Shown: positions 1 through 64,000 of the stretch, one piece after another
How the letters are laid out: the number at the start of each line of letters is the position of its first letter
Numbering within the stretch: position 1 is the first letter of the stretch
Virus record (IMG/VR): IMGVR_UViG_3300042260_000337
Length of the DNA: 64,000 nucleotides
Strand: one strand, 5' to 3'
From: a virus
Lineage: Duplodnaviria > Caudoviricetes
The notes under the pieces: generated by a model
The model's database searches: none
Seen by the model: the letters and a program-made list of their open reading frames with translations, nothing else
What the model was told of the DNA's origin: nothing
Program-made: the position numbers and the translations under genes

Positions 1-29
1 TATCCTATAAAGTTATTTATCTTTTTTCT

Positions 30-1112
30 TCATTTTAGTGATTTTATGGCGTTTATGAACAGTTTTTTGTCAAAACCCTGTAAATCGGTATCTTTTAGTA
101 GGTCAATCAGTTCATCTAACGATACGTTCATATTATTTATCAATGGTTGAACTGGTATGGAAGGGTTTATCTTTTTCATGAAACCAAGAAACCCAATCCC
201 AAGTGCCACGTTTAGCTTGTTGGAGACTTCATTGCGAATCGCACCAAGCAGAACACTTCTGAACTGGTTTGGATTTATTTGGAATCGCCCACTGTTGCTA
301 CTACCGACATTACGAAGGTCACCGAGTGGTTCGATGTCTGTATCAAGTAATGTCTGTATAGCATTGTCAAGACGTGCTTTCTTCTTTGCAGCTAATCTAT
401 CTTTTGGAGTAGAACTTTTTGTATCAGGAGATTGCTTGGCATAGAAATATGCCGCCGCTTTTTTCTTGTAATGTTCATATTGACGTGGGGTCAGTTTTTT
501 GTAGTTAGAGAAACGACTCATCACGCCATCAACAAAGTCTTTTACGTTTGTAGCTTCTTCATCATGAAGGTGATGAAGAAACGCCGCATCTATTTCAATG
601 GGGTCAGTATGATAGTTGTAGTCATCGGTCTGTTGTTTTCCTACCATCTTATGATAGAATGAACCAAACTGTCTACGTTGCATCACATGGCGAAGTTCAT
701 GAACCAGCGTAGTTTCCACTGGTTTTGATTTCACTTCTGATGTAGACAAGCTACGAGGTTCAGTTTTGAGTATAGCAGGAAGATAAAGAACAATGTCATC
801 CAACTGCGAAGCCTCTTGCGATACAGAATGAGAATACGCACCCTTCAACGTTGCCGATGCTCTATTAGCGAATATCAACGGAACATATTGATGTAGATAA
901 TCACACAGCATATCAAATATGTCGCCATATTCTTTTAGCTGTTCTCTTACTGAATCTGAAATGTCTATTTTCATCCTTGTAACTTCATTTGCATCAATAC
1001 GATACTGAACGTTGCCAAGGATGTCTTTTGCCATCATAGTAAGTGGCGTAAGTATTTTGTAATTTGATTCAATGACCAGCATTGGATCAGATTTGAACTC
1101 ATTAAGTTTCAC
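30..1112 (-). CDS. Hypothetical phage protein with HExxH metallopeptidase-like motif
   Basis: 360 aa ORF; TLVHELRHVMQ followed by DPIEIDA. Confidence 0.55.
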   Translation of the reverse strand: MKLNEFKSDPMLVIESNYKILTPLTMMAKDILGNVQYRIDANEVTRMKIDISDSVREQLKEYGDIFDMLCDYLHQYVPLIFANRASATLKGAYSHSVSQEASQLDDIVLYLPAILKTEPRSLSTSEVKSKPVETTLVHELRHVMQRRQFGSFYHKMVGKQQTDDYNYHTDPIEIDAAFLHHLHDEEATNVKDFVDGVMSRFSNYKKLTPRQYEHYKKKAAAYFYAKQSPDTKSSTPKDRLAAKKKARLDNAIQTLLDTDIEPLGDLRNVGSSNSGRFQINPNQFRSVLLGAIRNEVSNKLNVALGIGFLGFMKKINPSIPVQPLINNMNVSLDELIDLLKDTDLQGFDKKLFINAIKSLK

Positions 1113-1133
1113 ATCTTTTCTCCAATGCTGGTA

Positions 1134-2231
1134 TTATTTGTGCTTCATCCCTGCGAGGCGTTGTAGCCATCCCAAGTCGTCGCGTTCAGACTCGAAAACG
1201 AATGTATTCGCTTTCTTGTTGTTGCGTAGGCGGGTGTAGATTTCACCTACCTTTCCTGGTTTCAAAGTGCCTACGTCAAACATTACGCCGCCGTTTGTAT
1301 CATAAACTTTGGCTCCGTCAGTTGTCTTTATCAAGACACCTTCCTGATTGTATTTAGCACCCAGTTGAAGCATTTTTTGTTTGAAATCTTCATCACTGCC
1401 TTTTGGTGCTATAACAAAAATCGAATCTTCTGCTACATGAACTTCCTGTGGTGTTCCAGCATTTTCAATCCAGTATCCATCCACAAAGAAGAACCCATAA
1501 CCAAGTTTTCTTATGGTTGCAGCAAGTTCTTTGTTACGGCGCACATTTTCTTCTCTGTCATATTCACCACGAAATGCAGTCAATAGTGAAATAGGACGGT
1601 CGGATTCTGCATGTTGCCATACACGACTCAAACTTGCTTCATTTAGTTGCTTGTTACTTTCATCAATCTTGGAGACTACCATTTTGACGAAACGCTTACC
1701 ATTCACATTTTTTGGTGGTTCTACTTCCTCAAACGCAAATGCTCGTCCCTTGATGCGACTTAGAAACTCACCAGCGGCACGTCCAAAACGTGCATTACCA
1801 GTAACTATTTTTTCTCCGCGACCAGGAAAATCCGAGTTATTTGTGCCATATAAAAATGCACCTTCTCCACCCTGTGGAATAATCAGAACCGAATCTTGGT
1901 CATAACGTTGACCCAACATAATAATGTCGTTTACGAACTGTTTTGCGTCTTTGCCATTTGGTGCAACGAAAAACGATTCTTCGCCAACTTCTTTTGCGTT
2001 GTCTGTTCCGAAATCTTCAATGTAGTTTCCTTGGATTTTGGTAACACTATACCCTTTTCCAATCATGTATTGCATCAACTCTTTGTTGCGTTCACGGTTT
2101 CGAGCACGAGTATTTCCACCGCGAAATGCAGTGATTGCCGCAGTGGTTTCCTCTTGTGTTTTATCCCATAGCCGAGACAGGCCACTTTCATTCATATTAT
2201 TGTCCATGAGTGTTTTCCTTATTGACGCCAT
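1134..2231 (-). CDS. Conserved phage protein with two tandem copies of an 'NE-S-LSR..TAFR' domain (possible internal head protein)
   Basis: NESGLSRLW..ITAFRG..RNKEL..GY..G.YIE..EESFFV repeated as NEASLSRVW..LTAFRG..RNKEL..GY..GYWIE..EDSIFV. Confidence 0.6.
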   Translation of the reverse strand: MASIRKTLMDNNMNESGLSRLWDKTQEETTAAITAFRGGNTRARNRERNKELMQYMIGKGYSVTKIQGNYIEDFGTDNAKEVGEESFFVAPNGKDAKQFVNDIIMLGQRYDQDSVLIIPQGGEGAFLYGTNNSDFPGRGEKIVTGNARFGRAAGEFLSRIKGRAFAFEEVEPPKNVNGKRFVKMVVSKIDESNKQLNEASLSRVWQHAESDRPISLLTAFRGEYDREENVRRNKELAATIRKLGYGFFFVDGYWIENAGTPQEVHVAEDSIFVIAPKGSDEDFKQKMLQLGAKYNQEGVLIKTTDGAKVYDTNGGVMFDVGTLKPGKVGEIYTRLRNNKKANTFVFESERDDLGWLQRLAGMKHK

Positions 2232-2266
2232 TTTATTTCATAAGTATTTATCACATAAATAATTCT

Positions 2267-2551
2267 ATGTTTATATATATCATTGGATCATCTGACAAGC
2301 AAAAAATCGGCATAAGTGCAGACGTATCACAACGTCTCAAGTCATTACAAACTGGAAACCCAGAACCACTTATCATTCATCACACTGTGGAAGTCCCCGA
2401 CGATAGGGCATACATTTTAGAGCAGAAGATACACAAAGAACTTTCTTATTTGCGTATGAAAGGTGAATGGTTTCGTATGTCTCCAACTATGGCTAAATCA
2501 CAACTTGATTACGCAATCATTCGTTGGCTTGACGATCCACTTTTAGATTAG
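2267..2551 (+). CDS. GIY-YIG-like nuclease, T5orf172/Mug113 family
   Basis: MFIYIIG..KIGIS..V.QRL..LQTGNP..LEQKIH..L..R.KGEWF. Confidence 0.8.
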   Translation: MFIYIIGSSDKQKIGISADVSQRLKSLQTGNPEPLIIHHTVEVPDDRAYILEQKIHKELSYLRMKGEWFRMSPTMAKSQLDYAIIRWLDDPLLD

Positions 2552-2802
2552 CCGAAATAGAATAGTTCAACCTTAGTTTCCACACGCTGTTGATAAACTT
2601 CAACAGGCGCACGGTCCACTACAATCAAACTTTTATCTTCTAGGTCTTTGAGATATAGTTCAATATAGTCTTTCCCGTCTTCATTTACAATGAGTAGGAA
2701 TGAAGAATATCTATCTTTATGTGATTCTGTGAGTTTGTCAAGTCTGTCAAGCAACATTTTACCAAGAAAATCTGCACGGGCATCAATAACGTTGGATTTC
2801 AT
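2548..2802 (-). CDS. Hypothetical protein
   Basis: 84 aa ORF tiling with neighbours. Confidence 0.55.
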   Translation of the reverse strand: MKSNVIDARADFLGKMLLDRLDKLTESHKDRYSSFLLIVNEDGKDYIELYLKDLEDKSLIVVDRAPVEVYQQRVETKVELFYFG

Positions 2803-2811
2803 TTTTTCACT

Positions 2812-3348
2812 TTATTGGAAGTTGACGAATACAATGCCGTCTTTGATTTGACGTTTTTTGTCTTTGCTTTCTTGGTAGATTTCTTGTAGTTCATAGAATC
2901 TGCATATCAATCCACTCGCTATTTCATAGTCTTTGTTTACGTCAATACTGACCTGAATGCTGTCAACGATAAAGTCAGATTGTTCTTTCAGAGTGTGTTG
3001 AAATATATCAACTTCTTCTTCGGTTGTCAACTCAGAAAGTTCATTTCTAAACTCATGCGCAACTTGCATATCTTGTGGTAGAATACTATCGTGGAAATCT
3101 GCATCAACTCCATGCATCTGAACGAGGTATCTTGCACGTTCAATAGGATTGAGCAATGTATGATACGCTCTGCCAGCAAACGAAAGCCGTTCTCTTGCAA
3201 CAAATGATGTGTCATTAGACAACAATGCAACTACCTTTTTGTAGTGTGCAGTTAGGCTTCTCACGCTAATCGCAAACTTTTCTTCTATGTTGAAGAACTC
3301 AAAGTAGTTTTTTGAGTCGAAGTTGTATGTTTTTTTAGTCCCTGACAT
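2812..3348 (-). CDS. HscB/Hsc20-like co-chaperone lacking the HPD motif
   Basis: NYFEFF..F.IS..L..Y..AY.TLLNPIERARYL..HG and helical C-domain match HscB pattern; HPD position reads LSND. Confidence 0.7.
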   Translation of the reverse strand: MSGTKKTYNFDSKNYFEFFNIEEKFAISVRSLTAHYKKVVALLSNDTSFVARERLSFAGRAYHTLLNPIERARYLVQMHGVDADFHDSILPQDMQVAHEFRNELSELTTEEEVDIFQHTLKEQSDFIVDSIQVSIDVNKDYEIASGLICRFYELQEIYQESKDKKRQIKDGIVFVNFQ

Positions 3349-3400
3349 TTCTTACCTATAATACGTATTTCATATATAATACTTGATTCTTTTTGCAGAG

Positions 3401-3859
3401 TCAAGAGTTTTTCTGCTTTGGTGTGAGATCGTGATATGGACGAAGTTTCGGGTCAGTCTTTAGATTTTCGTTGAACACCAACCCATACCTCCAACCATCA
3501 TCAACCTGTTTCTGTATCCATCGGTTATGCTTTATCATATCCAAGTCTTGGTCGCCTTCGCAGTCTGGCAAATCAAACCGTTCAGTAGTCGTTACTTCCA
3601 TTTCGTAATCGGCATCGGTCCAGTTATTCAATATATCAAGTATTGCCTCTGCCTCTACCTCATCCACGTTACGAGTAAAGTTGAAGTCATATACATGTTT
3701 TCCTTCGCGAGAACGGTATATAACCGCAGTGCCTTCTTTTGTAGGAGAAAAGATATTTGGCAACGATTGCTTGAATATTCCAATCAACCCTCTGACATCG
3801 TGTTTGTCAAGGGGTTCATCAAGTATAACTCGTAAGTAATGTTTGAATGTCGTCGCCAT
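3401..3859 (-). CDS. Protein with C-terminal RyR (ryanodine receptor repeat) domain
   Basis: HNRWIQKQVDDGWRYG..KTDPKLRPYHDL. Confidence 0.7.
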   Translation of the reverse strand: MATTFKHYLRVILDEPLDKHDVRGLIGIFKQSLPNIFSPTKEGTAVIYRSREGKHVYDFNFTRNVDEVEAEAILDILNNWTDADYEMEVTTTERFDLPDCEGDQDLDMIKHNRWIQKQVDDGWRYGLVFNENLKTDPKLRPYHDLTPKQKNS

Positions 3860-3867
3860 ATTATTCC

Positions 3868-4206
3868 TTAGTTATTTCTTGTGTCGCTTACTGTTGAACT
3901 ACTTCCTGTGGCAGTCGTAGTCATAGATATATTTTCAAATGTCGGCATTGCAGTAGTGTGTTGAGTTGGAGTTCCACTGATATACAGTCCGAACCAAGCT
4001 GCCCCAACACCAACTAATACAGAAACCAACCCTGCTTGCTGCGTGTTTGGGTCAGGTAGCAACATAAACCACTGAACCACACTGTATAACAAGTAGATGT
4101 AAACTGATAGAAATATTCTTGGGAATACTCTCCACTTGTCAAAATATTCTGGTGCCAACCAAATAACCATAGCCATTTTAGACCATTTCATGTGCGTCTC
4201 CTTCAA
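3868..4206 (-). CDS. Small membrane protein (holin-like)
   Basis: Two hydrophobic segments (RIFLSVYIYLLYSVVQWF; AGLVSVLVGVGAAWFGLY). Confidence 0.5.
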   Translation of the reverse strand: MKETHMKWSKMAMVIWLAPEYFDKWRVFPRIFLSVYIYLLYSVVQWFMLLPDPNTQQAGLVSVLVGVGAAWFGLYISGTPTQHTTAMPTFENISMTTTATGSSSTVSDTRNN

Positions 4207-4227
4207 TCTCTCTGAATGTATTTATCT

Positions 4228-4259
4228 AAAAAGAAAGGGGAGCCTTTCGGCCCCCCTCC
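4228..4259 (-). terminator. Rho-independent terminator
   Basis: GGGGGGCC-GAAA-GGCTCCCC-TTTCTTTTT after the 1039-aa gene. Confidence 0.8.
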
Positions 4260-4283
4260 CGTATTAGTCAAACTTAGCGACTA

Positions 4284-7200
4284 TTATAGCTGAACGTATT
4301 CAACTGTAACTGTTGCTGCGCCTGCTGTTGCTGCTGAAACTAGAGAGATTGTCGCACCACCAGCGGTTGCTGTTGCGAATGGTAGTTCTGCAACGTATGT
4401 GCCAACTACATCTTCTTCAATTTCTGCTGCTGTCATTAGAGTATTGGTGCCATCAGAAATTGACACTGTTGCGTCATATGCTGATGTAACTTTTACTGTA
4501 ATGCGTGAAACGTAGTAGGTGTGTCCTGCAACGTTTACGATTGTGCCGATTGCTTCTGATGTTCCAACTGCTTTACGAACTACGAATGAGTTCTTGTCTG
4601 CAACTGCTGCATCTGTGTATGCTTCTGTTGCGTATGCGTTGGTTGTTAGGTAAGCAGCTACACGACCGTCTGTGTAGTATAGGTTGGTTGAACCTTCTGC
4701 TAGTGCATCAGTTGTGTGGTTTGAGATGTCTGAAACTGTTCCAGTTACGTCACCAGTTAGGTTACCAGTTACGTTACCAGTTAGGTTACCGATAAATGCG
4801 CCAGCAACGAATGTATCAGTGCCAACAGTCCAACGATCTGCTGATTCATCCCATAGTAGAGACACGTTTGCGTCTGAACCGCGCTCAACCTCGATACCAG
4901 CATTTTGTGATGCTGCACCAGTTGCGTTTGAGTTTAGAACGATTGTGTTGTCTGCTAGAGCGATAGTCTCAGTGTTTACAGTTGTGGTTGTTCCGTTGAC
5001 AACTAGGTTACCAGTGATAGTAACTGTGTTTGCTGTAATGTCGTCGGAGTTTAGAACACCAGATACAGTAACATCGTTGAATGTTACGTCTGAGGTTGTT
5101 TCAACTGCTTGACCGATAGAAACAACACCAGTTGAAGAAACTGCAACGCCTGTTCCAGCGGTGATTGATAGCGCAGTGTAGTTTGTGCCATCATTTGTTA
5201 CTTCCCACTGATCAGTTGTTTCATTCCACTTGATTTCAACGTCTGCTGATGTGCCACGTTCAACGCGGATGATTGCGTTTTCGGTTGGTGCGCCAGTTAC
5301 GTCTGAGTTTAGAATGATGTTTGCTTCTGCGTTGATATCGCCAGCAACGGTTAGAGAACCATTGACGTTTACGTTATCAATGTTTACCCACTTTGTGCCA
5401 TCCCACGCGATGATTTGGTTTGTAGCCACACTTGTGATTTCAACATCATCTAGACCGTCTAGTGTTAGACCTGTGATGCCTGAAGTTAGGTTTAGAGTTC
5501 CAACAGTAACGGTGTCTGCGGTTACGTTTGCTGCGTAAACATTGTTCCAAGATTTAGCAGCAGTACCTAGATCGTATGTGCCTGTAACGTCTGGAATGAA
5601 GTCTGATGCTACGTCAGCATTGAACTCAACATAGTCTGTATCCGCATCACCTACGATTAGGTTGCCTGATAGTGACATGTTGTTGCCGTTGATGTTTGCT
5701 GAGAATGTTGCATCGCCAGCAACAGTTAGTGAACCACCAACTGATAGGTCGCCTGAAACAGTTGCGTTACCAGTGGTTGATAGGTTACCAGCTAGTGATG
5801 CTGAGTCGCCGTTAACTGTTAGTGAGCCACCAACAACTGCGTCACCATTTTGACGAACTTCAAATAGCTTCTGTGCGTCTGATGATACAACTTCAAATAC
5901 GTTTACAATGTTTGAACCCGCTGCCTTTGTTGCGTCTGATTCTACAGTTACTAGCTGTGATAGAACTGTATTACCAGTTACACTTAGGTCGCCAGTCATT
6001 GTCATGGTGTCGCCTGAGATGTTTGCTAGGAATGTAGCATCGCCAGCAACGTTGATTGTGCCGTCGATTGAAACGTTACCAGTGAAGGTTGAAGTTCCGT
6101 TGCCTGAAACGGTTAGAACGCCACCAACTGATAGGTTTCCGCCAATTACTGCATCACCAACTGTTTCGATTGCTGATAGATCGCCACCTGAAACATATGC
6201 GTCAACACGTGCATCTGTGTAGTATAGGTTTGTGCCTTCTGCTAGGTCAGTAGTTGACTTTGTTGCTAGACGTGTATCGAACATTGATTCGCCACGTGCA
6301 ACTGTCCAGTATAGGTTTGTACCTTCTACAACGTCTGTTGTTGAGAACTCAGTGAAGTCTAGTGCAACTTCGCCGTTGGTTATTGAAACGCCCTTGCCAC
6401 CTGTGAAGTGAGCACGAACTTCTGCTGCTGATGGACCTGTGTAAGTGATTACGCCAGTTGTTGAGTTGTATGATAGAGCACCATCACCACCATTATCAGT
6501 CACAGAGATTGATGCACGAGCACGAGCCTGTGTGAAGAATAGGTTGGTTGTTCCTTCGGTGATTTCATCAGTGTTGTCTTTAGCTTGAACTGATGTATCA
6601 ATGTATGAACGTAGTGTTGAATCTAGTGTTGAGATTTCACCGTCAGTATAGGTGTTTGCATCTGCTAGTGCTTTTGCAATTGAACCCGCTACTTCTGCGC
6701 CACCTTCAATAATGTCTAGACGTGCATCTAGTGCATTGTCTGCTGCTAGACGTGTTGCTGCTTCTGAGTCGATGTTGTCCTGTAGAACGCCATCTGCTGC
6801 AATACGTGCTGATTCTTCTGAGTCGATGTTTGACTGTAGAGTTGCATCGTTGTTGAAACGAGTGGTTGCTTCTGAGTCGATGTTGTCCTGTAGAACGCCA
6901 TCTGCTGCTAGACGTGTTGCTGCTTCTGAATCGATGTTGCCCTGTAGGACACCTTCTGCTGCTAGAGCACGTGCTTCTTCTGCATCAATTGCGTCTTGTA
7001 GATCAGAATCGCCAGCAATACGTGCTAGTTCTTCTACTTTTAGTGCTGCATCTAGCTTGTTGTCGGCATCTTTTAGTGATACTGCTGCTGAGATGTAGTT
7101 TGCAGTGCCATTAGCGGTGTAGCCGCCGTCTGTGCCTAGACCAGCGCCAACCTGAGTTGCGTCTAGTTCTGCTTGAACTGCTGCTGCGTCAGATGATGAC

Positions 7201-7403
7201 TTTGAGTCAACATATGCTTTTGATGCAGCATCGTTAGCATTTAGTGGGGTGGTAGCAACGCGGATGTTGTCTAGTGTTGAACCGTCAGCCTGTGTTACTT
7301 TGAATACTGAGTTACCAGCATCATAAACAACACGGCCACCAGCCTTACCAAACTGAACGTCAGCGGAAATACCTGATAGACCGAAATTCTTAATATTAGC
7401 CAT
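4284..7403 (-). CDS. Long tail-fibre-like virion protein with coiled-coil and beta repeats
   Basis: 1039 aa Ala/Gly/Thr/Asp rich; 18-aa repeats, TDLAEGTNLYYT repeats, GNLT/GNVT repeats. Confidence 0.7.
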   Translation of the reverse strand: MANIKNFGLSGISADVQFGKAGGRVVYDAGNSVFKVTQADGSTLDNIRVATTPLNANDAASKAYVDSKSSSDAAAVQAELDATQVGAGLGTDGGYTANGTANYISAAVSLKDADNKLDAALKVEELARIAGDSDLQDAIDAEEARALAAEGVLQGNIDSEAATRLAADGVLQDNIDSEATTRFNNDATLQSNIDSEESARIAADGVLQDNIDSEAATRLAADNALDARLDIIEGGAEVAGSIAKALADANTYTDGEISTLDSTLRSYIDTSVQAKDNTDEITEGTTNLFFTQARARASISVTDNGGDGALSYNSTTGVITYTGPSAAEVRAHFTGGKGVSITNGEVALDFTEFSTTDVVEGTNLYWTVARGESMFDTRLATKSTTDLAEGTNLYYTDARVDAYVSGGDLSAIETVGDAVIGGNLSVGGVLTVSGNGTSTFTGNVSIDGTINVAGDATFLANISGDTMTMTGDLSVTGNTVLSQLVTVESDATKAAGSNIVNVFEVVSSDAQKLFEVRQNGDAVVGGSLTVNGDSASLAGNLSTTGNATVSGDLSVGGSLTVAGDATFSANINGNNMSLSGNLIVGDADTDYVEFNADVASDFIPDVTGTYDLGTAAKSWNNVYAANVTADTVTVGTLNLTSGITGLTLDGLDDVEITSVATNQIIAWDGTKWVNIDNVNVNGSLTVAGDINAEANIILNSDVTGAPTENAIIRVERGTSADVEIKWNETTDQWEVTNDGTNYTALSITAGTGVAVSSTGVVSIGQAVETTSDVTFNDVTVSGVLNSDDITANTVTITGNLVVNGTTTTVNTETIALADNTIVLNSNATGAASQNAGIEVERGSDANVSLLWDESADRWTVGTDTFVAGAFIGNLTGNVTGNLTGDVTGTVSDISNHTTDALAEGSTNLYYTDGRVAAYLTTNAYATEAYTDAAVADKNSFVVRKAVGTSEAIGTIVNVAGHTYYVSRITVKVTSAYDATVSISDGTNTLMTAAEIEEDVVGTYVAELPFATATAGGATISLVSAATAGAATVTVEYVQL
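6742..6975 (-). repeat. ~4 imperfect 54-nt (18-aa) tandem repeats, EAATRLAADGVLQDNIDS type
   Basis: gcttctgagtcgatgttgtcctgtagaacgccatct recurs with 54-nt period. Confidence 0.8.
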
Positions 7404-7562
7404 TATTATGTCTCCTTAAAAGCTATAATGGATGAAAAAAGGAAATCTGAATACCAGATTTCCCTTTTTTACTCTGGGATAAACTCGTCAGAGTATGTAA
7501 AGATCGTCTCCTCTCCTTACATATGTATTTATTAAACGCTCAAAAAATATAATATTCCGATA

Positions 7563-9560
7563 TTATACATAAGTTACTGTTATTTTTATTTCGCCATTTG
7601 TTGAGCCATTATGTGCCAATGTGGCAATAATGTTTACTTCTTCTTCGCCTTCGTAATGGAAATCTGGAGTCAAGTTATACGAACCAACATTTTCAAGGTC
7701 AATCAGAGCATCACTGACTAGTTCAGAAATATTTCCATCTACACCAATATTTAGCGTAGGAACGTCAGAATAGCCAGTAAATGGGGTAATAACTTCAACC
7801 AACACACTGACAACACGAGAGTGCGGACTAATACGGCCCATTTCAATAACTTCAATGTTGCCTTCAACCTGTGATGGCATTACATAAATATGGTGTAAAC
7901 TATTTGCATCTGTTGCCGCACTATCTTGTGTTGCTACCACAACCCATGCCGAGCCATTCCAAATGTAAAGACCCCATTCACCTTGTCCTGCATCTAATAC
8001 ATATGCTTGGTCGCCAACAAGAACATTATACAATGCATCTCTTGCTACAAGGTCGGCCACGACTGTAATGCCAGCTTTGCGAATACCCTGTTCAATGTCC
8101 ATTCCGATTGGATACGAACCATTATGTCCAGAAACAATACCAAAATCTTCACAAGGAGTTCCAGTAACATTGCTTACAATTATTTCACCACCGTCTGCTC
8201 TTGTTAGAAGTAATGATTTTGCGGTTGATGCATCATAATAAGTTGCTAATCCAGATATAGAACTCGTGCCAGCAAATGGATGGTTATTTGTGTCATTTGT
8301 TAGGTCTACTATAGTGATCGAACCCCCCTGTGTTTCTGTGATATATAGTTTGCCCCCTGATGCTCTTGCTGAAATGTTTGGAATATTTGCTGCAATAATA
8401 TCAGCAACCATGTCTTCTGCAATCGCAACAGTTTGTGAATATTCAGATTGACCAGCCGTTGTGGTAGTAAAGTTAACAGTTACACCATTTATAGATGCAG
8501 AGAATGGAGGGTATCCACCAACCAATCCGTAAATTGCGGATGATATGTCGGACACTGCTTCTGTCAGTGCAGTGGCATTACTTGCAGTTACTTTGTGTTC
8601 TGATGTATATGCATTTATATTATTGACCGCACTTGAAATAGAAGGGCCAGTGAATGTTATTTCTGTTCCATTCAAATTAATTTTATTTCCAGAAGTCGTA
8701 GTAGCATTCAACACTGAACCACGAACTGTGCTTGGAACTGCATTTTTTATATTGAGAAACACCGCCGCCCCAGTAGGGTTTGTAGTAAGGTCACCAGAAC
8801 CATCAATTGATGCATAAACAAAATCACCAGCATTTCCTGGTAATGATGGAGAGAAGTCAATAGTGCCATTCATTGGACGTATCATAAACTTGTTTGGGCC
8901 AGGACCGATATGTGTAATGGTTCCGATTAGTTTGTCAAGATTTGAACTGGACGAAACTTCATAATCACCTTCGTCTGACATGCCGATAACATCACCAACT
9001 TCAAAATTGTGATTTTCTTTTTCAAGAACAAAGTGAGCACGTGGGTTTAGATATTTAAAACGTGAGTTTACGTTTGCATAGAAATCGCTTGAAACAATAC
9101 CAAGTGGCAGTGGGTCAATCATTGGGTCGCCAAATTCATTCAGTTCAAAAATCACTGCTTGACCAGGAACGGTGAATATACCGATACCAGATGCGTTTCT
9201 GAAAGTATTATATCGTAGAACGTCTTCAACCACACAAACCACCGATGTTGATGTTTTTTCTGTGATGCTTATAATTTGTAGTGCTTTGCCATCCGTTGCA
9301 CCAGCAATAAAGTCCCCGACCAATACATCAAATCCATCATATTTGAACGGAGTTCTAGTAAGGTGAGAACCATGTGATATTGGGGTTAGTGTCAAGGTAA
9401 GTTCCCAACGATATGGCTTTGGATTTGCACCGCCGCCCCACCATTTATCACCCATACCATCATCGTATATCCAGTATTCTTTCATTGTCATGTTGGTAAC
9501 AGTTGCGGGCAACACCTTCGCTGGAACGTTCAAATCAATTGCACTTGTTTTCATTGTCAT
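7563..9560 (-). CDS. Virion structural protein (tail/baseplate-associated, inferred)
   Basis: 665 aa, in late cluster, beta-rich composition. Confidence 0.55.
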   Translation of the reverse strand: MTMKTSAIDLNVPAKVLPATVTNMTMKEYWIYDDGMGDKWWGGGANPKPYRWELTLTLTPISHGSHLTRTPFKYDGFDVLVGDFIAGATDGKALQIISITEKTSTSVVCVVEDVLRYNTFRNASGIGIFTVPGQAVIFELNEFGDPMIDPLPLGIVSSDFYANVNSRFKYLNPRAHFVLEKENHNFEVGDVIGMSDEGDYEVSSSSNLDKLIGTITHIGPGPNKFMIRPMNGTIDFSPSLPGNAGDFVYASIDGSGDLTTNPTGAAVFLNIKNAVPSTVRGSVLNATTTSGNKINLNGTEITFTGPSISSAVNNINAYTSEHKVTASNATALTEAVSDISSAIYGLVGGYPPFSASINGVTVNFTTTTAGQSEYSQTVAIAEDMVADIIAANIPNISARASGGKLYITETQGGSITIVDLTNDTNNHPFAGTSSISGLATYYDASTAKSLLLTRADGGEIIVSNVTGTPCEDFGIVSGHNGSYPIGMDIEQGIRKAGITVVADLVARDALYNVLVGDQAYVLDAGQGEWGLYIWNGSAWVVVATQDSAATDANSLHHIYVMPSQVEGNIEVIEMGRISPHSRVVSVLVEVITPFTGYSDVPTLNIGVDGNISELVSDALIDLENVGSYNLTPDFHYEGEEEVNIIATLAHNGSTNGEIKITVTYV

Positions 9561-9570
9561 CTTTTTATCC

Positions 9571-11664
9571 TTATGCTAGTAATGTGAATAAGACCCAAGC
9601 GTGGGTAGTGGTGCCAAACTGTCGGGATGCGCCAGTATCAACTTCTGCTAACTTCAATGTCATCTTGGCAGTTCCAAAGTTTCCAAAAGCAGTTGGAGCG
9701 CCAGCAACTCCACCACCTGATATTTTTCTAGTGGTCATGTCGGCTGTGATAGGAGTAATAACATACTCATTTGTCGCATAAGCATATCCGTATATCATTG
9801 TGTTTGCTGGTGGTAAGCTATAATCTGGGAAAGTAAATTCAATAATACCACCCGCTGTTGATACTACGTTTGCAGTAATCCCGCCTGTTAGGTTTGAAAC
9901 ACTTATTACAGAACCATCAGTTGCATAGTTTATCTTTGCATATTCAACTGCGGTTGCGATTGGCTTATCCAATAGATCGTTGTATGAGCCAGTGGTTGCA
10001 ATTGTTGATAAATCGGCAGAGTTTGCTTTAGCATCAATCTGAGATGAAACACTTGTAAAATACTCTGGGTCATTATTGATTGCTGTGGCAAGTTCACTTA
10101 GGGTGTCAAGTGTTTCTGGTGCCAAACCAACCACGTTTGCCAGTGCATTGTCAACATATGATATGGTAGCGTAATCATTTTGAAGAGTAGTGTTTACGTA
10201 AGAGACGGTTGCAAATTGTGTTAGGTCTGGAACGTTACTTAGTGTATCGTATGATACTTCTAAGTTTGCCAAGTCACTTTGTATTTGTTGCACTGCTTCT
10301 GCAATAGTGATATAACCAATGTCGTTATCAAATGAACTTAGTGTGGATGGAGTATTGATTAGATTGGTATATTCTTTACCAATAAAAATCTCAACGCCGT
10401 TATAAACTAGGTCGCCTTCTGGGTCAATACTTAGGGTGTTTTCGCCAATATCAATAGTGTTACCAGATAGATACAAGTCTCTGAAACGATTCGTAGGAGA
10501 ACCAAGGTCTTGCTGTATGTTGGTCGCTGGAACAAAACTCCATCCCTCGTTTAGTGTAACTGTTTGAGTTTCACTGTCAGCGGTAAGGCCGGGGAAGCCT
10601 GTGATTGGTTCGCCATTCCATAGTAGCTCTGTGCCATTAGATGACAGTGTGTTATTGTCAATGTGAACAGATGCATTTGATAGATATACTTCTGACCAAC
10701 GATTAGTTGGAGAACCAAGTGATTGTGTGCCGTTGTCTTGTGGAACAAATGTCCATCCAGAATCAAGAATGATATTATGGCCGATTTCTTCAATGGTCAA
10801 ACCTTCAAGGTCTGCTTCAACCAAGTCAAGATTAACAGAGTTTCCGCCAGAAATAGTTAGTGTTGTGCCATCAATAGACAATAGCTGAACAGTCCCAGAA
10901 CCACCACCACCTGACGGTGCCGCTGCTATCCACTTGCTGCCATCATATGCTAAAAGATCACCAACATTTCCAGAAATAGTTAGGTTGTCAGAAAGAACCG
11001 CAGTTCCCTGTAGAGTTTCAGCGTAAATATCATTGAATCTTCTTAGTGGAGAACCAATATCCCACATGTTATTTTGGTCTGGGACGCTATGGCCATCTGT
11101 TCTAATGAACTTTGCTTGTGTCTCGGATTTTGAGTATACGTCAAGTTCTTGTCTTGCCGCTGCTATGTTTGCCAGATCGGATAGATTGTTATCTATCTCT
11201 AGGTATGTTCCTTGTCCTACAGTTCCAGAAATAGATACCGTTATGGTAGACCCGTTGTCCGAAATGGATAGTCCGTTTCCGACTGCAAGACTTTTGAACT
11301 CAAAGTCATCGTTTCCATTCAACTGTGCAAATATCGGAGTTCCGTTGCCAAGATTTGTAGCAGTCTGAATTTCATTTTCAAAAGTATTTGAGATTACTAA
11401 TGCGTCACCGTTGTCAACGATAGAAATATTATTTCCCGCAATGAGTGTTTTTAGTTCTAAATCGTTTCCAGTAACACCATATGAGATGCCAACGCCTATA
11501 CCAACATCGGTCACGTTTGTAACTGGTGTGGTATTTGCTCCAGTTCCAGAGCCGTATGCGTTTACAAATGCATTTTCACTTGCATCAAATATTAGTATTT
11601 GGTCTTGTTCTAGTGTCCCTACCAGCTTAAATGTAGGTGAAAATGGTTGTGCGTTAATGCTCAT
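9571..11664 (-). CDS. Tail-fibre-like virion protein
   Basis: 697 aa with repeated (D/S)LGSPTNR(F/W) fibre motifs and FKSL.(A/V)G units. Confidence 0.6.
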   Translation of the reverse strand: MSINAQPFSPTFKLVGTLEQDQILIFDASENAFVNAYGSGTGANTTPVTNVTDVGIGVGISYGVTGNDLELKTLIAGNNISIVDNGDALVISNTFENEIQTATNLGNGTPIFAQLNGNDDFEFKSLAVGNGLSISDNGSTITVSISGTVGQGTYLEIDNNLSDLANIAAARQELDVYSKSETQAKFIRTDGHSVPDQNNMWDIGSPLRRFNDIYAETLQGTAVLSDNLTISGNVGDLLAYDGSKWIAAAPSGGGGSGTVQLLSIDGTTLTISGGNSVNLDLVEADLEGLTIEEIGHNIILDSGWTFVPQDNGTQSLGSPTNRWSEVYLSNASVHIDNNTLSSNGTELLWNGEPITGFPGLTADSETQTVTLNEGWSFVPATNIQQDLGSPTNRFRDLYLSGNTIDIGENTLSIDPEGDLVYNGVEIFIGKEYTNLINTPSTLSSFDNDIGYITIAEAVQQIQSDLANLEVSYDTLSNVPDLTQFATVSYVNTTLQNDYATISYVDNALANVVGLAPETLDTLSELATAINNDPEYFTSVSSQIDAKANSADLSTIATTGSYNDLLDKPIATAVEYAKINYATDGSVISVSNLTGGITANVVSTAGGIIEFTFPDYSLPPANTMIYGYAYATNEYVITPITADMTTRKISGGGVAGAPTAFGNFGTAKMTLKLAEVDTGASRQFGTTTHAWVLFTLLA

Positions 11665-11676
11665 TTCCTTCGCCCC

Positions 11677-12045
11677 TTAGTAATTCAAATATATTTTTTC
11701 AATGTATCCAGCATTTGTTACATTCGTAATACCAATAGAATCTCTATCAAGTATTGCTCGTAAAAAAACTAGATTGGCGACGAAGGTAATCCCCTCAACG
11801 CCAGTAAATGATTGATAATCTTTGTAAGGCATTCCGTTTAGAAGAATATTGAACCAGTCACTTTCGGTAGGATTGGTTGCTAATGTTCCTTGAATGCGAA
11901 CACGGCCCGATAGATTCTGCCCATATATGGCAATTGTATGCAGCCCGTCAGTATATCCATAATAACTATCGCCAGGAACGGGTGTCCCTGTAACATTTAG
12001 ATTTACTCCGCTGTTTCCCATAAGGGTAGAAGTTTTACGTGCCAT
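11677..12045 (-). CDS. Hypothetical (probable virion) protein
   Basis: 122 aa ORF in structural cluster. Confidence 0.55.
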   Translation of the reverse strand: MARKTSTLMGNSGVNLNVTGTPVPGDSYYGYTDGLHTIAIYGQNLSGRVRIQGTLATNPTESDWFNILLNGMPYKDYQSFTGVEGITFVANLVFLRAILDRDSIGITNVTNAGYIEKIYLNY

Positions 12046-12058
12046 CGTGATTGGTTCC

Positions 12059-12229
12059 TTACTCTTCTATTTTTTCTACTTCGACAACAACGCCAGAACC
12101 CAGCAGTTCTGCCACGACTTGTTCCAATGTTGAAACAATGTCATCTGACAAAACGCTGGGTTCTGAGTTGTTATTTTTGGTAAGTTTGGATACTTTGACT
12201 AGAAGGATTTCTTCTTTTATTTGTGCCAT
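12059..12229 (-). CDS. Small hypothetical protein (56 aa, MAQIKEEILLVKVSKL...)
   Basis: Read manually; SD GAGG upstream; fills gap between neighbours. Confidence 0.55.
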   Translation of the reverse strand: MAQIKEEILLVKVSKLTKNNNSEPSVLSDDIVSTLEQVVAELLGSGVVVEVEKIEE

Positions 12230-12290
12230 GGTTGTTTCCTCTTGTTATGCTTATTCTTATTTATCATAAGAACACAACAAGAGGAAATGG

Positions 12291-13025
12291 TCACTTTAGT
12301 TCGTCAATCAACACTGCTCGTTTTACTGAAAGGACCATATCTCCACCGATCATGGCCAAGTAACTTGCGGTTTGTTCATCGTCACATGCAACCGCTAATG
12401 TAGAGTATTGCCAATATCGTCGTTTATCTACCTCTGCAAGATTTGGAGATATGTAGATATTTTCCAATGAAGAAGCCATTTCTCTGAATGAAACCACTTC
12501 TTTAAGATCGACATCGCGACCAGCGATCATCGTAATCTTATAACGATGACGCTCATAATACAAACATTTTCTTACTTCTTCGGTTACGGAAAGTTTTGAC
12601 TTTACTTCGTCATAATCTTCAAATGCTGGCTCACATTCATCTATTGCAAACTCCCTGTAGTTTGCAAAGTTTTTAATTTGCTCATACAGTTCTTTTGACG
12701 TTATATAGATCAACGTATGGATAGAGTCATTGCGAACTTTGATTTCACCCTTGTTTGTCTGTGAAAGTTTTTCTATTTGGTCATGTAATCCTAATCTACG
12801 CGCCAATTCATCTTCTGTTGAAGGGTAATGTCGAACTGTAAAATGAGCACTATATCCAAAACTTCTGTTTTTTTCCGAAGTCATCGTTGATGGATTTAGG
12901 GCGTATTCCAAATATTTGTCATAAAAGTTGAATATAAGTTTAGTTCGTATTCTAAACTTATACTTCTTGTAAAATGGCTTTGTAACGATTTCTTTTTTGA
13001 TTCGTTTATACTTAAACATACTCAA
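12291..13025 (-). CDS. Hypothetical protein
   Basis: 244 aa ORF overlapping clpA stop. Confidence 0.6.
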   Translation of the reverse strand: MSMFKYKRIKKEIVTKPFYKKYKFRIRTKLIFNFYDKYLEYALNPSTMTSEKNRSFGYSAHFTVRHYPSTEDELARRLGLHDQIEKLSQTNKGEIKVRNDSIHTLIYITSKELYEQIKNFANYREFAIDECEPAFEDYDEVKSKLSVTEEVRKCLYYERHRYKITMIAGRDVDLKEVVSFREMASSLENIYISPNLAEVDKRRYWQYSTLAVACDDEQTASYLAMIGGDMVLSVKRAVLIDELK

Positions 13026-15231
13026 ATGTCAATCCTTCCTCATTCACTGAAACATTTACTGTTCCGCCATTGACAAGCCGACCAAACAAAATCTCTTTTG
13101 AGATTGGCTTCTTGATGCTGTCATGAACAACCCGCTGTAGAGGACGTGCGCCCATGTTTGGCTGATATCCCTTATCGCAAACCCAAGACCTTGCTTCGTC
13201 ACTGAGCACAATTTTGATATTCTTTTCTTCAAGCATGGTGTTTAGTTCTTTTACTGCCTTGTCAACAATCATTAGAATATGGTCTTTGTCCAGATTTTTG
13301 AACTCAACCACTGCATCAAGGCGGTTACGAAACTCAGGAGAGAAGAACTTCTCAATCGCAATCTTACTTGCATCATCGTTGCTGTTGCTAAATCCAATCG
13401 CTTGCTTTGAGCGTTGTGCAGCACCAAGGTTAGAAGTCATAATAAGAATGACGTTACTGAAATCAGCAGTCTTACCAGTTGAAGAAGTCAACTTGCCATC
13501 ATCCATAACTTGAAGAAGAAGGTTCATAACACTTGGATGTGCCTTTTCAACTTCGTCAAGAAGAACAATGCAGTTTGGAGTTTCTTCAACTTCATTGATG
13601 AGTTTACCAGAACCAACTCCACCTTCAGCATGTCCGACATAACCAGGAGGTGCGCCAATCAGTTTTGATACTGAATGGGATTCCATATATTCTGACATGT
13701 CATACTTACGCAGCTTGACATTCAGGTTGTCAGCAAGTTGACGACATACTTCTGTCTTACCAGTTCCAGTTGGTCCAACAAACAGGAACGAACCGACTGG
13801 TTTATTTCGTGGTCGCATACCAGCTTTAGCAACAAAGATTGCATCGGTCAATTGTTGAACTGCCGTATCTTGTCCAAAGATTTTTGACTTGATATTATCT
13901 TCTAGCTTTTCGTAATTGGTGTTCTGTTTTGCATCAATCATATCAAGAGAGATATTCGCAATTTTTGAAATTGCTTTGCGAATTTCATCATCGGTGATAC
14001 GGTCAGTAGTCTTATGCAGCTTTGCTTGTGCGCCCGCTACGTCAATAACGTCAATAGCACGGTCTGGGTTGAACCTGTTGAAGATGTATCGTTCTGCCAA
14101 GTCAACGGCTAAGTCAAGAGCACTATCATCATACGATACATTATGAAATGCCTCGTAGTATTCGCGCAACCCACGAAGGATTAGCTTAGTGTCGGCATTG
14201 CTTGGTTGGTCAATATTCAGACGCTGGAAACGGCGCTGTAGAGCACGATCCTTTTCAAAGTTCTCACGGTATTCTTCACTGGTAGTTGCACCAATACAGT
14301 GCAGCTTTCCACTTGCCAACAATGGTTTTAGAAGGTTTGCAATGTCAATGTTAGACCCGCCAGCATTACCAGCGCCCATAATCATATGGATTTCGTCAAT
14401 AAACAGAATTGCGTTGTCTTTTTTGGCAAGTTGGTCAAACACAATCTTGGCACGTTCTTCAAACTCGCCACGATATTTGGTTCCCGCAACCATTGCAGTC
14501 ACGTCAAGTGAATAGACAACCTTGTCTTCTAGGGTGTGCGGAACTGTTCCTTCCACAATCATAAGGGCAAGACCTTCTGCGATTGCAGTTTTACCAACCC
14601 CTGGTTCGCCAACAATAATGACATTGTTCTTCTTGCGACGAGCAAGAACTTCTGCAACTTCTGTAAGTTCACGAGTGCGGCCAACGATTGGGTCAATTAG
14701 ACCTTCTGATGCTTGGCGGTTTAGGTTGGTGCAGAAGTCTTCAAAGCGAATTTGTTGATTTCCACCACCTGAAGCACCCTGTGGAGATAGACCAGCCGCC
14801 GCATTGTGTTCATTTGTAATAATTTCAATTGCTTTGTTGCGGTCTGCACCATGCTTCTTCAATACGAAGTATGCATAGGAGTTCTTTTCACTCAGTAAAG
14901 AAATAAAGATATCTTTGCATACCAGTTTTGTGCTACCAGAGAAGATAGCTTGTGTCACAGCACGGTTGAATACGCGGTCAAGGGCAAGTGTTTTTCTTGG
15001 TTCATGCCCATTTGCATTTGGAATGTCATCGCGTTCACGCAAAAAGGTTTCAAGGTCTGAAACGATAGAACCAACATCTACTCGCATCTTATTGAGGAAG
15101 GCTATTACATCATCTTCTTCCAGAATTGAATAGAGAAGGTGTTCCAAAGTCACGTATTCATGTGCAAGTGCGGTCGCTTTTTGAATTGCACGTTCAATGG
15201 AAAGATTTACACGGTCAGGTTGGTTGCTCAT
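13012..15231 (-). CDS. clpA: ATP-dependent Clp protease ATP-binding subunit ClpA
   Basis: Clp N-domain (HEYVTLEHLL), Walker A GEPGVGKT and GPTGTGKT, KDRALQRRF, LIGAPPGYVG, IGF ClpP-docking loop, GARPL. Confidence 0.95.
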   Translation of the reverse strand: MSNQPDRVNLSIERAIQKATALAHEYVTLEHLLYSILEEDDVIAFLNKMRVDVGSIVSDLETFLRERDDIPNANGHEPRKTLALDRVFNRAVTQAIFSGSTKLVCKDIFISLLSEKNSYAYFVLKKHGADRNKAIEIITNEHNAAAGLSPQGASGGGNQQIRFEDFCTNLNRQASEGLIDPIVGRTRELTEVAEVLARRKKNNVIIVGEPGVGKTAIAEGLALMIVEGTVPHTLEDKVVYSLDVTAMVAGTKYRGEFEERAKIVFDQLAKKDNAILFIDEIHMIMGAGNAGGSNIDIANLLKPLLASGKLHCIGATTSEEYRENFEKDRALQRRFQRLNIDQPSNADTKLILRGLREYYEAFHNVSYDDSALDLAVDLAERYIFNRFNPDRAIDVIDVAGAQAKLHKTTDRITDDEIRKAISKIANISLDMIDAKQNTNYEKLEDNIKSKIFGQDTAVQQLTDAIFVAKAGMRPRNKPVGSFLFVGPTGTGKTEVCRQLADNLNVKLRKYDMSEYMESHSVSKLIGAPPGYVGHAEGGVGSGKLINEVEETPNCIVLLDEVEKAHPSVMNLLLQVMDDGKLTSSTGKTADFSNVILIMTSNLGAAQRSKQAIGFSNSNDDASKIAIEKFFSPEFRNRLDAVVEFKNLDKDHILMIVDKAVKELNTMLEEKNIKIVLSDEARSWVCDKGYQPNMGARPLQRVVHDSIKKPISKEILFGRLVNGGTVNVSVNEEGLTFEYV

Positions 15232-15613
15232 TTTTGTCCTTGATTTTCACTAATAGGGTTAGGTTTGGCAAAATGTTTTCTACTTTGATGGTATCGCCAA
15301 CTCTTGTTTGATATGGAACGAATACTTCAACTTGATACTTATCAATTTCTATAAGTATGTTTTCTCCAAGATAGTCTTTCAACTCTTTGTGAGAAGTGTA
15401 TATTGTCGTTTTGAATATTTGGGAAGATGGCGGAAGATTGGATAAGGTTTCATACGCTTCAACTATCTGTCTAAACTTTTCGGTATCGCCACCAATGTCT
15501 GGGTGATATTTTTTGACAAGTTCATTGAATCGTTGTTTTAGTTCATCGGATGTGAAGTTAGTTGGTAGTTCAAATAGTTTGATTGATTCAGTCGGTGACA
15601 TAGTAGCGTTCAT
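15215..15613 (-). CDS. J-domain (DnaJ-like) protein
   Basis: LVKKYHPDIGGDTEKFRQIVEAYETL; start moved to MNAT. Confidence 0.85.
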   Translation of the reverse strand: MNATMSPTESIKLFELPTNFTSDELKQRFNELVKKYHPDIGGDTEKFRQIVEAYETLSNLPPSSQIFKTTIYTSHKELKDYLGENILIEIDKYQVEVFVPYQTRVGDTIKVENILPNLTLLVKIKDKNEQPT

Positions 15614-15956
15614 ACGCAGCAATGATACTCTTTTGTTGTGAAACAAGTTCCAGAACACTTGCCATGTTCAGGCTCAATTGTTCATATCCATTTGCATCTA
15701 TTGCAAAGAGAACGACAGACTTACCATTCTTTTCCAAGTCGTTGAATACCTCATCTACGTTTTCACGAGTAACAACGATATAGTCAACAGTTTTTAGATT
15801 GAGGGTTGATATTTTTGGCAAAACCAATGCTGGCTTTGGAGTTGGAACCGCAGAGTATGTGACTGGTTCTGGCTTTGGAGAACAAGCACTAAGGACGGTA
15901 ATTGGGATTAGCAATGTCAGTGCAACTGAGATTGATTTCACTTGGTTTCGTAGCAT
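15588..15956 (-). CDS. Lipoprotein, o-spanin (Rz1)-like
   Basis: Lipobox VLSAC followed by Pro-rich segment; overlaps upstream i-spanin-like gene. Confidence 0.55.
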   Translation of the reverse strand: MLRNQVKSISVALTLLIPITVLSACSPKPEPVTYSAVPTPKPALVLPKISTLNLKTVDYIVVTRENVDEVFNDLEKNGKSVVLFAIDANGYEQLSLNMASVLELVSQQKSIIAAYERYYVTD

Positions 15957-16374
15957 TCAATTCTTCCTGTGTTAGTGGGCTTCCACTTTGTATTTCAAAA
16001 CATCTTAGCACATCTTGGCTTGCTTTGTCAATGATTTTTTCTACTAACTTTGGTTTTGATTGTGCTAAAAAACCAAGGTCGTGCTCACTTAGTTTTTCTT
16101 CAAGTGCTGCCACGCGGTCTGATGCAATGGAAAAATCTTTTTGGGTTTTCTCAAATTCAGTTCGAATTTCTTCTATGTTTTTTTGTAGTTCTTTTAGAGT
16201 TGCTTCGGCAGATTGTTGTGCTTGTTCTGCAAGTGCAGCATTAGTGCGATACGTCTGTATTTGATCCTGAGTGTATGTATAATACTTCCAAGCACCAAAC
16301 GATGCCAGTCCCAATACTAATGTTACGATTGAACCAACAATCAAATATTTCTTTATGTTATTAAATGCAAACAT
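15889..16374 (-). CDS. i-spanin (Rz)-like protein
   Basis: N-terminal TM helix then long coiled coil and two Cys. Confidence 0.55.
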   Translation of the reverse strand: MFAFNNIKKYLIVGSIVTLVLGLASFGAWKYYTYTQDQIQTYRTNAALAEQAQQSAEATLKELQKNIEEIRTEFEKTQKDFSIASDRVAALEEKLSEHDLGFLAQSKPKLVEKIIDKASQDVLRCFEIQSGSPLTQEELNATKPSEINLSCTDIANPNYRP

Positions 16375-16592
16375 TACTTATACCTATACGTTATTCGACC
16401 TTTACTTAGATCATATGGGGTCATTTCCATTTTTACTTTGTCATACAATATCACTTTGATATTATTGGTTCTCATTTTACCAGACAAAATACCTTCAACT
16501 TCATGCCCATTGTCAAGTTTAACACGAAATCTACCATTTGGCAACACGTCAATTACTTGACCTTCAACTTCTATCGATTCTTCTTTAGCCAT
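16374..16592 (-). CDS. infA: Translation initiation factor IF-1
   Basis: [56 protein letters not shown], 72 aa. Confidence 0.95.
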
Positions 16593-16984
16593 TCTTTGAT
16601 TTGCTTCTCCGTTATTGTTACTTTGCTTCCAGAAAAGAACTGTAGGTTCCATTCTTCAACATTGCATAGCTGCCCCGCATCTAGCAATATTTCAAACACC
16701 GTTTTCATCATTTCCAAGTTATTTTTGATTTCAATGAAAACAAGGTAGAACCCCGAATCATCTGGGTTTGGAGAAACTTCGGTATCAATAACTTTAGTAG
16801 CGCCTTTTTCTATAAACCCTGCCAAGTCCTGTGCTGGTGGTTCATCAGCAACATAAAATGCAAGAACGGTAACTTCATCTGCGCCACCAGTCTTTGGTTC
16901 AAACTCAGCAATACTTACGTCCCTTTTCACTAGGGATTGCAAGTCGCCTTTTTCTACACCTTCTACAATTTTACGGCGTTTCAT
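16571..16984 (-). CDS. Hypothetical protein
   Basis: 137 aa ORF, tiles with neighbours. Confidence 0.6.
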
Positions 16985-17499
16985 TTTGAACCTCCTTGAT
17001 TTTCAATATTGGTTTCATCATCAAGTCCATCATCATATGCTTGGTTTAGTTCATCTACATCAACGGAATCACCATCCACATTGATTTTATCATCGGTGAA
17101 CTCATCAATGAAACGTCTTGGCATCCATACATCAATCAGCCAAACTTTATGCTTCTTGAGTTTTGGTCTGTTGTTCTCATCCAAATCTTCGCGAGATTTG
17201 ACATCAACGGGAACTTTCAAAATGCCTTTTTTGAACTCTACTTCGCAGCCAAGTTCCACTAAACGTCTTGCACCCTTTGGGTCTGGCATCTTCTTATATG
17301 GATACATCAGCTTTACATAAAGCCAGTAACGAGAAAGGGATGGACCTTCTATTACTTCGCCATATTTCCAGTTATCATATACATACAGCCCTTGCTTATC
17401 AAAGACATGCTCAAATTCCAATAGCATATCAAGCAAAGTTCCGTTTGCATCAATATCTCGTAGATTGTCTAAAACATCTTCATTATCTATTTCTGACAT
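16981..17499 (-). CDS. Hypothetical protein
   Basis: 172 aa ORF downstream of ATAAATA late-type motif. Confidence 0.6.
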   Translation of the reverse strand: MSEIDNEDVLDNLRDIDANGTLLDMLLEFEHVFDKQGLYVYDNWKYGEVIEGPSLSRYWLYVKLMYPYKKMPDPKGARRLVELGCEVEFKKGILKVPVDVKSREDLDENNRPKLKKHKVWLIDVWMPRRFIDEFTDDKINVDGDSVDVDELNQAYDDGLDDETNIENQGGSK

Positions 17500-17574
17500 A
17501 CATATTCTCCGTCAATTATAATGTATTTATCCATGGTTTATAATAATAAATATTTTTACAATATGGAGAAGCCT

Positions 17575-17802
17575 ATGACTGAAAACCCAAAACTTATTAT
17601 TAGTATTGATGAAATTTACGATATGAGAGACCGCAAACGTCTTGAATTAGAATATTATACCAAACAACTGCTTGAATTACAAGAGAAAATGTCTTTCATT
17701 CGTCGCGAAATAGTATTGACTGAGACTATCATAAAGTTAGTTGAGAGTGACAAAGTGATAGATTTGATCAACAGTGACACGTTCATGCTTCCCAAAAAAT
17801 AA
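17575..17802 (+). CDS. Small coiled-coil hypothetical protein
   Basis: SD GGAG before ATG at 17575. Confidence 0.55.
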   Translation: MTENPKLIISIDEIYDMRDRKRLELEYYTKQLLELQEKMSFIRREIVLTETIIKLVESDKVIDLINSDTFMLPKK

Positions 17803-17891
17803 GGTATAATGGCAACCTTTGATTGAAAAAATGATAAGTAATAGTGAGTTAGTAAAAACTCATCTGAAAATCCCCCAACGGAGGAAAAAAT

Positions 17892-18644
17892 ATGGCACGA
17901 AAAAAGCGTGTTGAACGACAACCACAGCGAGTCAGCCATGAGACTCGTTCGTATGAATCAAATGGCGGTGTAGTTCCTCTGCACAGAAAAACAATCCCAA
18001 CAATATTGCCCAGAAATGTGGCACAAGAAGATTACCTATATCAGTTGGCCGACCCACAAAACAACATAGTTTTTGCGATTGGTCCAGCAGGAACAGGTAA
18101 GACCCTTCTTTGCACACAGATGGGCGTAAAGGCTTTTATGGAAAGAGAGGTGAAGAAGATTGTTATTACTCGTCCAGCCGTATCGGTAGACGAGCAACAT
18201 GGTTTCTTACCAGGAGACCTAAACGAAAAGATGGCTCCTTGGACAAGACCAATATTTGATATACTTGAAAAACACTTCACAGTAGATCAAATCACGATGA
18301 TGTTAGAAAATCATATCATCGAAATCGCGCCACTCGCTTATATGCGCGGTAGAACATTTGAAGACTCTTGGATTATTGCAGATGAAATGCAAAACGCTAC
18401 CAAGTCTCAAATGAAGATGCTTCTAACACGTATCGGAAATAATACTAAGATGATAGTCACCGGAGACCTAAAGCAGCATGATCGCGGATTTTCAGAGAAT
18501 GGTCTTTCCGATTTTATGGACTTGGTAAAACGATACGAAATGGCAAACCTAAAACATATTGCTATTTCCAGATTCGATATGATGGACGTTGAACGCCATC
18601 CTGCCGTAGTTGAAGTTCTAAAAATATACGGAGAAGACGACTAA
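17892..18644 (+). CDS. phoH: PhoH-like ATPase
   Basis: GPAGTGKT, ITRP, GFLPGDL.EKM.PW, PLAYMRGRTF, DEMQN, LTRIG, GDLKQHD, RHP.V. Confidence 0.95.
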   Translation: MARKKRVERQPQRVSHETRSYESNGGVVPLHRKTIPTILPRNVAQEDYLYQLADPQNNIVFAIGPAGTGKTLLCTQMGVKAFMEREVKKIVITRPAVSVDEQHGFLPGDLNEKMAPWTRPIFDILEKHFTVDQITMMLENHIIEIAPLAYMRGRTFEDSWIIADEMQNATKSQMKMLLTRIGNNTKMIVTGDLKQHDRGFSENGLSDFMDLVKRYEMANLKHIAISRFDMMDVERHPAVVEVLKIYGEDD

Positions 18645-18670
18645 AAAAAGGGGGCATCAGCCCCCTTTTT
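18645..18670. terminator. Bidirectional terminator between convergent phoH and HD gene
   Basis: AAAAAAAGGGGGC..GCCCCCTTTTTT. Confidence 0.75.
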
Positions 18671-19118
18671 CAACTTCTTGAAGTTTTGCCATAATTTCAA
18701 GATAGAACCGATGGTATTTTTCCATACGGACAATATCCTTTTCAGTCACACCTTTCAGGCGACGAACATCAGTATTGTGGCGAAGATCGCACATCTTGAC
18801 TTTCATGGCATCAACGTTTGAGAAAACACCCTCTTTGTATTCTTCATACGTCTGGCCAGGAACTTTGGTCAACGCACGAATACCATTGATGACACGCTCA
18901 CTGATACCAGCATCACGCAAGTCTTTGTAAGTTACTTTCGTGTCTTCAATCACGTCATGACCAAGAGCGATGCACTGAAGTTCTTCGTCATTCGTTTTCA
19001 GATAATGCATCACTTTCATCGGATGCAGAATGTAAGGAGTGCCACCACGATCAAACTGCCCATCATGGGCGTTGGTGGCAATCAGAATCATCTTACTGAG
19101 CATTTCACCTTTTTTCAT
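18657..19118 (-). CDS. RelA/SpoT-type HD hydrolase (small alarmone hydrolase-like)
   Basis: AHDGQFDRGGTPYILHP..V..ALGHDVIEDT..VKMCDLRHN. Confidence 0.8.
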   Translation of the reverse strand: MKKGEMLSKMILIATNAHDGQFDRGGTPYILHPMKVMHYLKTNDEELQCIALGHDVIEDTKVTYKDLRDAGISERVINGIRALTKVPGQTYEEYKEGVFSNVDAMKVKMCDLRHNTDVRRLKGVTEKDIVRMEKYHRFYLEIMAKLQEVEKGG

Positions 19119-19280
19119 CTTCTTCTCCTTTGTTACAGTTATATCCTATCAGCGATAGAAAGCACTGTCAACGTGTTTTTTGAAGAATCTCAGAAAGTTC
19201 AAGGATTTCCTCAATGTCATCAGCATAAAGATTCATAAACTGTTTCAAGAACTCGTTTTCTTCATCTTCAAACTCATCGT

Positions 19281-19487
19281 TTACTGCTTCGGTGTTGGGA
19301 TTTGTTCGCATGTTTTCAGCACTTCCATTACTTCTTTTGCGGGGATTGGTGATTCTACTAAGTCGCCGTTTGCGTCAATGATATACTTTATGTTGTTGTT
19401 ATAGATGGTGTCAATACTGTCCAACTTTACAAACGAGTGATCTCCGATTTGGAGCCAAAAAAAGCCAGCAATGAGGATGCAAGTCAT
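19281..19487 (-). CDS. Small hypothetical protein
   Basis: ORF following RNA ligase. Confidence 0.45.
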   Translation of the reverse strand: MTCILIAGFFWLQIGDHSFVKLDSIDTIYNNNIKYIIDANGDLVESPIPAKEVMEVLKTCEQIPTPKQ

Positions 19488-19488
19488 C

Positions 19489-20616
19489 TTACATCCCCAT
19501 CCACACGGCACACTCATCCCACCGAGTGTTGGTGGTCAGGTGCTTTTCAATGTGCTTCAAGATCATTTCACGACCGTCTTTGCCGACGAAACGACCAAAC
19601 ACATACTGCGGAGCAAACGAGTCATTCTTCTGAATCGTAGGCATCCATTCTTGAGCATAACGCTTACGGTCAAGACCAGAAGCTACAACAGTGTTGTAAT
19701 ACCGATCATAACCTTCAATCAGCGCATGCAAACGTTCAGCAAACCGCTGTTCAAACTTCTCAATGCGTTCTTTCGTAGCATTGGGCAGCAGACCAACAGC
19801 ATCATCGATTTCCTCATTCAGAATGAGAGCAACGATGTTACGGTCAAACGTCACACGGTCCAAAGTCTTGTGAATACGAACATACCAGTCGTTTTTGATT
19901 TTGATCATATGACCATCAGCAAAACGAATGATGTCGCCCTCGCGGTTTTCACGCTCACGAGCCTTGGCAATGTAGTCCGACAGCGATTCGTTTACCGAAC
20001 CATAGACAGGAACCACATTGAAGGGAACATGACGATTGAACGGAACGTATTCGCCAGTCAAGTTGTCACGAATAGCCAACAGAACCAAGTCTGCGGTTTC
20101 ATACGGCAACACAATCTGATTGTCGGGAGCAACATACTCAAAGATAGGAGTTTTGTTGTCGGCAATCATGATTTCAATGAACTGAATCCGTTCTTCGTTC
20201 AGCAACTTTTCTGCATCTTCTGCAATATCAGTCACCCCCATCTTGGTGCCAAGACGGAACGAACCATTCAGGGGAACTGGACGAATCATAGAACCATCCA
20301 TCTTTTCCATGATGGTATGCGGAGCAGAAATATCAATCTCGTTGGATTGCGTTTCAGGACGTTCATTCACGTTGAAGAACTTATGAAACGGACGAGAAAT
20401 CAGTTTGCCTTCTTTGTCAAAGATCAAGCCGCGACATTCACGACGAATAGCACCACCAAGGTCTTCGGGACCATCCATGTCAAACGTGTCAATCATAGAC
20501 ACAGCATAGTTGATGACAGTGTAGTCGCCCTTGTCGGCAACGATGAACTCGTCACGGCCCTCAATATGAGGCAACACGTCATTGATAGTGCGGATTTCAG
20601 GGAACTTATATTTCAT
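19489..20616 (-). CDS. RNA ligase 1 (T4 Rnl1-like)
   Basis: ECRGLIF, RPFHKFFN, motif I EKMDGS, FEY, EG, KIKNDWY. Confidence 0.9.
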   Translation of the reverse strand: MKYKFPEIRTINDVLPHIEGRDEFIVADKGDYTVINYAVSMIDTFDMDGPEDLGGAIRRECRGLIFDKEGKLISRPFHKFFNVNERPETQSNEIDISAPHTIMEKMDGSMIRPVPLNGSFRLGTKMGVTDIAEDAEKLLNEERIQFIEIMIADNKTPIFEYVAPDNQIVLPYETADLVLLAIRDNLTGEYVPFNRHVPFNVVPVYGSVNESLSDYIAKARERENREGDIIRFADGHMIKIKNDWYVRIHKTLDRVTFDRNIVALILNEEIDDAVGLLPNATKERIEKFEQRFAERLHALIEGYDRYYNTVVASGLDRKRYAQEWMPTIQKNDSFAPQYVFGRFVGKDGREMILKHIEKHLTTNTRWDECAVWMGM

Positions 20617-20683
20617 GGTGGTGCCTCTCTGTCTTACTCAAGCAACATAGCATAGACACACAACAGTGTCAATATGTTTTTTC

Positions 20684-20881
20684 TTATTCGATCCAAGTTT
20701 TTGCATCAATCACAGAACCGCAAGACTTGCAGTATGTGATGTAAACAGTATATGAAAATCCTGCTTGCACTGTGATTATGTCTTTGAACTTTTCTGCAAA
20801 GACATGATTACTTTCGTTTTTGCAGCAATCGTTTATCATTGGAGTATCTGGGTTCTCCATACAGTTATTACAATCATCCAT
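20684..20881 (-). CDS. Small Cys-rich hypothetical protein
   Basis: 65 aa with CxxC motifs. Confidence 0.45.
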   Translation of the reverse strand: MDDCNNCMENPDTPMINDCCKNESNHVFAEKFKDIITVQAGFSYTVYITYCKSCGSVIDAKTWIE

Positions 20882-20931
20882 TTTATAACTCCTTTCTTTA
20901 CCTTACAACTATATACAATTTTCAAAAAATG

Positions 20932-21459
20932 TCAAGCGGCTTTGTATTCGGCAAAGAACATTTCTTTACCTTTCGCACAAAGATGGAGAGTAGAAAACCA
21001 AGCATCAAACGACTGAATGTTTTCATTCACATTGAAGCCCACTTCGGCAAACCGTTCTGCTTTTTTCAGATATTTCCGAACCTTGGCTTCCAGCCGAACA
21101 ACGGCGTTTGATTTTTCAGCGGGCGGCGAAGGACGAAACTTTTCAGCATCCTTGGTTCCACGATTGTTATTACAAGCATAGCAAGATGCAGCAAGGTTTT
21201 CCCATTCGTTGGTTCCACCTTTTGATTTCGGAATGACATGCTCAACGGTTACGCTGTTGCGTTTACCATGAACTTCGTGCATATAGCAACCGCAGAAGCA
21301 GCATTTCCAGTTCTGTGCTTCTGCGAGACGAGTTCGAAGATAAACCCATTTTGATTGTTTGTGCGCCAACCGAGCAGTCAACGAGTCTTCATACATTTTA
21401 CGAAAATATTTCGCATCATTCGGAGTCTCGTTGATGATCGGCAGAACGTCAAACTTCAT
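20932..21459 (-). CDS. HNH endonuclease
   Basis: CCFCG..TVEHVIPKSKGGTNEWENL..SCYACNNNRG. Confidence 0.85.
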   Translation of the reverse strand: MKFDVLPIINETPNDAKYFRKMYEDSLTARLAHKQSKWVYLRTRLAEAQNWKCCFCGCYMHEVHGKRNSVTVEHVIPKSKGGTNEWENLAASCYACNNNRGTKDAEKFRPSPPAEKSNAVVRLEAKVRKYLKKAERFAEVGFNVNENIQSFDAWFSTLHLCAKGKEMFFAEYKAA

Positions 21460-21495
21460 ATCTGGTTCCTCTCTGGATACAGATTATGTATACAG

Positions 21496-21515
21496 TGATT
21501 CGTTCCGAATGTCAA
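21496..21515 (-). promoter_or_regulatory. Representative early promoter TTGAC(A/T)-N7-CGAATCA-N3-TA.. (16 copies)
   Basis: Plus-strand TGATTCG at 21496, 22694, 23388, 24194, 24672, 33607, 33899, 35101, 36230, 45788, 45980, 46414, 54191, 54682, 60425, 61670, each 7 nt (one 8 nt) from (t/a)GTCAA. Confidence 0.85.
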
Positions 21516-21916
21516 CCATTGAATGCCAGATTAAATGCGGCAGTTTCCTTTTCTTCATAATCTTCGTCAGATGAAACATCAAAGCTATATCGAACCGCAG
21601 CCTTGATCTGGTCCCCAAACGCATTCACCAATCCATCGGTCCACCGATTAATGATGTCTTCCATTTGAGTTTCATCGGCTTCATAGATGCTGTAACCGTG
21701 GCGGGAACATTTGTCGTCTTGAAGTCCGTAGTAGTCATGAGTTACAGTATCGTATTCAATATCTTCTTGTAATAGTGCTACTGCGCCAGACGATTGGCCA
21801 ATATCGTCTTCTAACTCTTTGTTGCCTTCAAACACAACCATAACAAAGTTATCGGGTTCATCCTCGTTGTCACGAAAATAGTTTGTGTGGAAACTCAACT
21901 CAAACATATAGCGCAT
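21512..21916 (-). CDS. Acidic hypothetical protein
   Basis: SD GGAG before MRYMFEL. Confidence 0.55.
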   Translation of the reverse strand: MRYMFELSFHTNYFRDNEDEPDNFVMVVFEGNKELEDDIGQSSGAVALLQEDIEYDTVTHDYYGLQDDKCSRHGYSIYEADETQMEDIINRWTDGLVNAFGDQIKAAVRYSFDVSSDEDYEEKETAAFNLAFNG

Positions 21917-21938
21917 GGTAGTATCTCCTGTTGTGTAA

Positions 21939-22220
21939 TCAGTTTTGCTTTGACGCAGCATCAAGCAGCGCCATCATTGTTTCGCCCATAAACCTTTGAC
22001 TATCGGCAAGGTCAAGGTTGATCAGTTCAGCGTCATTGCCTTGGATTTGTTTACGGGAGTGTTCAATATCTGTGGCTAGGACTTCTAGGTCTTCTGCGAG
22101 AGTGGGATGCAGATAAGAAACCGCACGAGCAATAGATTGAAGTTCAAATACCGCACTCTGAATACGGCGGTGAGAGGCGGAAGTATCCCGCCACAGTGCT
22201 TCGCGTTTCGCATCCATCAT
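21939..22220 (-). CDS. Hypothetical protein
   Basis: 93 aa ORF. Confidence 0.55.
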   Translation of the reverse strand: MMDAKREALWRDTSASHRRIQSAVFELQSIARAVSYLHPTLAEDLEVLATDIEHSRKQIQGNDAELINLDLADSQRFMGETMMALLDAASKQN

Positions 22221-22378
22221 TCCGCAACCTCTCGCTCTACAACCTCATCACCGTCTTCAAGGTATTCATCACCCATATATTCAGAATACGAGCGATACTT
22301 TTTGTTGAAAACGACTTTCATTTTTCTGACTACAACTTCAACGTAGCCATGGTCAGACGAGGGGACTAAAACTTTCAT
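22217..22378 (-). CDS. Small hypothetical protein (53 aa, MKVLVPSSDHGYVEV...)
   Basis: Read manually; overlaps both neighbours. Confidence 0.5.
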   Translation of the reverse strand: MKVLVPSSDHGYVEVVVRKMKVVFNKKYRSYSEYMGDEYLEDGDEVVEREVAE

Positions 22379-22659
22379 CACAGGGGTCCGTACATAAGTT
22401 CGTTACGGGCTTTTTCCCAATCAAATTCTTCAATCGCACGTTCACCAGCGATGGGAGAATATTTACCCCAAGTAAATACGTAGTAGACTTTCACGTATTC
22501 CTCAAGACCTTTCATCTTGGAACGATCACTGGCCCAACCAACCGCACGAGTCACATCGGTAGTGCTACCAAACACACCATCATAGTCCATCACGACATAA
22601 CCAACGAAGTCGGTGGTTTCAGCGATGTTGAGGATTTCACGAGGGAAGGTCATTGGCAT
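22378..22659 (-). CDS. Hypothetical protein
   Basis: Follows motif promoter at 22694. Confidence 0.55.
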   Translation of the reverse strand: MPMTFPREILNIAETTDFVGYVVMDYDGVFGSTTDVTRAVGWASDRSKMKGLEEYVKVYYVFTWGKYSPIAGERAIEEFDWEKARNELMYGPL

Positions 22660-22710
22660 ATCTCCTTGTTGCCGATTACATAGTATGTGTATCTGATTCG
22701 CGGGCGTTTG

Positions 22711-22989
22711 TCAAGCAGAATATAGAAAAGATTCCAGAGGAATGTATACGCGACCTGGGATTTCCATTCGCTTCACGCATTCCTCTTGTTCTTCTGTTTC
22801 GGGAGCAAACACCAGACTATCAATCATAAAATAACCAGCAGCGCCATCCCAGACGCCACGAAACATCAACCCATTTTTGGCTTTCATAATCAGCAATGGC
22901 TGATCTTCGTCGTCTGTTTTCGGAAACTCCGAAATAGGACGCATATAGTCCAGATAGTTTATACTCACTTCGTCCATTTCGTCTCTCAA
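22711..22989 (-). CDS. Hypothetical protein
   Basis: 92 aa ORF. Confidence 0.5.
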   Translation of the reverse strand: MRDEMDEVSINYLDYMRPISEFPKTDDEDQPLLIMKAKNGLMFRGVWDGAAGYFMIDSLVFAPETEEQEECVKRMEIPGRVYIPLESFLYSA

Positions 22990-23351
22990 TACATCAGGTA
23001 GGTTACAGCTTTGATGTTCGTTTCAGCTTCACCGATTTCAACTGCAACTTTCTTTGCTTCTTCAACCGCTTCAATGAAGGTAAGAGCATGGACCTTATAA
23101 GGAGTCATACGGCCAACAAACTTGACTTCCCAAACAGACTTGGGGACAACGGGTTCTGCTTTTGCTTCTTTGACTTCATGCAGAACACTCACGTTCCGAC
23201 GACCCATGCGGTCCCATGTGTGCGGCATATCGGCTTCAATTGTAGCACAGAACTTGTCAAATGCTTCTTCTGGGGTAGTAGCTTCAACTTCGAGTTCGAC
23301 CGACATACCGCCAATAGGGCCATATTCACCGACGACAAGATACTTGGTCAT
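22986..23351 (-). CDS. Hypothetical protein
   Basis: Follows motif promoter at 23388, SD GGAG. Confidence 0.55.
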   Translation of the reverse strand: MTKYLVVGEYGPIGGMSVELEVEATTPEEAFDKFCATIEADMPHTWDRMGRRNVSVLHEVKEAKAEPVVPKSVWEVKFVGRMTPYKVHALTFIEAVEEAKKVAVEIGEAETNIKAVTYLMY

Positions 23352-23403
23352 TTCTCTCTCCTTGCTGACTACAGATTATGTATACAGTGATTCGTTCAGA
23401 ATG

Positions 23404-23670
23404 TCAAGCCCAAGATACTTCAATCCACACATCAACAAACTGTCGGTCTTCACTTTGAGTTGTCACATTGTAACCAAGTTCAACAAGTTTTGCGTTCACT
23501 TCTGGGTTCTTGAACCGAGCCGAATATCCATGAAAGATACAGTGGTCATAAGGAACACGAATGTTCGTTTTGCCTTTGGTGGCAGCACTACGAACCATTT
23601 CATCAAGTTCCGCCAGAACTTTTTCAAGCGGTGGTCCAGCGAGTTCTTTTGCTTCTTTTGCACTAATCAT
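23404..23670 (-). CDS. Hypothetical protein
   Basis: 88 aa ORF. Confidence 0.55.
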   Translation of the reverse strand: MISAKEAKELAGPPLEKVLAELDEMVRSAATKGKTNIRVPYDHCIFHGYSARFKNPEVNAKLVELGYNVTTQSEDRQFVDVWIEVSWA

Positions 23671-23681
23671 TTCTTTTCCTT

Positions 23682-23963
23682 TCAGAGAAACATAGAACGT
23701 TCAATGGTGACAGGTCCACCCAAGTCTCGCACACGAAACTTTTTGCGAACAGAGTAACCATTTTCTTCGCAGAAGTTTTTATACCACTGTTCTTCGTCAA
23801 TACACTGTTCGTTGGCAGCTTCCACGTTGGTGAACGACCACTTGAGTTGCCAGTTGTTGTCTGGGTCAATGCCGTTGAGACGATAATGTGCCTTGTGTTC
23901 TTCTGGCAAATCTTCCAGATATTCAACAACAAAACGATTGACGGTTTCAGTATAGGTATTCAT
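23682..23963 (-). CDS. Hypothetical protein
   Basis: 93 aa ORF, SD GAGG. Confidence 0.55.
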   Translation of the reverse strand: MNTYTETVNRFVVEYLEDLPEEHKAHYRLNGIDPDNNWQLKWSFTNVEAANEQCIDEEQWYKNFCEENGYSVRKKFRVRDLGGPVTIERSMFL

Positions 23964-23975
23964 TCTGTTTTCCTC

Positions 23976-24155
23976 TCAACGATCCCAGTTGTTTTCATTC
24001 AACCATTCTTGAACAGTCCCCCACACTATCAGATGAGTCAGAACTCCGATGGCGATTGCCCAGTTAGGGAGAACAGCAGGGGCAAAAACCCACACAATGC
24101 CACCAAGAAAGAAAGGAGCAAGAATAGTCCAGAACATATAAAAAGCAAAGCGCAT
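23976..24155 (-). CDS. Small membrane protein (59 aa, MRFAFYMFWTILAPFF...)
   Basis: Read manually; follows motif promoter 24194; two hydrophobic segments. Confidence 0.5.
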   Translation of the reverse strand: MRFAFYMFWTILAPFFLGGIVWVFAPAVLPNWAIAIGVLTHLIVWGTVQEWLNENNWDR

Positions 24156-24215
24156 CTATGTTTCTCCTTAGTGGCTACAGATTATGTATACAGTGATTCG
24201 CCCTCACTGTCAACA

Positions 24216-24458
24216 TCAAAAGTAGTTGCGTTCCCAGTATTCTTCATTTTCTTTTTCAATGGCGACCCATTCATCTATGAGTTCAAGAACAGTGTCGGGC
24301 GACACGATGTATGGTTCTTCCCAATCTGGGTCGTTGTGTGATGAATAAACAGAGCGACCGCCATACTGAACATGAAAACATTCATTCTCATCTTCATATA
24401 TACGAACTCCACCCCATTCTTCATAGGTGTTCCAGTTGGCTTCATATACAAGATTCAT
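24216..24458 (-). CDS. Acidic hypothetical protein
   Basis: 80 aa ORF. Confidence 0.5.
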   Translation of the reverse strand: MNLVYEANWNTYEEWGGVRIYEDENECFHVQYGGRSVYSSHNDPDWEEPYIVSPDTVLELIDEWVAIEKENEEYWERNYF

Positions 24459-24637
24459 GCTTTTATTTTGTAACCTTCAGTTTCTATTCCATATTCGGCA
24501 AGTTCTTCAAAAGTTTTGATACTTCCGCATTCAACGAGGTCCAACAGACAACTATATTCTCGGTATCCTTCCCTTGAAATATAATCATTCTTTTGTTCTT
24601 CCAAAATCTGAAGAAGATTGGCTTTGCTGTCAGTCAT
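24455..24637 (-). CDS. Hypothetical protein
   Basis: Follows motif promoter 24672. Confidence 0.5.
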   Translation of the reverse strand: MTDSKANLLQILEEQKNDYISREGYREYSCLLDLVECGSIKTFEELAEYGIETEGYKIKA

Positions 24638-24722
24638 GATTATCTCCCTTTGTTACTTTACACTTATAAGATGATTCGTATCAAAAGTCAAATAAAAAAG
24701 GCGACCGAAGCCGCCTTTTCTG

Positions 24723-24914
24723 TTATTTTGTTAGCAATTCAAATACGTCATCTGGTAGAACACCGTTGTGTTTTCCTAACAGTGACACAGTTTTGACCGC
24801 AGCAAGTTTCTTGTTACGTTCATCATTTGCTTTCCATACAGCAGCCATCCAAGTAACATACTCTTTTGACGAAGTATCAAACAGGTCTTTTGGGATTGGA
24901 GGAAAATCACTCAT
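24723..24914 (-). CDS. Hypothetical protein
   Basis: Overlaps NAMPT stop; followed by hairpin terminator ~24695-24719. Confidence 0.5.
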   Translation of the reverse strand: MSDFPPIPKDLFDTSSKEYVTWMAAVWKANDERNKKLAAVKTVSLLGKHNGVLPDDVFELLTK

Positions 24915-26325
24915 AGCGAGACACCATTTCAGTTTCAGGGTTCACAACCGCACGTTCACGGATTGCTTCAAACGTATCTTCAAGAAGAAGGTCACCGTTT
25001 TCATATACAACCCGAAGAACTTTGTCTTCTTCACGAGCGTTCTTTTCTTCTACGGTTCGGAACCCGCAGCTTCCAATTCCACATTCGTGAACCAGTTCAA
25101 GGCGACCTTTCTTAGAAAGTTTACCTTTATCAGTGATTGGGTCTTTGTAAACATCAACCCAAACCCCATTCACAAGTGCAGCAGAACACTTCATCGCAAA
25201 CTTCTGGTCATCGCGTTGTGGAGCGCCAAGTAGAGCGCCACCCATACCAAATGCAACGTTGTCGGCACAGAAACCATTTGCTTTCAGGCTTTCAAGAATA
25301 GCTTTGACACTATCCGAATTGATGCCATCACCTTGAATGATACGAACATGATTTAGAAGTTTGTAACCTTTTGCGTTTACAGTTGAACCAAAAGTTTTGT
25401 CCAACAGTTTTGCAACTTTTGTCACAACTTCAACTGGGTCACCAGAGTCGGGACGGACAACAAGAGTTGCGCCAGACTTGATTACTTCTTCGCGAAGTTC
25501 ACCACCCCATAGATTTTCAACAGCGTTGAAAATATCATAGCTGTCAGAAACAACAGCAAGGATTGACCCAGGTTTAGCGAACTGTTTCAGCATATTTTTG
25601 TATGCTTTGACTTCGTTTTCGCGACCCCAAGAAGTAATGGTGCTATGTTCAGCAGCAGGAATAGAGAACCCTGCCATTGGCATTTTGTAGTAGCGTTTTG
25701 CACCAACTACAGCAGCAATAGTGTCAGTCCCCATAAAGCTGACCAAGTGAGCCATGCCGCCAAGAGTGGCAGACTCATGCGAAGATGTTCCTCGCGCACC
25801 GAAGTCGTGTAGTTTGAAGTTGAGTCCAGCAAGATCGCCGCCAGTTTCAACCATGAACTTCTGAATGATTTTCTTGATTTCACGGCTGGTTGTGGCAACA
25901 GTGGTTGGATACCAGATTGCACGAAGCAATGCAGTTTCCAAGTAGGTGGTCAACCAGAAACACTTTGGATCGGTGTTTTCAACAGTAACCATTGCGTTGT
26001 GAACAGGAATCACAGTCCCTTCGGGCGCAGCTTTGATGCGAATAGGAAGTTTCCCGCCAAGTTCCTTGACGATGTATTCCCAACCTTCACGATTGAATGG
26101 TTCCCCATGGCCAGTCCAGATTTCTTCTGCTTCATCCACATCTGCCATCGTGATTGGTTCAAGCAGATACTCTTTGATGAACGCTTGTAGTCCGAAGAAC
26201 ACAAGTTCATTGTATTTTCCGCCACGGCTTTCAATGTAGCTGAATACAGTTTCTGTATTTTCAGGGTATTGAACGAACATTGACGCTTTGTAGCTGTCGG
26301 TATTTAGTAGTAGATTGCTTTTCAT
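24907..26325 (-). CDS. nadV: Nicotinamide phosphoribosyltransferase (NAMPT/NadV)
   Basis: LLNTDSYK.S, LHDFGARG, PAAEHS.ITSWGRENE, VSDSYD, VVRPDSGDP, IQGDG, FGMGGALL, KDPITD.GK.SKKG. Confidence 0.95.
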   Translation of the reverse strand: MKSNLLLNTDSYKASMFVQYPENTETVFSYIESRGGKYNELVFFGLQAFIKEYLLEPITMADVDEAEEIWTGHGEPFNREGWEYIVKELGGKLPIRIKAAPEGTVIPVHNAMVTVENTDPKCFWLTTYLETALLRAIWYPTTVATTSREIKKIIQKFMVETGGDLAGLNFKLHDFGARGTSSHESATLGGMAHLVSFMGTDTIAAVVGAKRYYKMPMAGFSIPAAEHSTITSWGRENEVKAYKNMLKQFAKPGSILAVVSDSYDIFNAVENLWGGELREEVIKSGATLVVRPDSGDPVEVVTKVAKLLDKTFGSTVNAKGYKLLNHVRIIQGDGINSDSVKAILESLKANGFCADNVAFGMGGALLGAPQRDDQKFAMKCSAALVNGVWVDVYKDPITDKGKLSKKGRLELVHECGIGSCGFRTVEEKNAREEDKVLRVVYENGDLLLEDTFEAIRERAVVNPETEMVSRYE

Positions 26326-26368
26326 AATAGAACTCCTCTATTGTTAGATTGCCAAACTCTCTGTTTGG
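26326..26368 (-). promoter_or_regulatory. Two-hairpin 5' leader of NAMPT (AGAGA loop + SD-in-loop hairpin)
   Basis: CCAAAC-AGAGA-GTTTGG N9 AATAGA-GGAGT-TCTATT-ATG. Confidence 0.7.
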
Positions 26369-26409
26369 ACTTGATGACATTACCACGTCATTGTGATAAT
26401 GTCAATAGG

Positions 26410-26721
26410 TTATGCAGCGGCTGGTCTGGATTCTTGCCATTCTTTTGTCCACCTTGGCAATTCACGATACCCAACAGGCCAATCATTTAGCCCAATATCA
26501 GTTAGTTTGCCGCAGCATGGACACTTGAATGATACGGCTGGTTCTTTTGTAAATATACCCCACCCCTCACCAGTTCCCTGATAATAACGAAGGTCATCGA
26601 ACTCAAGTTCAAGCAATGCTTCGCATCCATTTTCGCCATTGCCCCATCCAGTGCATCGATGTTGCAGTGACCAAGTATTTTTTCCGTTTTTTCCCGCTTC
26701 AAGAATCTTCATTTTGCTCAC
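26410..26721 (-). CDS. Hypothetical protein with Cys motifs
   Basis: 103 aa; HRCTG, GCEA, CPCCG. Confidence 0.55.
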   Translation of the reverse strand: MSKMKILEAGKNGKNTWSLQHRCTGWGNGENGCEALLELEFDDLRYYQGTGEGWGIFTKEPAVSFKCPCCGKLTDIGLNDWPVGYRELPRWTKEWQESRPAAA

Positions 26722-27749
26722 CCAATGTTGATAAAGTTGTCGATGATGTGGAAGTGATCTTCAAACATCTTTTCTTGCTTCACGTCTTTGAACGGAACCC
26801 AGAACGCTTTTTCGGCATCATCCGAACCTTTCACTTTCGGCAGTTCACCAACGCCCAAATCAATGTGAAATGCTTGGGTAATGGTGCGACCACGAGACGA
26901 ACGATTAGGAGCATCAAAAGTCTTGGAACCCTTGATAGAACCTTTCAGCACTGGGACAGGAACCTTGATTTTGGTTTCTTCTTTCAGTTCACGAATGGCA
27001 CCATCCAGCATAGTCTCATCTTGGTTCAGGAAACCGCCAGGGAGCGCCCATTGGCCCTTGCCAGGCATGTCACCACGCTTGACCAGTAGGATGTGTCCAG
27101 ACTGCACTACAACGGCGTCTACGGTCATAAAAGTGGGCGGGAAAGGTGCAGCCTTCCATGCTTCTTTATACTTCTTGACCATGTTGTATTCTTGCTCAAT
27201 AACTTTCCACTGAGCAGATGCAGATAGAAAAATGTCAAGCATCCTGCTTCTAGCAGCATCAGGCATCAAAGTTTTGAGATTCTCTAGCGTGTTACTATTA
27301 ACTTCAAACAAAGATTTACGAATGTCAGTTGCGTTGATACCACCAACATCATCAACTTCAATATGATTCTTCCAACGTGGAAAGATGTTCAGGTAGTAGC
27401 TAGTGCTGTCTTTTGAATGGCCAATCAGACCAACATCTTGTGCATTCGGGACAGTAGCATCAACAATCTTTTGAATGGCGTTGACCCATTTGTTGTCGTC
27501 ATATGGGTAATCTGACACAGGAACGACCTTCACACGAGTCGTGCGTTCAGTCTTACCTGGCGGATACACGGCTTCAATCATAGCCTTGCGTTCTTGGAAT
27601 GTAAATGGATTTCGGATATTACGAGCAGCGAAGCTGGAACCTACGACTACAACAACTTCATGTGCTTGTTCAAGTGCAGCATCAATAACTGCTTTGTGTC
27701 CATTGTGAAACGGCTGGAACCGACCGATAAAAACGAGTGCGTCTCGCAT
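26718..27749 (-). CDS. nadM: Bifunctional NMN adenylyltransferase / ADP-ribose pyrophosphatase (NadM-Nudix)
   Basis: FIGRFQPFHNGH, RNPFT, INATDIR; Nudix box GGFLNQDETMLDGAIRELKEET; GSDDA. Confidence 0.95.
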   Translation of the reverse strand: MRDALVFIGRFQPFHNGHKAVIDAALEQAHEVVVVVGSSFAARNIRNPFTFQERKAMIEAVYPPGKTERTTRVKVVPVSDYPYDDNKWVNAIQKIVDATVPNAQDVGLIGHSKDSTSYYLNIFPRWKNHIEVDDVGGINATDIRKSLFEVNSNTLENLKTLMPDAARSRMLDIFLSASAQWKVIEQEYNMVKKYKEAWKAAPFPPTFMTVDAVVVQSGHILLVKRGDMPGKGQWALPGGFLNQDETMLDGAIRELKEETKIKVPVPVLKGSIKGSKTFDAPNRSSRGRTITQAFHIDLGVGELPKVKGSDDAEKAFWVPFKDVKQEKMFEDHFHIIDNFINIG

Positions 27750-27750
27750 T

Positions 27751-27807
27751 GCAAAAACTCCTTTTGCTGTTATGTGAAGGACTCTCTGTCCTTCACTATT
27801 ATTTATA
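27751..27807 (-). promoter_or_regulatory. TATAAATA promoter plus two-hairpin 5' leader of nadM
   Basis: TATAAATA (27800-27807) then GTGAAGGAC-AGAGA-GTCCTTCAC N6 GCAAAA-GGAGT-TTTTGC-A-ATG. Confidence 0.7.
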
Positions 27808-27833
27808 CTTTATTTTCAAATATTTGTCAAGCA

Positions 27834-28844
27834 TCATTCGTCATATTCAAACTCTTTTTCACGAGCGTTCATTACATCCGTAGAAATCTTGTTGAGTAGA
27901 CGATACTCTGCATATTCTTCTGACTGTGAACCTTGGTGCATAACAGGCATCCAAATCTTACGAGTTGCTTCCATAAAGCTATTGACCATCTTACCAAGAA
28001 GTGCTTCGCGCATCAGTTCATACGCACCTTCTTTGTTTCCAGAAATAAACATTTCAAGAATAGGGTCAGAGAAGTTTACAATGTCTGCAAACCCACCACC
28101 AGCATAACCACTGCCAAATGCATGACCAAACGTATCTGACAGAATGTGGTCACGGCTTCCCTCAAAGAAATACTGACGCATAAACAAGTCGTTTAGAATG
28201 TCACGCTGTTTTTGTGCGGTTTCATCATCGGCTTTGATGATGTCATTCACAGAGCCGAGTCGTGGCGATTTTTTATTTGCACAAAACTCCATATAGTCAG
28301 GAATCAATGTTGCAAGTTTTGCGTAGGTAATGTTCTTGAAATAGTATTGGTCAGTTTCCCACCCTTCTGGGATTTCTGCATCTTTACGCTTATACCAATC
28401 AAACGTCCATTCATTCCACAGACGATCAACTACATCTTTACGAATCATAGTAAAGAAGACTTGTCTGTATTTTGGTTGACCTTCATATCCACGAAGTGGA
28501 TTGTTCACACGAAGGCGTTTTTCATGAACAACTTCAAAGAAAGTGTCAATGTCAAAGCCTTCACGTTTTACAGCGATGTCATGATATTGATTTTCGCCAA
28601 CTTCAAGTTCAATGAGGTTTTTGCGAATCCCTTCAACAATCAAGTCAAGAGCGACACCACTGCAATCTTCGCCCGCACCATAGTCATTGTATTTCGCACG
28701 AAACGGAATAATGACAGGATTATATAGTGCCGTAGAATAGCAAAAGCTATCTCGATACGATTCCACGATGGGGAATACGTATACTTCTTCACCAGAAATG
28801 ATCGGTAGACTCGTTAGACCACAAGTTGCGTTCCAGCTTCCCAT
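27834..28844 (-). CDS. Hypothetical protein
   Basis: 336 aa ORF. Confidence 0.65.
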   Translation of the reverse strand: MGSWNATCGLTSLPIISGEEVYVFPIVESYRDSFCYSTALYNPVIIPFRAKYNDYGAGEDCSGVALDLIVEGIRKNLIELEVGENQYHDIAVKREGFDIDTFFEVVHEKRLRVNNPLRGYEGQPKYRQVFFTMIRKDVVDRLWNEWTFDWYKRKDAEIPEGWETDQYYFKNITYAKLATLIPDYMEFCANKKSPRLGSVNDIIKADDETAQKQRDILNDLFMRQYFFEGSRDHILSDTFGHAFGSGYAGGGFADIVNFSDPILEMFISGNKEGAYELMREALLGKMVNSFMEATRKIWMPVMHQGSQSEEYAEYRLLNKISTDVMNAREKEFEYDE

Positions 28845-28855
28845 TGTGTATTCCT

Positions 28856-29431
28856 TTATTTGTTGTTACGGATTGCAGTTGATAGATTGATAGTCAGGTT
28901 GATGCCACTACTCACATCTATCCAAAACTGAAGATGTTCATCGGAATCATAGAACGAGTTGTTGATTGCAGTTTCAAGCAGTTTCAACATAAAGTCAAGG
29001 TTTTTTTCTGCAAATGTGTTCACAGAAACATCGTATAGATACATACTTTCTTCCATAACCTTTGCATAGTTTATGACAGTAGTATGAGTAGAAGCCAATC
29101 CATGCAAGTCTGCACGAATCATCCAACGAGTTGCTTCATCCATATGGGGCGTGATTTCATGATGTGCGGTTGCCAGAATGATTTCGGCAGCTTTTGTTCT
29201 GTTTGGATAGTATTTCAGCAACAACTGAGCAGAACGTTCTTCTTTCAATGGGTCTTTATCGTATACAACATCATGAAACAACACGGCATAATCCAAATCC
29301 TCATCGTATGGAGCATTCATACGCTCTAAAAACATATAGCATTCTTGAATATGATCTGGGTTATGGTATGCGAGATTTTTGGCATACCATAACTCAGCAA
29401 ATTTATTATTACCTAACCTAGACCATTGCAT
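28856..29431 (-). CDS. HD-superfamily phosphohydrolase-like protein
   Basis: YHN.DH..AVLFHDVVYD..EERSA..I.ATAHH..ADL. Confidence 0.7.
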   Translation of the reverse strand: MQWSRLGNNKFAELWYAKNLAYHNPDHIQECYMFLERMNAPYDEDLDYAVLFHDVVYDKDPLKEERSAQLLLKYYPNRTKAAEIILATAHHEITPHMDEATRWMIRADLHGLASTHTTVINYAKVMEESMYLYDVSVNTFAEKNLDFMLKLLETAINNSFYDSDEHLQFWIDVSSGINLTINLSTAIRNNK

Positions 29432-29945
29432 TTTTCAGTTCCTTGCAGTTGCCATACAAATCAAAGATGGCAACCACATCAAACCCTTCATCAATTTCAG
29501 GCTTCACGTAAGTATCCATCATACGATTGATAATATCAATCGGAATAGTCTTGCCAGGCCGACCAGCGAGGCGTTTCTGCCATTCGGCATAATCATCATC
29601 AGTAGCGGGCGGTTCAATGCACTCACACTCAACCCGATAACCAGCTTGTTTCATGCGATTGATGACCTTGCGCCGCTTACCGACACCAAGATTGGTTTGG
29701 TCCCAAATGATGGTGAGCTTGTCGCGAATGGCAACATCCAACCACTCGTTCATTTGCTTAGTGGCTTTGTCAATATACTTGTCAAACGCGAAGTCATACG
29801 ACCAGCCCATAGCGGCACCCCATTCTTCAATGAGGTTGTCTGTGCTGTAAACAAAAGCATCAGGCTCCATTGCAGCAAGCGATTGAACGCGAGTGCTCTT
29901 GCCGCTGGCAGGATAGCCAACCATGACAACACAGACAGGTTTCAT
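29418..29945 (-). CDS. P-loop kinase (AAA_33 / polynucleotide-kinase-like)
   Basis: VMVGYPASGKST, STD, IWDQTNL..KRR, R..RPGK.IP. Confidence 0.8.
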   Translation of the reverse strand: MKPVCVVMVGYPASGKSTRVQSLAAMEPDAFVYSTDNLIEEWGAAMGWSYDFAFDKYIDKATKQMNEWLDVAIRDKLTIIWDQTNLGVGKRRKVINRMKQAGYRVECECIEPPATDDDYAEWQKRLAGRPGKTIPIDIINRMMDTYVKPEIDEGFDVVAIFDLYGNCKELKNAMV

Positions 29946-30142
29946 CGAATCGTCTCCATTACGTTTCCGCTTACACGATAATATACGCTATATTCTTCGG
30001 TTTTGCAAGACCAAAAATCTTCATATTTGGTCAAAGCCTCATTTTCATTTTCAGCCATCACGATGCGAATGTCCTGAAACTCTTTGGGGTCGCACATATA
30101 ATCAGTGCGATACACAGTGCCTTTGACCAAATACGGAATCAT
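29942..30142 (-). CDS. Hypothetical protein
   Basis: 66 aa ORF. Confidence 0.5.
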   Translation of the reverse strand: MIPYLVKGTVYRTDYMCDPKEFQDIRIVMAENENEALTKYEDFWSCKTEEYSVYYRVSGNVMETIR

Positions 30143-30387
30143 AGTGCAGTTTCTTTCATATAACGAGTTGCGATTTCAAATGCTTCATCCAGCGTAAAGC
30201 GAGTAGAGGCAATAAACTCTGGTGTTCGGCTGGAAGGCATAGCCTCAAAGATACGGTGAAGTCCTTTATCCAAAACAGTTGTTTCGAACACTTTCACACA
30301 CCATTTATCTTGCCCACGCTTTTCAATGGTGACATCATCGCCAAGGTCAAACCGAGTTGCCAGTTTTAGCATATCATTTGGAGTCAT
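30139..30387 (-). CDS. Hypothetical protein
   Basis: 82 aa ORF. Confidence 0.5.
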   Translation of the reverse strand: MTPNDMLKLATRFDLGDDVTIEKRGQDKWCVKVFETTVLDKGLHRIFEAMPSSRTPEFIASTRFTLDEAFEIATRYMKETAL

Positions 30388-30610
30388 TTTCTACCCACTT
30401 TCCAGTAAGAATACCAAACGGACCAGCATACCAATAAGTAAACAGAACACTTTCGCTTTCGCTAAGTTCTGTTATCTTGCTGAAATACGGCTGGTCCAGA
30501 TTGTTGTGTCGCCAAGGAGTTTGTGACGACCAATCATCTGACCAAAAAAACTTGGTGATACGTTTCTTTGATTTCAGTTGAAACAGTTCGGTTGCCATCA
30601 TTTCCCCCAA
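30374..30610 (-). CDS. Hypothetical protein
   Basis: 78 aa ORF. Confidence 0.45.
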   Translation of the reverse strand: MGEMMATELFQLKSKKRITKFFWSDDWSSQTPWRHNNLDQPYFSKITELSESESVLFTYWYAGPFGILTGKWVENDSK

Positions 30611-30966
30611 TGTTCAATGAAGTTGTTCATGTATTCATAGATGTTTTCCGCCCCAACAGGGTTCTTGGAATGAACCATAAACGAAAAGTTTTCTGGAAGT
30701 TCTTCAATCCCATCCATCACCATTTCACTGATGCGTTGTGCGATTTCATAACCAGTCCGTTCATTTTCACCAAGGTCATGGTCAAAACTGATCATCACTG
30801 GCATACCAAAAGTGAGAATGATATCCTCAACTTCATACCAGTTGCGGGCAATAACCCAATCATGAACTTTATACATATATTGTTCTGTGAGCGATTTCGC
30901 CCAAGTCACATCACTTGGAACTCTCTCATCGTCAATGAACAGATTATAACCCATATTATTCTCCAT
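30598..30966 (-). CDS. Cyclic-phosphate-processing receiver-domain protein
   Basis: LFIDDERVP..ISFDHDLG..TGY..HSKNPVG. Confidence 0.75.
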   Translation of the reverse strand: MENNMGYNLFIDDERVPSDVTWAKSLTEQYMYKVHDWVIARNWYEVEDIILTFGMPVMISFDHDLGENERTGYEIAQRISEMVMDGIEELPENFSFMVHSKNPVGAENIYEYMNNFIEHWGK

Positions 30967-31213
30967 ATCTCAGTATGAAAGCAGCATAGTCTGATTCGCT
31001 TTGAAAGTCAAGCCAAAATCGTTTCTCTTTTTCATTGAACGTGCATCCGTGTGGTTCAAGTTCTTTATTCAAAAACTCTATGGAAAAACCATCGTCTCTC
31101 GTGTATCCAGTTTCTGGATTGGAAGAATACGTATCTTCCAGATAGTTCATAAAGTTCATCCAATAGACGGGACACACGTATAACGTATTTCCAAGGTCAA
31201 CTCTAATGGTCAT
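30956..31213 (-). CDS. Hypothetical protein
   Basis: 85 aa ORF. Confidence 0.5.
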   Translation of the reverse strand: MTIRVDLGNTLYVCPVYWMNFMNYLEDTYSSNPETGYTRDDGFSIEFLNKELEPHGCTFNEKEKRFWLDFQSESDYAAFILRYGE

Positions 31214-31565
31214 TTGTGTTCACCGAAACAATATGCCACTCGCCCCATTCATCATTCAATGTTTTTTCTTTATATCGGCAATATGTGGCGTTCACTGTCA
31301 GTTCCACATCATCAACATACGCATTTTTCACTTCAATTCTACATTCACTAAACCGAATCTCATGCGCCAGCGGAATACCAAGAATAAGATACAAAGAAAC
31401 AATCCATAATGCCATAACCACTAACAAGTTAGTTGTTCGTTGCAATGCGTAAACGAATACCAGAACGCTAATACCACACAGTGCAATAAAAAACCACAAT
31501 GCTGGCTCACTTACATGAGACGTTCCGAAAATGAGTTCGCCAAGATAGGTAAGAAAATCAATCAT
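31203..31565 (-). CDS. Membrane protein
   Basis: 120 aa, two hydrophobic segments. Confidence 0.5.
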   Translation of the reverse strand: MIDFLTYLGELIFGTSHVSEPALWFFIALCGISVLVFVYALQRTTNLLVVMALWIVSLYLILGIPLAHEIRFSECRIEVKNAYVDDVELTVNATYCRYKEKTLNDEWGEWHIVSVNTNDH

Positions 31566-31695
31566 TTTGGTCCATAAATAGTTGAAAAAGTTTCAGCCGC
31601 CCAATGTTTGGCAAACAACTTGTCCCAATACACAAAGTCTTTGCTTTGGACATTATCTTTTGCCCAAGGATTAGTGACTGCAATACTAAATCGAA

Positions 31696-32046
31696 TCATG
31701 GTTTCTTCCATAGTGTTGGTCCAAAGATGCCCCTATCTTCCACATAGCAATAGCTTGGAACATAGTATTCAATGAACCTGTCGCTCACATCTACTTTGAA
31801 AATACTTGCCCGATCTTCTGGCTTATCGCCATGATAGATGACTCGGATTGCAATATCTCTATTTGTAAGTCCGCTTTCCCATGTAGTTTTATCGTCAGAC
31901 AACATACTCTGTATGTTATGTCCAAACCAAACATCCTTGAAGTTTTGAATACATGGTTTCGGAGTGTTATATTCTTTCTGGTATACGGTGCCAGCACCAA
32001 AAGCCAATGCTGCGATACCAACGCCAAGGATAAGTTGCTTGATCAT
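31696..32046 (-). CDS. Hypothetical protein, N-terminal signal/anchor
   Basis: 116 aa ORF. Confidence 0.5.
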   Translation of the reverse strand: MIKQLILGVGIAALAFGAGTVYQKEYNTPKPCIQNFKDVWFGHNIQSMLSDDKTTWESGLTNRDIAIRVIYHGDKPEDRASIFKVDVSDRFIEYYVPSYCYVEDRGIFGPTLWKKP

Positions 32047-32282
32047 TCTTTATACTTCTCGTCAGTTGGCAGCATTTCAGTTTCGCAAGATACTGAAAAC
32101 TGGTTGGTTTCAAACACTTTCAAATCAAATAGTTTTGATTCTCGTTCTGGGTCAGCATATGCAGCTTGAATATCAGCCATTATAACTTGGCTAAGACGCT
32201 CACATTCACCTTGTGTTTGGCCTTCGTATCCCATAGAGAATACGACTGCACCAGCATACCATAGAGTTACCCAGAATGTCAT
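32043..32282 (-). CDS. Hypothetical protein
   Basis: 79 aa ORF. Confidence 0.5.
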   Translation of the reverse strand: MTFWVTLWYAGAVVFSMGYEGQTQGECERLSQVIMADIQAAYADPERESKLFDLKVFETNQFSVSCETEMLPTDEKYKE

Positions 32283-32283
32283 G

Positions 32284-32514
32284 TCATTTCCTTTTGAATG
32301 GTTTAGGCATTGTTATTTCAATGAGTTCGTCAGTGATTTCCTTGATACGAACCTTTACACTTTCGTCACCGTTGCCAAGTTTTGACAACAGAACTTGCCG
32401 CTCACGATACAAATCACCACGCTTTGACCCAATCCACAGACCAGGTGCGACTTCATATGGATCGTTCATTCTAACCCCAACATCAAACGAGCAGCAGGAA
32501 TACATTGGGACCAA
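32284..32514 (-). CDS. Hypothetical protein
   Basis: 76 aa ORF, start uncertain. Confidence 0.4.
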   Translation of the reverse strand: MVPMYSCCSFDVGVRMNDPYEVAPGLWIGSKRGDLYRERQVLLSKLGNGDESVKVRIKEITDELIEITMPKPFKRK

Positions 32515-32626
32515 AGTTCGTGTGGCAAGTTTTCGCCATATATATCTTTTTTTAGTCCCATCTTTTGGGCCGCAATCATACGGGCAAGAGGTTCTACTTT
32601 ATCTTCAAGCCAGATACGACCAAACA

Positions 32627-32983
32627 TTACTTTTCCACTTCTGGTTTTGAAATGACAGGTTCTACGGCAATCTTTTCGGAAATGTCCGCTACATATTCTT
32701 TTCTGGATTCTTCGTATGCCTTCAGAAAATCAAGGCGAACACCTTCAGAAAGTTCACTTGGAACCAATGACACATTGCTACCGTAACATCCGCGACCATA
32801 ACATGGCTCATCTTTCCACACTGGATATCCATTTTTGAGAATGGTCACTCCATCTGTTGCTACCGTGTAACCGTGTGCAGCCATATATGGGTTAAGTTCG
32901 GCTCCCCATAGTTGTGGATAAGGTTTGTCATCTATACAGGCAGATAGAAGAAGAACAAGTAGCAGTGCTTTTTTCATATCCAC
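32627..32983 (-). CDS. Putative lipoprotein
   Basis: MKKALLLVLLLSAC lipobox. Confidence 0.55.
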   Translation of the reverse strand: MDMKKALLLVLLLSACIDDKPYPQLWGAELNPYMAAHGYTVATDGVTILKNGYPVWKDEPCYGRGCYGSNVSLVPSELSEGVRLDFLKAYEESRKEYVADISEKIAVEPVISKPEVEK

Positions 32984-33177
32984 CCACTCCTGTTGCGTTC
33001 TTCATCTGTAAACTGACCACCCATACGGTCAGGGTTCAGTCGCCAGCCCATTTCACTATTGCTTTCTTCCAGCGCACTGACACGCTTTTGAAGTTGGCGA
33101 ACTGCCATTTGCAAATGTAATGCATACACCATGAGTTCTTCGTGGCTCATTTTTTCAACATCGGGAGTGTTCATCAT
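32974..33177 (-). CDS. Hypothetical protein
   Basis: 67 aa; C-terminal NPDRMGGQF motif. Confidence 0.5.
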   Translation of the reverse strand: MMNTPDVEKMSHEELMVYALHLQMAVRQLQKRVSALEESNSEMGWRLNPDRMGGQFTDEERNRSGWI

Positions 33178-33365
33178 ACTTCTCCATCCAGAGTTTTGAC
33201 GCCGCGCCGTTTCAGTTCACGAAGAATCATAAACTCAGCAGCAGCTTGATCAACCGCAGAATCAATCGCCATCAACTGTTTTGATTGAAGAACATCAAGA
33301 GTTTCAAAAAGGGAGTCATTGTCAAAACGACGAAGCAGGAAAGAACGGAAGAACAGTTTCAGCAT
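33174..33365 (-). CDS. Hypothetical protein
   Basis: 63 aa ORF. Confidence 0.45.
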   Translation of the reverse strand: MLKLFFRSFLLRRFDNDSLFETLDVLQSKQLMAIDSAVDQAAAEFMILRELKRRGVKTLDGEV

Positions 33366-33571
33366 TCTACAATCTCCACAATGTTAGCGTCATGACCAAG
33401 AGCATTACCATTCAAGTCCCAGAACAAATCATTATCGGTCCATCCATAGGCGCAGATGACAGAATCAATCCAACCATCACAACCAGCAGGAATCAAATGA
33501 ATAGTCCACTCACTGCCATCGGAAAGACGAACAACTTCTTGGCGGCGGGCGGCATCGGTGAAGTCAGTCAT
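33359..33571 (-). CDS. Hypothetical protein
   Basis: Follows motif promoter 33607. Confidence 0.5.
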   Translation of the reverse strand: MTDFTDAARRQEVVRLSDGSEWTIHLIPAGCDGWIDSVICAYGWTDNDLFWDLNGNALGHDANIVEIVEC

Positions 33572-33633
33572 ATCGTTTCCCTCTTGGCTACAGGATATGT
33601 ATACAGTGATTCGTCCTGAATGTCAAGACGAAT

Positions 33634-33825
33634 TTACTGTTCTGCCACCACTTCAAAATCATTCATCGTCATATTAGACTTGAAATCACGGTAACGAGAA
33701 TGACTATTGAACAACACGCCAATCTCAACTGTGTGTTTGTATGGATGCGCCTTATGGCCACTACCCCGACCATTCGTGGTAATAGTATAGAGCAATCCAT
33801 TTTTCTTGTAGCGAAAGAGTGTCAT
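33634..33825 (-). CDS. Hypothetical protein
   Basis: Start set at MTLFRYKK; follows motif promoter 33899. Confidence 0.45.
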   Translation of the reverse strand: MTLFRYKKNGLLYTITTNGRGSGHKAHPYKHTVEIGVLFNSHSRYRDFKSNMTMNDFEVVAEQ

Positions 33826-33914
33826 TTTACGACCTTGTATTTGAAGACATACGGACCTTTGTCTATTTGGCTTCTTTGTTGTTACTCTATTCTTATAGTG
33901 ATTCGGAGAGAATG

Positions 33915-34298
33915 TCAATCCTCTCCGAACTGGTCTTTCAACCTTTCATATAATGTTCTGTCGTTTTCTTCTTTTTGAATACGCTTGCGTTCTTCATCCC
34001 TCAACCGAAACTCGTATTCAACATCGGTTTCATAACGCTCACCATATAGGACATAAGAAGGGCCGCAAGAACAATCGTGATAGCAACCGCAATCGCGCCT
34101 TTCTTCAAATCCCATCTTTTGGTATCGGTCGCGATGTTCCGTCTGAAGACATACCAGTTCGTTGATAAGATTTTTCAGGGAACTCGTGGGATAAAGAGTA
34201 TGATGGTAATACCCATAGTCAAGGTATTCTGTGGTGCTACCATGATACGTCTTTACCGTAGCAGTGGCACCAACAGGAACACGAATCATCTTTTTCAT
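33915..34298 (-). CDS. Hypothetical protein
   Basis: 127 aa; C-terminus resembles upstream gene (RETDxE..Y..LK.KFG). Confidence 0.55.
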   Translation of the reverse strand: MKKMIRVPVGATATVKTYHGSTTEYLDYGYYHHTLYPTSSLKNLINELVCLQTEHRDRYQKMGFEERRDCGCYHDCSCGPSYVLYGERYETDVEYEFRLRDEERKRIQKEENDRTLYERLKDQFGED

Positions 34299-34690
34299 TA
34301 CAGTTCACCAAACTTTTCTTTCAAACGCAGAAACTCAACGTATTCCGCATCTTTTTTCAGTTTCTTTTTTTCGGCGGCAGCTTTACGTTTGGCGGCAGCA
34401 TCTTCTTTCCGTTTGGCTTCGGCTTTTTCACGAGCAGCTTTTTCTTTGTCGGTTTCAGTCCGATCAAAGTAATACGTGATTTTCAGTTCGTAGTCATCAT
34501 CGTAATAACCACCACGAACAGTCGTCATATCAAACGTGCCTTCGTCAACCATACCTTTGGCACGGGCTTTATCCACCACCAAATCTATGTTGGCTTTGAT
34601 TTCAGCAGCAGTGCCTTCAAAGTCGTAGCGGCTTACTTCAAACTCGTCACGAACCAACCATTCGCCTTCAACATTACGAGCCATACCCAT
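34298..34690 (-). CDS. Hypothetical protein
   Basis: 130 aa, charged C-terminal helix. Confidence 0.55.
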   Translation of the reverse strand: MGMARNVEGEWLVRDEFEVSRYDFEGTAAEIKANIDLVVDKARAKGMVDEGTFDMTTVRGGYYDDDYELKITYYFDRTETDKEKAAREKAEAKRKEDAAAKRKAAAEKKKLKKDAEYVEFLRLKEKFGEL

Positions 34691-34701
34691 TTGGTTTCCT
34701 T

Positions 34702-35064
34702 TCAGAGATTCAGTTCAGCGCGTTCTTCAGCAGTCAACTTTGCTAACGCATTCTTGCGAATTTGACGTTTACGTTCACGTTCACGCGCTTCGTTTTCCTT
34801 GGATTCCAAAGTCCAGTCCATTTCAGTCAAAGTGGAGTGGCTTTTCTCCGTATATTGGAGAGACAGAACAAAACGATTTTCGTGATCATCCCGATCAACC
34901 ACCAAAAACTCACCATTACGAACTTCAATCTCGTAGTTCATGTTGGTTGCGCGTTCCAGAGTAGTCATCAGAAAAGTTGGATATTCCGCCTTGGACTGTT
35001 CCAACAGTTCTTCTGCTTTTTTAGCGTATCGGGCATTTCTCTCTGCTTTGGTTTCGCGGGCCAT
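34702..35064 (-). CDS. Hypothetical protein
   Basis: Follows motif promoter 35101; ends ALAKLTAEERAELNL. Confidence 0.55.
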   Translation of the reverse strand: MARETKAERNARYAKKAEELLEQSKAEYPTFLMTTLERATNMNYEIEVRNGEFLVVDRDDHENRFVLSLQYTEKSHSTLTEMDWTLESKENEARERERKRQIRKNALAKLTAEERAELNL

Positions 35065-35125
35065 GATCTTCTCTCTTTTGCTTACAGGTTATGTATAAGC
35101 TGATTCGCAACAGATGTCAAGGAGT

Positions 35126-35710
35126 TTATGCCAAGATTTTGTCAGCCACTTCGTTCATATCGTGCAGGGCAAGAATACGGTCATCACTTTCGTTTTTGTT
35201 GTGACCGTGTTCAACCAAGAAGGTGGTAAGACCAAGGTCAGCGCCAACTAGGGCGTTTTCCCATTTGTCTTCAACCCAGTATTTTACACCTTCGTATTTC
35301 TTGATGTATTCGGCAAGGACTTCATCTTTGTCTGCACCAGTATCAAGGCACACTAGTTCTTTCAGCCATCCTTTTCCAAACACTTCTTCAAGGTTCCGCT
35401 GACGGGCATGTTTTGCTGCGGGGTCAAGACTGAGCGAGGTGATTACCACAAACTGATATCCTGCTTCTACCAACCGAGCAATACCAGCACGAGCACCACG
35501 AAATGCTTCTAATTCACCCATCCAAGCACTTTCATTGAACTGGCGAACCAACTGTTTCCCCAAATCACGGGGAATACCGAACTGTTTGTCAATCGCATAT
35601 TGATTTGCATCAACATGCACATATCCATGTTGGACCATCCACTTTTGGAAGGATTTCTCCCAATCTAGAATCACACCGTCACAGTCGGTGAAGATTACTT
35701 TTTCTGACAT
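35126..35710 (-). CDS. HAD-family phosphatase / 5'-nucleotidase-like
   Basis: FTDCDGVILDWE, VITS, WVEDK..N..G..LG. Confidence 0.8.
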   Translation of the reverse strand: MSEKVIFTDCDGVILDWEKSFQKWMVQHGYVHVDANQYAIDKQFGIPRDLGKQLVRQFNESAWMGELEAFRGARAGIARLVEAGYQFVVITSLSLDPAAKHARQRNLEEVFGKGWLKELVCLDTGADKDEVLAEYIKKYEGVKYWVEDKWENALVGADLGLTTFLVEHGHNKNESDDRILALHDMNEVADKILA

Positions 35711-35771
35711 TCATTTTCCTTTTCTCTTCATTATTCTTATACTACCATTCGATCTGAATGTCAAGAAGTTT

Positions 35772-35948
35772 TTAGAGATACCCTAAAACCATTCCATCAT
35801 CTTCGTCAAGAATCTCAACCAGACACTTTCCAGTTCCAGTTGGGTCTTCTTTGATACGATATTCATTCGGCTCCATCAGCCGACATGTTTCTTCCGCAGC
35901 AGCACGATTTTTGAAAACCGTGTGAGGATGATTGAGCAATGCTTTCAT
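35772..35948 (-). CDS. Hypothetical protein
   Basis: Start set at MKALLNHP. Confidence 0.45.
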   Translation of the reverse strand: MKALLNHPHTVFKNRAAAEETCRLMEPNEYRIKEDPTGTGKCLVEILDEDDGMVLGYL

Positions 35949-35949
35949 A

Positions 35950-36195
35950 TCAGACCTCCGACAGAGTGTAGTAGGTGGAGACAGAAGTTCCAGCAGCAGT
36001 CGGAACCAGCATCGGGCGAAGTTCCGAGAACACAGCATGGCCGAAACCTTTGACTGTTTTCCCTTTCATCAGAAGGCGGGCTTTGAACTGGGTGCGTTTG
36101 GTGTAGGGGTCGGTTTCAAGAGCGTAGCGAAACTCACCACCGTTTTTGAGAACTTCAACAGCTTTGATAGCGCGAGTAGAAAGTGCAGCGGTCAT
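35950..36195 (-). CDS. Hypothetical protein
   Basis: Follows motif promoter 36230. Confidence 0.55.
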   Translation of the reverse strand: MTAALSTRAIKAVEVLKNGGEFRYALETDPYTKRTQFKARLLMKGKTVKGFGHAVFSELRPMLVPTAAGTSVSTYYTLSEV

Positions 36196-36252
36196 GTCAT
36201 TCCCTCTCTGTTACAGTATATGTATAGAGTGATTCGGTGGGATTGTCAATAC

Positions 36253-36543
36253 TTATTTTTTGTATTTGTTGAGAAGGGGCGAAAGATTTATGGTAGGTTC
36301 TGGATTGGAAACAACGATCTGAGTTCTTTTCTTGATATGAACCTTCCAAGCACCCTCATTGAGTTGTTCGCATTTCAAAGCATAAGGGTCAGACGAAACC
36401 CAGTGATGAAACTGCATTTGCATCTGACCCATACCCGTAATAACAACGATGTATTTTTTGTCTTTCCAGTAACTTTCTTGTGTTACTCTGCGGTATTCTT
36501 TCCAAGCATCATGTATTGGAAACCCATGTAGGTCTAATTTCAT
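36253..36543 (-). CDS. Stand-alone Smr-domain protein
   Basis: MKLDLHG..DA..VVITGMG..N.GA..V. Confidence 0.75.
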   Translation of the reverse strand: MKLDLHGFPIHDAWKEYRRVTQESYWKDKKYIVVITGMGQMQMQFHHWVSSDPYALKCEQLNEGAWKVHIKKRTQIVVSNPEPTINLSPLLNKYKK

Positions 36544-36545
36544 AA

Positions 36546-37358
36546 TCAGTCGCCACTGTAATTATCCAAATCAACTTCGTCTTGATAAAATCCACGGCGA
36601 TACTCATCAAAGTAAATCACATGAGTTGGATGCGGTCTATCTTCTGTCCATCTAAACAAGTGCGACCGATATATACCAAACTTCACTTCTGGTGTCTTTG
36701 CGCCATTCTGCATATCTTTGTATACATCTGGTGGCAGTGTTACGCCAGCATAATCAACTACTTTCTTGCCATCAACATAGGTAATCATTCTACCAGATTG
36801 CGCGTCACCACTCCAAACAATATTGACTTCAAAGTCATGCCATTGTCCTAGCGTCAAGACATCTTTTCCGAGAGTATATTGTGTGGTGGTTTCACCTACT
36901 TTTCCGAGAATATCAATATTGAAGTTATTTTTATTCAAATGATAATATATCGAAGGAGCAGGACCAGCATGCCACTGAAAAAATATCTGCTTTGGATACA
37001 TAGGTTCATAGTCGGCTGGAATATAAACACTGAACGCATACCAAACACTTTTATCTAGTGGTGGGTTCCAACGTTCTCTTACTTCTGACCGTTCTCTATC
37101 TAACGTGCAATCATTCCAACCCTGTGATGGGTTTTCTGGATATGCAGTATAGCAATCGCCATCACGCAATTCAAATCGTAGAGCGGTTGCACCCTTTCTC
37201 TTTGTGTCGGATACAACATCATATGCGTAATCTTGTGCATCTAGGTCAATAGTCTGAAACCATTTGCCGCGATGTTCATCTACTGGAAGTTCGTCAATAG
37301 TTCCAGCTTGAACTAAAGTTGCAAACAGTAGAGAAAATACTAGAAGAAGTTTTTTCAT
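36546..37358 (-). CDS. Secreted polysaccharide-lyase-like (beta-jelly-roll) protein
   Basis: Signal peptide; RFELRDGD, ERSE, WYAFSVYIP, IFFQWH, KFGIYR, YFDE. Confidence 0.7.
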   Translation of the reverse strand: MKKLLLVFSLLFATLVQAGTIDELPVDEHRGKWFQTIDLDAQDYAYDVVSDTKRKGATALRFELRDGDCYTAYPENPSQGWNDCTLDRERSEVRERWNPPLDKSVWYAFSVYIPADYEPMYPKQIFFQWHAGPAPSIYYHLNKNNFNIDILGKVGETTTQYTLGKDVLTLGQWHDFEVNIVWSGDAQSGRMITYVDGKKVVDYAGVTLPPDVYKDMQNGAKTPEVKFGIYRSHLFRWTEDRPHPTHVIYFDEYRRGFYQDEVDLDNYSGD

Positions 37359-37678
37359 AGCGTAAACGTAGGAGCTAGACCTTCTCTAACACATTCTTGA
37401 ATGAAGCCAGCAAATCTATCTGGGTATTTCATTTTGACATGGTTGATGATTTGGTTGAAGTCTGTTGTGTCAGCAGAGTTTTTTTCAATCTTGGTGTCTG
37501 TGATATTCAAAATGGTGGTTGCAGTTTGCCACCAACGTTTACGAATACGTGTTACAAAGAAAATGGTTTCAATCATTTGCTGTGAGTTTTCTGCTTCTGC
37601 CCAACCCTTGACGCTTGTATTTACGCCAGGTGCTGGAATGTATGAGTGTTGTATTACGATGTATGCTTTTTGTGCCAT
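37355..37678 (-). CDS. Hypothetical protein
   Basis: 107 aa ORF. Confidence 0.55.
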   Translation of the reverse strand: MAQKAYIVIQHSYIPAPGVNTSVKGWAEAENSQQMIETIFFVTRIRKRWWQTATTILNITDTKIEKNSADTTDFNQIINHVKMKYPDRFAGFIQECVREGLAPTFTL

Positions 37679-37689
37679 ATTATTTTCCG

Positions 37690-38400
37690 TTAGTTTCTTA
37701 GACTTGGATTGGTTGTAGCGTCAACTGTTCTAAGTCTTCTTGCTGTTTGATGTTCTGATGCGTGTAGTAGCAGCAGCTTTCGTATTTCATTTGAATGGTT
37801 CGGCATGGTGCTATGTAGCAAACGTGGATTCCATGATATTATACTTCCTTTCGGTGCGACAAACTGCTTGTAGTTGTCTAGAAAGAAGGTGTCCCATGAT
37901 TTGTCAATTGACGTACTATCAATTGTATATTTGTGAGTATTCGGCACATAACCAGTCGCGCCGTTCATTTCATTTACATTGGTCAGTGGGACCATAAATT
38001 GAAGACCAAGGTGTTGATTGGTATATTTGAACTCCTTGAAACGATATGGAGTGTCAATATGAGGACGAATAAAATTCATTCCTGGGTATAGAACTATAAA
38101 ATCTACATGATACCAAGTCCATTTGTTTTCGCCAATGACTGCATCTGCGATTGGTGTCAATCTATTTTTTACTATATCGACTTCTGGTGATACAGCATCA
38201 TCTGTCCAATAGTATGCCCAATCAACACTATATGGATCGTTTAGTTGGTCAGTTTCTTTCCAGCCCTTCCATTTTTTATTCTTGTCATGTCCACGCTGTG
38301 GACGAAGGGTATCGCAATACGATGAGAGGGCATCTATAGTATTGTCATCAAATACTCGTTCCTGTATAAGAAACCCGTCTTCTTCAAATCTATCTATCAT
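37690..38400 (-). CDS. Phytanoyl-CoA dioxygenase family 2OG-Fe(II) oxygenase
   Basis: FEEDGFL, PHIDTPY, PLT.V.E.NGAT..VP.TH, G....WNPRLLHS..PN.S..R. Confidence 0.8.
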   Translation of the reverse strand: MIDRFEEDGFLIQERVFDDNTIDALSSYCDTLRPQRGHDKNKKWKGWKETDQLNDPYSVDWAYYWTDDAVSPEVDIVKNRLTPIADAVIGENKWTWYHVDFIVLYPGMNFIRPHIDTPYRFKEFKYTNQHLGLQFMVPLTNVNEMNGATGYVPNTHKYTIDSTSIDKSWDTFFLDNYKQFVAPKGSIISWNPRLLHSTMPNHSNEIRKLLLLHASEHQTARRLRTVDATTNPSLRN

Positions 38401-38801
38401 TTTAATAAAAATTTCCCATCTTCAATATAAAGGTTTTTATTATCATCAATATTTATCATAAAGATGATCCATTCTTTGTTGCGTATATAACGACAGGTAT
38501 ATTTGCTTTCATCAACCAGCCTGTCAAGAATTTCAAAACCATATCCATGAGAAGCAGGGTCGCCTATGATTACGGTTTCTTCAAATCCATCCGTTATTTT
38601 TTCTTCAAAATGTTTCACGACAAATGGCAAATCATTTGTGTCATTCAAAACTATCTTGATTCCTACCGTTTCAGATACGGTTTTCCTGAATGGATTTGGT
38701 CCATCCAAATTTATAGAAAATGCTGCCAACTCCCGATGTAGCATCAACTCGTATTCATCATACCATTCTGGCATAATAATCCGTTTTGGTTCGTAGTCCA
38801 T
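38397..38801 (-). CDS. Hypothetical protein
   Basis: 134 aa ORF. Confidence 0.5.
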   Translation of the reverse strand: MDYEPKRIIMPEWYDEYELMLHRELAAFSINLDGPNPFRKTVSETVGIKIVLNDTNDLPFVVKHFEEKITDGFEETVIIGDPASHGYGFEILDRLVDESKYTCRYIRNKEWIIFMINIDDNKNLYIEDGKFLLK

Positions 38802-39733
38802 TATGACTGTCCTGCAATGTATTGAAGTTCAAGAAGAGTTGCACTTAGGTTGATTTCTGGGTCTGCAACGAGTGAATGATTTACCAACCCATCACGAATA
38901 CATAGCAATGCTCTGCCCTTTGTTTTGGTATCTTCGCCAAACCAATCCAAGTTCTCATATAGCTTACGAAACACACCTTCATATTCTTCTGGACGTGCTT
39001 TCTCAACAATCATTTTACGGGCATCAGCAACTTTTCCAAGTTGGAAGAGTGCTACATATTCTAGAACCCAATCACTTTCGCCACCTTCACCAGAACTTGG
39101 TTCTTGTAGCTTTCCATCAACTACGTTCTGTTGAACCATTCCAATGCATTTGCGCAAGTCTGGATAGGTTGACTTTACGTATACGTCAAGGTCATCTGGT
39201 TGAAACGTAATACCTTCTTCCAAGAGAATGGTTGCAATACGAACTGTGAACTCAGTCTGGTCTAGTTTGGCGATATGAAAACCCTGACAACGAGAATGTA
39301 GAGCAGGAATAACTTTGTTTGGATAGTTACAGGTAAGAATGAAACGACAGGTTGACGAATATGTTTCCATCATATTACGAAGAATTGCTTGTGCGTTTTG
39401 AGTGAGGTAATCAGCCTCATCAAGCAGAACATACTTGAAATCACCAGAGAATGGAAGTGAGCCAGCAAACCCACTGATTTTGTTTCTCATAGTGTCAACG
39501 TTGTTTTCGTTAGAGGCGTTGATAATCATAATGTCGCCACCATCTACGCCAAGTTCGTTGAGAAGGATTTTCGCAAGAGTGGTCTTACCAGTTCCCGCTG
39601 CACCAGAGAATAGAAGGTGTGGAACTGCACCAGACTTGACCCAATTCTTTACCTGATGCTTTTGCTTTTCATCACGGAATACGTAATCCTCTAATGTCTG
39701 TGGGCGATATTTTTCGGTCCAGAGTTCTCTCAT
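38801..39733 (-). CDS. Sliding-clamp loader small subunit (T4 gp44/RFC-like)
   Basis: LWTEKYRPQTL, GAAGTGKTT, INAS, LDEAD, SRC motif. Confidence 0.92.
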   Translation of the reverse strand: MRELWTEKYRPQTLEDYVFRDEKQKHQVKNWVKSGAVPHLLFSGAAGTGKTTLAKILLNELGVDGGDIMIINASNENNVDTMRNKISGFAGSLPFSGDFKYVLLDEADYLTQNAQAILRNMMETYSSTCRFILTCNYPNKVIPALHSRCQGFHIAKLDQTEFTVRIATILLEEGITFQPDDLDVYVKSTYPDLRKCIGMVQQNVVDGKLQEPSSGEGGESDWVLEYVALFQLGKVADARKMIVEKARPEEYEGVFRKLYENLDWFGEDTKTKGRALLCIRDGLVNHSLVADPEINLSATLLELQYIAGQS

Positions 39734-39772
39734 TTTTATCTCGTTTGTTGATGATTGATTTTACAGAGTATA

Positions 39773-40204
39773 TCACTTTTCTTTGAGAAGATCAAGTGCG
39801 TAATATTGTTCCACTAACTTATCGTAGTGTTCATATGTAAGTTGTTCAAGTTCTGGATATTTTTTCTCAAGTGATTTGTTTCGCAAATCTAACTTGATAC
39901 CAAAAGTTTTTCTTTTCTCGGCAAACTTATCGCCTTGGCATGAAACATAAGGAACTATGTTTCGTTTTGGTGTTGGTTTCGAAAAGATTAGTTCTTTTGT
40001 TACTACTACAACTCGTCCGTCTCCAAGACAAAACTTACATTCAGACCGTATTGTTTCGTAGTCGTTTCTGTGATAGTCTACTAATTCTTCTTTAGTTATG
40101 GTTCCTATGCCCTTGCATTGTGGGCATAGTTCAACCACGTTCTTTTCAACTACATCGATTGAACTACGCCATTCAATGTCACGTTTTGTTTCTTCATCAA
40201 TCAT
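39773..40204 (-). CDS. Protein with DnaJ-type zinc-finger repeats
   Basis: CPQCKGIG and CKFCLGDG. Confidence 0.55.
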   Translation of the reverse strand: MIDEETKRDIEWRSSIDVVEKNVVELCPQCKGIGTITKEELVDYHRNDYETIRSECKFCLGDGRVVVVTKELIFSKPTPKRNIVPYVSCQGDKFAEKRKTFGIKLDLRNKSLEKKYPELEQLTYEHYDKLVEQYYALDLLKEK

Positions 40205-40665
40205 CGGTTTGGGTCAGCTTCTTTATATTCTGGTGTTTCTGGCATAGTCCAAGGAAACGATTCGATGTTTACCCGACTGTCTCGTGAAGTAAAGTAAGAC
40301 TTGTACTTTTCTCCATTTTCATCTTCATACCATTCCCAGAACACAATGCCATCCATCCAATAGGCTTGCCCGTTTTCTTTGAACACGTTAGATGCGCGGC
40401 GGTTCTGAAACACTCCGTGTCCAACTTCATTCCACTCATCGTCATTTCCAGTAAGAGGCGTAAGTGGGTTGTATGCAAGAACACGTTTCAAAATTGATAG
40501 TGCATATGATGCACTGAATCCCGAATGTCCTTCTTCTGCAAACATTTCTACCATGCGAAGGATATGGTCACGCATATGAAAGTCCATACCTTCACCAGTG
40601 CGGTCATCGGTTCCAAGATTGAGAATATCCAATTCTCGCTTTGCGTAGTCAACAAGATTGCTCAT
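40201..40665 (-). CDS. Conserved phage hypothetical protein
   Basis: 154 aa; GHSGFSA, PLTPLTG.DDEW. Confidence 0.6.
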   Translation of the reverse strand: MSNLVDYAKRELDILNLGTDDRTGEGMDFHMRDHILRMVEMFAEEGHSGFSASYALSILKRVLAYNPLTPLTGNDDEWNEVGHGVFQNRRASNVFKENGQAYWMDGIVFWEWYEDENGEKYKSYFTSRDSRVNIESFPWTMPETPEYKEADPNR

Positions 40666-40674
40666 ACTATCCTA

Positions 40675-40890
40675 TTATTTGTAAAAGATTACTACAGCCA
40701 AAAAAAGCTGTGCGAATATATTTACTGCTAGAAGGGTTCTGATAGTTGCGAATGCCTCTGGCAGTTTTGCGATTTTTCGGTTCAGGCTTTCCCACATTTC
40801 CATTCTGCGTTTAGTTGCAGCGTCAATTGTAACTGGGGTTGCATCGTCAAGTCCAAATACGATACGGTCTTCCTTGGAAGTATCTGCCAT
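40675..40890 (-). CDS. Small membrane-anchored protein
   Basis: 71 aa, C-terminal hydrophobic helix. Confidence 0.45.
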   Translation of the reverse strand: MADTSKEDRIVFGLDDATPVTIDAATKRRMEMWESLNRKIAKLPEAFATIRTLLAVNIFAQLFLAVVIFYK

Positions 40891-41213
40891 TATTTCACCT
40901 CGTCTGGCTTGGTTTCGCTTACACCAAGAATACCATTTGGGTCACCCAACCAAAAACGAATTTCTGTTTCGCCCAAGTCTAGGTTTTGCCCGACACTCCA
41001 TCGTCCATGGTCCATAAGAACCCACTGACCGACACTGACATCTTTTTGTTCTGGTCCAACAGCATACACTTCTGCCCATCTAGCACGAATGCCACGCTCA
41101 CCCGCATCGGTGGTGCTGTCATCTATGATGATCAAACCATTAGCAGTTTTTCTTTCGCCATGGTCTAGGTTGATTAGAATAATATTGTTTCCGAGTGGTC
41201 GCAACGTTCTCAT
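40890..41213 (-). CDS. groES: GroES-like co-chaperonin
   Basis: LRPLGNNI..ERKTANGLII..V.AVGP..V.VG..VL; start set at MRTL. Confidence 0.8.
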   Translation of the reverse strand: MRTLRPLGNNIILINLDHGERKTANGLIIIDDSTTDAGERGIRARWAEVYAVGPEQKDVSVGQWVLMDHGRWSVGQNLDLGETEIRFWLGDPNGILGVSETKPDEVK

Positions 41214-41214
41214 A

Positions 41215-41553
41215 TTATTCCTCGTTATTATTGTCAAAGTTTTCCGCAAATGTTGGTGCTGGAGCGGGAGTGTATTTTTTAGTTGGCTGTGGTTCAAGAC
41301 CGACTGGCAATTCTTCTTTTGCATTATCAACTTTGATAGATGCTTTTTTTACTGCCTTTGGATTGTTTTTGTTGTAATGCTCACGAGCAATTTGGTCTGC
41401 GGTTTTTTCAATTTTTCCGCCTTTACCCAACTGGTCGCCACGTGCATTTGTTTTTACGTTGCCTACCGCGATGGTGGTTTCTTGTGCGATTTGTAGCTTT
41501 TCAAAGTCTACTTCTGCGCCTCTTGAACTTTTTCTAATCATATTATTCCTCAT
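41215..41553 (-). CDS. Hypothetical protein
   Basis: 112 aa; AVGNVKTNARGDQLG.GG. Confidence 0.55.
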   Translation of the reverse strand: MRNNMIRKSSRGAEVDFEKLQIAQETTIAVGNVKTNARGDQLGKGGKIEKTADQIAREHYNKNNPKAVKKASIKVDNAKEELPVGLEPQPTKKYTPAPAPTFAENFDNNNEE

Positions 41554-41746
41554 TCATTTCAAAGATTCGTTTTAGAAATTCTCGTATTATATCTTCTGAT
41601 TGTTGTTTACGTTCAGTATCACTTTTGTGTGGATTTTTATTCATGTATGTAAGATGAACAAGATTTATACAAACTCTCAATTCTTGTTCTTCTTGAAGAG
41701 ACAACTTGCGTTTACTGGCTGGAAACTTTATTATTATGTCACTCAT
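41543..41746 (-). CDS. Hypothetical protein
   Basis: 67 aa ORF. Confidence 0.45.
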   Translation of the reverse strand: MSDIIIKFPASKRKLSLQEEQELRVCINLVHLTYMNKNPHKSDTERKQQSEDIIREFLKRIFEMNEE

Positions 41747-42270
41747 TTCAAAAACTCTTTTATGTCCAATCCATATTTCTCACTGTCGATCTTATGAATA
41801 CCAATAACGTAAAGAACATAACTAGCAACACTTGAACCGCGCCCTACACCCCATACCACGTTGTGCTTTCGCATCTGGTCTACCAAATAAACACACAGGC
41901 GAAGAACGTCCAACAATTCATATTTATCATACAACTCCAACTCTGTTTCGACTCGGTTCATCCTCGCCAAAGGTGTTTTGCTCTTGACGTATGAACATAT
42001 TTCCATCTTCATATATTCATCAGGAACAAACCATTTTCTTTGATGTTCAATATCGAACTCACTAACATCAACACTATAATGGCTGAGTGGTTGTAACGGT
42101 GAGTCAGAAAGATGGTTCAGAGTTAAAGCGGTATTATACTTATCAAAATCTTCATGCCATTCTACTTGGTCTAATTTTGATAAGTCCACACCTTGATAAA
42201 GAAGTTCATATAAGTCATGACGATTATAGATGACTCGACCATATTGGTCTGTTGTCACCTTATCAATCAT
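41743..42270 (-). CDS. DNA polymerase III alpha (DnaE)-like fragment
   Basis: RV..ELEL..LRL..YLVD.MR...V.WGVGRGSSVASYVLY.IGIH.ID; 175 aa only. Confidence 0.75.
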   Translation of the reverse strand: MIDKVTTDQYGRVIYNRHDLYELLYQGVDLSKLDQVEWHEDFDKYNTALTLNHLSDSPLQPLSHYSVDVSEFDIEHQRKWFVPDEYMKMEICSYVKSKTPLARMNRVETELELYDKYELLDVLRLCVYLVDQMRKHNVVWGVGRGSSVASYVLYVIGIHKIDSEKYGLDIKEFLK

Positions 42271-42925
42271 CAATGACTTTTGGCTTCCATCTTGGAATTT
42301 CAATAACTTCTCCATTCTTTGGGGCGCTCATTTCCCCAGAGACAATTTTTTCTATATCTTCAAATATTGTATCAGAATATGGTGGAGTTGTCAAGTCTTC
42401 ATCATCTTCGGCAACATAATCTTCGCACTCTGTAGATGCTCTGAACCACCAAGGAACATCATAAAAGTATCTTCCTTCGCCTATAAATGTTTTTAGGTCT
42501 GGCAGCATATGATATGAAGTATCAGCATATGTATATGTGATAGATGGATTTGAATATTTGCTTCCCACTTTCACACTTAGAATCTCTAGACTTTCACCCG
42601 CAATAGCGTTTAGCTTTGCATGTAGAGTGATTGCGATAACATCATTAGTGGGAACATATGGAAACAGAACAACATGGTTTTCTGCAAAGTCTGCATCAAT
42701 TGGAGCGTTGACATGAGTGAGAATGCTATGTTGCAAAACTTCTTCTAAGAAGAACTTTACCTTGAGAAAGGCGGAATTACCTTTTTGCAAATCTGGGGTG
42801 GTCCAAGCAAAGTCAATGGAAACTTCAAAAATATCACTTAGTATGACTGGCTCTGCTTGGATTAGCGTTGCGTTAAAATGTGTGGTAAACGTAGAATAAC
42901 TACTTACCATAAAGTCGTCTGGCAT
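42263..42925 (-). CDS. Hypothetical protein
   Basis: 220 aa ORF. Confidence 0.6.
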   Translation of the reverse strand: MPDDFMVSSYSTFTTHFNATLIQAEPVILSDIFEVSIDFAWTTPDLQKGNSAFLKVKFFLEEVLQHSILTHVNAPIDADFAENHVVLFPYVPTNDVIAITLHAKLNAIAGESLEILSVKVGSKYSNPSITYTYADTSYHMLPDLKTFIGEGRYFYDVPWWFRASTECEDYVAEDDEDLTTPPYSDTIFEDIEKIVSGEMSAPKNGEVIEIPRWKPKVIDD

Positions 42926-43294
42926 TTATACCTCGTATGTTTGTAGCCCACTATCGTTATCGGTTATGTCGCCGTTATGTAGATAGATGGTTGCCTGTTC
43001 AAAAAATTCGTCCGATTCAGTGTAAAAGTCATACATAATGTATAGCTTAGGGAATGTGCGGCTTAGTTTCACAACATGCTTGAGTAGGTTTACTTGGTCA
43101 GATTCAGTAGAAAATCTGAGATTGTCGTGTCCAAGGTCATACTTGACATCAGTAAAGTTCAACTGCTCTTGCCAAGTTTGAAACCATTGGCCATACATAA
43201 ACTCCACAAAACGTGTTATGTCAACATCTGTTCCGTCCACAGTCAGACTGTGGTTTACCTTTTTAGTCTGTATCGGTTGATGCATCGGTGTCAT
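42926..43294 (-). CDS. Hypothetical protein
   Basis: 122 aa ORF. Confidence 0.5.
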   Translation of the reverse strand: MTPMHQPIQTKKVNHSLTVDGTDVDITRFVEFMYGQWFQTWQEQLNFTDVKYDLGHDNLRFSTESDQVNLLKHVVKLSRTFPKLYIMYDFYTESDEFFEQATIYLHNGDITDNDSGLQTYEV

Positions 43295-43520
43295 TGTCTT
43301 CTCCTATGATGAATGAGTCAGGAGTGCGCTCGTTGATAATATCAAAACGCATCCGTTCCAATCGTTCGTTGAGTTCCAGTCGCAATATCTCTAAGTGATA
43401 CTGCAACTGTTGCACAACGTGGTCCATTCCCTGACGATGAGCGATGTTCATTTTTTTCATAACATCTTCCATCTTTTCATCTAGTTCTTCTTCGGAGAGA
43501 CTTGAATAATCATTATACAT
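43263..43520 (-). CDS. Hypothetical coiled-coil protein
   Basis: 85 aa, after ATAAATA motif 43545. Confidence 0.5.
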   Translation of the reverse strand: MYNDYSSLSEEELDEKMEDVMKKMNIAHRQGMDHVVQQLQYHLEILRLELNERLERMRFDIINERTPDSFIIGEDNDTDASTDTD

Positions 43521-43547
43521 ATAAAAGTCCTTATGTCTTATATGTAT

Positions 43548-43892
43548 TTATCTTTTGGCGTCAAGATGTATTGACAGGCTTGCCAAAATCTCTTTATCAA
43601 TTTCTTCTTGAAGCACCTTCGCCAACTCTTCGTTGATTTCATTGACAACTTTACTTTCGTTCTCTATCTTATTTAGATAGTCAGAATATGACAGACCAAG
43701 AAGACTCATCATTTGATGATACACTTCTGGTTGGTCGGCAACTTTGGCAAGAACTTCATATTCTTTCTGTTGGAGTTCGTTCCATTCCTCTTCGGACAGA
43801 GTATGCTCCATCGTCCAAGAGGCATTCAGAGTGCGGCTTTTAGCTTGCACCGCAATCTTTTCTATTTTGATGTTTGATAAATCAAAACTCAT
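43548..43892 (-). CDS. Hypothetical protein
   Basis: 114 aa; KSRTLNASWT and EIDKEIL segments. Confidence 0.5.
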   Translation of the reverse strand: MSFDLSNIKIEKIAVQAKSRTLNASWTMEHTLSEEEWNELQQKEYEVLAKVADQPEVYHQMMSLLGLSYSDYLNKIENESKVVNEINEELAKVLQEEIDKEILASLSIHLDAKR

Positions 43893-44296
43893 AGGTCGCC
43901 AACTTTGCGATTTTCAGAGTAATAGGGGTCAAAATTTCCACCTGGGTATCGGGCTTCCAGTTTGCGGACATTCTCTGCGATAACTTCGTTTGGATTTTCA
44001 CCGATAGCACGACATGCATTTACGAAATACCAAGCAATGTCGCCAAGTTCTCGCTTCATATGAAAGATAGTATCTTCATTCATGGGCTTACCCTGAAAGA
44101 CGCATTTCTTTGCAATCTCTGCAAACTCGCCGCCCTCTGCACTCATGCCGATAGCACCAGTAAGAAGTAGAGAAATGTTTACCGTTTCGTTTAGTTCACG
44201 AAGTCGGACAATCATAGCTTCAAGGTCGTTTGATGCATCCGATGTTACAGCAGATACAAAGTCTTGATATTTTTGTAGGTCAATTTGTTGAGTCAT
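43889..44296 (-). CDS. MazG-like nucleotide pyrophosphohydrolase
   Basis: GMSAEGGEFAEIAKK..ELGDIAWY..N..KL..RYP; start set at MTQQ. Confidence 0.8.
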   Translation of the reverse strand: MTQQIDLQKYQDFVSAVTSDASNDLEAMIVRLRELNETVNISLLLTGAIGMSAEGGEFAEIAKKCVFQGKPMNEDTIFHMKRELGDIAWYFVNACRAIGENPNEVIAENVRKLEARYPGGNFDPYYSENRKVGDL

Positions 44297-44354
44297 TTGA
44301 TTCCTCTTGTTTGAATAATAATCCATTATATCGCATAGTGATTGTATTTTCAAG

Positions 44355-44456
44355 GAAAAAAAGACCCGATAGAAAGAATCTATCGGGCCAGTTGGCGAAG
44401 AGGACTAGAGTTTGATGCAGGGAGCATCAAACAAAAGTGCAGGGAGAACCCCTGCA
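44355..44456 (-). ncRNA. Candidate small RNA: two hairpins with CU-rich loops plus terminator
   Basis: TGCAGGG-GTTCT-CCCTGCA, TTTGATGC-TCCCT-GCATCAAA, then CCCGATAG..CTATCGGG-T7 terminator. Confidence 0.45.
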
Positions 44457-44492
44457 TCTGTATTTACCCCTTCTACATACAATATTATGTGC

Positions 44493-44909
44493 CTACATAC
44501 ATTTGATTTCTTGTTCATTCGTGCTGTAATACACTTTTCTCAATCCAAACGTGGAAATACATTTCTCACAACCTTCACACGGTTTTGCAATACCATACAC
44601 AATCTTATTGCTGGTGGAACTTTTCTGTTTTGCACGAATGATAAACAAATCACATTTTGCAAGTTGGTCCACAGAAATACGTTTCAGCGCATTTTTGATT
44701 GCATCGGTTTCGGCATGAAGATAAATCGCATCTTCATTCTTTTGATACGGAATGATGAAAGGATGTGACTTGAGTTGATTGAAGCCGTAGCTTATGATTT
44801 GATTTTTGTGAACAACGGCTGCAACAATCTTTGCATTACCAGTAGCCTCATGGTCGCTGGCAAGAATAAACAACGTATCTACAATCTTACTTTGCTTATG
44901 GGTTAGCAT
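44493..44909 (-). CDS. Cytidine/dCMP deaminase-like zinc protein
   Basis: HAETDAI and PCEGC. Confidence 0.8.
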   Translation of the reverse strand: MLTHKQSKIVDTLFILASDHEATGNAKIVAAVVHKNQIISYGFNQLKSHPFIIPYQKNEDAIYLHAETDAIKNALKRISVDQLAKCDLFIIRAKQKSSTSNKIVYGIAKPCEGCEKCISTFGLRKVYYSTNEQEIKCM

Positions 44910-45081
44910 GTTCGCATTTCTTTAGAAGATACTGATAAGCGAAATCATTGGTAGAAAGAGGCTCTGGGTCCATTCCAAGAGATAACGATGCGTTCCATAC
45001 ATCAAAACCCAAAAGTGCAAGATGGGCTGCTTGCCAATCTTGCAACAAATGGACCTCATTGTCTACGAGATAAAGATACAA
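44896..45081 (-). CDS. Hypothetical protein
   Basis: 61 aa ORF. Confidence 0.4.
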   Translation of the reverse strand: MYLYLVDNEVHLLQDWQAAHLALLGFDVWNASLSLGMDPEPLSTNDFAYQYLLKKCEHANP

Positions 45082-45084
45082 TGG

Positions 45085-45270
45085 TTAGTCGCCCATACAC
45101 TCGCCGGGTTCAACCACGCAACGCTGTTCATACATATTCCAATAGTATTGGTCAACATCAATCTTCCAACGTGCTACTTCCTCACGATTAGTTGTTGCAA
45201 CAACAATAACGACAATCACAAGAGTAGCAGCAACTGAAACCAGAATATCACGGATGGTTTGAAGAGTCAT
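45085..45270 (-). CDS. Small membrane protein
   Basis: N-terminal TM helix. Confidence 0.45.
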   Translation of the reverse strand: MTLQTIRDILVSVAATLVIVVIVVATTNREEVARWKIDVDQYYWNMYEQRCVVEPGECMGD

Positions 45271-45280
45271 TTTATTTTCC

Positions 45281-45448
45281 TTATGCTAAGAGGATGAGGT
45301 AAGCGATTGATGCAATCATAAAGAGAAACAGAAGCACCGAAACACTGATTGCGACATTGGCAATGAGTTTTTTATGCCAACGTATCGGCGGCTTTTCTTT
45401 TTTGGGTTTTTTACCGAAGATAGCTCGGACCAGTCCACGAAATCGCAT
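45281..45448 (-). CDS. Small membrane protein
   Basis: Basic N-terminus, C-terminal TM; start uncertain. Confidence 0.35.
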   Translation of the reverse strand: MRFRGLVRAIFGKKPKKEKPPIRWHKKLIANVAISVSVLLFLFMIASIAYLILLA

Positions 45449-45749
45449 ATTTACCTTCCACAATGTTGCCCCGTGCAGCGTTCCGTGCGGGAGTGGCCCA
45501 CGATGCTGCTTTCAGGATGTCACCTTTTTTGAACTTCTTATCACCTTCATCTTTCACGATGAAGCCCCACACCGAACCGCCTTTGGTGATTTTGATGTAT
45601 TTGGAGCCTTCAACTACAACGAGGGAGTCATTGAAGTCTTCAACCATTTCAGAAAGGATTTCGTTCAGTTCCCGCGTTCCGTTCCGAGTCGTCCATTTGA
45701 GGTAGTCTGCCTTGATGGCACTCAGGAGTTCTTCAACTTTGTCAAGCAT
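45411..45749 (-). CDS. Conserved phage hypothetical protein
   Basis: KYIKI..SVWGFIV..GDILKAASW..PARN.ARGNI..WTGP.YL; follows motif promoter 45788. Confidence 0.65.
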   Translation of the reverse strand: MLDKVEELLSAIKADYLKWTTRNGTRELNEILSEMVEDFNDSLVVVEGSKYIKITKGGSVWGFIVKDEGDKKFKKGDILKAASWATPARNAARGNIVEGKYAISWTGPSYLR

Positions 45750-45995
45750 GTCTTCTTCTCTCTCTTGGCTACAGATTACTTATAGAGTGATTCGCAGTAT
45801 TTGTCAAGCACTTTTTGGATAAAGATTTGAAAGAACTCTCCATTCTCCGTTGAGAAGGAGTTCAACCTTCACACCGAGTGACTCAGCATAATGAAACGCA
45901 CAAGAAAGATCACTGAACTCCATTCGGCCAGCGCGGTATTTCATGACAGTCCCTTTGTTTTTACAGGATAGTTATATACTGATTCGTTGATATTG

Positions 45996-46175
45996 TCAAC
46001 CGTCTAAACCACTGTCTTGGTATGGCCAAGATAAATTATGGTAAACTTCATTCAGAAGTTCGTTGACTTCTTGAATACTGATGGTTTCAAAGTCATCACC
46101 AGATATGTTTTTCACGTATTCAAGCAACTCACTTGGAACATCGCCCAAGGATTCAAAGTTATACTTCTTCATCAT
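45996..46175 (-). CDS. Hypothetical protein
   Basis: Start set at MMKKYNF. Confidence 0.4.
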   Translation of the reverse strand: MMKKYNFESLGDVPSELLEYVKNISGDDFETISIQEVNELLNEVYHNLSWPYQDSGLDG

Positions 46176-46383
46176 AACGCAGAATATCCTCTTGCCACTT
46201 GCCATCCTTGAGAGTTTTACGAGTTTTGATAAACCCGTTGTCAATCAGATTTTGAATAGTGGAATCGATAATGTGCGGAGCAAGAGCACGTGCTTTGCCT
46301 ACACCTTTCATATAACCGAGAAGAAAAATAAGGAGTCCAATACCAACTCCAATCCAGCCGTTCACATCCGAAAAGTATTCCAT
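46159..46383 (-). CDS. Small membrane protein
   Basis: Follows motif promoter 46414. Confidence 0.55.
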   Translation of the reverse strand: MEYFSDVNGWIGVGIGLLIFLLGYMKGVGKARALAPHIIDSTIQNLIDNGFIKTRKTLKDGKWQEDILRYDEEV

Positions 46384-46429
46384 CTGTTTCTCCTTTATGA
46401 GTTGAAGATAGTATGATTCGTATAGTTTG

Positions 46430-47029
46430 TCAAGTAGTTTCTGTAAATGTTCGTATAATATCTATCACATCGTTAGAATACAAAACATCATAATGGTCTT
46501 CATCTATCAAAATATAATCAATGTCTGAGCGGTTCATCATACTGTTTTTTGTGACCACACCATCATTAGGCAACACATGTATTGGATGGTGTCCACTTGT
46601 GGTTACTATTTGTGTCCAAGGTATGTCAATATCAATCAGCTTTGATGAATATATAGGGGGACTTGCGGGGCAAATATCTCTGAATAACTGATAAGATGGA
46701 AACATTTGTCTAAAAAATAATGCAAGAGCAGACCCACCATATGGCGTAGATATGGTTATTGCCCCTGCAACGTTTCTTTTTAGTTGATGATACAGGTGAA
46801 CACTATAGATTCCACCCAATGAGTGAGCAACGAAGAATATATTTTTTAGATGAGAAATCTCATCTTTCATTCGTTCCAAGTTATTTGCAAATGAGTTTCT
46901 ACTATCGTAATCAAGTAGAGTGTATTGTTGTGGCTGTAAGTGAGTTATAATATGCGTCCAACAAGAAGGCGATTGATTTGCTCCATGTATGAATACAAGA
47001 TGTGGAATCGTTGTTAGTTCTGCTGCCAT
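46430..47029 (-). CDS. Alpha/beta hydrolase fold protein
   Basis: VFIHGA, AHSLGG nucleophile elbow, TPYGGS, NDGVV, H. Confidence 0.8.
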   Translation of the reverse strand: MAAELTTIPHLVFIHGANQSPSCWTHIITHLQPQQYTLLDYDSRNSFANNLERMKDEISHLKNIFFVAHSLGGIYSVHLYHQLKRNVAGAITISTPYGGSALALFFRQMFPSYQLFRDICPASPPIYSSKLIDIDIPWTQIVTTSGHHPIHVLPNDGVVTKNSMMNRSDIDYILIDEDHYDVLYSNDVIDIIRTFTETT

Positions 47030-47035
47030 ACTATC

Positions 47036-47371
47036 TCACTGTTTGTCTATAACCTTTTCCAACTTTATGAACTCAATGCGATGGTTTGGAACGTATCTCC
47101 AAATAGTTTTTTCGTCTCGTTCAATCTCAAATATTGTTTCTTTTAGACTTATAGATATAACAGTTGCTGGTTCTCCGTCAACATATACGTTGTCACCAGG
47201 AGAAAACGCAGGGTTACGTAAAAATGACCATCCTTTTGCAAAGTTGGTTGCTGTCTCTTTTAGCCATATAGTAACAAAGATTGAAATAAGTAACGCCACC
47301 CACGGCATCGCAGCTTCAGTCAAAGTTGTTGCAAATATATCAAGGTCGCCCATGTCTTCTCTCCCGCTCAT
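47036..47371 (-). CDS. MscS-like small membrane protein
   Basis: TM helix then F.PGDNVYVDG..V..I.L..T..VPN. Confidence 0.6.
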   Translation of the reverse strand: MSGREDMGDLDIFATTLTEAAMPWVALLISIFVTIWLKETATNFAKGWSFLRNPAFSPGDNVYVDGEPATVISISLKETIFEIERDEKTIWRYVPNHRIEFIKLEKVIDKQ

Positions 47372-47408
47372 TAGTATTTATCTACTGGCAGAAAAGAAAT
47401 AAGCATGG

Positions 47409-47861
47409 TTATTTTGTAAGTAAAATTTTCATTGCTTCATATTGTTCCCATGCATCTTGTAGGGCTGGATGTTGCTTGCGAAGTTTTTCTTCGTCATACC
47501 TTTCACGCATGGTTGCATCGTAATATTTTTGCCGTGTTGAAATACCGTCATAATCACTGTTGCTTGAAATATGGCGAAAACGATCTTGTTCACAGTAATC
47601 CAAATAGTCAAGTAGATTATATAGTGCATATTCAGTCATATTGACGCTTACAGTTTTTACTTTTTTGGCTTTTTTGGCATGGTATGCATCCGCATCCATT
47701 GATGCCGTGTATAAAAATTCCGTATTTCTCATGTCATATGCATAACCAGAATCTTGAACTCTGGCATCATATCGGCGTTCAAACTTTTCAATCTTTTGTT
47801 CAAAAATCATTATATACCTCCATAATAGGTATATAATATCAGTTTTTTGCTTCTTTGTCAA
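47409..47861 (-). CDS. Hypothetical protein
   Basis: 150 aa; ends HPALQDAWEQYE. Confidence 0.55.
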   Translation of the reverse strand: MTKKQKTDIIYLLWRYIMIFEQKIEKFERRYDARVQDSGYAYDMRNTEFLYTASMDADAYHAKKAKKVKTVSVNMTEYALYNLLDYLDYCEQDRFRHISSNSDYDGISTRQKYYDATMRERYDEEKLRKQHPALQDAWEQYEAMKILLTK

Positions 47862-47931
47862 TCATGGAATTGACAAGTTGAATGTATGCATATCTCAGTA
47901 TACGCAATCGTTCTTTATGTTTCAATCGTTG

Positions 47932-49062
47932 TTACCTGTATTTTTTGAATATTGGGTGGACTTCCAATAGCTTCGTGTTACGTGAAGTATCAAGTCTGTC
48001 GTTGATGGAAAAGAATTTAGAAAAATCAGCTTCTTCATTTGTAATAGATTGTAATATACTCAACAGTCTATTTACAGTATCATAGTCATTTTGATTTAGG
48101 CAATTTACTTCTTTTATTTTATCTATTTGAGTAGCCATTTCATAGTTACTCCATTGATCTATTTTTAGATATTCTGGAGAATGTATTTTATCAAAGTATA
48201 AAAACCATTTAGGGAACTGAGAAGAAAAGTAACTATATATATCAAATACTCTATAAACGTTCAACACATTTATCACGGTGTGTATAGCAAATTTCATATT
48301 ATCAAAACAGAGTTCCTCGTATTTTTTCATATTTGAAATTACGACATCGAAGTTGCCATCAGTTCTGAAATAATTATAATGCTCAGTTATATCATCGACT
48401 GATACAATTAGATGGATTTGTTTTGCTTTTCGCAGTGAATTCAAAATACTATCGGTCGGTAATACAGACCCATTTGTTACTATCTCAATAGAAATGTTCT
48501 GTATTAGATTATTATCATCCAGCATATGAATTAGCTTACCAAATGATTTAGACAATATTGGCTCACCGCCTAATATCTTTATTTTTTCAATGTTTTTTAG
48601 AGAATGAAAATCAATTGATGATATATCTGGTTCTTGTAGTATTCGGTCTGGAACCCAATTTCCAAGCATAATGTCATCTTGTTTCCACCGACTACTACTT
48701 GCCGTTTTACAATGTCTACATTTCATATTACAATGATTACTGAACGCAATTTCAATACTTGTTATGTCAGAGTTTGGGTCACCAGTTATTTTTTGGTGCT
48801 GTAACATGTAATTATGAAACTGACGCATACTGGTTGCGCCACTATCTTCTTCGTTCCAGCAATGGTAGCAACCTTCATCACGAATGCCGTTTTTTAAGTT
48901 TTCTCTAACTGAAACCAAGTATGGGTCATTGAATGTTTCTGTAATAGTTTTACCATCCAGAAACAGTCTTTTATCGTGAAGTGGAGAATACCTACAGCAA
49001 GGATTCACCTCACCCATAGTATTGATAGCAAGGTGTGTTTCACTCAGCAAGCATCGTGTCAT
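47932..49062 (-). CDS. Radical SAM protein with N-terminal SPASM/twitch-like domain
   Basis: PCC..C..CW..E; CNMKCRHC; ILGGEP; VTNG. Confidence 0.85.
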   Translation of the reverse strand: MTRCLLSETHLAINTMGEVNPCCRYSPLHDKRLFLDGKTITETFNDPYLVSVRENLKNGIRDEGCYHCWNEEDSGATSMRQFHNYMLQHQKITGDPNSDITSIEIAFSNHCNMKCRHCKTASSSRWKQDDIMLGNWVPDRILQEPDISSIDFHSLKNIEKIKILGGEPILSKSFGKLIHMLDDNNLIQNISIEIVTNGSVLPTDSILNSLRKAKQIHLIVSVDDITEHYNYFRTDGNFDVVISNMKKYEELCFDNMKFAIHTVINVLNVYRVFDIYSYFSSQFPKWFLYFDKIHSPEYLKIDQWSNYEMATQIDKIKEVNCLNQNDYDTVNRLLSILQSITNEEADFSKFFSINDRLDTSRNTKLLEVHPIFKKYR

Positions 49063-49883
49063 TTGTTTCCATAAATTTTAGAAAGTGTAGATGGTCCTGC
49101 GACTCCATCCGCTGCCAACCCATTGTTGAGTTGAAATCTCATCACTGCTTCTTTTGTTGCAGGACCAAAGTTTCCGTCTGCAACTAGTCCAAGTGCTTGC
49201 TGTAGCTTTACAACATCATTTCCAGTTGAACCAAGTTTTAGTGTTGTAGATTTTGATTCTGAAATTTTCCCACCCAAAACAGAAAGTGCTTTGTTGTAAT
49301 ATTTCATTCTGTCTTCAAGACCGTTGAACCCGCCATTGATACGTCTGGTAAGAGCTTTCATGTCTTGTGCATCTGCCAGTGCGTTCAGATTATTTTTTGC
49401 CCAAAACCAGCAAGCAGATTCAATCGCACCTTCTTTGGTTTCAAGATATGAGATTGCTTGGTCTATAGTCATGTTCACAGACTTGGCAAAAGCTGTGTAA
49501 TTATCTTTTCCGGTGAGTTGTATCAACCCACGACCACGATGTTTCCAGCCATCATTTGGCTCAGTGTTACCCATGCGACCAGCATATACTATGTTCGCAA
49601 TCTTCTCTGGTTGACGAGCATATGCGTTTGCATCACGACCAGCATTGACAAAATACTTTGGAAATACTCTGTTCAAACCGTCTGCGGAATAGATCAAATT
49701 TTCTTGAACGACCGTGAATTGACCGCTCTCATGAGCACACTGTGCGAGGAAAGCAGCAACTCTAAGTGGCGAAGTAATATCGTATTTTGGTAATATTTTA
49801 GATAGTGGGTCATACCAAGAACCAGCATCTTTATTGTTTGAAAGTATAGAACACAATTGTTCTTTTGTTATAGGCAATGACAT
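49059..49883 (-). CDS. GH19 (chitinase-like) endolysin with C-terminal peptidoglycan-binding domain
   Basis: AAFLAQCAHES, ENL.YS, RGRGLIQLTGKDNY, RRINGG.NGL.DR; LQQALG..DG.FGP.T..AV..FQ..GL..DG.AG..T. Confidence 0.9.
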   Translation of the reverse strand: MSLPITKEQLCSILSNNKDAGSWYDPLSKILPKYDITSPLRVAAFLAQCAHESGQFTVVQENLIYSADGLNRVFPKYFVNAGRDANAYARQPEKIANIVYAGRMGNTEPNDGWKHRGRGLIQLTGKDNYTAFAKSVNMTIDQAISYLETKEGAIESACWFWAKNNLNALADAQDMKALTRRINGGFNGLEDRMKYYNKALSVLGGKISESKSTTLKLGSTGNDVVKLQQALGLVADGNFGPATKEAVMRFQLNNGLAADGVAGPSTLSKIYGNK

Positions 49884-49929
49884 ATGCGCCTCCTATGCTT
49901 GATATGATATTTATCATATTAGCATCCGA

Positions 49930-50172
49930 TTATGCGTATGTCATTGCGAATACCGCAGCATCAAACTCGGTATCAAATCTTATCTTTCGTTCTCTATTAT
50001 ATTGAATGACTGTAGCGCCGTTGTCAAATAGCCAGTTTTCAAACTCTTGGCAGACTTTATGCGCTCTCCATTGTGAAGAATACAAGGCTCCACGATACTG
50101 AACCCCGTTGCGCTCCATCCACTTTTCCCATATGTCATCTAACACATGACTTTCAAGTAGTATCGCCATCAT
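49930..50172 (-). CDS. Hypothetical protein
   Basis: 80 aa ORF. Confidence 0.5.
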   Translation of the reverse strand: MMAILLESHVLDDIWEKWMERNGVQYRGALYSSQWRAHKVCQEFENWLFDNGATVIQYNRERKIRFDTEFDAAVFAMTYA

Positions 50173-50809
50173 ATACCCAAGGGTTTTCTACTTCGTTTAT
50201 CAATACTGCTTCATAAATCTTTTTGATTTTTACATGTTGAAGCATCATCGCAGCATAAGAAACTTGCTCATAGGTTTCAAAATATATTGGTTCCGTAGAG
50301 TAAATAGAAATTGTATACGGCGTCCATTTTCCGTTGTCTTTGACATTTAGGGTATCCATGACATCAGTTACAGATTGTGTTGCTGCGTCTCTGTCATTAT
50401 AGCTTTGGCAAGCAATCATCATCTTGTAACGATACATGCCATGATAAAGACCTTTGCGAAGTTCTGCGTTAGTGTTCAATCCACCATACACAGAACTCAA
50501 ATCTTTACGATAAGGAACAGTGGCTTCTTCTATGAACTGTGCATAGTTCTCGCACAAATACTGGAAAACATATTCGTCTTCCAAGAAATAAGAATGACAC
50601 ATTTCAACACGAGTTTTATAATCAACTGCCTCTTTTTTCAAATACCAATCTACATTCTTGAAAGCAGCACGAATGTCTTTGTATCGCTCATTATATTCGT
50701 CGCTATCATAACTGTTTCCATTATGATATGCATAATACGATGGGCTTTGAAATTTTATGCGATAGGGATACTTATTAAAGTATAGCTTTATTGTTTCTGT
50801 TTTTTTCAT
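50153..50809 (-). CDS. Hypothetical protein
   Basis: 218 aa ORF. Confidence 0.6.
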   Translation of the reverse strand: MKKTETIKLYFNKYPYRIKFQSPSYYAYHNGNSYDSDEYNERYKDIRAAFKNVDWYLKKEAVDYKTRVEMCHSYFLEDEYVFQYLCENYAQFIEEATVPYRKDLSSVYGGLNTNAELRKGLYHGMYRYKMMIACQSYNDRDAATQSVTDVMDTLNVKDNGKWTPYTISIYSTEPIYFETYEQVSYAAMMLQHVKIKKIYEAVLINEVENPWVYDGDTT

Positions 50810-51166
50810 TTACCATACCGTTGCAAAAAATAAAGCATCATCATTATCCTCAAACATAAAAAGTGGTCCCGCAACATAAAATGGAGATTTGCAGTTATCT
50901 TTGCACCATTCAATCATTTCTTTGCGAGTAGCAGAATTAGAATCCAAATAGACAGGAGTATATCCCATATTTTTGTATTCGTTGACTTCTTTGATTTGTT
51001 GTTTCAAATATTCAATCATCATTGACTGACTATTTGATTTACCATTTGACCTGCCACTTGTAACAATAGACATTTCTCCTGCCTTCACTCCGTAGCTGTT
51101 GTTCATCAGCTTTTTTAGCACAATGTTTTTCAGCGCAATACTTACGTCAGTTTTCATGGTCCCCAA
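50810..51166 (-). CDS. Hypothetical protein
   Basis: 118 aa ORF. Confidence 0.5.
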   Translation of the reverse strand: MGTMKTDVSIALKNIVLKKLMNNSYGVKAGEMSIVTSGRSNGKSNSQSMMIEYLKQQIKEVNEYKNMGYTPVYLDSNSATRKEMIEWCKDNCKSPFYVAGPLFMFEDNDDALFFATVW

Positions 51167-51459
51167 CTCACAAAATCAACTTGTTCTGCCACAAATAGCA
51201 TACGAGTGAACTCATCTTCATCAAACTCCGTGTTGTAGTCTCGTGACTTGATAACCCGAATAGGTTCATCATTCACTTGAAGCCAAACTTTATCTGCATT
51301 TTGCGCTCTGCCCATACTAGCATCGGAAAATGCAAAACCCTCATCATTGAATAGTCTTGGGTGTTTCACTGTCATTTGAGCAAGAGGCAAGCCAAAATGC
51401 TCGGCAACATGATGTGAATATCGATACCAGTATCTTACTGTTGCGTTCTCATAAATCAT
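51154..51459 (-). CDS. Hypothetical protein
   Basis: 101 aa ORF. Confidence 0.5.
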   Translation of the reverse strand: MIYENATVRYWYRYSHHVAEHFGLPLAQMTVKHPRLFNDEGFAFSDASMGRAQNADKVWLQVNDEPIRVIKSRDYNTEFDEDEFTRMLFVAEQVDFVSWGP

Positions 51460-51518
51460 AGTATACTCAGGTTGATGCTTTACTCTACATTTATATATGA
51501 TTTCTAAATGGTTGTCAA

Positions 51519-51544
51519 TAAAAAAACGCCCCGAAGGGCGTTTT
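51519..51544 (-). terminator. Rho-independent terminator
   Basis: AAAACGCCC-TTCG-GGGCGTTTTTTT. Confidence 0.8.
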
Positions 51545-51780
51545 GGTGAGAAGAAAAGTAAGTAACAGACACAGCAATCAACAACGGCCTATACGCCACT
51601 CAAGCAATACGCAATCTACAATCTGCAATCAAACCCTAATACCGACCATCAAAATGCAAGTCCGTTGGAATATCGGATAATAATGTCGGAACATGGCAGA
51701 AAAGAATGCAAAACCTTGCTTTCATATGAACGTTTTTGTAACTTGACAGTTACGAGTCTGTCCTAATCTCTTTCCTTCTC
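51544..51780 (-). ncRNA. Candidate 237-nt structured RNA ending in 11-bp stem + ACCA
   Basis: GAGAAGGAAAG / CTTTTCTTCTC-A-CCA; internal GTAACT-GTCA-AGTTAC, ACAGAC/GTCTGT; 7-nt GAUUG repeats. Confidence 0.55.
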
Positions 51781-51809
51781 CAAGAGGAACCCAAAGGTTC
51801 CTCTATTTC

Positions 51810-52373
51810 TTACAGCACAGATGCTTCCCGTAGAACGGCGAGTGCATCGTCCGATAGTTCAATCTGAACGCGCACGTTCAGTTCAAGGAGTTCGTCCTGA
51901 ATAGCTTGCTTGCGAAGTTTCAGTTCAGCAAGGCGGTTTTTGATTTCCGAAAGTTCGGCTTCATCAAAAATAGATGTGCGAATTTCTTCGTCAAAGCGAC
52001 CATAAGGGTCAGCCTCACGTCCCTTGATTTTGCCAATCTTACCGATTAGCACATCATGGGGAACCGCTGGTGCGATTCCAGAAATACGCTTCATAAGCAC
52101 AATCTCTTTTTCAAGACGTGCAACCGCAGCAAGGCGGGCAGAAATGCCATGTGCTTCGTTCTGTGAGCCAACAGCAACACGAATGTCGTAAAGAACATTC
52201 AGAAGTTGGTCACGAGTTGCAAGAGCAGCACCGAACTTGCTTTTTGCAAGGCTGATTTTGTCCGTAGGACGTTCAAACTCATTGATTGAAACTTCTGTAA
52301 CCAATGGAAGTGCATTGATTGCATCGTTTACTGCACGTTGAATAGCGTCTGCTTTGCGTAGAGAGATTTTCAT
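51810..52373 (-). CDS. All-helical coiled-coil protein (weak resemblance to DIP1984-type family)
   Basis: MKISLRKA..Q ... IQDELLELNVRVQIEL; SD GAGG before 52373. Confidence 0.55.
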   Translation of the reverse strand: MKISLRKADAIQRAVNDAINALPLVTEVSINEFERPTDKISLAKSKFGAALATRDQLLNVLYDIRVAVGSQNEAHGISARLAAVARLEKEIVLMKRISGIAPAVPHDVLIGKIGKIKGREADPYGRFDEEIRTSIFDEAELSEIKNRLAELKLRKQAIQDELLELNVRVQIELSDDALAVLREASVL

Positions 52374-52425
52374 TTCATTTCCTCGTTTGATTATTTTACT
52401 AATATACATGTAAGTGGTTGATTTG

Positions 52426-52614
52426 TCAAGGTTTTTTTTGAAGTTCAGCTATTTTTTCTTTTGCATCCAACACGTTGTGTAATGCGAAATCAAGAAGATA
52501 ATCTCCTTGTAATGGGTTGCCATTGTTGTGTTCCAAATACAAACGTAGATTTGATATGGCAGTCTCCACATAATCTTCTACTGTATTTTTTGTTGCTAAT
52601 GCAAACAGACCCAT
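52426..52614 (-). CDS. Hypothetical protein
   Basis: 62 aa ORF. Confidence 0.5.
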   Translation of the reverse strand: MGLFALATKNTVEDYVETAISNLRLYLEHNNGNPLQGDYLLDFALHNVLDAKEKIAELQKKP

Positions 52615-52631
52615 ATTGTTTTCCTTGAAAA

Positions 52632-52708
52632 TGGTGCCCCCGGCAGGATTCGAACCCGCAACAGTCGGTTTCGAAGACCGATGCTCTATCCAGTTGAACT
52701 ACAGAGGC
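52632..52708 (-). tRNA. tRNA-Arg(UCG)
   Basis: Cloverleaf, TCGGT-CTTCGAA-ACCGA, T-loop TTCGAAT, encoded CCA. Confidence 0.92.
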
Positions 52709-52714
52709 GTTATT

Positions 52715-53347
52715 TTAGTATAGACGATTTTCAACGTCAAAAGTGGTGATTGGACCTTTTTTGCCTTTCTCATAAACCCCAACACAAAGTCGGTTTGAGT
52801 AGAATGCTCCACAATCCAAGTTACAACGATTTATCGCAAAAATAGGACCATCGCCATGCGGGGTGTGACCATGGTTCAAATACATAGTCGGATGGTCAAA
52901 TGATGCATACCTACCACGTCTGCGCCAAATCATTGCGTGTTCAAGTTGCTGGCGTTCCTCAAGATGTTCATCCCAGTCGGCATGAACAAATATATTTTCA
53001 TCTTCGATGTGATAGATTTTTAGTTTGTTGATCCAACGCAATACTTCGTCGTCAATAAGTCCACCAAAACTATCCAGAACCTTTGGGTCATATAACTGAT
53101 TAGATGAGCACCAATCATACATCAACATATCTTCATGGTTGCCTTTGAGGCAAATGTATTCCCAACCAGCAGGAGGAACATCCATTAGATAGCGGACAAC
53201 ACCACCACTGTCTGGGCCACGGTCAACATAATCACCAAGGAAAATAATCTTTCCAGAATCTTGGCGTGAGAATATTTCCTTTAGTGCAAGATCAAGTAAA
53301 TCTTTTCTTCCATGTATATCTGGTATTGCGTAATATATTTCACTCAT
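52715..53347 (-). CDS. Metallophosphoesterase (lambda-type Ser/Thr phosphatase family)
   Basis: DIHG, GDYVDRG, GNHE, HGHTP, LDCGA. Confidence 0.9.
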   Translation of the reverse strand: MSEIYYAIPDIHGRKDLLDLALKEIFSRQDSGKIIFLGDYVDRGPDSGGVVRYLMDVPPAGWEYICLKGNHEDMLMYDWCSSNQLYDPKVLDSFGGLIDDEVLRWINKLKIYHIEDENIFVHADWDEHLEERQQLEHAMIWRRRGRYASFDHPTMYLNHGHTPHGDGPIFAINRCNLDCGAFYSNRLCVGVYEKGKKGPITTFDVENRLY

Positions 53348-53366
53348 AATGAATCTTTCTAAATAT

Positions 53367-53523
53367 TGGTCAAGTGGGAAGGACTTGAACCTTCAACTGA
53401 ATCGCAGCTTACACATACTCTTGCAAATGGGTTCGTCTCGAGCCTACTACCATCCACTCAATGTGCCTCACTGAAACTCCACGGCCCCTAATGCCGCTGC
53501 GTCTACCATTTCGCCACCACTCG
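53367..53523 (-). tRNA. tRNA-Leu(UAG)-like RNA with 86-nt variable arm (157 nt)
   Basis: Acceptor CGAGTGG/CCACTTG-A-CCA, Leu-type D-arm, GCGGC-ATTAGGG-GCCGT, T-arm GAAGG-TTCAAGT-CCTTC. Confidence 0.75.
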
Positions 53524-53542
53524 TAAGACGATTTTGAGAAAG

Positions 53543-53704
53543 TCAGCCCTTGTCAAAATCGTCTTGGGATTTATTACCCTTACGCAACTCAACCTTATCA
53601 TCACGGCGTTGCGCTTTTTTGCTCTTACCATGAGCACCGCTCTTTTTCGTAATCAAATGTTGCACGAAGGGATTACGAGCCTTCGGTAGTTTCTTTCGTT
53701 TCAT
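53543..53704 (-). CDS. Small highly basic protein (53 aa, MKRKKLPKARNPFVQHLITKKSGAHGKSKKAQRR...)
   Basis: Read manually; SD GGAG. Confidence 0.55.
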   Translation of the reverse strand: MKRKKLPKARNPFVQHLITKKSGAHGKSKKAQRRDDKVELRKGNKSQDDFDKG

Positions 53705-53982
53705 TTGTAATCTCCTTGATTTCTACCTTTGCTGTTGATTTATCAACTTCACTTGCATGGACAAATGCCATTGCATCTTCTTTTTTTGTGGTGATTGCCA
53801 CTATTTCATCGTCAACAGTCACCACAAACATTATTCTGTTTTCTCCGTTTCATAAGGAATGAACTCAACCGTCCATTTACCATCAGACCAAGTTTTCAGA
53901 TGTTTCATCCAATACTTGAGTTTGCCATACTTCTTCTGATGAAGACGAGTAAGGTAGGAAAGATTTCCACTATGGATATTGC

Positions 53983-54156
53983 TCATTCTTTGCTCCATTC
54001 GTAAACATCATCAAAGTCAAGACCTTGGGATTTCAGGTCGCTGGCGATTTTCTTAACTTCTTCAAGGTCACCGTCAAAACCAAGGTCTTCACGAATTGCT
54101 TCTTCGGTTTCACCGTGGAAGAACCAGCAGACAGCTTCTTTGAAAATCTTGGTCAT
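53983..54156 (-). CDS. Small acidic hypothetical protein
   Basis: Follows motif promoter 54191. Confidence 0.5.
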   Translation of the reverse strand: MTKIFKEAVCWFFHGETEEAIREDLGFDGDLEEVKKIASDLKSQGLDFDDVYEWSKE

Positions 54157-54206
54157 TTCGTCTCTCCCTCTTACTTGTATAGGTATACAGTGATTCGTGG
54201 AAAGAG

Positions 54207-54377
54207 TCAATAGTCTTTTACTATTTTCAGAGAAGTTTCTGCTTGAATAGCATCTGCTTCATCAATCGCTTCTTGTTCGGATAAACCAGAAAGTTCATCC
54301 CAGTTATCAGACCCAACCACCTTCACCGAAAAGGTGTCATCTTCCGAGTCTTGATAGATTGAAATATAAGATTTCAT
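54207..54377 (-). CDS. Small acidic hypothetical protein
   Basis: Start set at MKSYISIY. Confidence 0.45.
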   Translation of the reverse strand: MKSYISIYQDSEDDTFSVKVVGSDNWDELSGLSEQEAIDEADAIQAETSLKIVKDY

Positions 54378-54381
54378 TTCA

Positions 54382-54648
54382 TCACACGCGGGCAAAAGAA
54401 CGGCCAGAAAAGGCTTCAAGAATACCGTAATACCAATTTTCATTTGTATCACGAAGAATCGTAAGAGGGGCTTTGTCATTCGCCATTTCAGAAAAGTAAC
54501 TCTCAACCGTATGATTGGCAATCAATTCTTTCAAGAACTTTGCTTTAGTGAACGGGCTACCACGGTGTTTGAAACGAGCAACAAACTTGCCCTCGTAACG
54601 AACATATTCACCAGAAGTTTCGAACTTAGCTTTTACAAACTTCGTCAT
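54382..54648 (-). CDS. Hypothetical protein
   Basis: Follows motif promoter 54682; start MTKFVK. Confidence 0.55.
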   Translation of the reverse strand: MTKFVKAKFETSGEYVRYEGKFVARFKHRGSPFTKAKFLKELIANHTVESYFSEMANDKAPLTILRDTNENWYYGILEAFSGRSFARV

Positions 54649-54717
54649 TTCGTATCTCCTTCTCACAGTATGTTTATATACTGATTCGTGAAAGAAGTCA
54701 ACTACATTGTTGGAAAA

Positions 54718-54792
54718 TGGTGCTGCGAAAGAGGATTGAACTCTTGACCTCTTCATTACCAATGAAGTGCTCTACCACTGAGCTACCGCAGC
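54718..54792 (-). tRNA. tRNA-Thr(GGU)
   Basis: CTTCA-TTGGTAA-TGAAG; CCA. Confidence 0.92.
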
Positions 54793-54802
54793 ATAAAAGT
54801 AT

Positions 54803-55444
54803 TTATCGTCTTACTACCCAACCACGAAAGTTATAGCTTTGCCAAACTTGGTCTGCATGACCAAGATATTTCAATTCTTCGGTGATTTCGGCATTAGTCA
54901 AACAAAACATCTTACCAATCAAACTGTAATCTTTATCCAAAATCTCAGTATCGGTGAAGTGTTTTCGTTTTTGGTTGTAGTGTTCTTTTGTCATGATAGA
55001 GTTTAGTTTGGCGGTATCACTGAATACCTTTTCGGCAAGTAGCAGTGTTGCACCGTTGTCTATCAACTCTTTCAACTTTTTTACAACTTGTCGGCGTTTG
55101 TATTTACCAAGAAACTGTAACGTGAACATAGATACGATCAGGTCAACGGATGTAAAGTTTTCCAATGCAGTGATTACATCTTGGTTGAGAAACACAAAAT
55201 TTTTATCAGACGCCATTTCAACTACGTCAATACCTACGTAGAAGCCCTCTGTTGAGGCAGAGAGGTCATTGAGAAACTTACCAGTGCTACATCCAATGTC
55301 AACGCACTGACCCTCTGGTGGCATGTATTCAAGGGCTATGGCTCTAAAAACGTCATATAGTCCTTGGTAGTTTGGAATAGAAAGGTTGATGTGATTGTCG
55401 AAATCTTCAACCTTCTGAAAGTCAAACTTGTTGTGCATCATCAA
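54803..55444 (-). CDS. cmoA: CmoA-like (carboxy-SAM synthase family) SAM-dependent protein
   Basis: F....FD.HI..SIPNY, DIGCSTG, FTLQFL, AEK, EI..K..L..M, VWQSYNF align with CmoA. Confidence 0.75.
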   Translation of the reverse strand: MMMHNKFDFQKVEDFDNHINLSIPNYQGLYDVFRAIALEYMPPEGQCVDIGCSTGKFLNDLSASTEGFYVGIDVVEMASDKNFVFLNQDVITALENFTSVDLIVSMFTLQFLGKYKRRQVVKKLKELIDNGATLLLAEKVFSDTAKLNSIMTKEHYNQKRKHFTDTEILDKDYSLIGKMFCLTNAEITEELKYLGHADQVWQSYNFRGWVVRR

Positions 55445-56315
55445 ATTCCCGTATCAACTCACCAACATGCTGAATGACATTTACCGTCATTCCATTATAC
55501 ACGAACTTTTGAGTATCGGTTAGGTCGCAACCATCAAACCAATCAATTGGGAACGACTGTAGAAGTAGTCGTTCAGTTGGAGTAACCCTGCGTATTCTAT
55601 TTTCAGTGATTACCAAATCTGTAAACTGTTTATAGTCTCGTTTACAAAGAGTTGATGCTAATCCTGATTCGGTAAATTCTGCATTGCTTTGACGAGTGAT
55701 GTAGGTAAAGGCTTCTTGCCCTCTTTCTGGCTTCGCCTCAAAACTCCACTCAAAGCCTTGTGAGATAGATTCCACTTTTCTTCTGTGTTCGTCAGTATCA
55801 CGTTCTCTAAACTTGAAGATTTCGGTTCCAAGGGGGATTCCGTCACGGACGGCCACAATGTAAACTCTACGTCTTCGTTGGGGAACTCCAAAAAACTTGG
55901 AGTCGTAGATTGTCCAAGTCGCATCGTACCCGATTTGGGCAAGGTCGTGTAGGACGACTTCAATTCCTCTGCCAAGGATTGCAAAGACGTTTTCAATGAT
56001 CGCATATTTTGGTTTCCCTTCATCTATAAGTCGTAGATACTCTTTCCATAATCCAGAACGTTCACCAGTAATGCCAGCACCTTTTCCACCTACAGAAATG
56101 TCTTGGCAAGGGAACCCCCCGCACATAACATCATACTCTCCACCTTTCAGTGAGAGAGTTTTTACGTTGTCAAAAATAACAGCGTTAGGAAAATTCTTTT
56201 TTAGAACCCGTGTGGCTGGTTCTTCGATTTCACACATGGCAGTTATATCAAACCCTGCGCGTTGAAGCCCAAGTTCAAAGCCACCGATTCCACTGAATAG
56301 TCCTAATACTTTCAT
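55422..56315 (-). CDS. C5-cytosine DNA methyltransferase-family enzyme
   Basis: LFSGIGG, GGFPCQD, ENV, QRRRRVYIV, RR.TP.E...LQ.FP. Confidence 0.9.
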   Translation of the reverse strand: MKVLGLFSGIGGFELGLQRAGFDITAMCEIEEPATRVLKKNFPNAVIFDNVKTLSLKGGEYDVMCGGFPCQDISVGGKGAGITGERSGLWKEYLRLIDEGKPKYAIIENVFAILGRGIEVVLHDLAQIGYDATWTIYDSKFFGVPQRRRRVYIVAVRDGIPLGTEIFKFRERDTDEHRRKVESISQGFEWSFEAKPERGQEAFTYITRQSNAEFTESGLASTLCKRDYKQFTDLVITENRIRRVTPTERLLLQSFPIDWFDGCDLTDTQKFVYNGMTVNVIQHVGELIREFDDAQQV

Positions 56316-56358
56316 TTTTACCTCATTTTATACATCATATCAAAAAAACTCAAATAAG

Positions 56359-56550
56359 TCAAGCCACTAAAAAGTTGGCATCTTCCAAATCTTCTCGTAG
56401 GACAAAATCATCAGGAAGTTCAACAGTCTTTCCTTCCATCACGCTTTCAATAAGTCTTTTACTTTCAAGTAAACTTTTTCCAGTGTGCTTTCTAACGGCA
56501 TTTATAGCAGAATATGAGTTTGCTCTATGTTTGCATCCTATAATAAGCAT
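56359..56550 (-). CDS. Ribosomal protein bL12 (L7/L12) C-terminal-domain-like protein
   Basis: AN...INAVRKHTGKSLLESKRLIES ... LEDA vs bL12 [27 protein letters not shown] ... LEEA; 63 aa, no N-terminal domain. Confidence 0.7.
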   Translation of the reverse strand: MLIIGCKHRANSYSAINAVRKHTGKSLLESKRLIESVMEGKTVELPDDFVLREDLEDANFLVA

Positions 56551-56573
56551 TTCCTTTCTCCTTTAGAATAATA

Positions 56574-56649
56574 TGGTCCCCAAGGACGGAATCGAACCGC
56601 CGACACCATGCTCTTCAGGCAAGTGCTCTACCAACTGAGCTACTTGGGG
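56574..56649 (-). tRNA. tRNA-Phe(GAA)
   Basis: Loop CTGAAGA; CCA. Confidence 0.9.
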
Positions 56650-56657
56650 ACAACCAG

Positions 56658-56792
56658 TTTTGAGACATGGCGGTCAACCGCTCTTTAACGACAACGGTGG
56701 TCGGAACACTTATACATCAGGTTCCTATGACATAACTTTACATCGTTTAGCTTACAACGACTGGGAATACATGCTAACCCGCTGCTCCAAAA
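56658..56792. ncRNA. Candidate multibranched structured RNA
   Basis: Paired ends plus three hairpins (TCGTT/AACGA, GGAAC/GTTCC, ACCGTT/AGCGGT). Confidence 0.4.
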
Positions 56793-56802
56793 TATTACTA
56801 TC

Positions 56803-56879
56803 AGTGACACGAAAGGAGTTGAACCTTCATCTTTACTTTTTTGGAGTAACGCCTTATCCCTAGTTTTGGCCACGTGTAT
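56803..56879 (-). pseudogene. Degenerate tRNA-like sequence (Trp-like loop, no CCA)
   Basis: ACACG/CGTGT, GCC/GGC D-stem, TTACT-CCAAAAA-AGTAA, GAAGG-TTCAACT-CCTTT. Confidence 0.45.
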
Positions 56880-56895
56880 GTAGTAAAATAATCTA

Positions 56896-56970
56896 TGGTG
56901 CGGTCTAATGGATTTGAACCATTGACCTCTGTCGAGTCAGGACAGCGTTCTACCCCTGAACTAAGGCCGC
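56896..56970 (-). tRNA. tRNA-Val(GAC)
   Basis: CTGTC-CTGACTC-GACAG; CCA. Confidence 0.9.
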
Positions 56971-57692
56971 ATATCTATTTTCAAATTTTCTAACATGGTT
57001 CCGTTGAAATCAGCAAACTCAACCTTTTTTGTTGACAAGTATTTTTCTGCGACTAATTTAAGATGGTCATAGTTATCTACTATTGTCTTTTTACTTGGTG
57101 CTTTTAATTTAGATATATCAAATGGTGTTAGATTTTCTATTGGTGTATTACACAGTTCCATATTGGCAAAATCAACAACAGGATCAAAAGTAAGATTTTC
57201 CATATATACGATTTCATTATACTGAATATTAAAATCGTTTCTGCATATATATCCCAAATCCCATAACTGATTATCAACATACCATATAATCATATCATCT
57301 GTTATTTCAACTTTATCGAAGTTATGATATTCAACAAATTCTTTTTTTATATTTGCGATAGCAAGACTCAATGCACTTTGAAAGACATCTTTTCTTAATA
57401 TGACAATCGTATAATATTTTTTTTGGTAATATCGATCTATGACCCCATAGTCTTTCAAATCCACAATTTGAGTAATATGCGTTTTCATTACTACGGGGTC
57501 ATGTCGTTCAATGAAATTCAGCCGACTATTAAAAAGATTTGCTATTTCAGACGAAGATGTTATTTCTGGTGGTATTAGAAATGGTTCATTTACACAAACA
57601 TAATTTTTGTTCAGACTTGTCATGTGATGACAAATCATTCGTTGCATATATGTCGAACCATTTCTTGGATTACTTATTATTTGAATATTCAT
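56961..57692 (-). CDS. Sulfotransferase-like protein (Stf0 type)
   Basis: IISNPRNGST PAPS-binding loop; LRKD.F.SALS. Confidence 0.65.
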   Translation of the reverse strand: MNIQIISNPRNGSTYMQRMICHHMTSLNKNYVCVNEPFLIPPEITSSSEIANLFNSRLNFIERHDPVVMKTHITQIVDLKDYGVIDRYYQKKYYTIVILRKDVFQSALSLAIANIKKEFVEYHNFDKVEITDDMIIWYVDNQLWDLGYICRNDFNIQYNEIVYMENLTFDPVVDFANMELCNTPIENLTPFDISKLKAPSKKTIVDNYDHLKLVAEKYLSTKKVEFADFNGTMLENLKIDMRP

Positions 57693-57737
57693 TGTGTTAT
57701 TCCTTTGAATAATATTTATTCAATAGTGTGCTGCTAC

Positions 57738-57923
57738 GCCAAAGGAAAACAGAGCCAAAAATATCATAACGAGCGATTATGTTTCTGTTACTGTCCGCAT
57801 TTTCCCGCCCAGCCTCTCCCTATACCACTTGTTTTCACAGCCCGATATAGTCTCTTTGCGTTCACGGTGCTTCGTTCCACTCTTTAAAGGATGTGCTGCC
57901 TCTAAGCCAACCTCCTACTGAAC
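57738..57923 (-). ncRNA. Structured RNA containing a copy of 23S rRNA H43/H44 (uL11-binding GTPase-associated centre)
   Basis: AGGAGGTTGGCTTAGAGGCAGCACATCCTTTAAAGA (57916-57881) vs conserved 23S AGGAGGTTGGCTTAGAAGCAGCCATCCTTTAAAGA; closed by GTTCA/TGAAC; further helices downstream. Confidence 0.75.
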
Positions 57924-58631
57924 TTTCAAGTAATCATATTCTCCGCTTAGTAACTTTTCAACAAACGCAGGAACCATTTCTGTTGCAACCCCATCCATAC
58001 TTTCTGTAAACATATACTTGTTTTCAGAAGGATGTAGATTGATTTCAACAGTATGTGCTCTTGCTTTTTTCTTTGCAGTCTTCACAAATCCAGCCGCAGG
58101 ATAAACTGTTCCAGATGTTCCAATCGCAACAAAGATGTCACAACGTCTAAGTGCATCATCAATCACTTCCATGTAGTATGGAAATTCACCGAACCAAACG
58201 ATGTTTGGGCGTAATGCAGGATGATAGCAATCATCACAAATATCGTGTGTTTGCATCACTTCATTTGCAGTTGTAATGTCTCCACATTTTCTACAAATAG
58301 ATTCGTGCAAACTTCCATGCATATGCAATACGTTTTTTGACCCTGCTTTTTCATGTAAGTCATCTACGTTTTGAGTAATCAAAGTAACATCAAAATTTGG
58401 ATTATGCTGTAATGCTGCTAAAGCATAATGCGCTTTGTTTGGTCTTGCATCGGCAACTTCTTTACGTCTATGGTTATAGAAGTCTAATACAAGTTTTGGA
58501 TTTTTATAGAAACCTTCTGGGGTTGCTACATCAGTTACATCATATTCATTCCAACGTCCATCGGTATCACGAAATGTTTTGATTCCGCTTTCTGCGGAAA
58601 TTCCCGCCCCTGTCAATATGCATATTTTCAT
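57915..58631 (-). CDS. cobB: Sir2/CobB-family NAD-dependent protein deacylase
   Basis: GAGISAESGIKTFRD, FY..RR, TQNVDDLHE.AG, HMHGSL, LRP.IVWFGE, GTSG.VYPAA, EIN. Confidence 0.93.
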   Translation of the reverse strand: MKICILTGAGISAESGIKTFRDTDGRWNEYDVTDVATPEGFYKNPKLVLDFYNHRRKEVADARPNKAHYALAALQHNPNFDVTLITQNVDDLHEKAGSKNVLHMHGSLHESICRKCGDITTANEVMQTHDICDDCYHPALRPNIVWFGEFPYYMEVIDDALRRCDIFVAIGTSGTVYPAAGFVKTAKKKARAHTVEINLHPSENKYMFTESMDGVATEMVPAFVEKLLSGEYDYLKVQ

Positions 58632-58649
58632 TTCGTGTCCTTATAAGTT

Positions 58650-58725
58650 TGGTGGTGCTGGTAGGAATCGAACCTACGACAACCTAGTTATGAGCCAGGC
58701 ACTCTACCGACTGAGTTACAGCACC
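58650..58725 (-). tRNA. tRNA with CAU anticodon (elongator Met or Ile2)
   Basis: CCTGG-CTCATAA-CTAGG; paired G1-C72; CCA. Confidence 0.88.
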
Positions 58726-58745
58726 GAAAATTCTAGCCAGAAGCA

Positions 58746-58818
58746 AAACTGTTACGGGATTCGAACCCGCCTCTCCCCCGACTCCGCAGGAGTATCCTTT
58801 CCTATAGACGAAACAGTC
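58746..58818 (-). pseudogene. tRNA-like sequence with aberrant anticodon arm, no CCA
   Basis: GACTGTT/AACAGTT, GCGGG-TTCGAAT-CCCGT; anticodon loop 6 or 8 nt. Confidence 0.5.
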
Positions 58819-58893
58819 TACCTATCAACACCTCTACGACGATAATTGAAGATAGTCTTCTAGCTAAGGTAGTCGCAGCTACCTATTCTATGT

Positions 58894-58970
58894 TGGTGGC
58901 GGGTGAGGGATTTGAACCCCCGATCTTCTGGTTATGAGCCAGACGAGATAGACCACTTCTCCAACCCGCA
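58894..58970 (-). tRNA. Initiator-type tRNA-fMet(CAU)
   Basis: U1xC72 mismatch, GGAG/CTCG D-arm, TCTGG-CTCATAA-CCAGA; CCA. Confidence 0.88.
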
Positions 58971-58975
58971 TCAAT

Positions 58976-59091
58976 TGGAGGTCCGTTAGCCGATATAGAG
59001 TGGAACCTATATATCCGACCTTGCCGCTTTCGCAGCAAATATTTCACATCATTTTCTCTAATGAGAAGAACAGAGAGGTATGACACGGACC
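58976..59091 (-). ncRNA. 116-nt CCA-terminated structured RNA
   Basis: GGTCCGT/ACGGACC-T-CCA; TTGCTGC-GAAA-GCGGCAA; ATATAG-GTTCCACT-CTATAT. Confidence 0.65.
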
Positions 59092-59105
59092 AACATCTTA
59101 CTGTA

Positions 59106-59195
59106 TGGCGGTGTATACAGGATTCGAACCTGTGGCAGTCTTTCAACTGCGATGGTTTAGCAAACCACTGGTTTCAGCCACTCACCCAATACACC
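59106..59195 (-). tRNA. tRNA-Ser(GCU)
   Basis: Loop TTGCTAA, long V-arm, G73, CCA. Confidence 0.92.
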
Positions 59196-59196
59196 A

Positions 59197-59391
59197 TTAT
59201 GTTTTCAGTTGTAAGTTTTTCTCTTTTATGAAGTTAGCAATATCGCTTGGCCTAACACGAACTTCCCAATCGTCAATTACATATCCGATTTCGCGTTTGT
59301 CAAATGCTCCAACATATCTAATTTTGACATGTGAACGTCCAACAGAATATTCAAATGTTTGACCATTTACTTCAATCTTACGATAACTCAT
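59197..59391 (-). CDS. Hypothetical protein inside tRNA array
   Basis: 64 aa, SD GGAG. Confidence 0.6.
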   Translation of the reverse strand: MSYRKIEVNGQTFEYSVGRSHVKIRYVGAFDKREIGYVIDDWEVRVRPSDIANFIKEKNLQLKT

Positions 59392-59434
59392 TTATTTCTC
59401 CTTACGGGTTGCTAGGCACAGTGCCTATGGAATA

Positions 59435-59509
59435 TGGCGAGAGAGGTAGGAATCGAACCCACGACACCGAGTTTTGGAGACTCGTGTTCTACCACTGAAC
59501 TACACTCCC
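59435..59509 (-). tRNA. tRNA-Trp(CCA)
   Basis: CGAGT-CTCCAAA-ACTCG; CCA. Confidence 0.92.
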
Positions 59510-59517
59510 ATTTATAG

Positions 59518-59597
59518 TGGTATCAATCCCCTTACCCCGATGATGCTATCTTTGGACAACAGTATCGCTACTGCTTTTCTATGATGGATAGATTGAT
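59518..59597 (-). ncRNA. 80-nt CCA-terminated structured RNA
   Basis: ATCAATC/GATTGAT-A-CCA; GCAGTA-GCGA-TACTGT. Confidence 0.5.
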
Positions 59598-59607
59598 TAC
59601 ATATTTT

Positions 59608-59683
59608 TGGTGAACGGAGTGGGAATCGAACCCACGACAACAGAATTAAAAGTTCCGTGCTCTACCAACTGAGCTACCCGTCC
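59608..59683 (-). tRNA. tRNA-Lys(UUU)
   Basis: CGGAA-CTTTTAA-TTCTG; CCA. Confidence 0.92.
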
Positions 59684-59788
59684 GTAAACTTTACTGGTTC
59701 TCACGTCTTGAACCGAATGCTGTCTAGTATTGCGACTCCGACTCCCCGCTAATTGCAGGATGGAAGTATCTAGATCAAACACTTATAT

Positions 59789-59865
59789 TGGCACTTCCGA
59801 CAGGATTCGAACCTGTAACCTTTCGCTTCGTAGGCGAATGCTCTATCCAGTTGAGCTACGGAAGT
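59789..59865 (-). tRNA. tRNA-Arg(ACG)
   Basis: TTCGC-CTACGAA-GCGAA; CCA. Confidence 0.92.
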
Positions 59866-59918
59866 ATAAACAGTCGGAGTTTCTTTTAACGTGCTGCCGA
59901 ATCAGACACAGGTATTTT

Positions 59919-60022
59919 TGGTGAGTGTTTATCCATCGCAGGAGGCGCTTCCGCTAGTGGTGTACGGCCACATCAGACCTTGGACATTATGTGGCCACAT
60001 AATGTCTTGTCACTTCACACTC
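59919..60022 (-). ncRNA. 104-nt CCA-terminated structured RNA
   Basis: GAGTGT/ACACTC-A-CCA; perfect 24-nt palindrome GACATTATGTGGCCACATAATGTC (59983-60006). Confidence 0.55.
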
Positions 60023-60028
60023 ATAGTT

Positions 60029-60112
60029 TGGTGGGTGTCCTTGGAATCGAACCAAGCATAGGTTTCCCTGACGGAGTTACAGTCCGCTGCCTCACCTTGA
60101 GGCGGCACACCC
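60029..60112 (-). tRNA. tRNA-Tyr(GUA)
   Basis: GCGGA-CTGTAAC-TCCGT, V-arm, CCA. Confidence 0.92.
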
Positions 60113-60120
60113 AAATGTTA

Positions 60121-60247
60121 TGGTGCTGGATTTTTTCGGCGTCAACACTATGAGCGAGGAAGATAATCCCTCATGGGACTCTATCGCTTATCAACTGCTG
60201 ACGTTTTGACTTTACGTGGATTAGAATAAACCGCTTCCACAACCAGC
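60121..60247 (-). ncRNA. 127-nt CCA-terminated structured RNA
   Basis: GCTGG/CCAGC-A-CCA; GTGGA/TCCAC, CGTCAGC/GTTGACG, AGCGA/TCGCT, AGTCCC/GGGATT. Confidence 0.6.
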
Positions 60248-60307
60248 TTAGATGACCGACCTGTAATATGGTGACTTGACCATATCAGGGAGCATCGGTC
60301 GTAATAT

Positions 60308-60396
60308 TGGAGGACGTGGTGTGATTCGAACACACGGTATAACTTTCGTTAGCCGGATTTGCAATCCGGTGCCTTGAACCGCTCGGCCACACGTCC
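60308..60396 (-). tRNA. tRNA-Cys(GCA) with long variable arm
   Basis: CCGGA-TTGCAAA-TCCGG, U73, V-arm TAAC-GAAA-GTTA, CCA. Confidence 0.88.
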
Positions 60397-60453
60397 ATTT
60401 TTATCTCTTGCATTATGTATAACCTGATTCGCATCAAGAGTCAACAACTATTT

Positions 60454-60543
60454 TGGCGGATGGTGAGGGATTCGAACCCCCGCTACACTTTCATGTAGCC
60501 GCCCTTTCCAGGGGCGGATAATAAACCACTCTAACAACCATCC
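60454..60543 (-). tRNA. tRNA-Ser(GGA)
   Basis: CGCCC-CTGGAAA-GGGCG, long V-arm, G73, CCA. Confidence 0.9.
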
Positions 60544-60559
60544 ATTGTTTATGGTATTT

Positions 60560-60638
60560 TGGTCCTGCGGGAAGGATTCGAACCTTGCTCTCTCTGATCC
60601 ACAATCAGATGTGCTAACCGTTAACACTACTTCGCAGG
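60560..60638 (-). tRNA. tRNA-His(GUG), A73, no G-1, 2-nt bulge in acceptor stem
   Basis: TCTGA-TTGTGGA-TCAGA; CCTGCG(AA)G/CCGCAGG-A-CCA; -1 base is T. Confidence 0.82.
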
Positions 60639-60646
60639 ATTATTTT

Positions 60647-60724
<78 letters not shown>

Positions 60725-60735
60725 ACATTTTAGTG

Positions 60736-60855
60736 TGGTGCGTATGGCTGGACTTGAACCAGCATGTCACCATGACTCATTCAACCACCGTTGAACTTAT
60801 GGATTTGAACCACCTTACGTCCGTCGACGTGCGTCTACCATTTCGCCACATACGC
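60736..60855 (-). ncRNA. tRNA-Leu-type body without anticodon loop, with a second T-loop hairpin (120 nt)
   Basis: GCGTATG/CATACGC-A-CCA, Leu D-arm, ACGTC-GACG-GACGT, GTGG-TTCAAAT-CCAT, TTCAAC/GTTGAA, GCTGG-TTCAAGT-CCAGC. Confidence 0.7.
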
Positions 60856-60862
60856 AAATATT

Positions 60863-60937
60863 TGGTTGCCCCTACTGGATTTGAACCAGTGACCTATCCC
60901 TTATCAGGGGATTGCTCTACCACTGAGCTAAGAGGCA
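60863..60937 (-). tRNA. tRNA-Ile(GAU)
   Basis: ATCCC-CTGATAA-GGGAT; CCA. Confidence 0.92.
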
Positions 60938-60945
60938 TCATTATT

Positions 60946-61034
60946 TGGAAGATAGTATCAAGGGTCGCAAATTCCTTGTGTAGCCCACTTCAAAGCAAAC
61001 TTAATTACCCAAGCTACTGCGATAGAATACTATC
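60946..61034 (-). ncRNA. 89-nt CCA-terminated structured RNA
   Basis: GATAGTATT/GATACTATC-TT-CCA; GTAGCTT/GGGCTAC; AAGG/CCTT hairpin. Confidence 0.5.
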
Positions 61035-61044
61035 ATCAAAATAA

Positions 61045-61130
61045 TGGTGTGGGGGGCTGGATTCGAACCAGCGTTGCTTTTCAGCGCCTGATTTACAGTC
61101 AGGTGGTTTCAACCGCTCACCCACCCCCAC
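61045..61130 (-). tRNA. tRNA-Tyr(GUA), second copy with different body
   Basis: CCTGA-CTGTAAA-TCAGG, V-arm, CCA. Confidence 0.92.
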
Positions 61131-61230
61131 AAGAACACAGTGACCCTAACCGTTCTAACCGCTGAACTACATCGCAGTTTGAAGCCGCAATGGAGGGATT
61201 TGAACCCCCGACCTGTGTAGTATGTGTATA
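61131..61230 (-). ncRNA. Circularly permuted tRNA-like gene (3' half transcribed before 5' half)
   Basis: AGGTC-GGGGG-TTCAAAT-CCCTC-CATTGCG-G-CTTCAAA-C-TGCGATG-TA-GTTC-AGCGGTTA-GAAC. Confidence 0.7.
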
Positions 61231-61235
61231 TTTTC

Positions 61236-61324
61236 GTAATGAGTGCTCTATCTGGATTCGAACCCTCGGACAGCATCAGCCCTACACCTACCGATCTGCT
61301 GACCGGAAAATAGGAGATCATTAC
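61236..61324 (-). ncRNA. T-loop-containing structured element
   Basis: GTAATGA/TCATTAC closing stem; TCAGC/GCTGA; GG-TTCGAAT-CC. Confidence 0.4.
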
Positions 61325-61330
61325 ATAGCC

Positions 61331-61413
61331 CGCACAACCACGAATCGAACGTGTTTTCTTGACAACTGTCTATATAGACCAACTACCAGGTAGCTACAAC
61401 TGGCTGTTGTGCG
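61331..61413 (-). ncRNA. tRNA-like element with 8-bp acceptor + 4-bp T-stem
   Basis: CGCACAAC/GTTGTGCG; CACG-TTCGATT-CGTG; no canonical D or anticodon arm. Confidence 0.5.
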
Positions 61414-61459
61414 ATTGTTGATGAGGTTTACCATGAGTCATTTTAACTCATCAACAATA

Positions 61460-61592
61460 TTTCTGTTTTCAACTGTAACAACTGTTGGACTCGAACCAAC
61501 CCCACCTTGTCCTGAAACTACTCGTAGTTATACTACTTTCGCCCAAGGTTTATGACACCCTTGCACCGTATTGTTACATGTGAAAACAGAAA
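61460..61592 (-). ncRNA. tRNA-like element enclosed in 12-bp helix
   Basis: TTTCTGTTTTCA/TGAAAACAGAAA; TGTAACAA/TTGTTACA; GTTGG-TTCGAGT-CCAAC. Confidence 0.45.
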
Positions 61593-61616
61593 TTATTTCA
61601 TTCTGTTTTTTCTAAA

Positions 61617-61644
61617 TTGTCAAAGAGCAGTGAAGCATCGCTTC
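61617..61644 (-). promoter_or_regulatory. rrn-like boxB hairpin + boxA antitermination signal
   Basis: GAAGC-GAT-GCTTC followed by TGCTCTTTGACAA, downstream of promoter 61670-61689. Confidence 0.7.
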
Positions 61645-61703
61645 GTTTTCTTACATTGTCTTTATATACTGATTCGCTTATAAAGTCAACATCTTTTTTC
61701 AAT

Positions 61704-61738
61704 AAAAAACCCTCCGAAGATTTTCATCTTGGAGGGTT
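61704..61738 (-). terminator. Rho-independent terminator (candidate attenuator)
   Basis: AACCCTCCAAGAT-GAAA-ATCTTCGGAGGGTT-TTTT. Confidence 0.8.
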
Positions 61739-61771
61739 CCTGTGTTCGTTAGAACTGTATGGATATGTAAG

Positions 61772-61867
61772 TTACATTCCCATACCAAGACCCTCGCAGC
61801 CGCTATACATAAAGCGACCACACCAAGTGCGGCGAATAATCATCTTATGTGTAGAAGCGGTTTTCAT
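61772..61867 (-). CDS. Candidate 31-aa leader peptide MKTASTHKMIIRRTWCGRFMYSGCEGLGMGM
   Basis: ATG 61867 to TAA 61772; AGGA upstream; between dual promoter and terminator. Confidence 0.55.
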   Translation of the reverse strand: MKTASTHKMIIRRTWCGRFMYSGCEGLGMGM

Positions 61868-61891
61868 TGAAAGTCTTAGTCCTTTGTTTGT

Positions 61892-61933
61892 TTCTATTCT
61901 TTATTTATAGCACTATCAGAGTGATTCGTCAAG
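61892..61933 (-). promoter_or_regulatory. Overlapping sigma70-type (TTGACG-N17-TATAAA) and T4 late-type (TATAAATA) promoter
   Basis: ttgacg aatcactctgatagtgc tataaata; related ATAAATA late-type motifs also at plus 2245, 4219, 7526, 17524, 27800, 43545, 47375, 49908, 54800, 57713. Confidence 0.65.
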
Positions 61934-61976
61934 CATTATCTTCTATTTTATTTATCTTTTTTACATTTTTTCTGTA

Positions 61977-63038
61977 TTATAGACCGTAACGTGTCTTATG
62001 AGCATTGAAGTTTTGAAGTAGTTCTGTTGCACTCAGTGCTCTGTTATAGAACCGTATTCCGCCTAACTTTCCATCTAACCAAGCAAAACTGTTATTGGTG
62101 GAACCAAACTGCAAAAACTCTGGACTATCAAAAAGGGCAGTTGTTGACAAATCACTTCTTGTGAATTTCGCAACTCCATTCCTGTAACCAGTAAGTGATG
62201 CCCCGCTTCTGACTACTGCAACATGATACCAAGTTCCAGTGACCATTGGTTCAGAGTTAGACCATAATCCATGATATAACCAGTTTGTGCCATCAAAACT
62301 ATATCTGAATGTTGGGCGATTTACCGCGCCAAACGCATCTATATATAAACCATAACTTCTGTTTGAGGACGCACCTTCTTTTTCAAAAATGGTTTGGTTA
62401 TTCACAGTATGTGCATCAATATTTACCCATACTTCCCAAGTGAAGTCGTTTGCGCCAACATCCAAAATGTCAGCTTGTGTATCACAAATAGCAGTAGCAG
62501 TAACATCAAAATCTAACACTCCACCATTTGAACTCAAATAAGTTACATCAGTGAGCGTTCCGTTGTATGCATTTGGTGAAAGGTCGTTCAACACAGTTCC
62601 AGTGCCAGGATAACTGTTGCCATCGCCAGGTTCGTAGTAAAGCTGTAGGCCACGTGTAGTCACAATATCGGTAGTTTCAGAAATGACTTCATATGACGCT
62701 GTTATTTGTATATCATTGGCAATACTTGCAAAAGAAACAATCGCATCAGATTCTTCAAGGTAAATGCCAATTTCTTTAGTCATCAAAGAAACAGAGGAAT
62801 TTGCAGGAACAGACACAGTGCTAAAAATAGAGTATGTAATGCCATTTCTTGAAATTTGAACTGTAACAAGAGCAGGATATAGTCTATCCACGTTAGTCGC
62901 TACTATTTGATTTACTTTTATTAGCTTACCAGAACCAGCCTCATTGAACAAAATGACTTTTGGTGTTAGTTGTAGAACGGAGGAAACGCTACTTTCTCCG
63001 TCTATATTTAGACTATTTGCTATATTTGGTGCAGTCAT
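61977..63038 (-). CDS. Virion-associated protein with C-terminal LamG/concanavalin-A-like domain
   Basis: GL.LYY..G..SYPG.GT..DLS; FTWEVWVN; WYHVAVVR; LGGIRFYNRALSA.E..QNFNA.K.RYGL. Confidence 0.75.
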   Translation of the reverse strand: MTAPNIANSLNIDGESSVSSVLQLTPKVILFNEAGSGKLIKVNQIVATNVDRLYPALVTVQISRNGITYSIFSTVSVPANSSVSLMTKEIGIYLEESDAIVSFASIANDIQITASYEVISETTDIVTTRGLQLYYEPGDGNSYPGTGTVLNDLSPNAYNGTLTDVTYLSSNGGVLDFDVTATAICDTQADILDVGANDFTWEVWVNIDAHTVNNQTIFEKEGASSNRSYGLYIDAFGAVNRPTFRYSFDGTNWLYHGLWSNSEPMVTGTWYHVAVVRSGASLTGYRNGVAKFTRSDLSTTALFDSPEFLQFGSTNNSFAWLDGKLGGIRFYNRALSATELLQNFNAHKTRYGL

Positions 63039-63114
63039 ATTATACCTCGTGATCAACATGTATACTTGATTTGAAGTTTTTTGTCAAGAATTATATGCTG
63101 TTTTATTTATCTAT

Positions 63115-64000
63115 TTATATTACGATTACGCCAAGTGGCGGAAACCCATTGAACGCAACCGTTGAGTATGTAGTTGTGTATGCTCCACAGTTCTTGATAA
63201 AGATTCTATCACCAGACTTCAAGTCAGTTGGAAACTTTACTTTGTTAGTTTCATACAAAACATCAGCACTATCACAGGTAGGACCAGCAAGAACACAGGA
63301 CATTGTATCATTGCTACGGCAATCTGGTGTCACAAACTGATACTTGATTGCTTCTTCTGCGGTTTCTGCAAGGCCACTGAACTTACCAATATCCAAGTAA
63401 ACCCAACGAACTTCGTCACCTTCATTTTTAGTTGACACAAGTAGAACATTGGCAGAAATCATACCAACATTTCCAACCATACCACGGCCAGGTTCTGCCA
63501 TGATATACTCAACAACGCCAAACTTATCCGAAATCATCTGTGTGAGTAGTTGGCAGTATGCCTCTGAATCGGTGATAGGAACGCCATAGAAGGCAGGAAA
63601 TCCACCACCTATGTTGAGTAGCTTCATATCAAAGCCATTGCTTACAGCGTCTTTCCAGACCTCTGAGGCATATGTCAGAGTGTCATCCCACATTTCTGGA
63701 TGACGAGTTTGCGACCCAACATGGAAGCTAATACCGATTGGTTTCAGCCCAACAGATTTAGCATACTTCATGAGAGGAATAGCTTTTGATTGTCCGCATC
63801 CAAACTTACGACTCAATGGCCATTCCGCTTGTGAGTTTGTAACTAATAGGCGAATGAATACTTCACTGTTCGGTGCGTATTTTGCTATCTTGTCTAGTTC
63901 TTCTTCTGCATCTGCTGCATAAAGTTTGATACCTTGTGCATACGCATATTCAAGGTCTGCTGGACGCTTTACCGTGTTTCCAAAACTAATGTGTTCTGGT
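63115..64000 (-). CDS. Ornithine/lysine decarboxylase (PLP, group IV), 5'-truncated at window edge
   Basis: Frame open to window end (PEHISFGNTVKR..AEWPLSRKFGC); SFHVGSQ, NIGGGFP, EPGR, GPTCDS.D, GAYT. Confidence 0.92.
   Translation of the reverse strand, partial: PEHISFGNTVKRPADLEYAYAQGIKLYAADAEEELDKIAKYAPNSEVFIRLLVTNSQAEWPLSRKFGCGQSKAIPLMKYAKSVGLKPIGISFHVGSQTRHPEMWDDTLTYASEVWKDAVSNGFDMKLLNIGGGFPAFYGVPITDSEAYCQLLTQMISDKFGVVEYIMAEPGRGMVGNVGMISANVLLVSTKNEGDEVRWVYLDIGKFSGLAETAEEAIKYQFVTPDCRSNDTMSCVLAGPTCDSADVLYETNKVKFPTDLKSGDRIFIKNCGAYTTTYSTVAFNGFPPLGVIVI

Follow-up and report, generated by a model that had tools for sequence, protein, structure and literature searches.

A tRNA-Leu-like phage RNA with a second T-loop and a capped stub in place of the anticodon arm belongs to a conserved RNA family

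The tRNA cluster of an uncultivated phage contains a gene with the acceptor stem, D-arm and T-arm of a leucine tRNA and four hairpins in the place of its anticodon arm, which raises the question whether this is a functional RNA, what it may do if it does not decode, or whether it is simply a spoiled tRNA gene. The element, 120 nt at positions 60736–60855 of the minus strand, was found in a 64,000-nt stretch of phage DNA (the whole of it is referred to below as the window), which belongs to a 202.7-kb IMG/VR virus record with an estimated completeness of 56%. ARAGORN called 40 tRNA genes in the whole record. The 17 called in the window are all encoded by the minus strand from 52.6 to 61.1 kb, and the 120-nt element lies inside this minus-strand run with a tRNA-Ile gene (60863–60937, minus strand) upstream across a 7-nt spacer and a tRNA-Met gene (60647–60724, minus strand) downstream across an 11-nt spacer. 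Since neither promoter-like nor terminator-like sites were seen on the minus strand from 61632 to 60013, the element would be transcribed together with the flanking tRNAs, if these are transcribed. Interleaved among the tRNA genes on the same strand are genes for a methyltransferase matching a PHROG family annotated as tRNA methyltransferase (54803–55444), a Sir2-family protein (57915–58631) and a NinI-like Ser/Thr phosphatase (52715–53347). Ordinary tRNA-Leu genes with the anticodons UAA, CAA and UAG are present in the same genome.

Several other features of the record concern tRNA as well. A homologue of the CCA-adding enzyme is encoded outside the window (G000:C1:46104–46499) as a 455-aa ORF matching the CCA-adding enzyme/poly(A) polymerase head domain (PF01743, 66 bits), a few kb away from the first tRNA genes of the record. 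Three unusual tRNAs called by ARAGORN, also outside the window (G000:C1:52384–52480, 54231–54320 and 121642–121718), include a 97-nt Tyr(AUA), a Ser(ACU) and an amber-reading tRNA with the anticodon CUA. Two tRNA-like genes within the cluster (56807–56877 and 58746–58818, both minus strand) scored above the Rfam tRNA threshold (37.4 and 31 bits) and were not called by ARAGORN; they have cloverleaf folds with odd anticodon arms, one with the loop CCAAAAA and the other with a 5-bp stem containing an internal mini-hairpin.

The outer part of the 120-nt element proved to be that of a tRNA-Leu, as the initial annotation had described it. The 5′ acceptor strand GCGUAUG (60849–60855, minus strand) forms seven Watson-Crick pairs with CAUACGC at 60740–60746, all of which covary in the family presented below, and the 3′ strand is followed by the discriminator A73 and an encoded CCA (60736–60746 in total); RNase P would be expected to cut immediately before 60855. 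U8 and G9 precede a D-arm of the tRNA-Leu type (60831–60846, minus strand), with a 3-bp stem GCG/CGC and the loop AAAUGGUAGA containing A14, A15, G18 and G19, whose columns were invariant in alignments A1 and A3. The canonical T-arm GCUGG-UUCAAGU-CCAGC (60747–60763, minus strand) was recovered both by folding and by Rfam and corresponds to family helix 6, which is 100% paired, while U48 (60764) stands directly before it, as it does in 19 out of 19 family members. The D-arm had also been claimed to be shared with a giant leucine tRNA, and the 19-nt D-arm string UGGCGAAAUGGUAGACGCA indeed occurred in exactly two places of the window at a chance expectation of 0, its second copy (53498–53516, minus strand) being inside a 157-nt Leu-like gene. 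The latter gene (53367–53523, minus strand) thus has a D-arm identical to that of the 120-nt element; its anticodon arm is intact (loop AUUAGGG, anticodon UAG), its variable region of ~85 nt contains a D-loop-like AUGGUAG, and its folding z-score was only -0.15. The UAGGG loop motif of this gene is common to several unrelated oversized Leu-like RNAs from IMG/VR (L042, L077, L080 and L089).

The insert replacing the anticodon arm comprises 67 nt, and the minimum free energy fold gave exactly the four hairpins listed in the initial annotation. At the position of the anticodon arm there is a 5-bp stub, ACGUC-GACG-GACGU (hp1; 60817–60830, minus strand), with two-sided changes at all five pairs in the family. 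It is followed by the internal T-arm-like hairpin GUGG-UUCAAAU-CCAU (T′; 60799–60813, minus strand), which is helix 4 of the family with 98.7% pairing, and by the linker AAGU (60795–60798, minus strand), found as AAGU or GAAGU in most members carrying the next hairpin. The latter, UCAAC-GGUG-GUUGA (hp3; 60781–60794, minus strand), is a capped hairpin extendable to 7 bp and represents helix 5, again with two-sided changes at all five pairs. The last is a mini hairpin, GUCA-UGG-UGAC (hp4 or D′; 60766–60776, minus strand), small, covarying and presenting a D-loop-like UGG. The hp1 loop is GACG in the window copy and GGCA in most relatives, and the hp3 loop is GGUG in the window copy and GGCA, GGUA, GAAA or CGCAA in the relatives.

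Of the Rfam families, only the generic tRNA model RF00005 matched the element (60739–60855, 40.3 bits at a gathering score of 29, model positions 1–71), with a 60-nt insertion in place of the 15-position anticodon arm. The acceptor, D-arm and T-arm of this model were all recognized, and at the site of its anticodon arm with 5 bp and a 7-nt loop the element has a 4-nt loop. No other Rfam family rose above noise over the 120 nt, no Y-RNA-like match was obtained at E up to 10, and Rfam 15 holds no separate family for such RNAs. ARAGORN with default settings made no call for the element. The folding z-score of the single sequence was only -1.67, so that the fold is unproven by thermodynamics alone.

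A loose pattern applied to IMG/VR, fixing the Leu-type D-arm and a T-loop 58–88 nt apart and leaving the insert unconstrained, detected more than 117 loci, with 80 distinct sequences having an acceptor stem of 6 or 7 bp. The inserts of these oversized RNAs with a Leu-type shell (L004–L120 of IMG/VR; for example, L073, L113, L140, L160 and L022) are unrelated to that of the 120-nt element and highly variable; the acceptor AGUCAGG/CCUGACU and an ACAA end are found in many of them, and up to 7–8 copies are present per contig. In one further case (L095:12721–12841, minus strand) the RNA is tRNA-Leu-like with an ACCA end and a normal variable arm, and has ~30 extra nt within the would-be anticodon loop. 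An internal T-arm-like hairpin was present in 1 of the 80 oversized RNAs, compared to 0.06 in base shuffles. Blastn of the window insert against 118 loci from the loose pattern matched only the T-loops of other tRNAs, and nhmmer of the insert against the same loci produced no match.

A pattern requiring a second T-loop motif inside the insert detected 19 loci in IMG/VR and 23 in JGI metagenomes, and these gave 19 distinct two-T-loop relatives, most of them with the full set of hairpins and with at least 14 different acceptor stem sequences among them. Their parts follow a common order: the Leu-type shell, hp1 (4–6 bp, usually with a GGCA loop), a short linker, T′ with the loop UUCRAWU, AAGU, hp3 (3–6 bp), an A-rich stretch with UGG, which is often the loop of a small hairpin, then U48 with the T-arm and, finally, A73; a shorter subclass is without hp3. 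The closest relative by sequence was L048:2622–2743. Many of the relatives form part of tRNA arrays encoded by the same strand, and others are solitary. As the patterns used to collect the family prescribed the motifs of the D-arm, T′ and the T-loop, these motifs are to some extent conserved by construction; no demand was placed on the stems, the discriminator, U48, AAGU or UGG.

The helices of the family covary. In the alignment of the 19 distinct members, A2, which was fitted to the model and was used for the covariation counts, 95.0% of the pair cells were standard pairs, compared to 62.8% in column shuffles and 35–42% with slid partners, and 172 cells were changed on both sides, compared to 47.8 in shuffles and 17–35 with slid partners. 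None of the 500 shuffles reached the observed pairing or covariation values. The six modelled helices were 81–100% paired, each with at least one pair showing two-sided changes. Five of the helices (acceptor, D, hp1, T′ and T) were also predicted independently by RNAalifold from a plain MAFFT alignment. The leave-one-out model R2, built from 15 other members with the window sequence excluded, scored the window element at 98.8 bits (E 1e-26), compared to 52.5 for the 157-nt Leu-like gene and at most 38 for ordinary tRNAs. A lack of homologues sharing the architecture, which by the initial annotation would have spoken against the finding, was thus not observed: the 120-nt element belongs to a conserved RNA family that appears to be restricted to phages, and is neither a one-off nor a decayed gene.

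Other ways of finding relatives were less productive. An exact 31-mer and a strict D-arm/T-arm pattern had no match in IMG/VR, the search through the neighboring tRNA methyltransferase-like ORF gave no relatives, and megablast and blastn searches of 50,697 records of cultured phages with the window element and two members found no match to the family. The single pattern match in prokaryote genomes (one representative per species) was an ordinary tRNA-Leu beside another T-arm and was rejected. Pfam scans and all-against-all blastp of the ORFs flanking 23 member loci revealed no shared protein family.

Could such an RNA be charged? The LeuRS of E. coli and Aquifex recognizes tRNA-Leu by A73, the pairs U8-A14 and A15-U48, and G18G19 together with the T-loop. 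[quoted passage not shown] All of these elements, including an intact T-loop, are present in the 120-nt RNA, and A73, U48, A14, A15 and G18G19 were invariant in 19 of 19 members despite the variety of their acceptor stems, while the terminal CCA was encoded in 4 of the 19. A is the most frequent discriminator base in general as well, being present in 58 of the 80 RNAs of the wider oversized set (followed by G in 12, U in 6 and C in 4), and because it reaches no more than this fraction there, its strict conservation appears as a trait of the two-T-loop class. Charging by the host LeuRS is therefore plausible, since every known bacterial leucine identity element is kept. On the other hand, the Aquifex LeuRS is sensitive to how the variable arm is oriented and how long it can be (PMC2377443), so that the bulky variable domain could hinder charging of the 120-nt RNA. 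The earlier suggestion that the RNA could be leucylated hence gained from the retention of the identity elements throughout the family, with charging itself remaining at the level of plausibility: judged by its sequence, the RNA is probably leucylatable.

We prefer the reading that the gene is genuine and encodes a mimic of tRNA-Leu which does not decode, belongs to a conserved phage RNA family and acts by presenting an elbow as a decoy or docking platform; as a whole, we consider the chances of this reading to be about even. The RNA would be co-transcribed with the neighboring tRNAs and released by RNase P and 3′ trimming as a molecule of ~120 nt ending in ACCA. Its outer part would fold into the usual L-shaped core and could be charged by the host LeuRS, while the variable region represents a four-part domain made of a T-arm copy, AAGU, a capped hairpin and a mini D-arm presenting UGG. 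Such an RNA would not read codons; instead, it would present the surfaces of the tRNA-Leu upper body and of the elbow to a tRNA-binding factor of the host or the phage, serving as a decoy or a docking platform and not as an adaptor in translation. A role as decoy or docking platform is the most likely one, still speculative; donation of leucine in non-ribosomal transfer would be a related but less likely possibility, and the binding of EF-Tu suggested in the initial annotation is likewise speculative. The departure of the window copy from the usual GGCA loops of the family speaks against the mimic reading. Homologues of L/F-transferase, FemAB-type proteins and Acetyltransf_6 (PF13480), a Ro/TROVE protein (PF05731) and a LeuRS or other class Ia synthetase were all absent from the available ~56% of the genome, and neither there nor in the flanks of the members was a partner protein, a defense target or an aminoacyl-transferase found.

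The second-ranked explanation, somewhat unlikely in our estimation, sees the RNA as a neutral tRNA scaffold with a folded payload: the Leu shell would provide RNase P and CCA processing and stability, the insert would bind a protein or ligand from outside tRNA biology, and leucylation would be irrelevant. It is favored by the 80 distinct phage RNAs which combine the same Leu-type shell with unrelated inserts, often several per contig, and by the discriminator counts of this wider set, from which it follows that charging is not essential for all oversized RNAs with a Leu shell, because their discriminator is not always A. Furthermore, folded RNAs in general make use of T-loop modules as building blocks (PMC4810234). 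In contrast, the two-T-loop class combines A73 in all its 19 members with at least 14 acceptor sequences, and its insert copies parts of a tRNA, namely the T-arm and the D-loop-like UGG; these copies speak for a tRNA mimic rather than an unrelated aptamer. A conserved neighbor gene that would suggest a partner for the payload is also absent. The mimic, as decoy or docking platform, is ranked above the scaffold, and decay, decoding and splicing are each regarded as highly improbable.

The functionless product of a decaying tRNA-Leu gene, or of a tRNA gene disrupted by an inserted element, might be expected to look unusual in the way the window copy does, with its GACG and GGUG loops, its modest folding z-score and further aberrant tRNA-like genes in the same cluster. 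However, all seven helices of the window element are intact, compensatory changes keep the architecture in 19 diverged members, and the leave-one-out score of 98.8 bits was obtained with the window sequence left out of the model, which makes decay very improbable.

Decoding by the internal hairpin is even harder to uphold. If UUCAAAU were the true anticodon loop and the other hairpins extra arms, the RNA would be a tRNA-Leu(CAA), and the window loop U-U-CAA-A-U does fit U33, the anticodon CAA and A37. The corresponding loops of the relatives are, however, UUCGAUU, UUCGAGU or UUCGAAU, which would read CGA (Ser) in a Leu body, as the A/G change switches CAA to CGA; their stems have 3–4 bp closed by G-C instead of 5 bp, the loop and closing pair follow the T-arm consensus, and an ordinary tRNA-Leu(CAA) is already present in the genome. 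The assignment as an anticodon loop was therefore ruled out by the UUCGAWU loops and 3–4-bp stems of the relatives, and decoding is most improbable. As the genome already has Leu(UAA), Leu(CAA) and Leu(UAG) and the T′ loops of the relatives follow the T-loop consensus UUCRAWU with the usual purine variation at the fourth position, the extra hairpin is, to judge from these loops, a copy of the T-arm and not an anticodon arm, just as it had been described at the outset; the replacement of the anticodon arm by a stub, likewise part of that description, is borne out by hp1, which is conserved, covarying and capped by a 4-nt loop. Equally improbable is an intron-containing gene which loses part of its insert to give an ordinary tRNA-Leu: ARAGORN in intron mode does call a tRNA-Leu(AAG) with a 24-nt intron at position 32, but this call has a mismatch in the proposed anticodon stem and was rejected, since it ignores and cuts through helices that covary as intact hairpins across the family, and a group I intron would be far longer than the 67-nt insert, for which Rfam gave no intron match.

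Returning to the mimic, the insert may hold more than a copied T-arm. In 16 of the 19 family members UGG preceded the T stem by 4–18 nt, compared to 10 of the 80 control RNAs without T′. The motif is embedded in several members in AAUGGUAGAAU, which nearly repeats the D-loop, and in others, including the window copy, UGG forms the loop of a small hairpin. The simplest reading, drawn from this co-occurrence, is that the insert carries both partners of a tRNA elbow, a T-loop and a GG-bearing loop, which would dock on each other: the inner T′ loop would contact UGG as the T-loop contacts G18G19, producing a second "elbow" at the site of the class II variable arm. Because both partners are invariant, covariation cannot support this docking. 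A bolder version, a "twin-elbow" tRNA that accepts leucine, does not decode and uses a second T-loop/D-loop knob in its variable region to occupy or recruit a reader of tRNA shape, is offered tentatively and considered unlikely; its targets might be, speculatively, a tRNA-directed defense enzyme of the host or an elbow-binding site of the ribosome or RNase P. In the literature searched no description of a nested elbow was found.

The family indicates that phage tRNA clusters, which are usually read as codon-supply devices, also hold conserved non-decoding RNAs, which have kept the parts recognized by processing enzymes, LeuRS and elbow readers and have discarded the part that reads codons. The role of the non-decoding RNAs in T4-type tRNA regions is an old question, unanswered for T4 rnaC and rnaD, and the family, together with its covariance model and the mutational handles A73, G18G19, C56 of the inner loop and UGG, makes it testable at the bench. 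Should the inner T-arm and UGG indeed make up a second elbow, RNA mimicry would be built here in a new manner, and enzymes recognizing the tRNA shape could be studied with a new probe.

The two-T-loop Leu-like family appears in none of the catalogues or papers searched: a full-text literature search found no description of such a phage RNA, and the mention of tRNA-like candidates in a 2023 catalogue of phage structured RNAs is of a general kind only. Among the known RNAs from a similar setting are rnaC and rnaD of T4 (species 1 and 2), small stable RNAs from the end of the T4-type tRNA cluster whose role is open (PMC3014915, PMC9697503). Like the 120-nt element they are located in a phage tRNA cluster, and a T-arm-like hairpin forms the end of rnaC, but neither a Leu-type D-arm nor a two-T-loop insert was seen in their sequences. 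As candidate members of the family they were rejected: model R1 gave rnaC 15.8 bits, below the ordinary tRNAs of T4, and rnaD nothing above noise.

The tRNA-like domain of tmRNA, a mimic of tRNA that can be charged but does not decode, has an acceptor stem and a T-arm as the element does. In contrast to it, the element has a leucine-type body and its pair 3-70 is G-C, not the alanine-type G3-U70; moreover, the window contained no tmRNA by ARAGORN, no Rfam tmRNA match and no tag reading frame. YrlA is a non-decoding RNA, present in some phages, in which mimics of the T-arm and D-arm form an elbow. Unlike YrlA, the 120-nt RNA has free tRNA-like ends with ACCA and gave no Y-RNA-like Rfam match. 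Both tmRNA and the YrlA-type RNAs would thus serve as functional analogies only.

The other oversized anticodon-less phage RNAs of the Leu type have the same Leu shell of D-arm, T-arm and 7-bp acceptor and occur in phage contigs, often in tRNA arrays, but they differ in their unrelated variable inserts and in a discriminator that is not always A, while the insert of the two-T-loop class is conserved. With class II tRNA-Leu (RF00005) the element shares the 7-bp acceptor, U8, the D-arm (3 bp and the loop AAUGGUAGA), the pair A15-U48, the canonical T-arm, A73, CCA, the location in a tRNA operon and an expansion at the site of the long variable arm. In contrast to class II tRNA-Leu, the 120-nt element is without a 7-nt anticodon loop, its anticodon stem is reduced to a capped stub, and the variable region, a single hairpin there, is a four-part domain here. 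Class II tRNA-Leu is, nevertheless, the parent form of the 120-nt element.

What the first reader, a model, noticed from the sequence alone, without database searches (positions are those of the whole stretch)
61131..61230. Circularly permuted tRNA gene
Seen: in transcription order come V-loop AGGTC, T-arm (GGGGG-TTCAAAT-CCCTC) and acceptor 3' strand CATTGCG-G, then a 7-nt linker CTTCAAA, then C, acceptor 5' strand TGCGATG and a canonical D-arm (GTTC-AGCGGTTA-GAAC). The two acceptor strands pair over 7 bp, plus G73:C-1, so they belong to one tRNA. The open ends can pair as GTTAG/CTA(C)AC and TGTGT/ACACA. The linker capping the acceptor stem is itself anticodon-loop-like (CU-UCA-AA). Established: permuted tRNAs are known in some algae and an archaeon, and permuted tmRNA in alphaproteobacteria, but not to my knowledge in phages. 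Inference: either it matures via circularisation (Rnl1 is encoded in this window) or it acts as an uncharged inverted-tRNA decoy. The anticodon cannot be assigned (GUC or UCA register).
Basis: partly seen in the sequence, partly recalled or inferred. Interest (0 to 1): 0.8.

Follow-up and report, generated by a model that had tools for sequence, protein, structure and literature searches.

The report
Phage tRNA mimic, not permuted tRNA
A 100-base stretch in a giant phage's tRNA gene cluster encodes a tRNA-shaped RNA with its arms in rotated order, a capped acceptor stem and no anticodon loop; this is the already described 'Y RNA-like' (YrlA-type) tRNA mimic design rather than a working permuted tRNA gene, and here it lacks the usual partner-protein gene and binding motif.

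Summary
On the minus strand of 61131-61230 lie, in order, a variable loop, T arm, an 8-bp acceptor stem closed by a 7-nt loop, a D arm, and flanks that pair where the anticodon stem would be. All tRNA core contacts are kept.

This architecture is not new. It is the tRNA-like head of bacterial and phage YrlA-type Y RNAs (Chen 2014; Wang 2018), which those authors themselves call circularly permuted tRNAs with capped acceptor stems. This scan has already noted such modules in more than 130 other genomes.

In IMG/VR phage contigs I found 46 modules of this build. Forty-two are not part of any tRNA. All 10 near-complete genomes that carry one also encode a Ro60-type protein, usually within 2 kb.

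This copy is atypical:
- No Ro60-like gene in the 202 kb held (about 56% of the genome).
- None of the three candidate Ro60-handle motifs.
- No CCA in the loop.
- No anticodon loop can be rebuilt.

It has no sequence-diverged relatives, and no expression data could be obtained, so function is unproven.

Odds: about 55% a non-decoding tRNA-body mimic RNA, about 30% a dead junction of duplicated tRNA genes, about 3% a true permuted tRNA.

The parts
61131..61230 (-). Whole tRNA-like module (about 100 nt): capped, anticodon-less tRNA body with rotated arm order
   Evidence: Sequence read. Full-length but sub-threshold Rfam YrlA alignment over exactly these coordinates (30.4 bits, gathering score 69). 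60.3 bits with my own model R1 of phage modules.
61215..61227 (-). 5' flank strands: ACACA (61227-61223), UA, CUA(C)AC (61220-61215, equivalent to tRNA positions 39-43 with one bulged C)
   Evidence: Pairing with 61150-61146 has a chance of about 0.04. The same position-specific closing helix occurs in 11/44 phage modules against 3% in cross-paired controls.
61210..61214 (-). Variable loop AGGUC (A44 G45 G46 U47 C48)
   Evidence: C48 can form the Levitt pair with G15, and A44 can pair with G26.
61193..61209 (-). T arm, 5 bp plus loop UUCAAAU
   Evidence: local tmRNA/T-loop hit at 61193-61210. Together with the variable loop it is 23/23 identical to tRNA-Met(CAU) at 60647-60724.
61170..61192 (-). 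Acceptor-like stem, 7 bp plus C-1:G73, closed by the 7-nt loop CUUCAAA (61184-61178); no CCA
   Evidence: Chance about 5e-4. All 17 array tRNAs encode CCA but this element does not.
61152..61169 (-). U8 A9 and D arm (4 bp, loop AGCGGUUA with G18 G19)
61131..61151 (-). G26, GUUAG (equivalent to positions 27-31), internal-loop strand GGUCAC, UGUGU, and tail UCUU ending at the tRNA-Tyr 5' end
   Evidence: RNase P cleavage at the 5' end of tRNA-Tyr (61130) would define the 3' end; this is an inference from standard tRNA processing.
61045..61130 (-). tRNA-Tyr(GUA) directly abutting the module; first canonical tRNA of the array
   Evidence: 63.1 bits.

Best explanation
The element is a non-decoding tRNA-body mimic of the YrlA-head type. 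It would be a small RNA that folds into the tRNA L-shape with a loop-capped acceptor stem, and with a short helix formed by its own 5' and 3' flanks in place of the anticodon arm.

Shown:
- The sequence encodes T arm, capped 7+1-bp acceptor stem, D arm and closing helix in that order.
- Every nucleotide for the tRNA core contacts is present (U8-A14, G15-C48, G18/G19 with the T loop, G26-A44, G46, A9).
- It lies in the sense orientation inside the phage tRNA array, directly upstream of tRNA-Tyr.
- The same architecture recurs in many phage tRNA arrays and is there tied to Ro60-type proteins.

Inferred:
- It is transcribed with the array.
- Its 3' end is made by RNase P cutting at the 5' end of tRNA-Tyr.
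- It cannot be charged or decode, because it has no free CCA end and no anticodon loop.
- It acts through its tRNA elbow, as scaffold or decoy for a tRNA-body-binding protein. By analogy the first candidate is a Ro60-type protein, either phage-encoded in the unsequenced part or the host's Rsr. I put that specific partner at only about 0.3, because the known handle motifs are missing.
- Because the acceptor stem has the full 7 bp, RNase P might also open the cap, as in M. smegmatis YrlA.
- It most likely arose from a tandem pair of the phage's own tRNA genes. This is the origin that Wang et al. proposed for YrlA.
For: Anatomy:
-.
- The proposed fold is within 4.6 kcal/mol of the minimum free energy.

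The two halves match each other far better than different array tRNAs do: 1/272 cross-pairs reach 7/7.

Class evidence not built into my selection:
- Acceptor-strand complementarity among 118 IMG/VR pattern hits is bimodal, with 28 at 7/7.
- 42 of 46 distinct modules overlap no ARAGORN tRNA on either side.
- Many caps are GNRA or UUCG tetraloops.
- A closing helix at positions 27-31/39-43 occurs in 11/44 modules against 3% in cross-paired controls.

Link to Ro60-type proteins:
- TROVE is present in 8/23 records with closed modules against 2/35 records with ordinary tRNA junctions (Fisher p 0.0097).
- With vWA_Ro60 and DUF2828 added, all 10 records that are at least 83% complete have a Ro60-type protein.
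- The gene is mostly within 2 kb on the same strand.
- The DUF2828 protein folds as Ro60.

Other points:
- The closest look-alikes of this T arm (L227, L230) sit just upstream of TROVE genes.
- The upstream neighbours are degraded tRNA-like pieces, while all four helices of this module are perfect.
[quoted passage not shown] Examples from 22 phages are reported (PMC4201824).
Against: - No evolutionary test was possible. The three other assemblies are 100% identical. No IMG/VR or JGI contig holds a diverged copy.
- Expression could not be examined.
- The 202 kb held contains no TROVE, vWA_Ro60, DUF2828, DUF7788 or RtcB.
- None of the handle motifs is present (GNCGAAN0-1G, UUACUUC, UACAGCAA).
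- The Rfam YrlA score of 30.4 bits is hardly above what ordinary tRNA-tRNA junctions give (26-27 bits in phage PA5oct).
- The basal pairing is short. Only the inner helix is mildly non-random.
- All pairings and core nucleotides would also be inherited passively by a junction of two copies of one tRNA.
- The 23/23 identity of the T arm to tRNA-Met could mean recent copying rather than selection.
Confidence: 0.55

Rival explanations
1. It is a dead junction. Two tandem copies of one phage tRNA gene lost the 5' half of the first copy and the 3' half of the second, for instance when tRNA-Tyr was inserted. What remains looks permuted, but it is only spacer in the array transcript and is degraded after processing.
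For: - tRNA arrays evolve by duplication. The T arm is 23/23 identical to that of tRNA-Met 60647-60724, and the Met-His junction itself shows 6/7 acceptor complementarity.
- The 300 nt upstream hold degraded tRNA-like pieces, with T loops at 61495, 61349 and 61262 and a pseudo-tRNA at 61328-61414.
- With relaxed settings ARAGORN can force a poor normal-order tRNA onto the 3' half.
- There is no handle motif and no partner gene.
- The outer helix is not beyond chance.
Against: - Uniform decay is not what is seen. All four helices (5, 8, 4 and 5 bp) and about ten core positions are intact, while the supposed missing halves are unrecognisable.
- The encoded CCA expected at a junction of array tRNAs is absent and is replaced by a compact 7-nt cap.
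- The same truncation phase recurs in 11/44 independent phage modules.
- In near-complete phage genomes such modules always co-occur with Ro60-type genes. This argues that the architecture is generally selected.
Confidence: 0.3
2. It is a Y-RNA-like mimic whose cap is opened. RNase P cuts before U1 and the 3' strand is trimmed and CCA-tailed. This gives a two-piece, tRNA-shaped RNA with a free acceptor end, as shown for M. smegmatis YrlA.
For: - The acceptor stem has the full 7 bp. Chen et al. name this as the determinant that makes M. smegmatis YrlA an RNase P substrate in vitro and in vivo (PMC4201824, read).
- 11 of 46 phage modules encode N-CCA at the start of the cap loop, against about 0.7 expected. 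Opening is therefore probably used by part of the class.
Against: - This copy encodes no CCA.
- C-1 pairs with G73, which extends the stem to 8 bp.
- There are no processing data.
Confidence: 0.1
3. It is a true circularly permuted tRNA gene. The ends are joined, for example by the phage Rnl1, and the cap is opened, giving a decoding tRNA.
For: - The permuted order is real.
- Rnl1 is encoded at 19489-20616.
- RNase P processing of tRNA-Tyr would leave a 3'-OH on the element.
Against: - Joining the flanks cannot give a 7-nt loop with U33 and a purine at 37. The strands available are GGUCAC and UA.
- There is no bulge-helix-bulge motif, and no splicing endonuclease is known in bacteria (10.1101/312249).
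- No CCA is encoded, unlike all 17 array tRNAs.
- A normal tRNA-Asp(GUC) exists elsewhere in the genome.
Confidence: 0.03

Closest known systems
YrlA (Y RNA-like A, Rfam RF02553), the tRNA-like domain of bacterial and phage Y RNAs bound by Ro60/Rsr (Chen et al. 2014, PMC4201824; Wang et al. 2018, 10.1101/312249, PDB 6CU1)
   Same: - The order is variable loop, T arm, loop-capped acceptor-like stem, D arm.
- The anticodon-stem equivalent is formed by the 5' and 3' flanks and carries an irregularity (a kink in YrlA, a bulged C here).
- All tRNA core contacts are kept.
- There is no free CCA and no anticodon loop.
- A YUAY (here CUAC) lies before the variable loop.
- Some examples are encoded next to tRNAs.
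   Different: - There is no GNCGAAN0-1G motif in the element.
- There is no long Ro60-binding stem.
- No Ro60 gene lies within 4 kb or within the 202 kb held.
- The score is 30.4 bits against a gathering score of 69.
- The element is only about 100 nt with 5+5 bp of basal pairing.
- Its arms resemble the phage's own tRNAs, so it is probably an independent derivation.
M. smegmatis YrlA
   Same: [quoted passage not shown]
   Different: That RNA is shown to be bound by Rsr, cleaved and CCA-tailed. Nothing is known for this one.
Phage Ro60-linked tRNA-like modules in tRNA arrays
   Same: They share the head architecture and the location inside phage tRNA arrays. L227 and L230 share the same T arm. 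L190 shares the closing helix plus internal loop plus outer helix layout.
   Different: Those have long basal stems, handle motifs (UUACUUC or UACAGCAA) and a TROVE or DUF2828 gene, usually within 2 kb. This one has none of these.
Circularly permuted tRNA genes of Cyanidioschyzon merolae and other algae and one archaeon (Soma 2007, as cited in 10.1101/312249)
   Same: The 3' half lies upstream of the 5' half. [quoted passage not shown]
   Different: Those carry a bulge-helix-bulge site, are cut and ligated by the splicing machinery, and yield a tRNA with a proper anticodon loop. Here no anticodon loop can be formed and the machinery is absent.
DUF7873-associated one- or two-headed tRNA-mimic RNAs
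   Same: They have a capped permuted tRNA head, sit in phage tRNA clusters, and have no Ro60.
   Different: No gene with a DUF7873 hit lies within 6 kb (precomputed Pfam). Only one clear head is present. I could not search the whole genome for that family because I had no accession.

Membership tests
YrlA / bacterial Y RNA (RF02553) | tRNA-like domain in the order V, T arm, capped acceptor-like stem, D arm | tested here: met
YrlA / bacterial Y RNA (RF02553) | Nucleotides for the tRNA tertiary contacts, including the G15:C48 Levitt pair and the G18/G19-T loop contacts | tested here: met
   Read directly: U8, A14, G15, G18, G19, A21, G26, A44, G46, C48, U54-A58, C56.
YrlA / bacterial Y RNA (RF02553) | GNCGAAN0-1G motif near the 5' end (presumed Ro60/Rsr contact) | tested here: not met
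   Not present in or next to the element; only UACGAAAA at 61237-61230. One match, GGCGAAAG, lies 300 nt upstream at 61543-61536, with a chance of about 0.16.
YrlA / bacterial Y RNA (RF02553) | Long stem formed by the 5' and 3' ends | tested here: inconclusive
   Only 5 bp plus 5 bp. The inner helix has p about 0.04. The flank duplex is not better than shuffles.
YrlA / bacterial Y RNA (RF02553) | Encoded within about 4 kb of a Ro60/rsr gene on the same strand | tested here: not met
   No TROVE, vWA_Ro60, DUF2828 or DUF7788 in 202 kb. The neighbours are Laminin_G_3, a decarboxylase, tRNAs and Sir2. The genome is only about 56% complete.
YrlA / bacterial Y RNA (RF02553) | Rfam gathering score (69 bits) | tested here: not met
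   30.4 bits. Ro60-linked phage modules also score only 28-48, and plain tRNA junctions score 26-27. The score therefore decides nothing.
Circularly permuted tRNA genes (algal/archaeal type) | 3' half upstream of 5' half, joined through the acceptor ends | tested here: met
Circularly permuted tRNA genes (algal/archaeal type) | Flanks form a bulge-helix-bulge site, and joining them yields a canonical 7-nt anticodon loop | tested here: not met
   The internal loop is 2 x 6 nt (UA / GGUCAC). No U33 or purine-37 register is possible.
Circularly permuted tRNA genes (algal/archaeal type) | A mature, CCA-tailed, end-joined tRNA is made | not testable with these tools
DUF7873-linked tRNA-mimic RNA (earlier notes of this scan) | DUF7873 gene directly upstream of the RNA | tested here: not met
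   No such hit among the precomputed Pfam calls for genes within 6 kb. The rest of the genome was not tested.

The most novel reading that the evidence does not exclude
The phage uses a minimal, handle-less, Ro60-independent tRNA body. This would be a free-standing 'tRNA elbow' RNA cut out of the array transcript. It might be sealed into a nuclease-resistant circle by the phage Rnl1, since RNase P would leave it a 3'-OH. It would titrate or recruit a tRNA-elbow-binding factor, such as a host tRNA-directed defence nuclease, RNase P or a modification enzyme. That would make it one of several tRNA mimics in this array that act as a counter-defence set.
Probability: 0.12. Interest if true: 0.65.

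Novelty: new variant of a known kind. Interest (0 to 1): 0.33.

Why it matters
If it is functional, this copy would show that the capped tRNA head of Y RNAs can work, or at least persist, without the Ro60-binding handle and without a nearby Ro60 gene. [quoted passage not shown]

Closed tRNA-like modules in phage tRNA arrays go together with Ro60-type genes in all 10 near-complete genomes examined. Two different candidate handle motifs follow two different Ro60 subfamilies.

For annotation, the practical lesson is that such elements should be called tRNA mimics, not permuted tRNA genes or pseudogenes.

Tried and rejected
1. Relatives of the element. There was no nucleotide match in cultured phages, by megablast or blastn. 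A specific pattern gave no IMG/VR match. Four JGI matches turned out to be unrelated modules or tRNA junctions. Contigs carrying the neighbouring Laminin_G_3 protein are either 100% identical or not syntenic.

2. The Rfam YrlA hit as proof of membership. I rejected this, because plain tRNA-tRNA junctions of PA5oct reach 26-27 bits.

3. My own covariance model R1. It does not separate closed modules from ordinary junctions; the Met-His junction scores 51 bits. The 100% pairing of the acceptor helix in alignment A1 follows from my selection rule and is not evidence.

4. Orthology with the module of the related 283-kb phage G024. That module is also upstream of Sir2, but the flank similarity (17/23) is not significant, p 0.23.

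5. Origin as a copy of the Met-His junction. Only the T arm matches specifically. The D-arm half is no closer to His than to Trp or Val.

6. MFE folding. It does not recover the cloverleaf, as is common for tRNAs, and is not informative.

7. Candidate partner proteins of 230-245 aa upstream of modules in other loci. They share no similarity with each other or with any window ORF.

8. Expression data.

Full report
**Observation.** On the minus strand, window 61230-61131 reads in transcription order as follows:
- ACACA, UA, CUA(C)AC
- variable loop AGGUC
- a 5-bp T arm with loop UUCAAAU
- the acceptor 3' strand plus G73
- a 7-nt loop CUUCAAA
- C(-1) plus the acceptor 5' strand
- U8 A9
- a 4-bp D arm with loop AGCGGUUA
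- G26, GUUAG, GGUCAC, UGUGU, UCUU

tRNA-Tyr begins at the next base, 61130. So is the presence of Rnl1, at ORF 19489-20616.

The acceptor strands form 7 pairs plus C-1:G73. The chance for random sequence is about 5e-4. Among the 272 ordered cross-pairs of the 17 tRNAs of this array, only one reaches 7/7. The two halves therefore belong to one tRNA body.

GUUAG pairs with CUA(C)AC exactly where an anticodon stem would sit, next to a G26/A44 pair. The chance with one bulge allowed is about 0.04.

All nucleotides of the tRNA core contacts are present. The proposed fold lies 4.6 kcal/mol above the minimum free energy, which is usual for tRNAs. ARAGORN and the Rfam tRNA model do not call it.

**What kind of thing it is.** A permissive Rfam scan aligns the whole of RF02553 (YrlA, Y RNA-like) to exactly 61131-61230, at 30.4 bits against a gathering score of 69.

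YrlA RNAs are partners of the bacterial Ro60 protein (Rsr). Their effector domain is a tRNA look-alike in the order V, T arm, capped acceptor-like stem, D arm, closed by a stem made of the RNA's two ends (PMC4201824). [quoted passage not shown] It also says they lack a CCA end, have a kink in the anticodon-stem equivalent, and may have arisen, possibly several times, from dimeric tRNA precursors (10.1101/312249). Chen et al. list 22 phages.

The Rfam score itself proves nothing. Ordinary tRNA-tRNA junctions of the nearest cultured relative score 26-27 bits. That relative is Pseudomonas phage PA5oct, whose clamp loader is 56% identical. Conversely, Ro60-linked phage modules score only 28-48 bits.

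**The class in phages.**
- A pattern built from the T loop and D arm found 118 sites in IMG/VR. Complementarity between the acceptor 3' strand and the following 5' strand is bimodal, with 28 sites at 7/7.
- A looser scan gave 46 distinct modules. Forty-two overlap no ARAGORN tRNA on either side.
- Many caps are GAAA, GCAA or UUCG tetraloops. Eleven caps begin with N-CCA, against 0.7 expected.
- Flanks were not used in selecting the modules. Even so, 11 of 44 modules have a 5-bp closing helix at positions 27-31/39-43, against 3% of cross-paired controls.
- Pairs of true homologues keep their flanks but have entirely different, still paired, cap stems. Examples are L220/L221 and G024/L230.

**Link to Ro60.**
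- TROVE occurs in 8 of 23 records with closed modules, against 2 of 35 records whose pattern hit is an ordinary junction (Fisher p 0.0097).
- Adding vWA_Ro60 and DUF2828, all 10 records that are at least 83% complete encode such a protein.
- The gene is usually within 2 kb on the same strand.
- I modelled the DUF2828 protein of phage G024. Its 12 best PDB matches are all Ro60/TROVE structures over the full length, including a Thermus phage Ro60.
- Two candidate handle motifs follow the two subfamilies. UUACUUC goes with TROVE, and UACAGCAA with DUF2828. The second motif had been noted earlier in this scan.

**How this copy differs.**
- The 202-kb record is about 56% complete by CheckV, and related phages have about 285 kb. 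It contains no TROVE, vWA_Ro60, DUF2828, DUF7788 or RtcB.
- Genes within 6 kb are a Laminin_G_3 protein, a decarboxylase, methyltransferases, Sir2 and tRNAs.
- None of the three handle motifs is present.
- The outer ACACA/UGUGU pairing is not beyond chance.
- The cap encodes no CCA, although all 17 tRNAs of the array do.
- The variable loop plus T arm is 23/23 identical to tRNA-Met(CAU) at 60647-60724, so the element probably derives from the phage's own tRNAs.
- The related 283-kb phage G024 shares genes at 50-70% identity with scrambled synteny. It has a closed module upstream of its Sir2 gene and a Ro60-like gene 47 kb away. Its flank similarity to this element is not significant.

**Why function stays unproven.** The other assemblies of this phage are 100% identical over 8 kb. 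No diverged copy exists in the collections searched. Read data are not available for this window.

A junction of two copies of one tRNA would inherit every pairing seen here. The 300 nt upstream are full of degraded tRNA-like pieces.

Against plain decay:
- The four helices are perfectly preserved, next to unrecognisable 'missing halves'.
- The expected CCA has been replaced by a compact cap.
- The same truncation phase recurs across phages.

**Verdict.**
- Most likely (0.55): a non-decoding tRNA-body mimic, released from the array transcript by RNase P cutting at tRNA-Tyr and acting through its tRNA elbow. A Ro60-type partner is possible, at about 0.3, but is not indicated by any motif.
- Dead junction: 0.3.
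- Cap-opened two-piece form, as in M. smegmatis: 0.1.
- True permuted tRNA matured by ligation: 0.03. No anticodon loop can be formed, and there is no bulge-helix-bulge site or CCA.

The finding is a new variant of a known kind. The same architecture has been noted by this scan in more than 130 other genomes.

Noticed in passing
window 61231-61560 (minus strand): The roughly 330 nt between the likely array promoter and the element hold three more T-loop hairpins (61495-61489, 61349-61343, 61262-61256). They also hold a pseudo-tRNA with a perfect acceptor stem but a poor D arm (61328-61414, called only at relaxed ARAGORN settings). One exact GNCGAAN0-1G match, GGCGAAAG, lies at 61543-61536. This may be debris, or a larger structured leader RNA.
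   Followed up: partly
own genome outside the window, L004:805-1267 (G000 about 120871-121333): A GOLLD RNA (RF02032, 193 bits, E 3e-54) with an embedded tRNA-Arg(UCU)-like domain, next to a second tRNA array. Also noted earlier in this scan.
   Followed up: partly
own genome, L004:1576-1652; also L009:4171-4246: A tRNA with anticodon CUA (amber suppressor) is present in this phage and in the related 283-kb phage G024.
   Followed up: no
window 60601-60688 (minus strand): tRNA-Met(CAU) 60647-60724 and tRNA-His 60560-60638 are 8 nt apart, and their facing acceptor strands pair 6/7. Three CAU tRNAs exist in the array, and a TilS-like ATP_bind_3 gene lies just beyond the window end (L207:1685-2278). 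This suggests one of the three is a lysidine-dependent tRNA-Ile2.
   Followed up: no
IMG/VR loci L016, L093, L117, L149, L206 versus L009, L096, L179, L193: Two candidate handle motifs upstream of capped tRNA-like modules sort by partner. UUACUUC is found where a TROVE gene is adjacent. UACAGCAA is found where the Ro60-like gene is of the DUF2828 type.
   Followed up: partly
IMG/VR loci such as L190:7888-7965, L156:12704-12786 and L150:10532-10609: 11 of 46 capped modules encode discriminator plus CCA at the start of the cap loop. This suggests that part of the class is opened by RNase P to expose a CCA end, as in M. smegmatis YrlA.
   Followed up: partly
L126:5180-5400: A capped tRNA-like module appears nested between the D arm and T arm of an outer tRNA-like frame, where the outer anticodon arm would be. 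It looks like a tRNA within a tRNA.
   Followed up: no
G022 (record of L193) 11763-12485: The DUF2828 (Ro60-like) reading frame carries several in-frame TGA codons, which suggests a phage that reads TGA as sense.
   Followed up: no
L117:8279-9835 and window 61977-63059: In two unrelated phages, a Laminin_G_3 (lectin-like, probably structural) gene lies next to the capped tRNA-like module. This is probably coincidence.
   Followed up: no

Follow-up and report, generated by a model that had tools for sequence, protein, structure and literature searches.

How a large phage regulates the transcription of its own tRNA genes is the question raised by a short unit of promoter, open reading frame (ORF) and terminator that adjoins a phage tRNA array. 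The openly available full-text literature surveyed yielded nothing on the control of phage tRNA genes by leader peptides or attenuators. The proposed roles of phage tRNAs have been debated for decades and include codon compensation, substitution for host tRNAs that have been degraded and evasion of anticodon nucleases (for example PMC10264068). Regulation is not among the topics of this recent paper on phage tRNA function (PMC10264068). The window analysed here, a stretch of 64,000 nucleotides, belongs to a 202.7-kb phage record of IMG/VR (IMGVR_UViG_3300042260_000337; CheckV completeness estimate 56%) that carries 40 tRNA genes arranged as three clusters and whose nearest cultured relatives, judged by the clamp loader, are Pseudomonas jumbo phages of the PA5oct group (56% identity). 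A first-pass annotation of this DNA had proposed a leader-peptide attenuator whose antiterminator would be released by a stalled ribosome, increasing read-through into the tRNA operon. Our analysis makes it quite probable that the element is a ribosome-mediated, multivalent leader-peptide attenuator sensing the supply of the tRNAs under its control, and its sequence suggests that the phage probably makes more tRNA only when the matching leader codons are decoded slowly. The parts of the element and the array that it adjoins are, in order of transcription:

61904..61932, minus strand: promoter P1, sigma-70-type (-35 TTGACG at 61932-61927, 17-nt spacer, -10 TATAAA at 61909-61904)
61869..61884, minus strand: 5' untranslated region (5' UTR) with the Shine-Dalgarno sequence AAGGA (61884-61880) and region 1, ACUAAGACUUUC (61880-61869)
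61772..61867, minus strand: leader ORF, 31 codons plus TAA, translation predicted, ORF retained in all four lineages
61785..61795, minus strand: region 2, the GAGGGUCUUGG box (sequence GAGGGTCTTGG), 5' strand of the predicted antiterminator base
61757..61785, minus strand: predicted apical stem of the antiterminator hairpin, 29 nt, with the TAA (61774-61772) in its 5' strand and loop
61744..61755, minus strand: small side hairpin within the antiterminator, from predicted folds
61731..61742, minus strand: region 3, CAGGAACCCUCC, 3' strand of the predicted antiterminator base, overlapping the base of the terminator 5' arm
61704..61736, minus strand: intrinsic terminator, an 11-bp GC-rich stem with one bulge, a GAAA loop and a U6 tract (hairpin -19.1 kcal/mol)
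61661..61689, minus strand: promoter P2, TTGACT-17-TATAAA, directly past the terminator
58650..61130, minus strand: tRNA array proposed to be controlled, 13 contiguous genes in the order Tyr Ile Met His Ser Cys Tyr Arg Lys Trp Ser Met Met

The promoter, the 31-codon ORF, the hairpin over the stop codon, the terminator and the GAGGGT box were all recovered on the minus strand where the first-pass annotation had placed them. The stop-codon hairpin is present, although in the predicted folds it makes up the tip of a single long antiterminator hairpin, which as a whole (61797-61731) folds at -27.4 kcal/mol. The terminator arms, CCCTCCAAGAT and ATCTTcGGAGGG, enclose the GAAA loop at 61736-61710 and are followed by T6 at 61709-61704. 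This terminator is the sole GGAGGGTTTT site in the window, and a simple terminator scanner misses 61736-61704 owing to the one-base bulge. The core sequence of the region 2 box is the same as that of the terminator 3' arm, and the stop codon lies 21 nt after the start of the box. At the other end of the ORF, the distance between the Shine-Dalgarno sequence and the AUG is long (12 nt).

The window peptide matched no Pfam or PHROG family, and a library of 1.8 billion proteins queried with the leader peptide returned only the peptides of the window and of the related lineage L014. An Rfam cmscan of positions 52000-64000 at E<=1 gave nothing within 61700-61900, that is, no Trp, His, Leu, Thr or Phe leader and no T-box. 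A hok-like type I toxin mRNA was also considered, with the pairing between the box and the start region in mind. The window peptide is rich in Arg, Lys and Gly and has no hydrophobic span of the kind found in such toxins, and the peptide varies freely across the family; this candidate was rejected.

With the neighbouring ornithine-decarboxylase-like gene as an anchor, three more lineages were brought in, namely L014 (with its close variant L066), L067 and L071, each with a promoter, a short ORF (26-31 codons), a stop-codon hairpin, a terminator and adjoining tRNA genes. Conservation of the leader ORF and the antiterminator in relatives had been suggested as a check of the attenuator proposal, and both are kept in the four lineages as well as in the wider family described below. 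Alignment of the window ORF with that of L014 revealed three indels (+6, -3 and -3 nt), all of them in-frame, and the two peptides have 15 of 31 residues in common. The near-identical copies L005 and L006 provide no information of this kind; in L005 a gene caller had predicted the leader ORF. Only these identical copies or unrelated phages were obtained with the upstream lectin-like gene as anchor. Additionally, no match was obtained when the window element and four further members of the family were compared with cultured phages by blastn, and exact and loose DNA patterns built from the window/L014 pair retrieved only L014 and chance matches. A 51-residue ORF located past the L071 terminator and suspected to be ArfA-like had no Pfam or PHROG support and was set aside.

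Not all related phages carry the element. It is absent from L011 and L012, which carry the same anchor gene, and in the PA5oct group tandem promoters precede the tRNAs with no leader present. Within the window's own genome, the other tRNA clusters, including cluster C, were scanned for a second element and none was found.

The promoter upstream of the leader had been read as a dual early/late promoter, of which the sigma-70-type part was confirmed. P1 is kept in L014, L066, L067 and L071, and its spacer contains the palindrome CACT-N5-AGTG. The pattern TTGAC-N18-TATAWW, matched by both P1 and P2, occurs seven times in the window against 0.26 expected (27-fold enriched) and lies on the coding strand in every case. 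The late label, on the other hand, was abandoned, given that TATAAATA is not enriched either in the window (3 sites against 2.6 expected) or in the 202.7-kb record (10 sites against ~26 expected from base composition). The separate promoter after the terminator, which had been raised as a caveat, is real: P2 is conserved in the closest lineages, with equivalents in L014, L066 and L067, and is missing in L071 and most family members. Since P2 stands right behind the terminator in the window and its three nearest lineages, the tRNAs there do not depend on read-through. Controlled genes without a promoter of their own are thus not seen in the window, L014, L066 and L067, on account of P2; they are seen in those members of the family that have only 7-22 nt to the first tRNA. 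In the window, the array starts ~530 nt past P2 and 575 nt past the T-run of the terminator, and beyond its 13 genes four further tRNA genes reach position 52632.

The leader transcript (~200 nt) has a fold z of -6.3, with none of 200 shuffles folding as well, and the corresponding values for the relatives are -6.8 in L067, -5.4 in L014 and -2.7 in L071. Within this transcript, the GAGGGT box, situated in the last part of the ORF, is predicted to take part in three mutually exclusive pairing states. The box (61795-61785) can pair with CAGG-A-ACCCTC at 61742-61732 through 10 bp with one bulge, whereas its partner in the minimum free energy (MFE) fold is region 1, which, according to these models, may act as an anti-antiterminator, that is, as the upstream partner of the box. 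In the third state the box is left unpaired and the terminator is formed by its 5' and 3' arms. The predicted pairing topology, 1:2 / 2:3 / 3:4, is that of an attenuator. Shuffling of the ORF gave P=0.02 for the complementarity of the box to the terminator 5' arm and P<0.001 for its complementarity to the 5' UTR, and both pairings exceed those of shuffled ORFs in most lineages. A second register, GTCTTGG:CCAAGAT, had also been put forward; it is possible in the sequence but appears in no predicted fold of any lineage.

Comparison among lineages pointed to the same pairings. RNAalifold on five sequences returned two helices, the terminator and a long-range helix joining the stretch 5' of the AUG to the GAGGG box near the ORF end, and this region 1:box helix has compensatory changes. 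Folding of nascent transcripts was another check proposed in the earlier annotation, and in transcripts ending before the terminator 3' arm the box and the bases that follow it fold onto the base of the 5' arm and its 5' flank in all five sequences. In the window, GAGGGU/CUUG pairs with CAGG/A/ACCCUC in these shortened transcripts; in L014, GG, GGG and GUUUCG pair with CGAAGC, CCC and CC; in L067, a perfect 8-bp helix is formed. The MAFFT columns are off register by 1-2 nt between lineages, and for this reason column covariation counts were dropped for the antiterminator and replaced by swap and permutation tests of duplex energy. When strands were swapped among lineages, the cognate region 1:box duplex was the best for the window, L014 and L067, and the cognate box:region 3 duplex was the best for the window and L014/L066. 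Moreover, the terminator sequence differs in L014/L066 and the antiterminator is retained there through GUUUCG:CGAAGC, outside the terminator. Only a handful of substitutions distinguish L066 from L014, two of which strengthen the antiterminator, and one of these two weakens the terminator.

Two properties of the predicted folds bear on how such a switch would work. When the full transcript was folded with ribosome-sized masks, the terminator remained in the MFE fold wherever the mask was placed; at equilibrium it survives every ribosome mask, hence any switch must be kinetic. Besides, strand 1 in the window lineage is the spacer between the Shine-Dalgarno sequence and the AUG, not part of the ORF, and being upstream of the AUG it can be masked directly only by a ribosome at the start or within about the first 8 codons. 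A stall farther into the ORF might allow region 1 to re-pair with the box, and in this lineage a ribosome halted in mid-ORF may have less effect than one halted early.

The same arrangement recurs well beyond the four syntenic lineages. A pattern consisting of the box, 35-60 nt, CCCTCC, 8-18 nt and GGAGGGTTTTT matched 53 loci in IMG/VR, all of them family members except the unrelated L099. At 52 of the 53 loci there is a short ORF of 19-38 codons with its stop 10-25 nt past the box start. The ORF is preceded by an AGGA-like Shine-Dalgarno sequence in 29 of 33 distinct family sequences, and in all 29 members with a called ORF the stop codon, 10-25 nt after the box start, falls inside the antiterminator 5' strand or loop. 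Genes for tRNAs are found within 3 kb downstream on the same strand at 49 of the 53 loci, and three further loci end at contig ends. In several members the first tRNA begins 7-22 nt after the T-run, a gap that leaves no space for a promoter, and those tRNAs would therefore be made only by read-through of the terminator. The sequence of the box does not vary among the 28 aligned members; most members read it in frame 0 (Glu-Gly), and several families in frame 2. Its retention in two reading frames indicates that it is conserved as RNA. The peptides, of 19-38 residues, are unalignable across the family.

The folds of the family members follow those of the window. The segment from the box to CCCUCC forms one long hairpin in each of the 26 pattern-matched sequences folded, with predicted energies of -10 to -27 kcal/mol for the antiterminator against -16 to -23 kcal/mol for the terminator. 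The search pattern fixes the box and the terminator cores, so covariation can be demonstrated only in the variable extension and in L014/L066; in that variable part, with the fixed core excluded, cognate antiterminator strands pair at -8.4 kcal/mol compared with -4.7 kcal/mol for permuted ones (permutation P=5e-5). When nascent RNA was folded, 10 of 28 members had the box paired with the translation start region, and most of the others had it paired with a stretch inside the ORF. Altogether, the ORF, the stop position, the antiterminator and the terminator recur in ~21 diverged families, in every case beside tRNA arrays, and this recurrence, the box retained in two frames and the gaps of 7-22 nt before the tRNAs support the proposal of a leader-peptide attenuator whose antiterminator would be freed by a slow ribosome.

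What such a ribosome would sense is indicated by the codons of the leader. In the window, 16 of the 23 codons that precede the box are read by the contiguous 13-tRNA array, against a background of 0.32 (P=2e-4), and of the 14 anticodon classes present in the array the leader samples 12, compared with a mean of 8.0 for random codon draws (P=0.01). In a comparison of 21 representatives of the family, leader codons are read by the element's own array at a fraction of 0.56 and by the other arrays at 0.36 (P=2e-5), and none of 50,000 permutations gave an own-array match as high. When the members were treated as seven broad types, the cognate assignment was the best among all 5040 permutations. The match is clearest in L145, where 20 of 24 pre-box codons are read by an array limited to tRNAs for Glu, Ser, Tyr, Gly and Cys (P=3e-9). 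Restricted to the four closest lineages, swapping of the arrays revealed no lineage-specific codon match, which is visible only at the level of the family.

Genomes carrying two elements are particularly informative, since the effect of genome-wide codon usage is removed when both leaders belong to the same genome. The two elements of L137 match their own sub-arrays at 15/23 and 18/23 codons and the crossed ones at 4/23 and 2/23, giving 33/46 cognate versus 6/46 crossed matches (P=1.4e-8). Likewise, on the 330-kb contig that holds L105 and L111, the leaders match their own tRNAs at 11/24 and 22/23 codons and those of the other element at 6/24 and 1/23 (33/47 cognate versus 7/47 crossed, P=8e-8). 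The match also has a direction: the leaders agree with the downstream tRNAs at 73/175 codons and with equal-sized upstream sets at 32/175 (P=2.5e-6). The element had been described as a general translation-stress sensor, a description that does not hold, because the codons of each leader correspond to the tRNAs that follow that leader.

From these observations a working model can be outlined. P1 would drive a ~200-nt leader RNA containing the 31-codon ORF. If no ribosome were present, region 1 would capture the box, the terminator would form and transcription would end; a ribosome that reached the stop codon would cover or unwind the box strand, with the same outcome. If an initiated ribosome were delayed on the pre-box codons, the box would remain free and the antiterminator would close once region 3 had been made, allowing RNA polymerase to continue through P2 into the tRNA genes. 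Since the pre-box codons are mostly those of the downstream tRNAs, the circuit would be a demand-driven feedback in which a shortage of charged tRNA raises their transcription, in other words a negative feedback on the supply of exactly the charged tRNAs that match the leader. In the infected cell, a decoding shortage could be caused by codon mismatch, host tRNA decay or anticodon nucleases. P2 feeds the array separately, and the attenuator of the window phage would thus be a regulated supplement and not the sole gate. Extended to the whole family, it appears likely that the tRNA genes of large phages are divided among sub-operons, every one of them gated by its own codon-matched multivalent attenuator, and that in this way the decoding capacities running short are measured in real time and just those sets of tRNAs are transcribed, the window element being one member of this widespread GAGGGU-box family.

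Other explanations would account for part of these results. One is that a real RNA switch is present and is set not by decoding of the leader but by the loading of ribosomes at the start site, as a measure of initiation capacity, or by a protein or RNA factor, the codon match being secondary. This reading draws on two features of the window lineage, the position of region 1 between the Shine-Dalgarno sequence and the AUG, where a start-site ribosome would free the box most directly, and the palindrome in the P1 spacer, which L014 and L066 retain and which might serve as an operator. However, the box has its upstream partner within the ORF in most members of the family, the arrangement known from classical attenuators, and a switch of this type has no need for a leader whose composition follows the downstream tRNA set within single genomes, and the downstream rather than the upstream sets; we consider it unlikely. 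The ORF itself would be incidental if the locus were a non-coding structured RNA or a processing or insulation module, whose hairpin and U-tract would protect or terminate transcripts arriving from upstream, or would indicate where processing takes place ahead of the tRNAs. The fold is indeed very stable, and many non-canonical stable RNAs occur in the region. Nonetheless, an incidental ORF would hardly be accompanied by an AGGA-like Shine-Dalgarno sequence in nearly all distinct sequences (29/33) with a stop at a fixed distance from the box, by window/L014 indels that are all in-frame and by a codon-to-tRNA match found only in the ORF frame; in addition, no Rfam family was matched. This makes such a module highly improbable.

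A coding function of a different sort deserves consideration as well, namely that the unit is a stand-alone micro-gene whose product is the 31-residue peptide, with the terminator ending its mRNA, P2 driving the array and the fold-back of the box onto the start region only limiting translation. Under this reading it is expected that the unit has its own promoter and terminator and that a strong promoter follows the terminator in the window, L014, L066 and L067, and the residues shared by the window and L014 peptides (15/31), together with the in-frame indels, would likewise fit. Across the family, in contrast, peptide length varies and the sequences cannot be aligned, Pfam and PHROG gave no match and the protein library contained only the window and L014 peptides, while the box is conserved in two reading frames. 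Moreover, the antiterminator co-varies although it would be useless to a plain micro-gene, several members have a tRNA 7 nt past the T-run, and the matching between codons and tRNAs would be left unexplained. We regard the micro-gene as quite improbable, and the multivalent attenuator as the preferred reading.

If this attenuator operates as proposed, the supply of phage tRNAs would be controlled by demand, and classical attenuation would extend from amino-acid and synthetase genes to tRNA genes. Each leader would then be a direct list of the codons that the phage treats as limiting. The cassettes are small and easily tested with simple reporters, and they could serve as modular sensors of the supply of single tRNAs. 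Besides, the family offers a rule for the annotation of dozens of unannotated mini-ORFs and for splitting tRNA arrays into operons.

The proposed mechanism is of a known kind, and what would be new is the target, tRNA genes, and the multi-codon design of the leader. The attenuators of enterobacterial amino-acid operons (trpL, hisL, leuL and pheL) show the layout predicted for the window element: a short translated leader ORF comes first, an intrinsic terminator separates it from the structural genes, one strand is common to terminator and antiterminator, a competing helix lies upstream, and the position of the stop codon is such that a ribosome finishing the leader blocks the antiterminator. 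They control biosynthetic enzymes, whereas the window element adjoins phage tRNAs, and it further differs from them in a leader that samples many codons with no single-codon run, a competitor strand located 5' of the AUG, a second promoter past the terminator and the absence of a sequence or Rfam match. Mixed-codon leaders that report on several aminoacyl-tRNAs are represented by the ilvGMEDA leader (Ile, Leu and Val codons) and the thr leader (Thr and Ile codons); the window element differs from these in that its 31 codons cover as many as 12 anticodon classes and the response would raise tRNAs, not amino-acid supply.

Control of the translation apparatus by the state of the tRNA pool, through the choice between antiterminator and terminator, is also seen in pheST, with its pheM leader, and in T-box riboswitches, where the regulated genes encode aminoacyl-tRNA synthetases. 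Unlike the window element, pheM senses a single amino acid, and T-boxes have no ORF and recognise uncharged tRNA by direct binding, in which a specifier codon and the T-box sequence take part, whereas the window element keeps an ORF with a Shine-Dalgarno sequence. Among cultured phages, the one cassette compared, that of the Caulobacter phage phiCbK, has a similar layout: behind the annotated 45-codon gp083 lie a rho-independent terminator, likewise annotated, and a block of tRNAs for Pro, Pro, Lys, Lys, Leu (three), and Ser (two), and a count on the translation shows that about half of the gp083 residues are Ser, Leu, Pro or Lys. This cassette has no detectable sequence homology with the GAGGGU-box family; its resemblance to the window element means that cultured systems exist in which experiments can be carried out.

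Two diverged versions of the leader region were found on a single metagenome contig, since L067, one of the diverged lineages carrying the element, and L075 correspond to opposite ends of Ga0208439_1000001 (368,898 bp). At these ends, diverged versions of the decarboxylase-leader region adjoin near-identical tRNA arrays, a duplication that most likely reflects wrap-around assembly of a genome of about 341 kb in which two strains were joined. The comparison of L067 with L075 shows that the leader is swappable beside a conserved tRNA array. Besides, one tRNA region on the minus strand of another genome (L137) contains two attenuator cassettes in tandem, the second at 3713-3896, and the terminator core of the upstream cassette is the variant GCCTCC/GGAGGC; therefore, the search pattern used to collect the attenuator family does not cover all of it.

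Further features were observed on both sides of the leader, in the promoter P1 that precedes it and in the sequence that follows the terminator in the diverged lineage L071:

Window 61913-61925, minus strand; L014 10248-10260: palindrome CACT-N5-AGTG inside the P1 spacer.
L071 3393-3561: basic ORF of 51 residues, starting 7 nt past the terminator 3' arm GGAGGG.

Sequence comparison revealed that the palindrome is kept in the window, in the diverged lineage L014 and in its close variant L066, and this conservation despite differing central bases (all five vary) makes it a candidate operator. In L071, the equivalent of the second promoter, P2, is absent, and GGAGGG would be the Shine-Dalgarno sequence of the 51-residue ORF, which had no match in Pfam or PHROG; with GGAGGG in this presumed role, the choice between terminator and antiterminator would therefore also set the translation of the ORF.

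Downstream of P2 and in other tRNA regions, the following features were identified, G000 being the record of the phage itself beyond the window:

Window 61615-61630, minus strand; L014 about 10522-10540; G000 about 119340-119360: conserved box GCTnTTTGA(A/C)AATTT, downstream of array-heading promoters.
Window 61468-61578, minus strand: structured RNA, the first past P2, closed by an acceptor-like helix of 9 bp and bearing a T-arm of canonical appearance, GGTTCGAGTCC.
G000 121642-121718; L014 11906-11980; L067 13133-13207: tRNAs with anticodon CTA, amber-codon reading, labeled 'Pyl' by ARAGORN.

The box occurs past P2 and, in L014 and L067, past the equivalent promoters; in G000 it also precedes tRNA cluster C. 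It may mark a site of processing or regulation. The structured RNA received no tRNA call from ARAGORN or Rfam, and its fold was not significant relative to shuffled sequences (z = -1.6); the equivalent position in L014 (10560-10680) and L067 (11660-11780) holds an element whose T-arm is identical and whose body differs. Directly 5' of the first tRNA-Tyr, positions 61131-61230 (minus strand) gave a weak Rfam match to YrlA (Y RNA-like), which at 30.4 bits falls short of the gathering score (69), at the spot that the first-pass annotation had read as a circularly permuted tRNA. Unusual A34 anticodons, Tyr-ATA and Ser-ACT, were also found in the cluster upstream of the window.

Just outside the window, tRNA cluster C is preceded by its own promoters:

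G000 119085-119310: three tandem copies of the promoter module AAAAAAGTTCTTGAC...

This cluster has neither a leader nor a terminator. Similarly to these three tandem copies, the Pseudomonas jumbo phage PA5oct, from the nearest cultured relatives, has two copies of a promoter in front of its tRNA cluster (L153 1100-1235).
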